Source: Macrostomum lignano (Eukaryota). Taken from it: 64,000 nucleotides of DNA. Positions 1-64,000 of the stretch are shown in pieces. Each line of letters opens with the position of its first letter. Positions within the stretch are counted from its first letter, which is position 1. The stretch lies in NCBI GenBank assembly GCA_002269645.1, contig NIVC01003260.1:44781-108780 (forward strand). Direction: 5' to 3'. The notes under the pieces were generated by a model that did no database searches, was not told the origin of the DNA, and worked only from the letters and a program-made list of their open reading frames with translations. The translations under genes were made by a program, and so were the position numbers.

Positions 1-1250
1 GTTGCCTTTCATCTATCCTCTGTTGCCCCTCATCTACCCTCTGTTGCCTTTCATCTATCCTCTGTTGCCTTTCATCTATCCTCTGTTGCCCCTCATCTAC
101 CCTCTGTTGCCTTTCATCTATCCTCTGTTGCCTTCATCTACCCTCTGTTGCCTTTCATCTATCCTCTGTTGCCTTTCATCTATCCTCTGTTGCCCCTCAT
201 CTACCCTCTGTTGCCTTTCATCTATCCTCTGTTGCCTTCATCTACCCTCTGTTGCCTTTCATCTATCCTCTGTTGCCTTTCATCTATCCTCTGTTGCCCC
301 TCATCTACCCTCTGTTGCCTTTCATCTATCCTCTGTTGCCTTCATCTACCCTCTGTTGCCTTTCATCTATCCTCTGTTGCCTTTCATCTACCCTCTGTTG
401 CCTTTCATCTACCCTCTGTTGCCTTTCATCTACCCTCTGTTGCCCCTCATCTACCCTCTGTTGCCCCTCATCTACCCTCTGTTGCCCCTCATCTACCCTC
501 TTTTGCCTTTCATCTACCCTCTGTTGCCCCTCATCTACCCTCTGTTGCCTTTCATCTACCCTCTGTTGCCTTTCATCTACCCTCTTTTGCCTTTCATCTA
601 CCCTCTGTTGCCCCTCATCTACCCTCTGTTGCCTTTCATCTACCCTCTGTTGCCTTTCATCTACCCTCTGTTGCCTTTCATCTACCCTCTGTTGCCCCTC
701 ATCTACCCTCTGTTGCCCCTCATCTACCCTCTGTTGCCCCTAATCTACCCTCTGTTGCCTTCATCTACCCTCTGTTGCCTTTCATCTACCCTCTGTTGCC
801 TTTCATCCACCCTCTGTTGCCTTTCATCTACCCTCTGTTGCCTTTCATCTACCCTCTGTTGCCCCTCATCTACCCTCTGTTGCCTTTCATCTACCCTCTT
901 TTGCCTTTCATCTACCCTCTGTTGCCCCTCATCTACCCTCTGTTGCCTTTCATCTACCCTCTGTTGCCTTTCATCTACCCTCTGTTGCCTTTCATCTACC
1001 CTCTGTTGCCTTTCATCTATTCTCTGTTGCCCCTCATCTATCCTCTGTTGCCCCTCATCTACCCTCCGTTGCCCCTCATCTACCCTCTGTTGCCCCTCAT
1101 CTACCCTCTGTTGCCTTTCATCTATCCTTTGTTGCCCCTCATCTACCCTCTGTTGCCTTTTATCTATCCTTTGTTGCCCCTCATCTACCCTCTGTTGCCT
1201 TCATCTACTCTCTGTTGCCCCTCATATACCCTCTGTTGCCCTCCATCTAC
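1..1250. repeat. 21-bp minisatellite (CATCTACCCTCTGTTGCCYYT)n, truncated at window start
   Basis: The unit is directly visible. The long ORFs here (PFIYPLL repeats) are translation artefacts of a 21-bp unit. Confidence 0.97.
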
Positions 1251-2074
1251 ACGCTCATGCACTTTGAGCTACCCTCGTTTCTGAGTCATTCCCACCTTCA
1301 TCCTACTCTCTTAGTTCACCCTTCTCTTTTGTCACAAGCCGTCTTTATCTGTGCCTCTATCAACTTTTCATCATACCTAGCAAAGCATTTCACGTTGACG
1401 TGGCAATATTCGACACCAAATGTAATAAAATCTCCGCTTTGAACAAGATTAAGTAATCATGAGCAACTTTCTCAGTCGAACCACCCCGTCAATCATTCAT
1501 TTTCGAGTATTCTCAAGAATCTGTCGCAAAATAACTTGGAAAACATGACTTTCTACTGAAACAATACAACAAGTAGTATAAGAAGGACTCGTGCAGAGAC
1601 GCAGCGCATTGCTATAGCAGCCCCGCTTATATCAGTGGCCACTGCAGCCCAGCTTTTAAGTGAGCTACTCTCTGCTACTTGGCGACTGACTCAGTGAACG
1701 CAGAGCAGAAATATTTTTGTTATTTTCTCTGCTTCAACCCCCCGCCCAGTGATAGCCAGGCAGTGCAGCTCGCACAGCTGCTGAGCAGGGTCAGAGCCTC
1801 ATCTCTCAGGCACAATGGCAAAGGCAGAAAATGCAACGATACACGTGAGGCTCCATGCTCGTGTCAGGCTTGGAATGCTCAAGTCTAAACAGCTCAATGT
1901 AGACTCGCATTCGCACACCATGTAGGGTAGGGCAGAACTGAGCACTGCTGCCTCTATTAAACCTGGATATTTGCTTGCGGAGACTTCTTATTCACCGAGT
2001 TAGACGGCCATTCTGAGGTTATTCAATTCTCTGAGAATAATATTTTTATTTCGCTCAGCAAATATCTATAGCTC

Positions 2075-4404
2075 ATGCTCAAAGACGCCATTAGATATGA
2101 TGCAGCGGGGAAGCTGCGACGACATACTGGAATGCTCCTGGCGCTTCTGGTGCTGCTGGCCAGCCTCGGCTGCGCTGCCGGGAGGCCCAGCCGGCTGCAT
2201 GAGGATGACTTTGACAGTCCAGATGATGAATCAGGTATGCAATGCATGAAGTGCCGCCGGGAGGTGAGATCTGGTGGCTGGAGTAGAGCTAGAACTTTTG
2301 AGATCTCATTAATGTAGTGAGACTACTGTGAGATCTCATTGATTAAGCGAGGCTACTGTAAGATCTCACTAATGCAGTGAGACTACTGTGAGATCTCACC
2401 AATGGAGTGAGACTATTTTGAGATCTCACTAATGCAGTGAGACTACTGTGAGATCTCATTGATCAAGCGAGACTACTGTGAGATCTCACTAATGCAGTGA
2501 GACTACTGTAAGATCTCACTAATGCAGTGAGACTACTGTGAGATCTCACTAATGTAATGAGACTACTGTGAGATCTCATTAATGCAGTGAGACTACTGTG
2601 AGATCTTACTAATGCAGTGAGCCTACTGTGAGATCTCACTAATGGAGTGAGACTAATGTGAGATCTCCCTGATGCAGTGAGACTACTTTGAGATTTCACT
2701 GATGATGTTAAACTACTGTGAGATCTCACTGATGAAGTGAGACTACTGTGAGATCTCACTAATGTAGTGAGACTACTTTGAGATTTCACTGATGAAATGA
2801 GACTACTTTGAGATCTCCCTGATGCAGTGAGTGTACTGTGAGGTCTTACTAATGCAGTGAGACTACTTTGAGATTTCACTCATGATGTGAAACTACTGTG
2901 AGATCTTGCTAATGATATGAGACTAGTGTGAGATCTCATTAATCGAGTGAGACTGCTGTGAGATCTCACTAATGCAGTGAGACAACTGTGAGATCTCACT
3001 AATGCAGTGAGACTACTGTTAGATCTCACTAATGTAGTGAGACTACTGTAAGATCTCACTAGTGCAGTGAGACTACTGTAAGATCTCACTGATGAAGTGA
3101 GACTACTGTGAGATTTCACTGATGATGTGAAACTACTGTGAGATCTCACTGATGAAGTGAGACTACTGTGAGATCTTCCTAATGATATGAGACTAGTGTG
3201 AGATCTCATTAATCGAATTAGACTGCTGTGAGATCTCACTAATGCAGTGAGACTACTGTTAGATCTCAATAATGGAATGAGACTATTATGAGACAGCTTG
3301 TATTAGATGATTCAGATTTTGTGGACACAAACAGATTAGGAAAATCAATTGAGACGCTAATCCAAAAGTCCGTGTCTGACGCCCCAAAGTCTCAGGCTGG
3401 GCTCGCGGCCTAGCTGACCGGCTGAGAGCATCCAGCGGTGAGGCCTTTGATTCCGACGATGCCTCCGAAGAAGAGCCCGAGCTGCAAGTCGAGGCCACGA
3501 AGCGGTCATGGATCGCCGAGCTGACAGAGAAGGTGGACCGCACCGAGGAGGCCGCAGACCTCATCGAGGAGATTCAGTCGCGCACTAGCAGCAGCGGATT
3601 GCGCAGCCTGAAGTCCGCCTGCAAGGCGATGTGCCCGAAGTGCGTCTGCGGCGTCATCCTGTTGCCCGGCCTGCCCAAAAATTCAAAAGCCGGAAAGCCA
3701 AAAGCCGGAAAGCCAAAGGCCGGAAAGCCAAATGCCGGAAAGCCAAAGGCCGGAAAGCCAAAGGCTGGAAAGCCAAAGGCCGGAAAGCCAAAGGCCGGAA
3801 AGCCAAAAGCCGGAAAGCCAAAGGCCGGAAAGCCAAAGGCCGGAAAGCCAAAGGCCGGAAAGCCAAAAGCCGGAAAGCCAAAAGCCGGAAAGCCAAAGCC
3901 CAGAAAGCCAAAAGCCGGAAAGTCAAAGGCTGGAAAGCCAAAGGCCGGAAAATCAAAAGCTGGAAAGCCAAAGGCTGGAAAGCCAAAAGCTGGAAAGCCA
4001 AAGGCCGGAAAGCCAAAGGCCGGAAAGCCAAAGAAGGCCGGAAAGCCGGAAAAGGCCGGAAAGCCGAAGAAGGCCGGAAAGCCGGAAAAGGCCGGAAAGC
4101 CGAAGAAGGCCGGAAAGCCGGAAAAGGCCGGAAAGCCGGAAAAATCTAAGAAGCCTGTAAGTTTTTGTTTGGAATATCTCTTCATAAAAGCCGTAATTTC
4201 CTCTAACCTTAATCTCTTATCTTGCTCGTTCACAATTTGAAGCCCTCGAAGAAGTCGCTTCAGTTTTCCGCTCTGGAGAGCCAACTGCCCGACTTTCTGC
4301 TTGACGAGGGCGGCGACGAAGCGGTTTTCAAACGGAAGGTCGGCGATCACGATCCGCTGTCTGACGAGTCCGAGGAGATGCTCAGCAGCTTCGGTGTGGA
4401 ATGA
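2075..4404 (+). CDS. Secreted precursor protein with Lys-rich (KAGKP)n repeat; exons 2075-2234, 3396-4156, 4243-4404 (about 360 aa)
   Basis: Hydrophobic signal MLLALLVLLASLGCAAG (ATG 2132, or upstream ATG 2075). Donor G|GTATGC at 2235 and acceptor CTCAG| at 3395 are phase-1 compatible. Donor |GTAAGT at 4157 and acceptor TTTGAAG| at 4242 are phase 0. The protein has acidic pro-segments, a KR site, CKAMCPKCVC and about 30 KAGKP-type repeats; stop TGA at 4402-4404. Confidence 0.8.
2305..3295. repeat. 30-bp intronic minisatellite (GACTACTGTGAGATCTCACTAATGCAGTGA)n
   Basis: About 33 visible copies filling intron 1 of the 2075-4404 gene. Confidence 0.95.
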
Positions 4405-4444
4405 GGATCGGTGTTCGGGTACAGGAGAGATGTTTTTGCTAGAG

Positions 4445-4470
4445 TTAGGGTTAGGGTTAGGGTTAGGGTT
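4445..4470 (+). repeat. Short interstitial telomeric tract (TTAGGG)4
   Basis: TTAGGGTTAGGGTTAGGGTTAGGGTT about 40 nt after the stop codon at 4404. Confidence 0.9.
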
Positions 4471-4899
4471 GCATCTGCGGATGTAAAAGGTCAGCAAAGA
4501 AATATATTGAATATAGATCTACCGAGGAATACTATAATACTAAATTAACAAGCGAGTTAGATTATAAAGAAGTTTCTTCTGAAGGAGTATTTCTATAAAG
4601 AAAGTATAAAAGCTTTCTCGATTATTTTTTAAAAATTTGAACACCTATTCCGAACTACCAAAGCTGAAGCGAACCCAATGCTTACATTTTTCAAGTTCAA
4701 TATTGAATTCAACAGCTAACCTGTTTCATTCCATGTTCATTTAAATAAATTCGAAGCCAGTGCTTGACAACAAGTCAAGTCCACTCTTTTCGGCATGATT
4801 GTTCAATATTTAATGATAACCCCTGATAAAGTCACACAAAAATCACCACCGGTCGTTCTTTACCTCTACATTGAGTCTTGCAGTGGTCTATGACTGCGC

Positions 4900-7484
<2,585 letters not shown>

Positions 7485-7650
7485 ATGAAGCGCACACTCT
7501 GTTTTAAGGCCAGTTGGCAAAGGGCTTTCAAAGGGCTGGCTGAGAAAGGCAACAGCTGCGGCAGAATTCCGCAGCGCTGCCTCACCCCCCCCCCGAGATT
7601 TGTTATCAGCTGCACCTGGGCACCCCAATAAAGAAAAATCGTTGCAGCAA

Positions 7651-9412
7651 ATGCGTAACAAAAGCATTGAGAGCTTGCAAAAGAATCTTCCTGACTGGAA
7701 GCCAAGCAACTCTGCTTGGAGAAGCAGAGGAAGTATCAATAAATTATTAATTGAAGATTTGCAGCACAGCGGTATCCAGCCAGTTGCTGCTATTAAAGCA
7801 ATGCTATTAAAGACTCGGAAATACAGCGCGTTCGACTTTCGAGCCGAGTCGCTCAGTCAGCTCCGTTCGCGCCGGCGGGCCGTCCCTGCCAGTCACGACA
7901 GCCGATCGGACAGCCGAGGAGGCGGCGGCGGTGGACGGCCGGGTCAGCTCGCGCTGGTATTGGAGGAGGAGGAACCGCAGCAGACTGTAGAGAAACCTGC
8001 GCCTATCAGAAAGGTGCAGTTTTCCCAAGGAGGATGAGACTACTTGATTTGTCCCCATCCTGACTATCCCACTTCCTATAGGGATAGCCAGGAGACCGAG
8101 TTGGATAGCCAGGAGACCGAGTTGGATAGTCAGGAGAGGGAGTGGGATAGTCAGGAGACCGAGTGGGATAGTCAGGATAGGGAGTGGGATAGTCAGGATA
8201 GGGAGTGGGATAGTCAGGATAGGGAGTAGGATAGTCAGGAGAGGGAGTGGGATAGTCAGGAGAGGGAGTGGGATAGTCAGGATAGGGAGTGGGATAGTCA
8301 GAATAGGGAGTGGGATAGTCAGGATAGGGAGTAGGATAGTCAGGATAGGGAGTAGGATAGTCAGGAGAGGGAGAGGGATAGTCAGGAGAGGGAATGGGAT
8401 AGTCAGGAGAGGGAGTGGGATAGTCAGGATAGGGAGTAGGATAGTCAGGAGAGGGAGAGGGATAGTCAGGAGAGGGAGTGGGATAGTCAGGATAGGGAGT
8501 GGGATAGTCAGAATAGGGAGTGGGATAGTCAGGATAGGGAGTGGGATAGTCAGGATAGGGAGTGGGATAGTCAGGAGACCGAGTGGGATAGTCAGGATAG
8601 GGAGTGGGATAGTCAGGAGAGGGAGTGGGATAGTCAGTAGAGGGAGTGGGATAGTCAGGAGACCGAGTGGGATAGTCAGGATAGGGAGTGGGATAGTCAG
8701 GATAGGGAGTGGGATAGTCAGAATAGGGAGTGGGATAGTCAGGAGAGGGAGTGGGATAGTCAGGATAGGGAGTGGGATAGTCAGGAGAGGGAATGGGATA
8801 GTCAGGATAGGGAGTGGGATAGTCAGGATAGGGAGTGGGATAGTCAGGAGAGGGAGTGGGATAGTCAGGAGAGGGAGTGGGATAGTCAGGATAGGGAGTG
8901 GGATAGCCAGGACAGGGATTGGGATTATGGTATAGCAAAATGTACCATATTACATTGTAAATGTACTTTCGGCTCAGCACATACACTTCATGTCAGGTGG
9001 ACACTATCAGTAAGTACTCAAGTCCAGTCCTTGATCCCCGCAGCGGCGAGTCTCATTCATCATGCCGCACTCTGGTGACGTGATTCAAGTGCAGCAGAAG
9101 CAGTTCAACTCGTGGGGCACACAGACTGCTGAGTACAACAGCATCTCTAATGCGGTGATGTCCGAGGCGTATTACGTGAGCGCCATGAGCGCTCTGCAGC
9201 AGCGCCTGCAGATGTACCAGCTGATGGCCCAGGATGTGGCTGATCACATGAGGCGCCGTCAGCAGCTGCACCGGCTTAGGCGCGAGCGGCAACAGTTGGA
9301 GAGCACGTGGCGCAATGTGTTTACTATTATTAGCTTTGTGACGTCATTATGTATGCTATTTTTAGCATTGCGAATTTCTGTTGGTTTGGCGTTAGAAGTA
9401 CTGCTGGACTGA
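7651..9412 (+). CDS. Hypothetical protein, about 243 aa, with RVxF motif, coiled-coil-like segment and C-terminal hydrophobic helix; exons 7651-8013, 9044-9412
   Basis: Donor AAG|GTGCAG at 8014 and acceptor CCCCGCAG| at 9043, both phase 0, give PIRK|RRVSFIMPH. Exon 2 has GC3-rich codons. The C-terminus is NVFTIISFVTSLCMLFLALRISVGLALEVLLD*. AATAAA at 9803. The start codon is uncertain (7651 or 7801). Confidence 0.6.
8080..8915. repeat. 21-bp intronic minisatellite (GGGATAGTCAGGAKAGGGAGT)n
   Basis: About 40 visible copies. The YPTPSPD ORF on the - strand is an artefact. Confidence 0.96.
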
Positions 9413-9834
9413 GTTTTGATTAATTGTGCTCGATGTTCGTATTCTCATCACATTAAGTTCTACAGTTAATGCAAACTGCCTAAAGCACATAATACTTAAT
9501 TTGTTGCCTTCCTTCCTTCCCACAGAATTACATAAGCTTCAGTTGTCAAAGAACCAAGGCTTTAGCGCAGAAGTCCCTCAGAAACGGCTAGTACTAGCAA
9601 TCCAGTGACCTAGTGCCCCCCTTTGGGGCGGCCAATAAGCAAGGAGCAAATCCATTATTCACGCAAATCCATTAAAAAGGGAACATTTTCCTAAGAACCG
9701 ATTCCTTCTTCATTTTCATAAATCACCTTATTCGAGTAAAATTGTCGCGGAAACAGATGTTTGCTGTGAATCTCTTTTGTCTAAAAGTAAAAAAAGACAA
9801 CAAATAAAGCCTTAAAAAAGATAGCACGCGTTCC

Positions 9835-10313
9835 CCCCCCCAGATAGCAAGCACCCCCCAGATAGCAAACATCCCCCAAATAGCAAGCATCCCCCCCAGA
9901 TAGCAAGCATCCCCCAGATAGCAAGCATCCCCCAGATAGCAAGCATCCCCAAATACCTGTAGCAAGCACCCCCCCCCCAGATAGCAAGCATCCCCCAAAT
10001 ACCTGTAGCAAGCACACCCCCCCAGATAGCAAGCATCCCCCAGATAGCAAGCATCCCCCAGATAGCAAGCATCCCCAGATAGCAAGCATCCCCCAGATAG
10101 CAAGCATCCCCCAGATAGCAAGCATCCCCCAGATAGCAAACATCCCCCAGATAGCAAGCATCCCCCAGATAGCAAACATCCCCCAAATAGCAAGCATCCC
10201 CCAGATAGCAAGCATCCCCCAGATAGCAAGCATCCCCCAGATAGCAAGCATCCCCCAGATAGCAAGCATCCCCCAGATAGCAAGCATCCCCCAGATAGCA
10301 AGCATCCCCCAGA
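9835..10313. repeat. 18-bp minisatellite (AGATAGCAAGCATCCCCC)n
   Basis: Directly visible between the 7651-9412 and 10568 genes. Confidence 0.95.
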
Positions 10314-10567
10314 TGGAAAGTATTGATAGTTAGTGTAGTAATTCCAATCTCAGCTAGACGCTAGTGCAATACTTGAGAGCCAAAGCTTCAATTTAGGCTC
10401 GTCAATGAGCAGTGAACGCACGAAGCTATGGTTATTCTATGGTCGGAACCCGAACTGAGAGCCGCATCATCAAGCTGCAGTTTGGCCACCGCAATCAACT
10501 GAGCTAGCTAGGATAAAAGACAAAAGCTTCCCATAAAGCAGTTTTGACAAAGGCAACAAACCAAAGC

Positions 10568-12522
10568 ATGAACCTGCAATCCGAGGAAGCGCTAGCCGAC
10601 CGACTAAAAAACTGGGAGGAGCAGCGGCAGCGGCGCGCTGACCAGAGCGCCACCATTGTGAGGCCGAGCGGATTTATCGGCAACCTGCTGGACGCCAACA
10701 TGAGCTTTCTGTACAAAATTCCCTCCTATGTATTTGGCCCGTTTCCCCTCTACACAATGGGCCTGGTGAGCAGGCACAATTTCTTTCTGGTTGGCCTAAC
10801 TTTGCTGCTGATGAAGCTGGGTCTCCTGATTGCCCTGGCTGTCTATCTGAACATGCCGTCTGCTGCTAAGCGAGCCAGAATGCACCCGTGGGCGTACACG
10901 CCGAAGGAGACCGCCCAGCTGGACAGCATGCTGAATGATTGGCAGGGCTACGTGTTCAGCTTCAGGACTGGCCGGGTGATGTTCAGCTGCCAGCTGGCTC
11001 TGACGCTGCTGCTGACGCTGCTGACGGCCTACGCTCTCACGGGGAAGGTGCCGCGACTGCGGATGCTTCGGATGTCCAAACTGGCCAAGTTTACCAACTT
11101 TGTCAGCCTGCTTGTCAGCCTGTTCCACATCCTGCAGGTGAGGCATCAGGCAATGGGCAGTTCCACATCCTGCAGGTGAGGCATCAGGCAATGGGCAGTT
11201 CCACATCCTGCAGGTGAGGCATCAGGCAATGGGCAGTTCCACATCCTGCAGGTGAGGCATCAGGCAATGGGCAGTTCCACATCCTGCAGGTGAGGCATCA
11301 GGCAATGGGCAGTTCCACATCCTGCAGGTGAGGCATCAGGAAATGGGCATAGGCATTTCCACATCCAGCAGGTGAGGCATCAGGCAATGGGCATGGGCAG
11401 TTCCACATCCTGCAGGTGAGGCATCAGGCAATGGGCAGTTCCACATCCTGCAGGTGAGGCATCAGGCAATGGGCAGTTCCACATCCTGCAGGTGAGGCAT
11501 CAGGCAATGGGCAGTTCCACATCCTGCAGGTGAGGCATCAGGCAATGGGCAGTTCCACATCCAGCAGGTGAGGTATCAGGCAATAGGCATGGGCAGTTCC
11601 ACATCCTGCAGGTGAGGTATCAGGCAATAGGCATGGGCAGTTCCACATCCTGCAGGTGAGGCATCAGGCAATGGGCATGGGCAGTTCCACACCCAGCAGG
11701 TGAGGCATCAGGCAATGGGCATGGGCAGTTCCACATCCTGCAGGTGAGGCCACAGGCAATGGGCAGTTCCACATCCTGCAGGTGAGGCATCAGGCAATGG
11801 GCATGGGCAGTTCCACATCCTGCAGGTGAGGCATCAGGCAATGGGCAGCAAGGCCGGTAAAATTGCAAATTTCCCCATTATTTTCCCTTTATCCCCGCGA
11901 CGCCCGCGCAGATGCTGCTGCCGGCGCCATTCATAGCCCAGCTGGCCAAGCTGAAGCTGCTGGAGCTGCAGTCTGCCGGGCTGGTCAATACCACCCAGCT
12001 AAACTTGAAGATATTCTACGATAACAAGGCCAAACACTCGGGATCTTCTCACAAGCCATTCTATCCCAGCTTCATGGACAAGGTGCACTTCAACGAGAAG
12101 TGCTGCGGCGTGCGCTCCGCCGACGACTGGATGGAGTTCTCGGCCGAACTGGCCATCTACGCCGAGTTCCTGGCCGAGCGGCCCGGCCAGCTGCCGCCGA
12201 GGTTCCGCAGCCACCCGCCGCTCAGCTGCTACGATCCCAGCACGCATCGGCCGAACAAAAACTCCTGCGCTCCGTCGATTGCATCCAGATACCTGGCTAA
12301 TCAAGACGAGCTCCTGCCGCTAAGCATGATAGCCATACTCAGCATTGTGGCCGCCTTCTACCTGCAGCGAGCCTACACAGCTCAGGACGGCTTGGCCGGC
12401 CTCGACCCCAAGGCCATCCGGCTGGCTGGCGACGTCGCCTCAGCGAGCGGCCTGACTGGCGGCTCCGCGGTGACCGACCGGCAGATTGACACCACCGTGC
12501 CGCTGGTCTCCGTGCCCACCAG
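10568..12522 (+). CDS. Tetraspanin-like module (peripherin/ROM1-like large loop); exons 10568-11137 and 11912-12522
   Basis: Four hydrophobic helices (FFLVGLTLLLMKLGLLIALAVYL; VMFSCQLALTLLLTLLTAYAL; FTNFVSLLVSLFHILQMLLPAPF; LLPLSMIAILSIVAAFYL). The loop between TM3 and TM4 has MDKVHFNEKCCGVRSADDW (CCG at 12101-12109), PLSC and a final Cys. Phase-0 splice CAG|GTGAGG at 11138 to GCAG| at 11911. Confidence 0.8.
11123..11848 (+). repeat. 38/44-bp minisatellite made from the exon end plus 5' splice site (TTCCACATCCTGCAG|GTGAGGCATCAGGCAATGGGCAG)n
   Basis: About 18 copies. The first copy overlaps the true exon 1 end (FHILQ|). Confidence 0.95.
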
Positions 12523-12577
12523 GTGGGTTGGCTGTTGATAGCCAGCTGCCAGAGTCCCCAGACTGAAGCTGGAGACT

Positions 12578-12710
12578 GTTGGTGCTGCAGGGCAGACAGT
12601 GGGTGCTGCAGGGCAGACAGTGGGTGCTGCAGGGCAGACAGTGGGTGCTGCAGGGCAGACAGTGGGCACTGCAGGGCAGACAGTGGGTGCTGCGGGGCAG
12701 ACAGTGGGCA
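12578..12710. repeat. 21-bp minisatellite (GGGTGCTGCAGGGCAGACAGT)n in the tetraspanin/DC-STAMP junction intron
   Basis: About 6 copies. Confidence 0.9.
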
Positions 12711-12801
12711 CTTACAAGAGACACCCAGGCAAGAGACTGGGTGCCAGTGTGAGGGCTGCACCGCATCAAAACCCAATTCTCACTGCACACTCCCTTGGCA
12801 G

Positions 12802-19114
<6,313 letters not shown>

Positions 19115-19429
19115 TAGTGCAACGGCCTTCACTGTCACTTCTAAGTGACTAGAAGAGTTTATACCTGACTGAGATAGTGAAATTATGTTTATCATAGCTA
19201 TCCTGCCTGTCCTTTTGGGTTCAATATATATATATTTAAGCATATTAATTGCGCATGAAGTGATACGCGGGTACGAGGATAAAATAAAACTATTGTCCAA
19301 ACTTCACAGAAGAGCTTCTACAGATTTATTAATTTTCATCTTTTAGAGAACCTTATGAAGGATAAAAATTTTTCTGGGAATTGCACTCCCCGTATCGCTG
19401 TCTGAAAATCCCTCACAACCCTTCCTCCC

Positions 19430-20160
19430 AAAAATCACTGTCTGAGAATCGCCCCTAACCCCCCAGTATCACTGTCTGAGAATCGCCCCCTAACCCCCCA
19501 GTATCACTGTCTGAGAATCGCCCCTAACCCCCGTATCACTGTTTGAGAATCGCCCCTAACCCCCCAGTATCACTGTCTGAGAATCGCCCCCTAACCCCCA
19601 GTATCACTGTCTGAGAATCGCCCCTGACCCCCAGAATCACTGTCTGAGAATCGCCCCTGACCCCCAGTATCACTGTCTGAGAATCGCCCCTGACCCCCCA
19701 GTATCACTGTCTGAGAATCGCTCACAACCCAACGGTATCACTGGAGACACCGGTATACTAGTCTGAGAATCGCCCCTAACCAGTATCACTGTCTGAGAAT
19801 CGAACCCCGGTATCACTGTCTGAGAATCGCCCTAGCCCCCAGTATCACTGTCTGAGAATCGCCCTGCCCCCAGTATCACTGTCTGAGAATCGCCCCTGAC
19901 CCCCAGTATCACTGTCTGAGAATCGCCCCTGACCCCCCAGTATCACTGTCTGAGAATCGCCCCTGACCCCCAGTATCACTGTCTGAGAATCGCCCCTGAC
20001 CCCCAGTATCACTGTCTGAGAATCGCCCCTAACCCCCAGTATCACTGTCTGAGAATCGCCCCTAACCCCAGTATCACTGTCTGAGAATCGCCCCTAACCC
20101 CCCAGTATCACTGTCTGAGAATCGCCCCTAACCCCCCAGTATCACTGTCTGAGAATCGCT
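19430..20160. repeat. 33-bp minisatellite (GTATCACTGTCTGAGAATCGCCCCTRACCCCCA)n
   Basis: About 22 copies between the convergent DC-STAMP and MTHFR genes. Confidence 0.95.
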
Positions 20161-21022
20161 CAAATTGAATAAATAGCTAGTAAGCAGGGAAAACGTAATT
20201 TGCATAGATTAGCCGGTAATAAAATACGCATTGACATTAAATAATTATTTGTGTCCGCCACAGGTGCCGCAAGAGCCGGGCACACGTTTAGCACTGATAC
20301 GCATACGTTTAGCATTTCGGAATCGGTAGGTGCAATAAATTTGTAAGCGGAAATATAGAACTTTTAAAGAAACGCACTAAAAAAGAAAGTTTAGGGTTGT
20401 ACTTGACAATTACTTTAGACTTGTAAGGCATGCATATTGTAGTGATGCGTGTTGATCGAATTGATACAAAGACTAGGCAATAGAGTCTTTGTACAGCGAG
20501 TTGCGCAATGCTATGGATGAGAGCAATCGCCATACTTGGTAGAAGTGAGCAGAATGCCAAGATTCACGGCTCCGAAAATCAGCCACAGTGTGGTATGAGT
20601 TACTGCCGAATAATTAACTATTACAAAATATAAAACTGGCAATTTCTTTATTTCAATGACGCATTTCCCTCGGCCGAAGCCTGATTCTCAAGCTTGAAGA
20701 AGATTGATTTATATGAACGCATGTTAGTTGCAGAAATTACTTAATTCTGTTGAAGGCGCCGAAAGGAGAGGCAGGTAAAATACAAGCTATAATTAAAAGT
20801 TAGGGGCGTTTCACAATGCAAAACTGAGTATAGGCGACACGAAACATGGAAGCAGATTTACAGCCCCTGTACGCTCGTAAAGGATGGAACGAAAAACGAT
20901 TCATTAGTTGATGTTTTCTATAATTTTCGTTCCATCCTCATACTGATTTCTCAACTAGCTAGGGTAAAATCAGTAACAATTTTTTCAATATACGTTATAT
21001 CTTTAAAAAGTCTAAGACACTT

Positions 21023-21056
21023 TTAGGGTTAGGGTTAGGGTTAGGCTTAGGGTTAG
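21023..21056 (+). repeat. Short interstitial telomeric tract (TTAGGG)~5
   Basis: TTAGGGTTAGGGTTAGGGTTAGGCTTAGGGTTAG downstream of MTHFR. Confidence 0.9.
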
Positions 21057-21298
21057 ACGAACCCTTCTCTATGATCTCATTGGTTGGACAATTTGGAGCT
21101 CTTAACCAGCCAACTCACTCCCAACCCTTCCCCATTCTGCTAGCTGATTGGCTGCCCGATTCAGCCATTAGCCAACCACCTCAGTACCAACCCTTCCTCA
21201 TTCTATTCACTGATTGGATGGCTAAAAATAAAAAGTTCAAAATCATTCCAGTCCCGATGTGTGGAGCATCAGCTGCTTGGAAATCAGCAGCCCGCAGC

Positions 21299-24086
21299 TC
21301 AAACTAAGGCGCCCTGCTGCGACTGAGTGGTCAGGACTTGCTCCACCACCGACCAGAGGCAGTTCTCGGCCGGGAACTCGTTGTCCACCAGAGTGACCAG
21401 CAGGTAGTCTTCGGCGATGCCCTGGATGATCCGCCGGCTGTCGGAGCCCTCCGGGTACAGATTGGCCCACTCCTGCGTCCACAGGCCGAACGCTTCGTCC
21501 TTCCAGGCCATAAAGGCGCCATTATCGCACACGGTTGGCTGGATGATCTCCGAGGCGGGGAAGACGCCCCAGGTGAGCGCGATTGGTTCCTGCTGGCTGA
21601 AGTTCAGCCGGTTCACCGTGCCCTCCCGGTTCACAATCTGGTAGTTGACCCGGGGACTGAAGCGGTCCAGAACTTGCTGGAATGTTGCGGGGATGGCAGT
21701 TTATAAGAGAATGTCATATGGAGTAGGGTTCATCATTAATATTTTCACACAAATTGCACACCCTGAAGGCCCGAAGTGTCTTTCCACGCAATAAATAAAT
21801 ATTTCCTCCAACAAAGAGCCATTGGATCATACTAAGACAAATCTCGCTAGTAAAATAGTTTGTGTATGGGGCATTGGGCACTGCTGTAAATCAAGGCGAC
21901 AGTGGACTCTCAGCCAGCGAGAAGGATACGTTCTAATCGTCGGGCATGTACACTCTCTGCGCACTGAGGGTTGGCCCCAGGCCGATTTCCGTACATATAC
22001 AGCAAAAAATAATGTAATTAGCATTGAGCCAATTGGAATTTTAACTCACCTCAAGCGCGGCAAGAAACTGGCCGGGCAGGAAGAACTCCAGGTAGGCCTT
22101 CTGATAGACGTATCCGCCCGGTCCGCCCACCCGTAGGTTGAGTCTCCGCTAGGCAGGCCGTTGACATTCGGCTGCGAGTTGATGGTGAGCACGCCGCGGC
22201 TATTGAGCGCGACCAGCTGGTCGCGAATGGCGCGGCTCTCCTGCTGAAGCTCCTCGTCGCTCCAGGGCAGCCGAGTGACGCGGAAGCCATTGGCGTTGGG
22301 CTCACCGGATACAAAATTGACGAACACCCGCCAGACGTCTCTCTCGCTGGCCAGCTGTTCGCCCCACATGTTTAGCCGGTCCTTCTTGGTAGCGCGAACT
22401 GGTTTTATTGAGGTGTCAGACATTCAACTTTTCTTATTCGTGATTAGGGTCCTAGACACTCGATACAGGGCCAGAGTTTGTGTCTAAGTTCCTAGATACA
22501 GGATCGGAGCTTTGTCTAGGGTCCTAGATCCAGGGTCGGAGCTTGTGTCTAGGGTCCTAGATCCAGGGTCGGAGCTTGTGTCTAGGGTAATATCAATAGA
22601 TCCAGGGTCGGAGCTTGTGTCTAGGGTAATATCAATAGATCCAGGGTCGGAGCTTGTGTCTAGGGTAATATCAATAGATCCAGGGTCGGAGCTTGTGTCT
22701 AGGGTAATACGAGTATCAATAGATCCAGGGTCGGAGCTTGTGTCTAGGGTCCTAGATTCAGGGTCGGAGCTTGTGTCTAGGGTCCTAATTCCAGAGTCAG
22801 AGCTCCAAGTTACAAGCCAAGACGCAAAGGCTGCGAGTCCGACACACGCCGACTCACCGGTAAGATAGAACAGGTAATAGTCCTTGAGCTCGCCAAAAGC
22901 AGGCGCATCTGGCCGCCCCAGCGACCATTAGGAAATTCTTCCCAATGCAGAGTCCTGTGCACGTAGCTGGTTGGCCGGTTGGACCAGAAAACCGGCCGGA
23001 CGAGTTCGCCGCACCGCTCGTGATTCGCCGAGTGTTTCCATGGCAACGGCCTGGGCAGGTCCTCGTGCCAAAGACCGATATTGCGCAAAATTTCAATTGT
23101 GGCCACTTCGCGGTTAAGCGTGTAAAAGTGAATACCTGCAAAGGTGAGTGGTAATTGAATAATCAGTTTGAGCTCTTGTAGTTGTACTAGCTCAGGAGTC
23201 GGCAAACTCCGGCCCGCTCAAGGTTTGTGTCTCTTCTCCAAGGTTTTGACTTGAGCATTTCGTATTTTCGATGGACTTTACTAACGGTAGAAGTATCAGA
23301 AAGTTTCAAGTAAGAAATGAATTAAGTAATAATTGAGATTCATACATGCGCAACCTCCAAAATTCGGTCGGCCATGCGACTTAGTTTTAACAAAAATGCG
23401 ACGTAGTTTTTGGCCAAAAATGCGACTTACACATCAAAAAACTCTAAAGCAAAATAAACGCAACTTTGGGTAAACGGCAGGAGTAACTATAACTGTCTTA
23501 TTAAGCCAAAATGCCTCGTCAGCTACTTAGTACTACTACTTAGGTAAATTTTTGGGTGGGTATTTTTGCGACTTCCTTGGTTGGCCGCCAAATCGGTCGG
23601 CCGAATCGGCCGACTCGGCCGACTGTTGCGCATGTATGTTGAGATTCATCGTCTGCACAAATTGTATCCAAATGGAAGCAAATTCAAAATCAAAGACTGA
23701 CCGCCCGGAAGAAAAATGGGGCAGCCTCAGCAAACAATTTCATTCAGTTCCATTTAGCAGCTCACCGTGAACTTCGCCGCTCTCCAGAAGCTTCCGGCAG
23801 AGCTGCGTGCACTGGAAAATGCCGTAATTTCGAATAGCCTCGTCGTTCTCCTTGATCGGCTCGATCGTGCGGATGATCTCGTCAGGCACGGCCAGCTTGG
23901 ACAGCTTCACAATGTGGCGCAGCGACTGGTAGGCCTGGATTGGCAGCACGCCAGGAATGATTGGGCACCGGATTCCCAGCTGCCGGCAGTCGGATTGGAA
24001 CTTAAGAAAAGTGTCGGCTTCGAAGAAAAGCTGCGTTATGATGAAGTCGGCTCCAGCGTCCACCTGCCATGGTTAGATAGATAGAT

Positions 24087-24176
<90 letters not shown>

Positions 24177-24223
24177 ATAGATAGACAGATAGATAGACAG
24201 ATAGATAGATAGATAGATAGATG

Positions 24224-24297
<74 letters not shown>

Positions 24298-24339
24298 CAG
24301 ATAGACAGATAGATAGATAGATAGATAGATTGATAGATT

Positions 24340-24370
<31 letters not shown>

Positions 24371-24371
24371 G

Positions 24372-24445
<74 letters not shown>

Positions 24446-24479
24446 CAGATAGACAGATAGATAGATAGATTGATAGATT

Positions 24480-24510
<31 letters not shown>

Positions 24511-26119
24511 GGATACAAACAGGGAGATCAGAGTAACATGGGAGAGTATGAGAAACCGAAGAGATAGGAGACGCAAGAGAGCAAGACAAGTCAATAAAGC
24601 ACTTCAAGGCCATTCTGTCCTGTTTACCCCTTTCTGACCCTGAGCGCCTTAAAAAAGCTGTTATCTAATCAGGGCTGAAATGTCTAATAATAACCCACTA
24701 AGGGACACGCGGCTCCGATTGTCAGTCTGCCAAGAGCTTTTAAGTTGGAAACCCCCGCTGGTGGAGCCCCTCGCCTTGGGTATTCCCCGTTTCTCACACA
24801 GAGCGAGCGGGTGGAATTTTCCATTGCCGTTATGTCTTAACTTTTGTTTATGAGAGCTTTGACGAAGCATTAATTAACGAGACTTAGATCGTTTGATAGG
24901 CGCCGCTCCTGCTTCAGTGGGCGCCACTACTGTCCCCTGATGCTTCAGTGGGCGCCACTACTGTCCCCTGATGCTTCAGTGGGCGCCACTACTGTCCCCT
25001 GATGCTTCAGTGGGCGCCACTACTGTCCCCTGATGCTTCAGTGGGCGCCGCTACTGTCCCCTGATGCTTCAGTGGGCGCCGCTACTGTCCCCTGATGCTT
25101 CAGTGAGCGCCGCTACTGTCCCCTGATGCTTCAGTGGGCGCCACTACTGTCCCCTGATGCTTCAGTGGGCGCCACTACTGTCCCCTGATGCTTCAGTGGG
25201 CGCCACTACTGTCCCCTGATGCTTCAGTGGGCGCCACTACTGTCCCCTGATGCTTCAGTGGGCGCCGCTACTGTCCCCTGATGCTTCAGTGAGCGCCGCT
25301 ACTGTCCCCTGATGCCTCAGTGGGCGCCGCTATCAAACCCGATGCTTACACAAGTACTTCTTCCAGGGAAAAGCTTTTGACGAGATTGCGGGTTCTCACC
25401 TTCTCCTTGAGCCTGAGCAAGTCATCAGCATAGCTGGACGCCTCAGGATGTCCGGTCGGATAGCCGGCCACGCAGATGTTAAAGAAACTGCCGTAGCGCT
25501 TCCGGATAAAGCGAACCAAATCTACAGCGTACTTGAAGTCGCCAAGCAGGTCACCATTGCTGACGTCGCCGCTGCCTCCGGCTCCGTCCTCGGGCGCTTC
25601 GGGCAGGTCGCCGCGCAATGCCAGAATATTTTTCAGGCCGAGGCCTTTGGCCCTCTCCAGCGCAGCGGTCATTCGCTCCTCCGGCAAGCCAACGCAGGTC
25701 ACGTGTAGCATAGTGTCGATGCCGCTGTAGTTGAGCATGGCGGAGGCCACCATGATTGAAGAGGTCGGCGCATCACTCATCGGATTGCCGGCCGGATGCC
25801 AGGTGACGTCGCAGAACAGCGGGCGACCCTTGGCAAATCTGTCAAACTTGGACAGGAGGTTGACGGCTCCGCTAGCCGTTCGGGGCGGAAAGAATTCGCA
25901 AGAGAACCAGCGCTTGCCCTTCTCGATGCGTCGATTAATCCGGCTGATCAACGGCCGGTACTGGGCAATGGGCAGTACCGGCGAGTGTGGCCGGCTATCG
26001 TGGCAATCGTTCATTTCAGTTGCATTGCTGGCACTACTGGAACTGTCGCCGCTGGAGACGCGGCACAGAATTTTTGGAGCATCGGACTCATAGGCGTGAC
26101 CATTCTGTTGGGACTCCAT
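21299..26119 (-). CDS. MTHFR: Methylenetetrahydrofolate reductase; coding exons 26119-25400, 24063-23766, 23135-22858, 22398-22050, 21676-21299 (about 674 aa after correcting two 1-bp deletions)
   Basis: Catalytic motifs [60 protein letters not shown] and IIPGVLPIQ. Regulatory-domain motifs [51 protein letters not shown] and [19 protein letters not shown] phases are consistent except for 1-nt shortfalls in exons 3 and 4. Confidence 0.97.
22440..22800. repeat. 33/39-bp minisatellite (TAGATCCAGGGTCGGAGCTTGTGTCTAGGG...)n in MTHFR intron 3
   Basis: About 9 visible copies. Confidence 0.92.
23193..23240. mobile_element. Solo terminal fragment of a hAT-Charlie-like MITE
   Basis: CAGGAGTCGGCAAACTCCGGCCCGCTCAAGGTTTGTGTCTCTTCTC resembles the reverse complement of the right end of the 29862-30549 element. 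No partner TIR was found. Confidence 0.6.
23341..23638. mobile_element. Non-autonomous hAT-type MITE in MTHFR intron 2
   Basis: Perfect 14-bp TIR CATACATGCGCAAC...GTTGCGCATGTATG. 8-bp direct repeat TTGAGATT at 23333-23340 and 23639-23646. Confidence 0.9.
24074..24512. repeat. (GATA)n microsatellite in MTHFR intron 1
   Basis: Directly visible; it ends about 10 nt from the exon 2 acceptor. Confidence 0.98.
24897..25332. repeat. 31-bp minisatellite (GGGCGCCACTACTGTCCCCTGATGCTTCAGT)n in MTHFR intron 1
   Basis: About 14 nearly identical copies. Confidence 0.96.
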
Positions 26120-26141
26120 TGCGTCTGGCCCTCTAAGAGAC

Positions 26142-26374
26142 CTAAACAAGAAGCTGCGCTACTGACCCGAGTATTGCTTTAAGGATAACAAGGACAATTG
26201 GATCAGGGGGCGCGCTTACACAGACAGCTGGAAGGAGTGGGGTGGTTGTTGATCTAGGGTACGAGCGTGTGTGTGGATATAAAGCCCTCCCTATGCAAGC
26301 GAGATAGTGAAGAGGAGGCGAGAATAGCTGAGGCAGACGAGACCCTGACAGGGCAAAACCTGCCTTCTTTTATA
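26142..26374 (-). promoter_or_regulatory. Putative MTHFR core promoter and 5' UTR: TATAAAAG, non-coding exon, 78-nt UTR intron
   Basis: Minus-strand TATAAAAG at 26374-26367, donor |GTAAGC at 26219, and acceptor TTCTTGTTTAG| at 26142, 22 nt before the ATG. Confidence 0.55.
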
Positions 26375-29300
26375 GGCGCTGGAGCGGGCTGAGGGGGTTG
26401 GAGAGTTTGGAATTCCCCGACCTTGAACGTGAATCTCTGCCCCATCGGGCCGGCATTGGCCTGCGCTGGTTTGTGAGCTATTTTGTCCTTAAACTGAACT
26501 GTACACGGAGAGGACCTGGGGTTGCCCCCAAGCTAACACGCGTGTAGCGAGTGACGGAAACTCCAACAAGCAAAGGGCTTCCTCCGACCCCCAAACCAAA
26601 TGTACACTCTCAGCTTCGCTGTACATTAACCCGCACTGTACATTGAGGGTTGAAATAAAATTAAACAGACCGGAGACGAGCGGTTTTTTAATCTTACAGT
26701 TTAGGAAACACTAAATGAAGCGGTTTCGCCCCCATTTCCATGGTCTTGGGCGAGGCCACAAAATTGCCGGGTGTAAATTGCCAGCAGATTGCAGAAATAT
26801 TATTTACAATTACAACACTAGCGCCCATCTCTTTGTCACTGCAACTAAACTATGTACTCGACATGACACTAGAGCTCGACAAGTGTTGCTGGCTAATAGC
26901 TAGTCTAAAATTTGCCGATTATTATCAGCGGTAGAGACTGTGTTGAGACGCGAGTTCTCATAAAATTGAACAAAATCAAACTAATAAGCCGTCATTAAAT
27001 CGTAATTTAATAATTAAACTAATCAATAGTAATTAAACAGCCCGGAGAATTTCGCGGATTCAGTAACTTTTTATTTATCGACATTGATTATCGACAAAAC
27101 TAGCAGACTTACTAAATTGAGATAACTAATAATTAATTAGGCGATCGCGGCGAAAACAGAAGCGCAAACACACAGATCGAATATATTAGAAAACGGCGCA
27201 TCTTAGAGCGGGCGCATTGCCCAGCCCAGGAAAATTTGATTTGTTTAAACTAATAGAAACTTGGTTAGCGAACAAAGACAACTTTTGCAAGAATTGGGCG
27301 CGCTTTATAATAAAAATAGAAAACCAACGGTCTGGATTGGAAGTAAACGGGTTAGGCAATTAATTAATAAACTGGGCCAGGCTTGTGCTTAAGCTTCTAC
27401 AGAAATCGAGAGAGAAACAAGCGAATAAATGTAACAAATTGTGCAACAGCCCATGAACTACTCAATTCTGCCATCTGCTCAAATAGACGATCGAATTTCC
27501 AGCTTTCAAAATAAAAAATAAATTAGCAAAGAAAAACCTCAACAGCGCTTTGCCCAGCGCGATGGCAAGGGATACTAGAGTATTTACAAAAAAAACGCTG
27601 TTTAAAAAGAGAAAATAAACACACACACATACTACTAATAAAACAGATAAGTAGCATAATTATAAAGGAAGTAAAAGCCCTAACTTATTAATTGGTTAAT
27701 GAGCCGCAGAAAACACACAATCAACAGGCAACGGAAAATTCTTTTTTAAAAACCGAGCACAGAAAAACTGAATTTGAAACAACCAGGTTGAAAGGTAAGC
27801 TGGAAAAGCAGCAAAGCTGACTGGCAGAAGAAGACAGCATTAACTTGCATACATACTCGTAAATTATTACTGTTAGTATTACACAAAGCAAAGGTCGGAG
27901 TGTAAGAGCACCCAGTAGAAATAGAGAAATTGCAGACCGCAGACGGCCTCTAACGCGCATGGTTACAGTATTATTGAAATAAATTGAATAAAGCGAGCCT
28001 AAGTATATTGGGAATGAAACGGATTACAGACGCAGTGAATTGCACTATTAGATATCCAATTCCAGGTCAAGTAACAAAAAGCATTTTTCGCTTCTAATTC
28101 CAACGCGATTCAAATGCAAAATAATTAAATATGTGCAGCATTTGATTTATCGAAGGCGTACACGCTACTGTGGTTAGTAATAAAATACGAATTTGATAAA
28201 AAATGAACACCAAAGCCTAAGATTTATTTAATAATTATAAAAATATCGAGCGTTAGGCACATTTATTAGTTTGGGACTTACTAGTTAGTTGAGACTATCA
28301 AAATTATTGACTATAGATAATTTAGACTTTAACAGGCGAGTTTAAACACACGGTTGCCACCCGGGACAGTTAGCTAGATGCTACAATAGACTCGGATATT
28401 TGGCTACCTGGCCGTGACTGGCATACTTTCCCTTATTATCTCTTTAATAGCGCCAACTAAATAACTCAATTCAAAGACCCGAAAGCTTCAGCAATCGATA
28501 TATTTAAAGAAAGGAAATGCTTCTGCTAATTTGTTGCATTCCAATGAATTTGCAAAGAGAAACGAGCTGGTTAACCACAGTGGCGCACTGCTGCTATTGA
28601 GTCTAGGCTAAACTGGCAAGGAGAAAGACTCATTTTTCAAAGGCAAAGGGCGCACAAGGGACTGTCACCGTCTCTCCCTGTTGACTTTGATATAATTTAT
28701 TCTAACTGTATACATATAGTTTATTCTGCTCAAGTGAGCACAGTCTGAGTGGCACACAGATTAAATTTTATACGGCGAGTAATAGCCAACAGTTAATAAC
28801 ATGTTGTGTAGTTAATGGCTGGACAAAAATAACAATAAGCAGAACGAGTACATGAAAGCGGCGGCAGTTATCTCATTTTTTTGGTTGACGATTACAACAA
28901 TACTAAATAAACAATTAATAATTCTTTCTCTCGAAATTTGTGCATCAAAACAATGATTACAGTAGTTATAATGAAAACAACAATAATAAGATTTTAACAG
29001 ACATACCTCGTAAATTAAAGAAATTAGCGCAATTACTATTAGTATAGGCAAAGTATAATTGAACAAACGTAAACAAACAAATTGGTGTGAACAATGTATG
29101 AAGTTTAACAAGTAGCGGATTGTCTGTCTATTGATAAGTTGAGTTTACAGAAATTTGAAACCCTATTTAGATGTTGTAAATAACAGCAAGCGGGCGTCCA
29201 ACTTCTAAATATGAATAATAGTATACGCCAATGTTGAGAAAATATCTTGACTATCAAGCACAACAAAATATCGGTAAAGTAGATCCCGCACTGACCGGGA

Positions 29301-29861
29301 TTGGTGCTAGCATTCGACCCACAGGCGACGTTGTGCAACAAATGTTATTATTATCAAGGTAACCTATTTGCAAAAAAAACAACAAAAAACTTTGTTAAAC
29401 AAAATAGAAACTTAGTTTGAACAAGTACGCCTTGCAAACAGAGGCCCCTGATTGGGGTAGGCAGTTAGCGGATAATGAAGGACGTCAAAACTCGAATGCG
29501 CAGACAAAATGATCTGGGGGGGGGGTGGGGAGAAAGCCTGAAGAAAATGGGACGATGAATAAATTAATTTAAACAAAAGCTGAACACGCATAAACAATGG
29601 ACTAAATTGGCTATAGCAAAGTGACAGCAAGGATTATCTTCAAATTCTATATATATATAATTCTCTTCCTGCGTACTTTTTAATAATATTATATATATTA
29701 TAATTATAAATGCACACCGAAGAATAACAGGTCGAAGAGGGGGGGGGGCAGACAATCTCGTCAATTCAAAGCTATCTAGTTTCAAATTTGCACTTTACCG
29801 GTTAGTAGTCTTCAGGAATTGATTAATACTCGATAAACTTTTTATGCAAATTAATATACGG

Positions 29862-30549
29862 CATGGGTCGGCGAACTTTTTTAACTTTTAAGGGCCAGAT
29901 AAAGAATCTGCGCATGACTTGGGGGCCAGAAAGAAGAGAAGAGGAAAGAAGACAGGGAACAGAGGAGAAGAGAGAAGAGTAGATCAGAGGGTAGATGAGA
30001 GAGGAGAGGAAAGAAGACAAGGAACAGAGGAGAAGAGAGAAGAGTAGATCAGAGGGTAGATGAGAGAGGAGAGGAAAGAAGACAAGGAACAGAGAAGAAG
30101 AGAGAAGAGTAGATCAGAGGGTAGATGAGAGAGGAGAGGAAAGAAGACAAGGAACAGAGAAGAAGAGAGAAGAGTAGATCAGAGGGTAGATGAGAGAGGA
30201 GAGGAAAGAAGACAAGGAACAGAGAAGAAGAGAGAAGAGTAGATCAGAGGGTAGATGAGAGAGGAGAGGAAAGAAGACAAGGAACAGAGAAGAAGAGAGA
30301 AGAGTAGATCAGAGGGTAGATGAGAGAGGAGAGGAAAGAAGACAAGGAACAGAGAAGAAGAGAGAAGAGTAGATCAGAGGGTAGATGAGAGAGGAGAGGA
30401 AAGAAGACAAGGAACAGAGAAGAAGAGAGAAGAGTAGATCAGAGGGTAGATGAGAGAGAAGAGAGAGGAGATAAGAGAGCTGAGAAGAGACAAACCTTGA
30501 GCGGGCCAAAGGACCCAAGGGCCGGATAGAGAGGCTTTGCCGACCCCTG
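29862..30549. mobile_element. Non-autonomous hAT-Charlie-like element containing a 65-bp tandem array
   Basis: TIRs CATGGGTCGGCGAAC and GCTTTGCCGACCCCTG. 8-bp TSD ATATACGG at 29854-29861 and 30550-30557. Internal purine-rich 65-bp unit about 8 times (29935-30470). Confidence 0.9.
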
Positions 30550-31691
30550 ATATACGGGATTGTCTGCCAACCCGGCAGGAAATACGGATTACAGATTACA
30601 ACAATTACAGACAGAAAAATCAAATTCTACAATCCAATTAGTTTCAGGGAATAGAAGGAACGCAAGCAACAGGTGTTGTTGGTAATAGTGAAGTTTTAGC
30701 ACGTACAGGAACTCAATTAGAGTCAATTTAGCGGACACAGGTGCAACACTAGATAAAAGTTAATTGTGCTGATAAATTTGCACAAATTGCTGACGGAAGA
30801 TATTTTTTAAAACAATAATTAATAATAATAGGCATCAAATAAAGTATCGGAGAAGAACTGTGGGCGCAAGAAGAGGCAAAAAAGTAGAACAATTACATAA
30901 ATATGAGTGACTTTGTCTTTGCCAAGGTGAGCAGCACAGCAGTGCAAGGACAATCCAGACTCAAGCGAGTCCGCCCAATAATAGTGGAATCAAAGGAGTT
31001 GAGTAACAGACGTAACAAACAATTGATAAATAAAGTAGGGAGGGTGAAGTATTCTAGGTGAACTTCTGACTGATTAAAATATGATTCATTCGACACAAAT
31101 AAATAAAATAGTGTTTTATAATAAAGTTTCTTATCACACCTCCACAGGCTGACGTACATTACCAACTTTTTCCAAAGTCTTCAGAAATTGCCGAAAGCGC
31201 ACAAAAACGGAGTATAAAATAACAAAACCAAAAGCCGCATTGGGGCAAAAAATACAAACTTCTAAATAAATAAGCGCCGTACAAGTTAATAAAGAAGCGC
31301 AACTGACCATCGTTCCGTGGGTTTTAACATGCTAAAATCTAAGCGCAGAAAACACACAAACCTACACGCTAGTGCAATCTTTTTATAAACGTATCGTTTT
31401 TCACTATTAAGGCATAATGGAGCAGCGGGTTAACAATTAAACTGGGCGGCGCATTTGAAACAAAAAATAAGACGCGCCAAAACAATTTATACATACGCAT
31501 ACGGCGCGCACAACCCACGCAGGCACCAATGATTTCTTTTTGATTTGTTTCTTTAGAACTTGTTTTAAATCGAAATTAAAATAACACAAACTTATAGACG
31601 GAAGATTTAAACAAAAACTTTTATAATTTATCTAAGCTTAAGACTCTTTCTCTAGCCGGGCAGATCGAACTATGCTGGCTACCCAGGCTAT

Positions 31692-34600
31692 TCAAGCGTT
31701 GCTACCCGAGGCCTTCCTGCCGGCACGGCCGCCGGTGCCGTTCATACTCGGCCGCTGCTGCTGACCGGCGGTCGCTGGCGAAGCTTTCCAGGCGTTGCAC
31801 CCGCGCTGATAGCCGGAGTCGCGTTCGGTCAACGCATCCGACGAGGCCTCCGTCGAGCTGGCCGGCTGCGCGGCGCTGGCTACTGCCCGTCGGACGCCGG
31901 CGACAGCCGGAGACGGCGAAGTCGGCGAGGCCGGCACGTCGGCTGAGTCGCCGGCCGAAACCATAGCGGCGGACACGGTAGCCACCTTGGCCGAGCCGGG
32001 CGGCACGGATTTCTTCAGAGCGGCGGCATAGGATGTGCCGTTACCTCCGCCTGCGGCCTGCTGCTGCGACTGTTCCGGGCTAGCGCCGCCGATGCCAGCC
32101 TCTGGCGACGCTTCACCGGCAGAAGCGGCCGTGGCGGCGACTGCATGCGTCGATGAAGCAGAGGTAGCGGCTACCGCAGTAGGCGCGGAATTATTGTGGC
32201 CTTGGCTGGCTGAGCCGCCACCGCCGCCGCTATTGCCAGCTGAAGCGGCAGCGTCGGCTGAAATCTCAGGAAAGTCGTTCTCCTTCAGGCGGAACTCGGC
32301 CGGGCCCTGCGGCGCGTGGCCGGAATGATAGTCCCGACCACCGCCTCTGGCGCCTCCTCGCCCGTAGCCGCGGCCACCGCCTCCTCGACCGATGGCCGAG
32401 CGGGACGGCGGACCAGACTGGCGATAATCCTGGTGATGGTGATGATGCTGCGGCGGAGGCTGCGACGCGGGCGGTTGCTGCGGCATGGCTGCCCCTCTGT
32501 GAGCCTGGCTGTGGTGAGCAGAGGCAGATCCTGGTCCGCCCAAAGGTCCATCGTGGTCGTGATAGGCGGCGTTCTGGCTAACATGCCGAGCAAATCTGGG
32601 CGGCATTGTTTGTCTTTCTGTCCGGCGATTCGGCATGGAGTAGGGGGCATAGCCTCCCTGACCGTGCTGGTGATACTGGTGCGGGTGCTGGTGCTTGAAG
32701 ATACGATTTGGTGGCTGCTGCGGCGGCATCGGCTGCTGCTGCTGCTGCGGTGGCGGATTGGAGCCGGCAGAATCCATTAGGCTGCACAGCTGGTAGGTGG
32801 GGACATCGTGAGGCGCCAGTATAGGCGAGCCAGTGTAGTGGGCGGTGGCCGCGGCGGCCTCCGCGTTAGCCGGCACGCCGACAGGAATGGCAACTGGCGA
32901 GAGGGCCACGGCGGCAGCGGCGTCGGACAGCTGGCCGATGGTGTCGGAGCCGGCAGAAGTGGCCACGGCAGCAACGTCAGTCGCTGCCGGCATCGCGGTC
33001 TTAATGCTGAGAGTTGTCGACATGCCAACTTCGGCCCTAGTCAGCTCCCACTGCGAGTCGGCCACAAGCGGATAGGCCTGCCACTTGCCTGGCACAGCGT
33101 ACAGGCTCAGGGCGCGCTTGCAGTCGCAGGGCCGCAGCTGGGACTCCCATTTGCGCTTAGCTGCGTCAACCGGATCATCCGCGGCGGAGGAGCTCGCGGC
33201 CGTCTCGGCGGCAGCTTCGTTGACATCGGGACCAAGGCAGAGCTTAGTGAATGCCAGCTTGTGCAAAATGGAGTTTACCTGCTCAAAGCTTTTCGTGTCC
33301 GGGTAGATGACGAGCACGGAGGCGTGGTCAACCACCAGCTGCTCCGGCGGGGAGAGCTGCGGCAGTTCGGCTGGCAAGAAGCTGCAGAAGAATTCGTTCA
33401 GCTGTTCCAGTACGTGCTTAGCCTGAACTTTATAGCGTTGAGAAGGCTTCTGTTTGATGTCGTTGCATTGAGTCTCAATTTTCTCCGGGCTGCGGCCTTG
33501 CACGCGCAGAATCGGGCACACCTGAGGGATGGCAACAGGCAAAGCAATCGAAAAAATCTTATTGAAACAGTTTGAGCAGCTTTGAGAGCTCTCATATTTC
33601 TTGAGCATATAGGCACAGTATATAAATAGCCTAGCAAAGGCAGTCAAAAGATAGCATTTGATGATGATTTAAAAAATCAATTTGATTCACAGTGCTGATG
33701 TCGATCCCAATCACAAAGAGGATGTGAACTTAGCCTTCATTGACCATTCTCCGCCAATAGGGAGAAGATGGGATTTCATGTGAACTTTAAGGCTCTCAAA
33801 TGGAAGCGATGGCCGCTTGAGACTTTAGCACGTTTTGAAAAGGGAGAATAATAATAATTTGTTTTAGCAAAGAGAATATGAAAAATAACGCAACAGATGC
33901 CAACAGTTTGAAGAGCGACACCAGCATGCTTTCTTGATAAAGGCGGTTCCAAAAAGTGTCCAATCACTGCATTGTGCATTCCATTCCGGTTTTCGATGAT
34001 TGTTCTCTTATTGTCAGTCCAGCAGTGGGATCCGATAGAGAAGCCGGCTTAATCGGCTACCGCTTGTGATTAAGAGCCTTCCTGCCTCCCTTCCTTTCCT
34101 GCCTGCCTGCTTCCCTTCCTTTCCTTCCTGCCTCCCTTCCTTTCCTGCCTGCCTGCTTCCCTTCCTTTCCTTCCTGCCTCCCTTCCTTTCCTTCCTGCCT
34201 CCCTTCCTTTCCTTCCTGCCTCCCTTCCTTTTTTTCCTGCCTCCCGTCCTTTCCTTCCTGCTTCCCTTCCTTTCTTTCCTGCCTCCCTTCCTTTCTTTCC
34301 TGCCTCCCGTCCTTTCCTTCCTGCCTCCCTTCCTTTCTTTCCTGCCTCCCTTCCTTTCTTTCCTGCCTCCCTTCCTTTTTTTCCTGCCTCCCTTCCTTTC
34401 CTTCCTGCCTCCCTTCCTTTCCTTCCTGCCTCCCTTCCTTTCCTTCCTGCCTCCCTTCCTTTTTTTCCTGCCTCCCGTTCTTTCCTTCCTGCCTCCCGTC
34501 CTTTCCTTCCTGCCTCCCTTCCTTTCTTTCCTGCCTCCCTTCCTTTCTTTCCTGCCTCCCTTCCTTTCCTTACTTCCCTCCTTGCCTCCCTTCCCTTCTT

Positions 34601-36558
34601 TCCTTTCCTTAATTCCCTCCTTTTATTCCCTTCCCTTCCTCCCTCCCTCCCTTCCTTCCTTCTTCCCTCCCTTCCTTCCTTCCTTCCTTATATTTACCCG
34701 TCAAGGTCTGAACAAGCGCTGGTGTCTGCGGATCCGCGTTTAGCCATAATGATGAGGCTATTATTTCTACTGTATTATTGATATCTACTAAAAGAAGCTA
34801 GACTAAAAGGCAGTGGACTAAAATCCGGGACAGAAAACTAGGCTGCAACTGGGGAAGTTCCCGTTGCCGGACACAGCTGGCTGTCGGCCCCGGAGATTCA
34901 ATGAGCGTCATCGCAATTAGAAAATTGCTAGCATCAGGCCCAGTGTGAGCTATTTAGCTAACAAGCCAACAATTTCGGCCCCTAGCTAACACGACCGACG
35001 ATCATGCACTTTCAATAAGTTACTAAGCCAGATCTAGGGCAGCGGTTAAACTGCCAAGCACCTTCACTGCTGCTTTAACCCTTTGATTGGCATACGGAAT
35101 GCAGCACAAGAATTTGCCTTCATTAGTAAATAATAAATCAATTTATAAACTAGAGCACAATAATAAATCTTCACCTTTTGCTTCAATTTGCCATCGACAA
35201 CGCTAAACACGCAGGACTTCTCGTTGACCGCCTGCTTCCATTCATCGGCGGAGACACTGCACTGGGCCAGGTGGTGCAAAAACTCGTATACCTTGCCTAA
35301 TTCGGCCTCGTGATTCAGCTCTGATAGCTGGCAGACGTAACTCCAAACAACTGGTATGGTGAGAGCAATATCCGTGTACCGCCTAATCCGATCCTGCCGC
35401 TCTTCGGGCGAAATTTTCTCTTCATCACCCAGCTTCAGCATCAGCTTGCTAATCTGCTCCAAAGCTTGGTTAGTATTGTGCTGCTTGGGTCTACGCTGCT
35501 GCGACTGTTGCTGCTGCTGCTGATCTGGTTGGCCGTCGGACGATTCAATAGGAGACTGCCGCTGCTGCTGCTCCTGTTGCGGCTGGCCATCGTGATGAGC
35601 CGCCTGTGTCATGTAAGCCGCAGCCGAAGATGTCGCATTGGGATAGGTGCTATCAATGCCACCAGGCGGGCTCTGCTGCGACAGATGCTGCTGATGCTGG
35701 GAGGCGTACACACCGTAAGCAGCAGACTGGTGCGTCGGCAGCACTGCGGTGTGCTGCGGATAACCATAAGGATACGCATAGTGCTGCTGCTGCTGCTGTT
35801 GATCCATAGAGTCTTGCTGCATTGAAAACAGCAGCGAGTCTTGGTCCTGTATTGACATCATGTACGGCTGCTGCTGAAACATGTAGCCATTGCTGAATAG
35901 CGGCACCTGAAATGTAGTGAAAAACAAACATTTGATGCGTTAAATATGCAATTATAGTGCTCAATATCAACTGCAAAAATCGATACTGTAAAACAGTAAG
36001 TGAGCAGAAAAAACTTCTAGTTTCTGAAAACAAATAGCTTTGAGTATAGGACATTTTATATAAACTTACATAGTTGACAGAAATGGGCACCTACATTTCA
36101 ACTTACATCTCAAAGGCTACTCAGCCTAATATTACATTTACAGGGTTCCTCTACACTACACCGCCTGACTCCAGCCTGACCTGGTGCAAAGCTGCAGCCG
36201 ACTCTAAACCGGGCTGCAATGTTGCCATAGTAACAGCAGTGCCGTGATGCCCGACGCCGCTATAATCGTTAGGAAAATAGCCGCTTAAATCTGTGGCCGG
36301 CGCCATTTGCACTGAGTGAGCGGCCCACATTCCGAGCGGAGTCGCTGGCGTGCCTGATGCGGACTGGGACTTATAGTGATGCTGCTGCTGATGATGTCCG
36401 GCAGAGGCTGCGGCGGCTGCTGCTGCGGCGGCGGTGGCTGCGGCATCGCCGGCACCAGGATTCGGACTCTGGGACACGCACAGTATCATGCTGTTGTCAG
36501 CCAAGTAGTAAATATCACCGGGATTTAAACTATGCGGCAGGACTAACGACGACGCCAT
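31692..36558 (-). CDS. Low-complexity RNA-binding protein, tentatively La-related (LARP4-like); exons 36558-36181, 35906-35175, 33521-31692 (about 979 aa)
   Basis: Three phase-0 GT-AG-joined GC-rich exons. The protein has a Q/H/P-rich N-terminus, a central globular segment resembling a degenerate La motif followed by an RRM, an RGG patch (GRGGGGRGYGRGGARGGGR), PPRF, FRLKENDFPEI and SYAAALKK. The gene model is solid; the family call is inferred from weak motifs. Confidence 0.6.
34078..34690. repeat. 21-bp polypyrimidine minisatellite (CCTGCCTCCCTTCCTTTCCTT)n
   Basis: About 28 copies in intron 33522-35174. The SFLPPFL ORF is an artefact. Confidence 0.95.
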
Positions 36559-38296
36559 TGAGGCCTCCGAGGCGGAACGGGCAGCTGGGAAAGAATAATA
36601 CCCCTTGGCGACACGTAAGGGAAGCGTTCGACGCTAATGAATCCGACAAAGGCTGTGCAGATACGGCTGCAACAGTTGCAACCGGAAGTGGCGATAGACC
36701 AAGACAATTGGCTAGCGGTAGGATTTCGTCTTCAAATAAAGCAAAGAAATTATATAGGCGCAGGCGGGGACACCTGAGCGTGGGTAGCCAGCCAGACCTT
36801 GAGAGCAGTAAGGGAAGGGGAAGGAAACGCGCCAGGGGGTGCCGACGAATCCACCGTGCAAAAACGTGAGCCTGTCGTAGAGTACAAACGCGCGCTTTGC
36901 TCCAATTTCGCTTTCGTTCAGTTTAATATAAAATAAAAATTCAACTCGATTGCAGCCCCCAACCGGCAAAGCATTCTGTCCTCTCGGCGCCGGCAGAGGG
37001 GATCGGCAGTGGCTGAATCGTGGCGCGTATTTGGTTCAAAAAATGTGGGCTATGGAAATCTTTGAGCAGAGTGAAGCAGGGGAACAGAAATAGAGGAGGG
37101 GAGCCCGAGGGGTGCTCTAGCCTAGCGTGGCAGATACTGGCCGGGGCCAAGTCAAGGCGGGCAGTCCCGACGCGGACGCCGTTCGGTTGCACAGGGCATG
37201 CACGCGCGAAGCACAGCTAGGACTGAGGGAGTGAGGGATAGCCACAACTATTTGCGGCACACCCAGCAGAACCGATGCCAATATAAGTAGAGAGTAGGAC
37301 GAGGGAGGGCCAGTGCCAGCGGTTGGAAGCAGGGCTAGAGAGGAGGCGGGGTCGAGCTGCAAGCAGCCGAATAAACGTAATGCCCTGCTGCTAGGGGGGG
37401 GGGGATAGAGGTGTGCATAAAGGAGCGCAAGGCGACACACAAGAGCTTCTACTCTCGTCCTCCTGCCCTTACCCCCTTGCAGTATATCCCTCATAGTGCG
37501 CAGCCTATATCCCCTCCCCCTACTGTACGCAGCTTGGGGAGGCTTCAGGGTTGTTGCCGGGGTGAAGTAAGGCGGAGGTGGGGAGAAATGGCGATGCAAC
37601 TGATACGATAAGCGGCTGGGGTTGCGGTGGCGACCAAAAAATTGGCTGGGAAGGGGCGTATCCACACAGAAGTAAGAGTCTGGCCTACCCCTCGCCGATG
37701 ATTGCAACTGTGCGCACACCGCGTCGTACATCGTGAGGAACGACGGCGAGAGGCGGCTAGCGGGGAGGAGGGGGGGGATAGAGAAATTCAAGGACGGGGG
37801 CAGACAGGCGGATAGGCAAAGCTATTTTCAACAGCAAGAGCCGGTCCATACATATTGTGTGCATAATGTGAACTGCTGAAAGGAGGGAGGACGAGGAGGC
37901 GGACCAAAGGGAATAGGAACCCGGCTCTATAGTTAAAAAAGATGAGTGTGTTTGGACTAGTAATGAGGAGCTAGTAGGGAAAGGGAAAATGACAGGGGTT
38001 AGGGGGCGGCTTGTTCTTATAAAAGTATAACAGCCAGTCTCAGCCTATAGTGAATTTGCGACCACTGGTTCAGCGGCATAATGCTGGAAGACAGAGAATG
38101 GGGGAGAATAGGGAGAGTTGAAAAAAACCAGTAAAGCTGCAAGCAGAGATACGGTAATAAATACAAAACAAATCCTGCAAAACAATAAAACGACACCGCG
38201 TGAGACAAATGCAAAAATAAGGTACGAGTAGTAAGCGGCGAACACGGAATTAATTTTCTGCCACATCCAAGTAAAAATAGCGCAAGTTTAACGAAC

Positions 38297-38407
38297 CTGA
38301 CTGCCCGGGTGCTGATAGTGACTGGCGGCCGGCATGTAGTGCTGCGGATAATAGGCGGCGTCAGCTGGATAACCGAGCAGCGAGTGCGGCAAATGAGACT
38401 GGTGCAT
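38297..38407 (-). CDS. Alternative first coding exon of the 31692-36558 gene (MHQSHLPHSLLGYPADAAYYPQHYMPAASHYQHPGSQ)
   Basis: GC-rich island with ATG at 38407, acceptor TTAATTGCAG| at 38422 and phase-0 donor CAG|GTTCGT at 38296. In frame with the exon starting at 35906. Confidence 0.6.
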
Positions 38408-38554
38408 GGCGTTCCGGATTGCTGCAATTAAATTTTTCAGCTTCCTTGTTTGTGGCCTGACACCGCTCTGGGCTGGTTTGTAATTGCATTCATATAATTG
38501 CTTCTATAATTAAGCCCAAAAACAAATATTATGGAAGGGCAGGGCAGTGGCCCC

Positions 38555-39210
38555 GCAACTGAGGATCTGGGAGGGAAACGGTGACCCAGTCTGAGGATTT
38601 GGGAGGGAAACGGTGACCCAGTCTGAGGATTTGGGAGGGAAACAGTGTGATCCAGTCTGAGGATCTGGGAGGGAAACGGTGACCCAGTCTGAGGATCTGG
38701 GAGGGAAACAGTGACACAGTCTGAGGATCTGGGAGGGAAACAGTGACCCAGTCTGAGGATCTGGGAGGGAAACAGTGACCCAATCTGAGCTAGATCTGGG
38801 AGGGAAACAGTGACCCAGTCTGAGGATCTGGGAGGGAAACAGTGACCCAGTCTGAGGATCTGGGAGGGAAACGGTGACCCAGTCTGAGGATTTGGGAGGG
38901 AAACAGTGACCAAGTCTGAGGATTTGGGAGGGAAACGGTGACCAAGTCTGAGGATTTGGGAGGGAAACAGTGACCCAGTCTGAGGATTTGGGAGGGAAAC
39001 GGTGACCAAGTCTGAGGATTTGGGAGGGAAACGGTGACCAAGTCTGAGGATCTGGGAGGGAAACAGTGACCCAGTCTGAGGATTTGGGAGGGAAACAGTG
39101 ACCCAGCAACTGATGATCTGGGAGGGCGATGACACAGCAACTGATGATCTGGGAGGGCGATGACACAGCAACTGATGATCTGGGAGGGCGGTGACACAGC
39201 AAGTGATGAT
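38555..39210. repeat. 32-bp minisatellite (TCTGAGGATYTGGGAGGGAAACRGTGACCCAG)n
   Basis: About 20 copies, with a variant sub-array at 39105-39210. Confidence 0.95.
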
Positions 39211-39439
39211 CTAGGAGGGGGGAGGGGCTGCAGACCAGCTTTAGAACTGAAAAGGCTGGTCTTGGCCTTAATAAAAGTGGACTAAATTCTGAATGTGCTT
39301 TACTAAAATTAGTGAGAATGAAAAGCAAAACTAAAACAAATATTTCTTTTAAAGGCTTGAAGATAAGCAATCCTAACAATCAGTTTCCAACGCAAGAATT
39401 TTTATAGAGGAATGATAGGTTTAAACATTGCAGACTTAC

Positions 39440-39527
39440 GATGAGCCTTGATTGAGGTCTATAGCACGTCGTGATGGGATCAGAATCACACCTCTTTAGC
39501 CGAGAGCACAATCAAGGTTTGCGGAAC
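39440..39527 (-). other. Candidate non-coding 5' UTR exon (88 nt)
   Basis: Strong acceptor GTGTCTCTTCTGTTCAG| at 39528 and donor |GTAAGT at 39439, in the same orientation as the downstream gene. Confidence 0.45.
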
Positions 39528-40532
39528 CTGAACAGAAGAGACACCAGTCTTAATGCGAATTGTAACTAACTCCAATAGCACCATGCAATATTAAATATGA
39601 AACTATTAAGCTGCGTCATTATAAAGGTTAAAGGTAAGCCATTTTTATTCGTCTGGCACTAACCACTATCGACCAAATCACTCTGCCTACCAACAGTAGT
39701 AGTATATAGTGAATAGCTAAGCTGAGCTCTAAAATAATTCAATGATACTAACTGAAACCAAAACTAGTGCTTATATTAGAATTTTAAACGACTAAAATTT
39801 AGCACTTGAATGAACAACAAGAAACAAATATACAACATAACTGTCTGCTAAGGTCATATACAATGCTTCTATATTGAAGCCCAAAAATGAATAATATTAT
39901 GGAAGGCAGTGGCCCCGCAACTGAGGATCTGGGAGTTAATGGTGAATGATAGACTAGCTCTAGACTAAAGGACAAATAGCAAAGCTGAAGTTTGAGGGCC
40001 AAGCCAGTAGCCTACAAATGTGTAATATAATAGACTCACAATAAATGCCTTGGGGAGGTGGTATCATTGCCTAACAATGAGCAATAATCCTACCTCACTC
40101 AAACTAGGCATTGCCCTACATTTTATTTATTCATTCTAATTTACTATAAAATATACTGCCTTTGAATAATTTTAGTATAGCAAATTCTAAGATGCGAGCC
40201 CTATACTCATAGTAGGGCTTTTGGAGGCCAATATGTTAGAAAGTTTTTGTGGCATGTTAGCAGAAGATAATAGAAAAAACCTGTTAGGGCCTATAGTTTA
40301 TCTACATTGATTTGTATATCTCTCAGTTCTATTGAGTATATTATCTTTATAGTCTAATAACTTATTGCACCAGGGAAATATTCTTTAAATTTCATTCTTT
40401 ATAGGACATTCATTTATAAATCATTAGCAATTAGCCAATTAAACTCTAGTCAATGACCCTTTTGGAATAATTAGGCAAATGGCATCTATCTTATCTAGCA
40501 TATTTATAGGCTTTTTGATGATACAAATAGCC

Positions 40533-40704
40533 TATGCTTGGGCGCAACCTTGGGATTCACTTGGCCATTTCTATTGGCAACATAAACATGTAAGTCGCTA
40601 TTGGACGGAATAGTAGTCACGTGACTGCTCTTAGCCAATAACGACTTATATGTATGTGTTGCCAATAGAAATGGCCGGGTGATTCCTAAGGTTGCGCATG
40701 TATG
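40533..40704. mobile_element. Short palindromic (hairpin) hAT-type MITE of the CATACATGCGCAAC TIR family
   Basis: The two halves are reverse complements (GCGCAACCTTGGGATTCACTTGGCCATTTCTATTGGCAACA vs TGTTGCCAATAGAAATGGCCGGGTGATTCCTAAGGTTGCGC). The right TIR GTTGCGCATGTATG is identical to that of 23341-23638. AAATAGCC flanks both sides. Confidence 0.8.
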
Positions 40705-41086
40705 AAATAGCCTATAATATAGAACTGTACTAATGAGTTCTCTACAGTTCTCTAGATCTCTAGATCTAGCTCTTAGTTGGATAAGCTTATCACTATACTC
40801 TTACCTCCAAGCCAATTTGTTTATACCAACTTCTTTTTCCCATATACCTCCATCAACCTTTTCTTATTATTATACAAGGTATAGTCAACAAAAGCCCACT
40901 TTGATAGAATAGGCAATTTAAATAGATCAATGAAAGAAATAGACATTTTGAAAAGCATAACCTTTTTGGGAAATATATTTAATGGCTTTAAATTGCTAAT
41001 TGATAATATATAGCCAATGTGACTTGAAAACAAAAGCAACTAGATTATTACTTCCTGTTTTACTTAATTATAAGCATTGTTGGTCA

Positions 41087-42140
41087 TGTAGTGAGCCGCT
41101 AGTTTATGGTTAGGCGTCGCCCTTGTCAGCTGTTCCCTCGCCTTCGCCCTGGGTTGCTGTCTGCCGCTGGTCAGCTTCCCGCCCCTCCCTTTCGTCTGTC
41201 TGCTGCTGCCCTTGGCCTGTTCTGGCCTTTTGCGTCTTTGTTCTCAGCCCTTAGCTTCTCTGCTGTGGGCTGTCTCTGTTTCGTTCCCATCCCGTTTTCC
41301 TCTGTCATGTGAGCAAGTCACATGACAGACTCTGCGTTCTTCAAGTCCTAAAGTGCAGTAAACATGTTTACTGCACTCGTTGGCCCTGTTTACCTGGTGA
41401 GTCACGTGCTTTCGGACCCCTCCCTCTCTAAGGAGAGGAGTGACTCATGTTGCTAAAAATAGCAACTGAGTCACAGCCGCGTGTACTCTGGCCGGGGACC
41501 TCAAGTGACGTCAGTTCTAAAAATAGAACAAGTCACGAGGTCTTCCGCACGCTTCTACCCTGCCCAAGACTCTCGAGTGACGTCAGTTCTAAAAATAGAA
41601 CAAGTCACGAGGTCTTCTGCGTGGGTGTTTCCCGGCTATAAATAGGAGCCCTCTCCCCCTTGTTTCCGTCAAGGAGTCTGTTCTGTGTCTAGTTCTGTGC
41701 TAGTCTTGTTCTTCCGTGTGATTACGTCCCGAGTGTCTGAGTCTCTGCATACATTGAGTCTGTTCGTATTGGTCTGACTGAGACCCGACTAAAGCGCCAC
41801 AAGCCTACGAGAGACTAACTCAGCCCTCCCTCTGCCATCCAAGCCCGGCAGGTACGGCTGACGAGACGCCTAGTACGTTGAACTGCAAATCTGCACTAGG
41901 TGCTGTGTTCGTTGACTTCGTTATTTCGTTCCGACGGGAAGCTCACCTCACGGAAGGCTGAGACCTGAAGGAACTGGTGGCAGCACTACCTACGCTACTA
42001 AAGTTAAGAAGGCTTCTAAGTGAGAGGACGGAGCCCAAGTCACTGCGCTGTACAGCAGGACAACCACAGGTACAACACTGGTGGCAGCGGTGGGATTCAA
42101 AGACCTACCAGGCCACCCCGAGAAAGCCCCAAGTACAACA
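41087..42140 (+). repeat. 5' LTR (1054 bp)
   Basis: Begins TGTAGTGAGCCG and ends GTACAACA. It has an internal ~75-bp direct duplication (41500-41620) and TATAAATA at about 41637. Confidence 0.95.
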
Positions 42141-42161
42141 CTGGTGACGCAGCGGTGGGAT
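42079..42161 (+). promoter_or_regulatory. tRNA-Leu primer-binding sites: perfect copy inside the LTR (42079-42096) and imperfect copy after the LTR (42142-42161)
   Basis: TGGTGGCAGCGGTGGGAT is the complement of a tRNA-Leu 3' end (ATCCCACCGCTGCCA-CCA, recalled). The downstream copy TGGTGACGCAGCGGTGGGAT has a 2-nt insertion. Confidence 0.8.
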
Positions 42162-42232
42162 CCGACTACGACACACCCAAGCCAACCGCTCTTTCGAGAA
42201 CGACATCGGCCAGTAACTACTACGAGTTCAAC

Positions 42233-43407
42233 ATGTTCAACGAACGAGACGAGAGCCGGTGCAGCAGCCGGCTGGATCAGCACATCAGCAGTTCGAGGCC
42301 TGCGGCAGCGGACGCCGCAGCAGCAGCAGCGATCAACGACCTTGGTCAGCAGCCGACGCCGAGGCGAGGTGCGAGAAGCGACGTGTCCGATGACCCGCCA
42401 GACGAGCTTCTGCAAGGCCTGGACAACATTGGCCGGAACATCACGCACCAGGACGTGAGGACCATGATGGCAGCTCTGCAGCAGCAGATGGAGCGGCCCG
42501 TGAGTAAACAAGTTAAAATTGTGAAGTTTACTCCAAGTCAGGACATTCATGTCTGGCTTGCCGCGTTCGAGCAGCGTTGCGAGATGGAGCGCATAGTCGA
42601 CCCGTTCGAGATGAAGCAACACCTCATCGCGAGTCTTGATTTGGCTACTGCATATCCTTCTTTGCTTAGTATGAATCTTCCGCGCTTCGCCAGCTACGAG
42701 GAGGTCAAGCAGCGTCTGATTGAGCGATTTGCCCGTCATGGTGGTGCTGATGAGTACAGAGAGCTGTTGAGGCGTCGTCAACAAGGCAAGAATGAGTCAG
42801 CAGAAGAGTTTGCTGACGCCCTGAGAACTCTGGGGTGAACGTGCGTATCCTCGGATGCACCCTGAAGACCGCGAGAAGGAGATTGCGGATCAATTTCTCG
42901 CTGGTATCCGGACGACGCCAGACTTGCGCGAACGGCTGTACTGGGTTCGCCCGAACAATCTTCTTGCTGCGATTCGAGAACTACGACGACTAGAAGGCGC
43001 TAAAGAATTGGCGCAGCGATCCGCTCAACCCCCCGGTTAGGATGTTGGACGGGGAGGAGGACGGCGACCCGAAACCCGACGTCACCGCCCAAGCCTTGCT
43101 GACTCTAACCGACTTGATTGAGAAGCAGCAGCGAATGCTGGATCACCTGGTGCAGCGTGACCAACAGCAGGTAGCCAGCCCGCCAAAGAGAGCTATAATC
43201 TGCTATAGCTGCGGACAGCCCGGTCATCTCAACACCCAGTGCCCGATGCGCCAGAACCAGGGAAATGGCCAGGCGGAGAGCGACAACGGCACCGCCCTCC
43301 GCGAGGTCCAAGCCCAGGCTACTTGGCAGACTCCGAGAGGTCACCAGAAGAAGAGGATGTCGGCTGTGCAGGCGCCAATGCCCAGTCCGACAGTCGCTCG
43401 CCAGTAA
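42233..43407 (+). pseudogene. Gag with CCHC zinc knuckle, interrupted by two +1 homopolymer insertions (42832-42835, 43029-43034)
   Basis: Capsid-like segment WLAAFEQRCEM...QQGKNESAEEFADALRTL, then CYSCGQPGHLNTQC. Removing one G and one C joins ORFs 42020, 42855 and 43042 into a single frame. Confidence 0.85.
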
Positions 43408-46400
43408 GTGACGCGGAGCGCGGAGGTTTCGTGGACACCTCCCCGAATCAAAAAATCCATGCGCGTGAGGCCGATCCGTACGTCACAGGTCGAGTAGCGA
43501 GTCGAGAAGTCCCTTTCTTGCTAGACAGCGGCAGCCGGAAAAACTTCCTTGGTTCGTCAACCTGGGCCGCTATTAGACGCCGGATGCCTCGTTGTATCAT
43601 ATCGCATGCTAATCCCGATTGCGTAACTATGTATGATGGGACGCAGCTCCCACTTGCTTGTAAGGTGACCATCCCCGTGGAGTTTGGTGATGTCGTCGCG
43701 GACACCGAATTCCTCGTCACGGTCTCCGATTGTGAAAATTTGCTTGGCGTATCGTTTATGCGAGAGCACTGCCAGAACTTGGACTTCGCTCAAGGAATGC
43801 TAACGTTCAACAATGGCTCGTGCATTCCTGTTCGTTATTCGCGTCGTGAGCTTCAAACCTGCCGAGTGTACACCTCCGAGAAGTGCACCCTGCCGCCTAG
43901 AAGTTCAGTGCTGCTTCCCGTCAGATTGGATGACGGCCATTCCGAGAATCGAGGATCGCCATCAATCGTCGAGCTGGTTAAGTCGAGGCTGCATCCCAGT
44001 TGCAACGTTCTGGAAGCAGCGCCTGCTCTGATGACGATGCCTGAAGGTCGCGGCTATCTTGAGGTCGTCAACACCGCCGACAGCGAGGTGTTCCTGCAAG
44101 CCGGTATCCGTGTAGGTGTTGCGACGCCACTCCGAACTGCCGACCTGATGTACTTGAGTGAGACGCCCGAACCTGAAGTGCGACACCTCCCGAAGAACTC
44201 TGAAGAGTCCAGCACAGCATGGCTAGATGAAGTCGAGATCAACAGCGAATTGTCCAAAGAACAACATCAAAGAGTGCGAGATCTACTAGTCGAATGTCAA
44301 GCGGCCTTCTCCATGCACTCGCTAGACGCCGGCCTGACTCACCTGGTGACCCACGAGATCATCTTGAAGGACCGGACACCAGTCGCGCTACCACCGCGCC
44401 GAATCCCGCCTCATCTGAAGGACAAACTCGACGCCCTGCTAGACGAGATGCTGGCGAAGCACATCATTCGCCCTGCCTACTCGAGCTACAATTCGCCAAT
44501 GCTCATCGTGCCCAAGAAGGACGGCAACATCCGACTAGTCCACGACTTCAGAGCTCTCAACGACAGGTGTGTGTATCACCCGTATCCGCTGCCGCACATC
44601 CAGGAAACCTTCGCGAAGCTTCGTGGTGCTCAGTGGTATTCCAGCTTGGACCTTGCTCAAGGATTCTGGCAGATCCCGCTGCGCGACTGCGACCAGCACT
44701 TGACGGCATTCTCAGTGATCGACCGCGGCCAATTCTGTTTTAACGTTCTACCGATGGGTCTCCACGATAGTCCCGGCAGCTTTCAGCGTTGCATAAATAA
44801 GCTCCTGGACGGCCTGACGCCAAAGACCGCGCTTGGCTACATGGACGACATCGTGGTGCACTCAGTGACTTTCGAGGAACAGCTGGATAACTTGCGAACT
44901 GTACTCCAGCGCATCATCGCAGCCAACCTCAAAGTGAAACCGAAGAAGTGTCATTTGTTCCTCAAGGAGCTGCATTATTTAGGTCACGTCGTGACTCCCG
45001 ACGGCCTGAAGACCTGTGAGGACAAGATTGCGCAGATCCGTGATTGGCCCGTGCCACAGTCCGTTACTCAACTGAGACAATTCCTAGGCCTCGCCAATTA
45101 CTACCACAAGTTTGTCGACGGCTACGCTGGAGTGGCTGCGCCGCTGCATGCCCTGACGCGAAAGGACATTGGCAGCCTGCGGCAGCACTGGACTCCCGAG
45201 CATCAGCACGCGTTCGACACTCTGAAGAAGAAATTGTGTTCTACTGAAGTTCTCGCTCTGCCTGAGTTTAACTCTGATCCTGCTGTGAAGTTTGTCCTCG
45301 ACACGGATGCCTCTGATATTCGAATAGGCGCTTGCCTTGGACAACTGCAATCCGACGGCGTCGAACGTCCAATTGCATTCTTTAGCCGTAAACTTCGCGA
45401 TCCTGAGAAGCGCTACACGGTCACGAAGAAAGAGCTGCTTGCAATTGTGGACGCTATGCGACATTTCCGTCATTATCTAATTGGCAAGAAGTTTGAAGTT
45501 CGATCCGATCATCGGGCCTTACTGTGGTTACTGAACCAGACTCAGGCCACAGGTATTTTTGGCCGCTGGATCGAACGCCTAAGCGAGTTCCGCTTCCAGC
45601 TCAACCACCGCAAAGGCAAGGACCACGCCAACGCTGATGCCCTGTCAAGAAGACCGGAGGCGCCACCGATCTCCTTCGAGCATGGCCGCCTGCTAGAGCA
45701 ACCTGGTTCTACAGCCCGACCCGGTGACGACCACGACCTGGAACCGGATTTGGACCCGACACCCGAGGCCACTGCTAGAGCAGCCCTCCTGAAGACAGTC
45801 CACTCTCGCTGCTTGGAGGCCGAGACTGACCTGGACGAAGACCTGGAAGCCACCGCGCCAGCAGCCTTCCAGCACGACGCCCACCGCTGCAGTCAACGCC
45901 TGGAGACCGGCTTGGACGACAACCCAGAGGCCACTGCGACAACAGCCCTCTGCCGCGATGCCCATGCCGCCCGCTGCAATTTGGAGACCAACCTGGACGA
46001 AGACCTTGAGGCCACTGTGGACACAGACCTCCTTGACGACGCCCAAGACTACAGGTCTCGGACTCTGGAGACGCACACGGACCAAGATTCAAAGGCCACC
46101 GCACCAGCAGCCCTTCTGATGACGGCCCGCAACGCAACTCCAGGCAAGCAATTTAACTACAACCCCTCCGAGCCTTTCGCTGAGATTTCTCGCCGTGTTG
46201 ACAGAGGCCAGAATCTCGCGCCAGCTGCAAGGTCGAAGCTCTGTCCCCCGGGCCGACAGACAGCTGCTCATCGCCTGTGCGGAAAGTCGAGTCCCCCTTT
46301 GCGACACCGCCCAGTGCAGGAGAAGACTCACCCAACTTTGATGACTATTGAGCCGACGGCTACGGCTGCCAGCGACGGGGCGTGCTTCACGTGTTGCGTC

Positions 46401-49400
46401 TCGCCCTGCAGCCAAGAGTCGCCTGGGCTATGCAGTGGAGGCATGCGCGCTGCTCCATCTGCGGATTTTTCTGTCTTGAGAGCGATGAAGAGAACTTCGA
46501 ATCGAGATCAACGGACGTACGCCGACGTTGTGAGACAAAGTCCCTCGGAGCGACCTAATCCTGACGACGACAAGACGGTGCCGTGTGATCGACCTGGAGC
46601 CATTAAAGCGGAGACTGCGGGAATCCGGACCCCTCAGCCATGCCGCGCTGTGCTCACTGATTTTCTGAAGCTGCCGATGACTCGCCAACAGTTCGTTGAC
46701 GCCCAACGCGCTGACCGAGCCATCAGCTATGTGCTCAACCTGGTCGAGAACGAAGCCCCGAAGCCTGAGTTCGACGCTCGGTTGCGCCTGACGAAGGAGC
46801 AGCGGAACCTGCTCGGATACTACGAGAACCTGCAGGAGGACAACGGCCTGCTGCTGATTGACCTGTCCGATGGCCAGCAGCCGCCAAAGGTTGTTCTGCC
46901 TGAGGCCCTTGACGCCCAGGTGCTCCAGGAGCTCCACAGTTCGCCACTGTGTGGACACCTCGGCGAGACGAAGACGTTACTGCGGCTACGAGAACGGTTC
47001 TGGAGACCCGGATTAGCCCGTGCTACCAAGACCTTCATCAGTTAGTGCCGCACCTGCCTTGAAAGTAAATCGCGACGGCGAGAGAGAGTTCCGGTCCAGA
47101 GCTTTCCAGTTTGCGAAGTTTTGGGTAGAATCCACTGTGATGTAGTAGGACCAATCGCGCAGAAGAGCAAGAGCGGCAACCGCTACATCCTGACCTTGTG
47201 CGATGCGACGTCGAAGTATCCATTCGCCTACCCGATGAGAAACCAGAAAGCCAAAACAGTCATCAAGCTTCTGCAAGAGCGCTTCATCCCCGAGTTCGGT
47301 GTACCATGCTGGATTCACACCGACCAAGGCACCAACTTCACCGGCTCCGCCTTCAAGAAGTTCTGCGACCTGTTTGGCATTCGGCATACGACAACACCGT
47401 ACAATCCAGCTTCCAACGGACAAGTCGAGAACCTCAACAAACAGCTAAAGAGTGTCCTCACCTGTCTGCTCGAGCGCAACCATAACGACTGGGACACCTT
47501 CCTCCCAGCTTGTCTGATGGCTCTCCGTTCCAGCGTGCACCCGGTGACATGTTTCACGCCTCACTACCTGGTGTTCGGCCGTGACTTCCGACTTCCGATC
47601 GACAACTCGCTGAAGAAGCTGCCCGAGTATGCCAACCTGCCCGACTATGTCAAGGACTTCCAACGTCGCCTGGACGAGGCGACTGAGCTAGCCAAGGAGC
47701 GCCTGCATCTGCATCAGCAACTGCGAGACGAGCACTACTCGAACCTGCCCGTCGCCAAGAAGCTTCAACCCGGCGATCTGGTCTTCCTCAACAACCCGGT
47801 ACTCGAACCGGATGAGGCGGCGAAGTTTCATCGACCTCGCAAAGCCCTATACGAAGTCGTCGAGCCCAAGGGCGAGGTCGTCTACAAGATTCGACGGAGA
47901 CTGCCCAACCCAATAGCCAGACGAGACAAACTAATCGTCCATCGCCGGAACCTCCTACTCGTGCCTGACGCCGATTACACGAGGACTTCCGATCCTGAAG
48001 TCAACAAACCGAAGAAGCGTCGGCGACGCCCGACCTCCCCTGACGGCGCAGGACCCGCGACCTTGACGCCGATTCCCGAGGACGACCAGGACGACCCCGA
48101 CAATGATGATGATGACGGCTACGACGCAAGGCCGGCCTTCCGATGGCACTTCCGGCCTTTGGCGATCCCGGAGGTGCAGCCAGGAGGTGGACCGGTCACG
48201 ACACCAGCGAACCAGGCAAGTGCACTTCGGCGTGAGCCAGTGCCGTATGGTGAATGTCATTTGCATGAGCCTGTTCTTGATGTGTCTACGCCTGTTGTTT
48301 CTTTTCCGCCCGTTTCTGCTCCCGCCCCCAGTGCTGCTTTTTCTGTGGTCCAGACCCCTGGGCCGTCGTTATGCACCACTCTGGTGGAAGCGTCAGTAGG
48401 AATTGTAGATGCCGGTAGGCTGGCTAGGAATCGTAGGCAGCCTGAGAGGCTGATTATTAATCCTAGGGCTAAGACTTATGTTAGCCGCACCACCCGCATC
48501 CGTGCACAAATTGAAACGCATTTCAGCGCAGAAATGCCCTCTCGCCATACCACCAAGCGCACAGAGCGCACGCCATCGGCGGAGAATCGCCATCGCCGCT
48601 CGCGGCACGAGGCCGAAGCAGGTCCGCCTATTGGGGCAGCCGGCGGCCAATTTGAGTCGGGCGAACGCCGGGAGGTTGCCCAAATCCCTCCCCGGCTATG
48701 GCTCACCCTTCCTCAGGAGGAGAGAGCCCCATCACCGCCACTAGAGGCACGCCGGCCACGTCCTAGGCGCCACAGGCGACAGCGGCCGGGGCACAACCGG
48801 ACCGCCAGTGCCGAGGGGACGCCCTCGGAGAACCCGCCTGTTGTTCGCCATATTGCGGCCACCCCATCATCGAGCCTGGCAGCCGCGGCATCGACCGACG
48901 GAATCTCTCAGGGAATCGCTGAGATCCGCCGGCAAGTTGAGCAGGATCAGGCTAGAGAGGCTGCGAGCCACATCAGCGAGAGAGCCAAGCCCGCAGCGAC
49001 GGCTGATCAGGTTCAAGGATCGAGACGCCAGCGTCCCCGACCGCCGACGCCCGTCTTCATTGACTTGACGGAGCCAGACTCCCCGAGGCTAAGCCCAACT
49101 ACTAAGTACCGACCAGCCGGTGGGTCGGCCGCCGAAGTTGTCGCCGAAGGCCTAGCGGAGCTTCGACAACAGCTCGCGCCCCGGCAGCCGATGCCAACAT
49201 TGACCAAGATCGAAACTTGGGACGCCCAGCCGGAGTTGCCGGATGACGCCAGCAAACCGTCGGCGCAGCCTGCCCCCAACTCCATTTTTCTTTGCAGAAT
49301 CGCGGGGCCAGAGCTCCAACTGGAACCGGCTTCACTGCCCCGCGACGACCAAGTCTGGCTGCCGACAGTTCCCGAGCCGGAGAACTCTGTGGCCCCAGGC

Positions 49401-49910
49401 AGGGTAGAGGCCGCCTGCCAGACAGACGGCAACAATTCGGAGGCGACCACCCTGCAGGAGCTGGCCACCGAGCTGCAGCAGGCCTTGCCTACAAACAATG
49501 CTGTCCCTCCAGCACCGCCCAACTCGCCGGAGCCACGCGACCCGAACTCATCGGACAATGAGTCCGAGGACAACGGATTGTCGCCACCGGGCCTTTCGCC
49601 AGCTGTTCAAGCAGCCGTTAACCGATATATTGAGGCGGTGTACTTTATCGCCCAACAGCTGACTGCTGCCGCCCAATTGAACCGACTGCCAACCCTCGCG
49701 GACTGGCCGCGATGGGCCTGTCTCCGCGCCCTCACGGATGAGGATCGGCAGCGGCTAATGGACGAGGCTGCCCAGCTCACTGCACCAACACTCAGGCGTC
49801 CGCCATACCCTGAGATGGTCCGCGTTGTCGCCCGGCTAATTGTGGCCCAGATGGCGGGTCGGACACCGGAGGTCCCGGATCTCGTGCACCATTGCGACCG
49901 GCAAGAGTAA
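43260..49910 (+). pseudogene. Pol polyprotein (PR, RT, RNase H, integrase) with an in-frame TAG at 47043-47045 and a long C-terminal extension
   Basis: PR FLLDSGS; RT FSSLDLAQGFWQI-like and YMDDIVV; RH VLDTDAS, ELLAIV, DHRAL and NADALSR; IN HSSPLCGH...*CRTC, IHCDVVGP, IHTDQGTNF and NGQVENLN. ORFs 43239-47045 and 47121-49910 share a frame. Confidence 0.93.
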
Positions 49911-50558
49911 CTTTAAACCCTGGACTGACAAACCCCAGGTGACTCCAATTTTCGTCGCGCCCTTTTGCTAGTGCCCTCAGCAGCCCTGCGCTGCATGTGC
50001 GAATTTTTGCGCAGTCGCGCCGTTTACTTCCCCTTTTCGTATATGAGCGGCATTTGTCCTTTGTGCTCATTTTCGGCATCAACCATTTGTGCCCTTGTGG
50101 CCAGTCTTTTGCCTTTTACCCCGGGGCTCTGCATGAACTCCCGCATCCCCCATATTTAGCCGCCTCTTGCATATCATGGGGCTGGCGCCCCCCTTCATGC
50201 TTTGGTGTGACTCCATTAATACCGTAAGGGGCGGTAGTACGGCCTCGCCCAGCTGCGCTTTTATAGCCCACTATGGCTTCTTTTGTCCCATTACCTGTAT
50301 TTGCCATCTCAGGCGATTCCCTTTTTATGGGCGCTGCAGTTATTTGTGCAACCCAGTATTTAGGCGCTGACTTCAAGCGGGCAGGCGCCCCCGCACGCGC
50401 GTTTAGGGTTCCAATCATGGGCCTAACCCAGCCCCTTCTCTGTTATTCTGCCAAAGTTACCACCTTTTTGCCAATCAAAATTTTATTTTCTGCAGTTTAC
50501 CTTTTTAAATAAAGGCGCACTCCGCCTTCACTCCGCCTCTTTATTTGAACAGGGAGAC

Positions 50559-51524
50559 TGTAGTGAGCCGCTAGTTTATGGTTAGGCGTTGCCCTTGGCC
50601 TGTTCTGGCCTTTTGCGTCTTTGTTCTCAGCCCTTAGCTTCTCTGCTGTGGGCTGTCTCTGTTTTGTTCCCGTCCCGTTTTCCTCTGTCATGTGAGCAAG
50701 TCACATGACAGACCCTGCATTCTTCAAGTCCTAAAGTGCAGTAAACATGTTTACTGCACTCGTTGTCCCTGTTTACTGGGTGAGTCACGTGCTTTCGGAC
50801 CCCTCCCTTCTCTAAGGAGAGAAGTGACTCATGTTGCTAAAAATAGCAACTGAGTCACAGCCGCGTGTACTCTGGCCGGGGACCTCAAGTGACGTCAGTT
50901 CTAAAAATAGAACAAGTCACGAGGTCTTCCGCACGCTTCTACCCTGCCCAAGACTCTCGAGTGACGTCAGTTCTAAAAATAGAACAAGTCATGAGGTCTT
51001 CTGCGTGGGTGTTTCCCGGCTATAAATAGGAGCCCTCTCCCCCTTGTTTCCGTCAAGGAGTCTGTTCTGTGTCTAGTTCTGTGCTAGTCTTGTTCTTCCG
51101 TGTGATTACGTCCCGAGTGTCTGAGTCTCTGCATACATTGAGTCTGTTCGTATTGGTCTGACTGAGACCCGACTAAAGTGCCACAAGCCTACAAGAGACT
51201 AACTCAGCCCTCCCTCTGCCATCCAAGCCCGGCAGGTACGGCTGACGAGACGCCTAGTATGTTGAATTGCAAATCTGCACTAGGTGCTGTGTTCGTTGAC
51301 TTTGTTATTTCGTTCCGATGGGAAGCTCACCTCACGGAAGGCTGAGACCTGAAGGAACTGGTGGCAGCACTACCTACGCTACTAAAGTTAAGAAGGCTTC
51401 TAAGTGAGAGGACGGAGCCCAAGTCACTGCGCTGTACAGCAGGACAACCACAGGTACAATACTGGTGGCAGCGGTGGGATTCAAAGACCTACCAGGCCAC
51501 CCCGAGAAAGCCCCAAGTACAACA
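50559..51524 (+). repeat. 3' LTR (966 bp)
   Basis: Colinear with the 5' LTR except for an ~88-bp deletion between GCCCTTG direct repeats and scattered substitutions. Preceded by AACAGGGAGAC. Confidence 0.95.
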
Positions 51525-54500
51525 GTCATATATTGGCTAAAACTACCTATACCAACTTACCATAAACCTGTTTCTCAATTTTTCTATCTTAGTTATTTAT
51601 GTCCAAGCTTGATTGGCTATCTTTTTTACCCATTTTGTTCCTTAATCTTATATTCTTATTGTTTAGTAGTTTGACTAATAGTAGGCATACTATTCTATTG
51701 ATTTATTAGTTCTATAATATATCATTAATAAATTAAATATAAGTCCTTATCCTAAGAACATTAAGCCCAATATCTAGCCAATCTAGCCAGGTAACAAAGT
51801 GGCCAAGACAGGTATGTTGCAAAACCAATCAATCAACTAAATACCAAAAATAAAGGATACATAGGAAAAAGCATATATATAGCAATCAAGAAAACAAAAA
51901 ACAAAAGAGTAGGAAAATTAAATAGTTAGCTTTCAAAGAAAAATAAAAATACAACTATAGTATATATAAATCAAAGCTATGTTGCAAGTCTTTCTAAATA
52001 TAATATAATATCAAATATGCATGATATATATAATTTTGGCCTAAATAAATGCTATATGCCAAAGTTTAATAGGCTCTTTATTTATGAATATAGATAATAG
52101 ACTAGATGTAATATTGTTGCTCTTATTATTGCAAATTTATAATTTTACATTTAGGATTTCTTTTAGAATTAATATTTAAGCATATATTATTTTGGTCTAA
52201 TGATTCTTTACATTTTTGTATTGATTTCCCCTATTAGCTTATTTGTTTTCAAAAGTGCATCTATTAAAATTTGGCTTCTTGTTAGTTTTTGTTGTTGATT
52301 GTATTGTCCTACGCACTGGGTATTAGTCTTTTATAGCCTTATAACACCAATAGTCTATATTATGAAATAAACTTTGTCACAGCTTTGTTAAAATGGTTAT
52401 AAAGATTGTTTTATTTAATTTTGTTTATTTACCATTTAAGGGTTACAATCTTTCTAAATTTTAACCTATACACTTAGGTGCAAGTCATTTTGGTAATAAA
52501 TGTTTTGATGACAAATAGTCATTTTAATGACAAGTTGCTTCTATGATATGATAGACATACTTCATCTATAAAAAATAGATTTAGTGAGTAAAGGTGAGTT
52601 AGTCAGTTTAGTAACAGGAGGTGCTTTATAATATCAATTTGTAATTATTTTGTTAATATTATATTTTATATATTTAAACAAATCTATTTAAAGGTTAATA
52701 TTTAGAAAAAACTGTTTGTTTTTTGTTTTACTTTAATGGGGATCATTTTGAATTAGTCCTAGAATATTCAAACACATATTGTACAAGGCCCCTCCTAATT
52801 CTTTTACAAAATTGATAATTGTATAACTCATTTTGAATGCGTGCCAAATCTAGGAAAACACATTTGTTATAATACATATATTTCTCATAATATTTTACAT
52901 GAACTAATTTTTGTTTAAACTAGCAATAAATTTTAGTATAAATAGAAGCATTTTTGGCAGAGAAGAGACCAACTTCATGCATCGTGGTTCCTTAAGAAAG
53001 AAAGCCAATATCAAATAGTAAGAGTTCCAAGTAAATGTTATTGAAGATTATTTTCCAAGTTATTCATTTGCAAAAGAGAAGTGAAATGGCAGAGAACACA
53101 TATAGTATATACTACTAAAAAGTGGAAATAGTAAGAGACTATGAAGTAGATCCTAAATTGATACATGAAAGAATAACTGGAGGCCAATGGCATAGGCAAG
53201 GGGGGGGGGGATATGGGGATGTATCCCCCCATGGGCCTGGTTGGTAGGTGTAAGAAATTACTAAATCTCTAAGGTTTGTATTCAATACTGATACTGATGT
53301 GATTACTGTACTGTTAGTGTTATTTGTGTTATTGCCTGCAGCTGTTGTAATTGTAATTGTGAACTCTTTACTATGTCAGACTGCCAGTTTGTTGTTTTTA
53401 TTTCGCATATAGCTCTATAGCTCTAAAATATATTGGTGCTACATTGATTAGAAAGCAAAATATTGTTGAAAAGCAAAATTGATACATTGGAAAGCATAGT
53501 GCATGCTAGGGCAGCAAGTAAAAAATGATTTTCATTTACTCAAGCATTCAGTAGAAAGAATTTTTTCTATTTTTTTCATTAAATTGTATGATTTTCATCG
53601 AATTAGAAACTTGACTGGCCATTCATAGCTACCTATCATCTACATATTTGATTTTTCTTGTGAACTGTCATTGGGCCAGCAAGCTGTACAAGTAGCAGCA
53701 GCTTTACTCATTCATATCCTTGTATCCCCCCCATGAGAAATTCCTAGCTAGGCCCCCCTACACCCCTGCTGGAGGCTGTGACCTTCTAATCTTGGTAACA
53801 CCCAGGATTGGAAGTACATGCAATACATATACCAGTAAGCCATTATACCACTCAGGCCAGAATAACAGAATAATAATCATAGCTAAAGAATGCATAAACT
53901 ATATATATATTATATGCAAAAAACTTCATTTCAGGATGCAGGCCAATTTATATAATATAGTACAGGGGTGCCTCAGACCCTGTTGCATACAATTTTTTAT
54001 TTGAAAAACACCGACTTTGAGAATATGAAATGCCTCATTTTTTATAAGGAAATGTGTAAATTTATAAATAGGTTTAGGGTCTAAAAGTAATCTGAAAATC
54101 AAATCATATTTTTAGACAATATATGTTATAGACATCCATCCATATGTTCGAGACAAGTTAAAAGCTATGTATATTTTCTAGCCTAGGGATGTAGTAGGCC
54201 TAGCAATGCCAATAATATTAGCTGAGTAGCAGAATTAACAATTAACAATAACAAGAAAAGTATTAATAATCCAGCAATTTTGAACCAGCGGTATTACAAG
54301 AATACCTTCAGCTAAACTTGAGACTACACTGATTACTGAGAAAGACCGTGTGACTTGAGCGATAAGGTATTGATTTCAAATTTAGCAGCTGTGATACATG
54401 CTCATGCATACTGTCCGTCCCTGACCTCGGTTGTTAGTAAGTTAAGATAACTAAGAGCAAAAAACGTATTTAAAAGTTACATATAATCAGCGTGAAAATT

Positions 54501-55348
54501 GCATTAGCAACCTTTAAAATACATATTTAAACTTTTAAATGCTATTTAATAATATTTCACACTTTTATGGTCTGCTTTATTTTATTAGCTTGTTCCTGTG
54601 TTTTACTTAACAAGGCAAAAAATAAACCAGACTTTAAGCTGCCTTCTCATAAAGGCTAGTTAAAAGCCTGAATTCACTCACATATTAAATCTGCAACTGC
54701 CGTAGCCCACAATCCCGAATATTTATAGAGTACTTCTCAATCCCATAATAAACGGCCTAGTCAATGGTTGCATGCTGAAATGGTCATATTAGAATCAAAA
54801 TATGCATCACAAGAAATATACATGTACGAGGAAACGCGACGACGAGAGTAGATGGGAAATATAGTTTTTGTGATTTGCTTTTGCTTTTGAGTTTCTCATT
54901 TCTTATTCCAAGTTTTTATTCTCATGTAGTAGGATCATATGCTGGAGGCTCAGACAATCTGAACTGTACTACTTTTTCATTAAATTCACATGTACACATG
55001 CAGATACACATACATGTACAAACGCGTATAATACATGTGTGTTTATGCATTTAAAACATAAATTTATATATTTCACGCACATGGCAGGGACTAAGTGTCG
55101 TTATACTGTACATGATGTTTAAGAAAGATCTATGGACAGCTTGCAGTATAAGTTTTCAAGGCTTGGAAGTTTTTCGATTATTTTATTGACAAGTAATGGC
55201 TTAACCTTGAAAACCACCGGCAAATTATTTGTGGCGTTTCTAATAAATTCTAAACTTGGACTACATCCTACATGACAATTGAAACCTTCCAAAGGTTTTC
55301 TGTATGGTATGAGTACATATGATCGTTCGTTTATCTCTCTCTCTCCTC

Positions 55349-58300
55349 TCTATCTATCTATCTATCTATCTATCTATATATACTAAAGTTGACGTGTTGT
55401 TTGTCTGTCTGTCTGTGTGTGTGTGTGTGTGTGTGTGTCATTTCGACAACTCCTCCTTGAATAGTGGCAACTCAGCGTTGAAACTTATATGGGAAGATTG
55501 GAAATTATCCGAGGTCGGCTATAGGCTATTTTAATTCTGAAATTTTAATTTCTAAGATCCTCAAAAAAGCAGAAAACGGCGGTCTTGACCTTTGATAATC
55601 TTAATTGTCCCCTCTTTCTGCTTGGAGCTGAAAATTTGCATGAATTTCAAGTGATTGCGCCACAACTTTTCCCTATCTCTGCAGTGTATTTTCTCTCCAG
55701 TGGGGGATGGGGCGTTCTAAATGGCTGCCTGTGTACAATCGGACCCTGGCTCACTGGCTGACTGTATAGACAATTGCGCAAAGATTTGTGTTCTAATTTT
55801 CAATAGGCAGCCCTGTGATTTTGTTGAACCTTGAAATTCAATGCATAAACTTGCGGGCCTCTTTAGCAGGAAGTGAACGTACAATCGATATTTCAATGCT
55901 TTAAATCAGAAAGTTTCAAACGCAAACTGTTGCTCGAGTTTTTAACTTTGAGAGAAAAAATTTATATTGCTGGAAAGAACTTGCAAAGCTGATTTCAGGG
56001 ATATAAATTGTTTGCTTCAAATATGAAAACTAAAAGCTCTGCATTGCAAAAACTATTTCCATACTTTAAACTTTCTGCAAAGATTGTACTCATTTTGGCG
56101 AGAGGTGAGAGATAAAGTTGGGGGTTTCGACTTCTAACTGGCGCTGTGTATAGGAAGGGGGTCAGTTGCTTTGTATTGGAGGGTTGATTAGATTGCGCAA
56201 ACTTTTTGTTAACTTTAACTGAGACTTATACTGACTAACACAGAAATATATTGCGCAATCAATTGATTCAATTGGTTAGCTTTTTTATTTTCGGCCCTGT
56301 GTATTAGCTTGGCAGTGAAATTCAATGTACAAAATTGCGAGCCTCTCAGGCAAGCAGTCAGGAAATCAGTAAATTTCAAACGCTAACTGCTCCTTGAGTT
56401 TTAAACTTTGAGAGGAGAGACTTATATTGCTGGAAAGATCTTGCAACGCTGAGTTTAGGGATATAAGTTGTTTGCTTTAAATATGAAAAGAAAAAGCACC
56501 GCATTTAAAAAACTATTTCCATACTTTTAACTTTCTGCAAAAATTGTACTCAGTTTTGCGAGACGTAATAGATAAAGTTGGGGGACGGTTCAACTTCTCA
56601 CAGCCGCTGTGTATTGGAGGGTTGATTTAGATTGCGCAATGTTTTTGTTAACTTTAACTGAGACTGATACTGACTGACTGTGAAATCGGTTGCGCAATGA
56701 ATAGATTCAATTAATTCAATATTTTTATCAGTGCCTTTTAACACGAAGCTGTGCGTAGTTCTAACCCTAACCCTAACCCTAACCCTAACCCTAACCCTAA
56801 CCCTAACCAATGAATCCGGAGTTGAGTTGTTTGACGGAAAAAATTCGATTGAGTCCAGTTTAGCGGAGACGATTTCAATGTTTTAATTTTGACGGAGAGG
56901 ATTTCTGTTTCGTGGAAAGGATTTCGATGGTGTTCAGTTTCACGGAGAGGATTTCGATGATGTTCAGCTTCACGGAGAGGATTTCTGTTTAGCGGAGATA
57001 ATTTATGATTGATTTCTGCTTTATGGAGACGATTTTGATGGATTTAAGTTTCAAGGAAATGATTTCGAAGGAGTCCAGTTTCACGGAGAGGATTTCGATG
57101 GTTTTCATTTGCACGGACAGGATTTCTGCTTCGCGGAGAGGATCTTGATGGATTTGGCATCTTCAATCAGTCAGAGAAGATAGTAAAGAGAAGAATGAAA
57201 AGAGAAGAGAGATGAGATGATAGAAAACAGAGTAGAAATAAGTGGAGAGATTAGACATGACAGATGGGAGAGAAGAGGGGAGTAAGGCGGGAACGAAGGA
57301 GATAGAAGAGAAAAGGAGAGATATGAGAGAAGAGAGGAGACAAGAGACAGGAGAGGGTACAGACGAAAGACGAGGGAGAAGAGATAAATAAGAGAGTAGG
57401 GGTAGAGATGAGATGAGAGAGAGGAGAGAGAAGCGAGTCACGATAATAGCGAAGAGAGGAGAGAGTAGATATGAGAGACGTAAGAATCTTTGAGCTATGG
57501 TCTTTCAAAGGTTTTGTAAAGAATTTGGAGACGATTTGGAAGATGGGATTCAAGACATGGAATTTCAGTTGATGGATAATTCAGGGAATGGAATTCCGGT
57601 GATGGGAGTTTTTCCCCTTTCTCCTCCGGAGGAGGAGTTCCACTCGTCTTAATACTAAAGTTGGTGCGTTGTTTGTCCGTGTGTGTGTGTGTTTGTTGGA
57701 TAACTCCTCCTAGAATACTTGCAAGTCAGCGTTGAAACTTATGTGGGAAAACTGCAAATTTTCCGAGGATGGCTTTAGGCTATTTTAATCTTTTATTTTT
57801 ACATTTTAAGATCCCTAAAAAAGCAGAAAACGGCAATTCTGACCTTTGATAATCTTAATTGTACCCTCTTTCTGCTCGGAGCTGAAAATTTGCATGAATT
57901 TTGAGTGATTACGCCACAACTTTTTCCTATGTCGCCAGTGCATTTTCTCTCCTGTGGGGGAATGGGCGCGTTCTCATTGGCGGCGTGTGTACAATTGGAC
58001 CCTGGCTCACTGGCTGACTTTATAGACAATTGCGCAACTATTTGTGTTCTGTTTTTTAACAGGAAGCCCTGTGTATTTTTTGCACAGTGAAATTCAGTGC
58101 ATTTTAATGCATAAACTTGCGAGCATCTTTAGCAGGCAGTGAACGTACACTCGATATTTCAATGCTTAAAATCAGAAAGTTTCAAACACTAACTGTTGCT
58201 CGAGTTTTGAACTTAGAGAGGATAGACTTATATTGCTGGAAAGATCTTGCTGCGATGAGTTCGGGGATATAAGTTTTTTGCTTTAAATATGAAAATTAAA

Positions 58301-61300
58301 TTCACAGCATTCAAGAAAAGATTTTCATACTTTTAGCTTTCTGCAAAGATTTTGCTCATTTTGGAGTTCAATGGGGGTTCGACCGACCCCCCCCCCCCCC
58401 AATAGTTAGTAGGGGGGATTCAATTTCTAGCTGCACTGCGTATTGGAAGGGGGTCGGTTGCTGTGTATTGGAGGGCTGATTTAGATTGCGCAATCTTTTT
58501 GTTAACTTTAACCGACGCTGATACTGACTGCCTGAGAAATAAGTTGCGCAATTTAATTGGTTCAATGTTTTTACGGCGCCTTTCAACACGCAGCTGTGTG
58601 TAGCTCTAACCCTAACCCTAACCCTAACCAATGAATTCTGAGAGCTGGGCTGTTTGACGGAGAAATTTCGATTTAGTCCAGTTTCACGGAGAGGATTTCT
58701 ATTTCGCGGAGAATATTTCGATGGTGTTCAGTTTCACGGAGAGGATTTCGATAGTGTTCAGTTTCACGGAGACGATTTCTGTTGCGCGGAGAGGTGTTGG
58801 AAAATGGGATTCCGCTGATGGAGTTCAGGGAATGGAATTCCGCTGATTGGAGTTCTTCCCCTTTCTTCTCCGAAGGAGGAGTTGGCCTCGTCTATATATA
58901 CTAAAGTTGGTGCGATGTTTGTGTGTTTGTTTGTCTGTTGCATAACTCCTCCTAGAATACTTGCAACTCAGCGTTGAAACTTATATTGGAAAACTGCAAA
59001 TTTTCCGAGGATGGCTTTAGGCTATTTTAATCTTTCATTTTTACATTTTAAGATCCCTAAAAAAGCAGAAAACGGCGGTTTTGACCTTTGATAATCTTAA
59101 TTGTACCCTCTTTCTGCTTGGAGCTGAAAATTTGCATGAATTTTGAGCGATTGCGCCATAACTTTCTCCTATCTCTGCAGTGTATTTTCTCTCCAGTGGG
59201 GGATGGTCGCGTTCTCAGTGGCTGCGTGTGTACAATCGGACCCTAGCTCACTGGCTGATTGTATAGACAATTGCGCAACGATATGTGTTCTGATTTTCAA
59301 TAGGCTGCCCTGTGTAGTTTTGGACAGTGAAATTCAATGAATAAACTTGCGAGCCTCCCACTGCTGCAGGCAGTGAACGTACACTCGATATTTCAATGCT
59401 TTAAATCAGAAAATTTCAAATGCTAACTGTTGCTCGATTTTTAACTTTGAGAGGAGAGACTTATATTGCTGGCAAGATCTTGCAACGCTGAGTTCGGGGA
59501 TATAAGTTGTTTGCTTTAAATATGAAAAGAAAAAGCACAGCATTTGAAAACTATTTCCATACTTTTAACTTTCTGCAAAGATTGTACTTTAATCTGCAAA
59601 GATTGTTGGGGGGAGGGTTCAACTTCTCACTGCTGCTGTGTATTGGAGGGTTGATTTAGATTGCGCAATGTTTTTGTTAACTTTACCTGAGGCTGATACT
59701 GACTGACTGTGAAATCGGTTGCGCAATGAATTGATTCAATTAGTTCAATATTTTTATCTGTGCCTTTTAACACGAAGCTGTGCGTAGTTCTAACCCTAAC
59801 CCTAACCCTAACCCTAACCCTAATGAATCTGGCGAGTTAAGTTGTTTGACGGAAAAAATTCGATTAAGTCAAGTTTAGCGGAGACGATTTCAATGTTTAA
59901 ATTCTGACGGAGAAGATTTCTGTTTCGTGGAGAGGATTTCGATGATGTTCAGTTTCACGAAAGGATTTCCATGGTGTTCAGTTTCACGGAGAGGATTTCG
60001 ATCATGTTCAGCTTCACGGAGAGGCTTTCTGTTTCGCGGAGATAATTTATGATTGATTTCTGTTTTATGGAAACAATTTTGATGGATTTAAGTTTCAAGG
60101 AGAGGATTTCGAAGGAGTCCAGTTTCACTGAGAGGATTTCGATGGTTTTTAGTTGCACAGACAGGATTTTTGCTTCGCGGAGAGGATCTTGATGGATTTG
60201 GCATCTTCAATCAGTCAGAGAAGAGAGTAAAGAGAAGACTGAAAAGAGAAGAGAGAAGAGATGATAGAAAACAGAGTATAATTGAGTGGAGAGATTAGAC
60301 ATGACAGATTGGAGATGATAGGAGAGAGAATAGATGAGGGATAAGAGCGTACAGAGGCAATAGAAGAGAGGGGAGAGTAGAGGAGAAAGAAAGAGTGAGA
60401 TGAGGAGATGAGGGATGAGAGAGCAGGGGAGAGAGGAGACAGGAGAGAGTACAGACGAAAGACTAGGGAGAAGATATAAATAATGTAGTAAAGATGAGAG
60501 GAGAGAGAGGAGAGAGAAGCGAAAGGAGAAGAGAGTGAGGAGAGAGGAGAGAGATGAAAGGAGCAAGGAAAGGAGAAAAGAGAGAATGGAGAGAATAGAA
60601 AAGAGAGAAGAGAAGAGACAGGGGATAGTGAAAAGGAGGAAGAAAGATGGGAGACAAGAAAGTAGTGTCAGAGCGTATATGAAATATGAGAAATGAGAGC
60701 AGAGAGAAGAGAAAAGAGAAGAGAGAGAGAGGGTTAAGAGAGACGATAGATAAGTGAGTAGAGATGACATATGAGAGAGGAGAGAAGAGGGAGAGATAAG
60801 AGTGAAGAGAGGAGACAGAAGACAGGAGAAGGTACAGACGAAAGACGAGGGAGAAGAGATAAATAAGGGAGCAGGGGTAGAGATGAGATGAGAGAGAGGA
60901 GAGAGGAGATATGAGAGACTTGAGAGTCTTTGAGCTATGGTCTTTGAAAGATTTTGTAAAGAATTTGGAGACGATTTGGAAGATAGGGTTAAAGACATGG
61001 AATTTCAGTTGATGGATATTTCAGGGAATAGAATTCCGGTGATGGGAGTTCTTCCCCTTTCTCCTCCGAAGGAGGAGTTGGCCTCGTATATACTAAAGTT
61101 GACGCGTTGTTTGTCTGTCTGTCTGTGTGTCTGTCTGTCATTTCGACAACTCCTCCTTGAATAGTGGCAACTCAGCGTTGAAACTTATATGGGAAGATTG
61201 GAAATTATCCGAGGTCGGCTATAGGCTATTTTAATTCTGAAATTTTAATTTCTAAAATCCTCAAAAAAGCAGAAAACGGCGGTCTTGACCTTTGATAATC

Positions 61301-64000
61301 TTAATTGTCCCCTCTTTCTGCTTGGAGCTGAAAATTTGCATGAATTTCAAGTGATTGCGCCACAACTTTTCCCTATCTCTGCAGTGTATTTTCTCTCCAG
61401 TGGGGGATGGGGCGTTCTAAATGGCTGCCTGTGTACAATCGGACCCTGGCTCACTGGCTGACTGTATAGACAATTGCGCAAAGATTTGTGTTCTAATTTT
61501 CAATAGGCAGCCCTGTGATTTTGTTGAACGTTGAAATTCAATGCATAAACTTGCGGGCCTCTTTAGCAGGCAGTGAACGTACAATCGATATTTCAATGCT
61601 TTAAATCAGAAAGTTTCAAACGCAAACTGTTGCTCGAGTTTTTAACTTTGAGAGAAAAAATTTATATTGCTGGAAAGAACTTGCAAAGCTGATTTCAGGG
61701 ATATAAATTGTTTGCTTCAAATATGAAAACTAAAAGCTCTGCATTGCAAAAACTATTTCCATACTTTAAACTTTCTGCAAAGATTGTACTCATTTTGGCG
61801 AGAGGTGAGAGATAAAGTTGGGGGTTTCGACTTCCAACTGGCGCTGTGTATAGGAAGGGGTCAGTTGCTTTGTATTGGAGGGTTGATTTAGATTGCGCAA
61901 TGTTTTTGTTAACTTTAACTGAGACTGATACTGACTGACTGTGAAATCGGTTGCGCAATGAATTGATTCAATTAGTTCAATAGTTTATCAGTGCCTTTTA
62001 ACACGAAGCTGTGCGTAGTTCTAACCCTAACCCTAACCCTAACCAATGAATCCGGAGAGTTGAGTTGTTTGACGGAAAAAATTGATTGAGTCCAGTTTAG
62101 CGGAGACGATTTCAATGTTTTAATTTTGACAAAGAGGATTTCTGTTTCGTGGAGAGGATTTCGATGGTGCTCAGTTTCACGGAGAGGATTTTGATGATGT
62201 TCAGCTTCACGGAGAGGATTTCTGTTTCGCGGAGTTAAATTTATGATTGATTTCTGCTTTATGGAGACGATTTTGATAGATTTAAGTTTCAAGGAGAGGA
62301 TTTCGAAGGTGTTCAGTTTCACGGAGAGGATTTCGAAGGTGTTCAGTTTCACGGAGAGGATTTCGATGATGTTCAGCTTCACGGAGAGGATTTCTGTTTC
62401 GCGGAGATAATTTATGATTGATTTCTGTTTTATGGAGACGATTTTGATGGATTTAAGTTTCAAGGAGAGGATTTCGAAGGAGTCCAGTTTCACGGAGAGG
62501 ATTTCGATGGTTTTCAGTTGCACGGACAGGATTTCTGCTTCGCGGAGAGGATCTTGATGGATTTGGCATCTTCAATCAGTCAGAGAAGAGAGTAAAGAGA
62601 AGAATGAAAAGAGAAGAGAGATGAGATGATAGAAAACAGAGTAGAAATGAGTGGAGAGATTAGACATGACAGATGGGAGAGAAGAGGAAAGTAAGGCGGG
62701 AACGAAGGAGAGAGAAGAGAAGAGGAGAGAGGAGATGAAGGGAGAGGATATGAGAGAGGAGATATGAGATTGCAGAGAGGAGACAGGATGGAGAAGAAAG
62801 GAGGGACAAGAGCGTACAGAGGCAATAGAAGAGAGGAAAGAGAGGAGAGAGGTGAGAGGTGAGAGGAGAGAGATGAAAGATCAGAGATCAGAGATTTAAG
62901 AGAAGAAAGTAGTGAGGAGAAAGAAGAGGGTAAAGATGAGAGTGCAGAGAGGAGAGAAACGAGAGGAGACAGGTGGTAGAAAGGAGTGTAAAAACAGCAG
63001 ATAAGAAAGGGGAGGGTGAGAGTGAGAGCATATAGGAAAGTGTAAAAGGGGAGCAGAGGAGAGAGAATATATAAGTGAGTAGAGAAGAGATATGAGAGAG
63101 GAAAGACGAGGGGAGAGAGGAGACAGGAGAGAGTAAATTTGAAAGACCTGGGAGAAGAGATAAAAAAGATAGTACAGATGAGAGGAGAGAGAGAGAGGAG
63201 AGATGAGAGATGCAATGAGAAAAGAGATGAGTGAGAAAATAAGAGAGAGAAGAGATTAGAGATTAGAGAAGAGATGAGGGGAGATGAGAGTAGAGAAGAG
63301 AGAATGGAGAGGAGAGAAAAGAGAAGAGAGGAGACAGGTGATGCAGTAGAAAGGAGGGAAGAAAGATGGGAGATAAGAAAGGAGAGGGTGAGAGCGTATA
63401 AGAGATACGAGAAATGAGAGCAGAGAGAAGAGAGAAAAGAAGAGAGAAAGTAGAGCGGAGACGATAGATAAGTGATTAGAGATTAGATATGAGAGAGGAG
63501 AGAAAAGGGAGAGATAAGATAGAAGATAGGAGAGTAGACAGGATAGGGTACAGACGAAAGACGAGGGAGAAGAGATAAATAAGGGAGTAGAGATAAATAA
63601 GAGAGTAGGGGTAGAGATGAGATGAGAGAGAGGAGAGAGAAGCGAGTCACGATAATAGCGAAGAGAGGAGAGAGTAGATATGAGAGACGTAAGAGTCTTT
63701 GAGCTATGGTCTTTGAAAGATTTTGTAAAGAATTTGGAGACGATTTGGAAGATAGGGTTAAAGACATGGAATTTCAGTTGATGGATATTTCAGGAATAGA
63801 ATTCCGGTGATGGGAGTTCTTCCCCTTTCTCCTCCGAAGGAGGAGTTCCACTCGTCTTAATACTAAAGTGGTCGTTGTTTGTCTGTATGTATGTCATCTA
63901 ATACTAAGTGTGTGCGTTGTTTGTTTGTTTGTTTGTCTGTTTCGTTTGCTATATATCTCCTCCTAGAACTACGTGCAAGTCAGCGTTGAAACTTATATGG
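55349..64000 (+). mobile_element. Head-to-tail tandem array of non-autonomous Helitron/Helentron-like elements; units about 55373-57646, 57647-58890, 58891-61086, 61087-63854, 63855-end
   Basis: Each unit starts T(C)..ATACTAAAG, followed by a GTYT/GTGT microsatellite and AACTCCTCC. Each ends with the hairpin CTCCTCC-GAA/GGA-GGAGGAG, then about 10 nt to CTCG. Junctions read CTCG|TC in three of four cases. There is no TSD between units and no transposase ORF. Confidence 0.72.
56761..56808 (-). repeat. (TTAGGG)~8 tract inside Helitron-like unit 1; homologous tracts at 58607-58629, 59790-59823, 62021-62045
   Basis: CTAACC arrays at the same position in every complete unit, between ...GCTGTGYGTAG(T/C)T and AATGAAT. 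Confidence 0.93.

What the first reader, a model, noticed from the sequence alone, without database searches (positions are those of the whole stretch)
2075..4404. Secreted prepro-protein with a ~160-aa polycationic (KAGKP)n core flanked by acidic pro-segments
Seen: signal peptide, acidic region (DDFDSPDDES...DSDDASEEEPE), a dibasic KR site, a 4-Cys cluster, about 23 KAGKP pentamers plus 6 (K/E)KAGKP hexamers, then an acidic tail with KRK. Unlike every other array in the window, this repeat has units of 15 or 18 nt, its variation is mostly synonymous (AAA/AAG, GCC/GCT, CCA/CCG), and it ends at a perfect GTAAGT donor, so it looks selected as protein. Inference: an H1-tail-like polycation neutralised by acidic propeptides and released by convertase cleavage. 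Possible roles are antimicrobial, adhesive/mucus or seminal-fluid protein; no homologue was recognised.
Basis: partly seen in the sequence, partly recalled or inferred. Interest (0 to 1): 0.7.

Follow-up and report, generated by a model that had tools for sequence, protein, structure and literature searches.

The report
Secreted lysine-rich repeat protein, flatworm orphan
This is a real three-exon gene of the flatworm Macrostomum lignano for a small secreted protein whose middle is a run of about 30 positively charged KAGKP units; it belongs to an undescribed two-gene family that most resembles the lysine-rich "glue" proteins flatworms use for adhesion, but its tissue and role are still untested.

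Summary
Window 2075-4404 (+) fits a three-exon gene: signal peptide, acidic stretch, conserved ~60-aa helical domain ending in an invariant C-x3-C-x2-C-x-C cluster, a 164-aa K/A/G/P core (23 pentamers, 6 hexamers, one terminal unit) and a conserved acidic tail.

The genome is Macrostomum lignano Mlig_3_7.

- **Coding evidence.** A related species' intronless transcript (P0001/L015) has the same architecture. Its conserved blocks give dN/dS 0.08. Its basic core is K/P-rich but not repetitive.
- **Family.** Only two genes exist genome-wide, each in homeologous copies. Paralogue B carries a 666-aa core that is 54% Lys, plus a KSGY/KSGH block. Nothing else matches in 1.84 billion representative proteins or Pfam.

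- The acidic flanks (-21) cannot neutralise the core (+63; about +355 in B).
- The KR site lies mid-helix and is absent in B.
- A period divisible by 3 is not unique in the window.

My best reading is a secreted polycationic cohesive or matrix component of a gland secretion that binds polyanions. It would be analogous, not homologous, to the K/R-rich regions of flatworm adhesion proteins ap1/ap3. Tissue, processing and function are inferred, and no M. lignano transcript data were reachable.

The parts
2052..2058 (+). Pyrimidine-rich stretch ending in CAG, 16 nt before the ATG. Possible spliced-leader trans-splice acceptor (inferred).
   Evidence: Sequence TTTTTATTTCGCTCAG|CAAATA. M. lignano trans-splice acceptors are enriched for [T/C]TNCAG (PMC8629364). 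No read data were available to confirm this.
2075..2234 (+). Exon 1 (CDS). Met1, signal peptide (residues 1-36, 2075-2182, predicted cleavage after CAAG) and the first acidic stretch DDFDSPDDES. Donor GTATGC at 2235, phase 1.
   Evidence: The same signal-peptide layout occurs in orthologue P0001 and paralogue B.
2235..3389 (+). Intron 1. It holds a 30-bp minisatellite (2299-3293, 33 copies) whose unit contains the palindrome GTGAGATCTCAC.
   Evidence: TRF and sequence. All + frames of the array carry 33 or more stops. The orthologous transcript has nothing corresponding.
3390..4156 (+). Exon 2. It encodes the acidic linker, the conserved domain and the polycationic repeat. An alternative in-frame acceptor lies at 3396.
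   Evidence: Phase-1 AG acceptors at 3388-3389 and 3394-3395. The orthologue aligns from W57 onwards. Homeologues L013 and L014 keep the frame.
3485..3661 (+). Conserved N-domain (Q86-L144): QVEATKRSWIAELTEK...IEEIQSRTSSSGLRSLKSACKAMCPKCVCGVIL. It contains KR at 3500-3505 and the C-x3-C-x2-C-x-C cluster at 3620-3649.
   Evidence: It differs from P0001 by about 5 non-synonymous changes over 59 codons. ACxAMCPKCVCGVIL is invariant in paralogue B. dN/dS is 0.077. AlphaFold2 predicts four short helices with pLDDT 84-90. There is no PDB fold match.
3677..4156 (+). Polycationic core. KNS is followed by a 15/18-nt array (3686-4156) encoding 23 pentamers, 6 hexamers and EKSKKP. With PSKK of exon 3 the core is 164 aa, 67 K+R and 4 D+E.
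   Evidence: The 30-nt double unit occurs only in the four copies of this gene in the 764-Mb genome and never in the control. Array length differs between homeologues (471, 441 and 450 nt), always in frame.
4157..4242 (+). Intron 2 (86 nt). GTAAGT donor and a pyrimidine-rich tract with AG acceptor, phase 0.
   Evidence: The junction is supported by the continuous orthologous transcript.
4243..4404 (+). Exon 3. PSKK, then the conserved acidic tail LESQLPDFLLDEGGDEAVFKRKVGDHDPLS..., and the TGA stop at 4402-4404.
   Evidence: The 30-aa block is conserved with P0001, dN/dS 0.081.
4440..4470 (+). (TTAGGG)5 interstitial telomere-type repeat in the presumed 3' UTR. The first AATAAA follows at 4744-4749.
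   Evidence: TRF. The repeat is also present in the homeologues (reverse-frame NPNPNP).

Best explanation
Window 2075-4404 is a functional three-exon gene of Macrostomum lignano. It encodes a protein of about 362 aa that enters the secretory pathway.

After signal-peptide removal the protein has four parts:
1. An acidic N-flank.
2. A small conserved helical domain ending in four invariant cysteines.
3. A 164-aa intrinsically disordered polycation (about 41% Lys, the rest Ala/Gly/Pro).
4. A conserved acidic tail.

It is one of two paralogous genes that form a family seen so far only in Macrostomum. The other gene has a 666-aa core that is 54% Lys, followed by a Lys/Ser/Gly/Tyr/His block.

Most likely mechanism (inferred): the protein is stored in gland-cell vesicles and released as a structural or cohesive component of a secretion, such as adhesive, egg cement or eggshell, or mucus. 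Its lysine array would bind polyanionic partners (sulphated or carboxylated glycans, glycocalyx) electrostatically and condense them. This is how the K/R-rich regions of flatworm adhesion proteins ap1/ap3 are thought to work. The Cys-bearing helical domain would serve in packing or disulphide-linked multimerisation. The acidic ends would act as short counter-charged blocks for solubility or self-association, not as neutralising propeptides.

Shown: gene structure, conservation, selection, composition, and family size and restriction. Inferred: secretion, lack of convertase processing, gland expression and polyanion binding.
For: - **Organism.** G000 has 764,410,778 bases in 5269 contigs, against 764,424,962 bases in 5270 scaffolds for Mlig_3_7. 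The exact 35-nt M. lignano spliced leader occurs 43 times and never in the control.
- **Gene model.** The splice phases agree. An intronless 923-nt transcript contig from another species encodes the same architecture end to end.
- **Selection.** dN/dS is 0.08 at dS 0.59 over 89 conserved codons.
- **The basic core is a conserved property.** In the orthologue it is 83 aa, 28 K and 21 P, with no DNA repeat. In paralogue B it is 666 aa with 357 K.
- **The array is gene-private.** It occurs only in this gene's copies. Three homeologues keep the frame at different unit numbers.
- **Signal peptides.** A signal-peptide layout with small -3/-1 residues is present in all three family members.
- **Precedent in the same animal group.** Mlig-ap1 has more than 3600 aa of K/R regions with pI above 14 that bind negatively charged sugars (PMC6410801). 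Stand-alone G/R/K-rich ap3 proteins exist in Minona, where RNAi removes the electron-dense vesicle core (PMC6745481), and in Theama, where K/R/G/H/S make up 87.7% of the protein (PMC9229212). Paralogue B's KSGY/KSGH block has that kind of composition.
Against: - No expression, localisation or protein data for this gene could be reached. The exact-protein lookup and the fragment search were both empty.
- As far as the paper's text shows, only ap1 and ap2 are reported as adhesive-gland proteins from the published tail-specific in situ screens in M. lignano. An adhesive-gland role is therefore not indicated by existing work.
- Gene A's core has no Tyr, His or Arg, unlike ap3-type and DOPA-type glues.
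- There is no sequence homology to any adhesion protein. Only the N-domain was searched exhaustively.
- The signal peptide was judged by eye, not by SignalP.
- One copy (contig C4062) is frameshifted.
Confidence: 0.5

Rival explanations
1. The protein is a charge-neutralised prepro-protein whose acidic propieces mask the polycation until a proprotein convertase cuts at KR (and at KRK in the tail). Cleavage would release a free H1-tail-like antimicrobial or DNA-binding polycation.
For: - The acidic-basic-acidic layout is conserved in the orthologue and in paralogue B.
- KR and FKR[K/E] are conserved between gene A and the orthologue.
- In the orthologue the flanks (-17) offset much of the core (+26).
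- Charge-balanced propeptides are known for defensins and eosinophil major basic protein (my own knowledge).
Against: - Net charge is about +42 in gene A, and paralogue B has a core of about +355, so neutralisation is impossible.
- KR sits mid-helix in the most conserved and best-predicted part of the N-domain.
- KR reads TKS in paralogue B.
- Cleavage at KR would leave the conserved Cys domain attached to the polycation, not free it.
- B's last exon has no equivalent of FKRK.
Confidence: 0.12
2. An eggshell or egg-cement precursor. The lysine arrays would supply nucleophiles for quinone (DOPA) tanning, or stick the egg to the substrate, as in the Lys/Tyr/His/Gly-rich eggshell proteins of parasitic flatworms and DOPA glues of mussels and tubeworms.
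For: - Paralogue B ends its core with 124 aa of KSGY/KSGH repeats (12 Tyr, 16 His, 28 Lys). This composition is typical of tanned or DOPA-based materials (my own knowledge).
- M. lignano has cement glands and shell granules (mentioned in PMC6410801 and PMC4490696).
- A tail tyrosinase accompanies ap3 in Theama.
Against: - Gene A, the finding itself, has only one Tyr, and it is in the signal-peptide n-region.
- No expression data are available.
- No tyrosinase or related gene was noticed in the window.
Confidence: 0.18
3. A prostate-derived seminal-fluid protein. It would be a rapidly evolving, lineage-restricted secreted protein transferred at mating.
For: - It is an orphan, genus-restricted, secreted-type protein with a fast-changing core between species (83 aa non-repetitive against 164 aa repetitive).
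- 76 prostate-limited transcripts are described in M. lignano, and about three-quarters of those analysed show evidence of secretion (PMC5977470).
Against: - The flanking domains are highly conserved (dN/dS 0.08), unlike typical fast-evolving seminal proteins.
- Nothing links this gene to the published Mlig-pro list. The supplements hold no sequences.
Confidence: 0.12
4. Not a functional coding repeat. On this view a minisatellite happens to lie in an open frame of a dead or mis-modelled gene.
For: - The array is open in 5 of 6 frames, and many other arrays in the window have periods divisible by 3.
- One copy (C4062) has a 1-nt deletion and a partial duplication.
Against: - The orthologous spliced transcript has a K/P-rich core in the same place and frame.
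- The flanks are under purifying selection.
- Three intact homeologues exist.
- Paralogue B has the same layout.
- The array is private to this gene.
Confidence: 0.03

Closest known systems
Flatworm adhesion protein 3 (Mile-ap3a/b of Minona ileanae, Tmed-ap3 of Theama mediterranea) and the K/R-rich regions A-C of Macrostomum lignano Mlig-ap1
   Same: - Secreted flatworm proteins, or protein regions, made almost wholly of low-complexity Lys-rich repeats with extreme positive charge.
- They exist as stand-alone genes in some flatworms.
- They are proposed to act by electrostatic binding to negatively charged glycans.
- They form the dense core of adhesive vesicles.
- Paralogue B's K/G/A/V and K/S/G/Y/H blocks resemble the 'GRKHS' composition.
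   Different: - Size is 362 aa (gene A) or about 1000 aa (B), against 3700 aa or more.
- Arginine is almost absent, and proline is abundant in gene A.
- A conserved helical four-Cys N-domain and acidic flanks are present, which the papers read here do not describe for ap3 or the Mlig-ap1 K/R regions.
- No sequence homology was shown.
- Adhesive-gland expression is unknown.
Linker histone H1 C-terminal tail
   Same: K/A/P-rich, intrinsically disordered, polyanion-binding composition (KAGKP against AKPKAAKPKK-type motifs; my own knowledge).
   Different: - There is no linker-histone globular domain (Pfam).
- A conserved signal peptide and a Cys cluster point to the secretory pathway, not the nucleus.
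Charge-balanced cationic propeptides (defensin precursors, eosinophil pro-major basic protein)
   Same: A signal peptide, acidic segments and a cationic segment in one precursor (my own knowledge).
   Different: - Charge is far from balanced (+42, or about +350 in B).
- The candidate dibasic site is not conserved in the family and lies inside a folded domain.
Polycationic cement proteins of the sandcastle worm (Pc-1, -2, -4, -5) and mussel foot proteins Mfp-3/-5
   Same: Small secreted Lys/Gly-rich repeat proteins that work with polyanions by complex coacervation. Paralogue B's KSGY/KSGH block is compositionally close (my own knowledge; reviews listed).
   Different: - Gene A lacks Tyr and His in the core, so DOPA chemistry is not possible there.
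- The taxa are unrelated and there is no homology.
Spidroin-type architecture (long repetitive core capped by small non-repetitive helical terminal domains)
   Same: A repeat core whose length varies between copies, flanked by short, strongly conserved terminal modules that could control storage and assembly. This is an analogy only.
   Different: No structural match. A spidroin N-terminal domain appears only at Foldseek E about 6. The chemistry also differs.

Membership tests
Flatworm ap3 / GRK-rich cohesive adhesion proteins | N-terminal signal peptide | tested here: met
   A hydrophobic core with small -3/-1 residues is present in gene A, orthologue P0001 and paralogue B. It was judged by eye; SignalP was not available.
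Flatworm ap3 / GRK-rich cohesive adhesion proteins | Bulk of the protein is a low-complexity Gly/Arg/Lys(-His-Ser) region | tested here: inconclusive
   The core is low-complexity and Lys-rich. Gene A has 67 K+R in 164 aa, and B has 357 K in 666 aa plus a K/S/G/Y/H block. Arg is nearly absent, however, and gene A is Ala/Pro-rich.
Flatworm ap3 / GRK-rich cohesive adhesion proteins | Expression in adhesive gland cells and presence in footprints | not testable with these tools
   No M. lignano transcript or proteome record could be reached. The supplements searched carry no matching sequence.
Flatworm ap3 / GRK-rich cohesive adhesion proteins | Sequence relatedness to the Mlig-ap1 K/R regions or Mile/Tmed-ap3 | not tested
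The Mlig-ap1 peptide was too short for the genome search. The N-domain has only one relative in 1.84 billion representatives.
Linker histone H1 | Winged-helix globular domain (Pfam linker_histone) | tested here: not met
   A Pfam scan of the whole model found only a sub-threshold FAM176 hit (E 0.17).
Linker histone H1 | Nuclear protein without a secretory signal | tested here: not met
   A signal-peptide-like N-terminus is conserved in all family members.
Charge-neutralised cationic prepropeptides cut by proprotein convertases | Anionic propiece roughly balances the cationic mature part | tested here: not met
   Flanks are -21 against a core of +63 in gene A. In B the N-part is -8 and the tail -4, against a core of +355.
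Charge-neutralised cationic prepropeptides cut by proprotein convertases | Conserved, exposed dibasic site at the propiece boundary | tested here: inconclusive
   KR is conserved in the orthologue but reads TKS in B. It lies mid-helix in the AlphaFold2 model, pLDDT about 86. Actual cleavage is not testable here.
DOPA/tanning-type glue or eggshell proteins | Tyr-rich (DOPA-forming) repeats together with Lys, Gly and His | tested here: not met
   Gene A's core has no Tyr or His. Only paralogue B meets this feature, in a 124-aa block.

The most novel reading that the evidence does not exclude
Genes A and B may be the free-standing lysine-rich proteins that Pjeta et al. (PMC6745481) postulated as a possible source of the K/R flanks of flatworm adhesion protein ap1. 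On this reading they act as self-complementary acid-base-acid block polyampholytes. The acidic ends of one chain would pair with the lysine core of others to give a self-coacervating network. The orphan helical four-Cys domain would work as a redox- or pH-controlled assembly switch. That would be a new, very small and easily engineered class of temporary-glue or secretion-matrix proteins.
Probability: 0.12. Interest if true: 0.65.

Novelty: new variant of a known kind. Interest (0 to 1): 0.42.

Why it matters
Macrostomum lignano is the main genetic model for reversible underwater adhesion, and its known glue relies on giant proteins with lysine/arginine-rich regions. This finding adds an undescribed, genus-restricted family of small secreted proteins. 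It has an extreme lysine core (up to 54% Lys over 666 aa in the paralogue), a new conserved Cys-bearing domain and acidic ends.

These genes are short enough to express recombinantly and can be knocked down by RNAi in this animal. They therefore give a tractable handle on how polycations are packed into vesicles and how they bind polyanions in seawater. If they turn out to be unrelated to adhesion (eggshell, cement, mucus or ejaculate), they are still a clean case of a coding minisatellite. The array expanded recently: 164 aa here against 83 aa of non-repetitive sequence in a related species, while the flanking domains stayed under strong constraint.

Tried and rejected
1. **First gene model.** An exon-2 acceptor at 3429 was dropped after alignment with the orthologous transcript. 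The acceptor is at 3390 or 3396.
2. **Homologue searches.** Pfam, the word-indexed search of 5.8 billion proteins and the exhaustive phmmer search of 1.84 billion representatives with the N-domain gave one relative only, P0001.
3. **M. lignano transcripts or proteins.** The exact-sequence lookup of the 362-aa model and a 157-aa N-terminal query for fragments both returned nothing.
4. **Structure.** An AlphaFold2 model of the N-domain was compared with the PDB. No match had E below 0.4.
5. **Literature.** Peptide and DNA strings of both genes and the two SRA run numbers occur in no held paper. They are also absent from the supplements of the prostate screen and the adhesion paper. The prostate paper's supplements hold no primers or sequences.
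7. **Rejected arguments.** An open frame, or a period divisible by 3, is not evidence of coding.
8. **Rejected reading.** The minus-strand 314-aa ORF 3574-4518 (FGFPA repeats) is the mirror image of the array, with no support.
Full report
**What is there**

The region 2075-4404 on the + strand fits a three-exon gene.

- **Exon 1 (2075-2234).** It starts at an ATG preceded by an in-frame TAG. It encodes MLKDAIRYDAAGKLRRHTG-MLLALLVLLASLGCAAG-RPSRLHEDDFDSPDDES. That is a positively charged n-region, an 11-12 residue hydrophobic core, small residues at -3/-1, and then an acidic stretch.
- **Intron 1 (2235-3389, GT...AG, phase 1).** Most of it is a 30-bp minisatellite that is full of stops in the + frames.
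- **Exon 2.** It begins at 3390, or at the in-frame alternative 3396, and runs to 4156. Intron 2 (4157-4242) begins at a GTAAGT donor.
- **Exon 3 (4243-4404).** It is joined in phase 0 and ends in TGA.

The product is about 362 aa.

**Organism**

- The window's assembly has 764,410,778 bases in 5269 contigs.
- The Macrostomum lignano assembly Mlig_3_7 is given as 764,424,962 bases in 5270 scaffolds (PMC5730564). The difference is about the size of a mitochondrial scaffold.
- The exact 35-nt M. lignano spliced leader, taken from PMC8629364, occurs 43 times in the assembly and never in the reversed control.

The animal is therefore this free-living marine flatworm. It is a recent polyploid, which explains why each gene below appears three or four times.

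**Is the repeat coding?**

- Eleven other arrays in the window also have periods divisible by three. Several of them, and five of the six frames of this array, are free of stops.
- Synonymous variants dominate by count (21 against 5). By distinct variable sites the score is 4 against 4, because unit duplication multiplies old variants.

The real evidence comes from relatives.

- **Orthologous transcript.** The only database relative is P0001, 277 aa. It is encoded without interruption on 923- and 908-nt contigs of two sequencing runs (L015, L016). These are contigs with no introns, so I read them as transcripts of another species. P0001 has the same order of parts: signal peptide; acidic stretch; a block that differs by about five non-synonymous changes over 59 codons (QVEATKRSWIAELTEK...ACKAMCPKCVCGVIL); a basic core; and a near-identical tail block (LESQLPDFLLDE.GDE.AFKR.VGDHDPLS).
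- **Purifying selection.** Over these 89 conserved codons dN/dS is 0.08 at dS 0.59.
- **A conserved basic core.** The orthologue's core is 83 aa with 28 Lys and 21 Pro, but it is not a DNA repeat. A K/P-rich polycation is therefore the conserved property. The KAGKP array is a recent expansion and homogenisation of it.
- **Homeologues.** Within M. lignano, two other intact copies (contigs C1937 and C2497) keep the frame with arrays of 441 and 450 nt, against 471 nt here. A fourth copy, on a 25-kb contig (C4062), has a partial duplication and a 1-nt deletion in an A run. It is either a pseudogene or an assembly error.
- **A gene-private array.** The 30-nt double unit occurs nowhere else in the 764-Mb genome.

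**A two-gene family**

Searching the genome with the N-domain of either gene finds only this gene and one paralogue, B. B is present in three copies, on C2194, C945 and C397.

B has four exons:

1. A signal peptide plus DDES.
2. An acidic exon.
3. A large exon that begins with the same domain (VVERTKSAWIEELLSK...ACQAMCPKCVCGVILL). This is followed by 666 aa of (KKGAKKAGKKVKKGAKK)-type repeats with 357 Lys, then 124 aa of KSGY/KSGH repeats and a His-rich stretch.
4. A short acidic last exon.

The motif A-C-x-A-M-C-P-K-C-V-C-G-V-I-L is invariant in all members. Pfam finds nothing. AlphaFold2, run on the four-sequence alignment, predicts four short helices with pLDDT 84-90 over residues 26-78 of the 96-residue query. 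The last three cysteines lie just after the helices. Foldseek against the PDB gives no match better than E 0.4. The domain is an orphan.

- **Charge bookkeeping.** After the signal peptide the N-part is -11, the core +63 and the tail -10. In the orthologue the values are -8, +26 and -9. Paralogue B has a core of about +355. The acidic parts therefore cannot neutralise the core.
- **The KR site.** K91-R92 lies in the middle of the first, well-predicted helix of the most conserved block. It reads TKS in paralogue B. Cleavage there would leave the Cys domain on the polycation, not free it. Convertase release is thus possible for gene A but is not a family feature and is not favoured.
- **The H1 resemblance.** It is compositional only. 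There is no linker-histone domain, and a signal peptide is conserved.

**Most likely function (inference)**

The closest known kind is in the same animal group.

[quoted passage not shown] These regions bind negatively charged sugars, and adhesion is blocked by heparin (PMC6410801).
- In Minona ileanae and Theama mediterranea the equivalent regions are a separate secreted protein, ap3. In Minona its knock-down removes the electron-dense core of the adhesive vesicles (PMC6745481). In Theama K, R, G, H and S make up 87.7% of the protein (PMC9229212).
- Pjeta et al. suggested that ap1 may have gained its flanks by fusion with an independent K/R-rich protein.

Genes A and B are stand-alone secreted polycations in M. 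lignano, and B's composition is close to the ap3 type. I therefore propose that gene A is a polycationic cohesive or matrix component of a gland secretion. It would be stored with, and act on, polyanionic partners by electrostatic condensation. The Cys domain would serve packing or disulphide linkage, and the acidic ends would act as short counter-charged blocks.

Which gland is involved is unknown. Adhesive glands, cement glands or eggshell, mucus or rhabdites, and the prostate all remain possible. The paper's text reports only ap1 and ap2 as adhesive-gland proteins from the published tail screens, so an adhesive-gland role is not indicated by existing work. Gene A's core also lacks Tyr, His and Arg.

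**Limits**

No M. lignano transcript or protein record for this gene could be reached. No paper or supplement holds its sequence. SignalP and ProP were not available, so secretion, processing and tissue are inferred. The species behind P0001 is unknown.

**Verdict**

A secreted, selected polycation with acidic flanks is correct. Neutralisation and convertase release are not supported.
- It is a new variant of a known kind: a lysine-rich low-complexity secretory protein of flatworms, with an orphan conserved domain.
- It is of moderate interest, mainly as a small, testable addition to the bioadhesion toolkit of this model animal.

Noticed in passing
window 2299-3293: Intron 1 holds 33 copies of a 30-bp unit (TGAGATCTCACTAATGCAGTGAGACTACTG) that contains the 12-bp palindrome GTGAGATCTCAC. 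Intron 1 of paralogue B also carries a minisatellite of a different unit (L009, about 2010-2350). Intron length differs between homeologues.
   Followed up: partly
window 4440-4470, 21023-21056, 56761-56808, 59790-59823: Short interstitial telomere-type arrays, (TTAGGG)5-8 or the complement CTAACC. The first lies just after the stop codon of the gene and is kept in the homeologous copies.
   Followed up: no
window 4899-7484: A 2.6-kb (CTGT)n microsatellite of about 650 copies lies directly downstream of the gene. The window as a whole is unusually dense in mini- and microsatellites (82 TRF rows).
   Followed up: no
G000:C4062:22410-25338 (L001/L012): A fourth copy of the gene sits at the end of a 25-kb contig. 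It has a partial duplication of the N-domain region (89% identical) and a 1-nt deletion in an A run inside the array, but is otherwise like the C1937 copy. It is either a pseudogene or an assembly artefact.
   Followed up: partly
L009 (G000:C2194:58000-67999) 1809-6276; also L010, L011: Paralogue B is a protein of about 1000 aa. It has a 666-aa core that is 54% Lys and a 124-aa KSGY/KSGH block. It may be a more striking glue or eggshell candidate than the gene in the window.
   Followed up: partly
window 9035-17000 (+): A multi-exon gene with a DC-STAMP-like domain (PF07782, E 2e-07 in ORF 16184-16999) lies here. Its introns appear to carry several minisatellites (18-, 38-, 21-, 23- and 14-bp units).
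   Followed up: partly
window 21299-26158 (-): A methylenetetrahydrofolate reductase gene in at least four exons. The catalytic domain is at 25346-26158 and 23740-24072, and the SAM-binding regulatory domain at 22046-22423 and 21299-21700. Minisatellites and a (TAGA)n array lie between the exons.
   Followed up: partly
window 42020-49910 (+): An LTR-retrotransposon-type element with long open frames. Pfam hits are reverse transcriptase, RNase H, the integrase zinc-binding domain and the integrase core. I described it only and did not analyse it further.
   Followed up: partly
window 56800-64000: A repeated block structure recurs at about 56.9, 59.9 and 62.1 kb. Each block is an array of a 30-bp unit (TTCAGTTTCACGGAGAGGATTTCGATGGTG) followed by long AG-rich tracts, and each is preceded by CTAACC repeats at two of the sites.
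   Followed up: no
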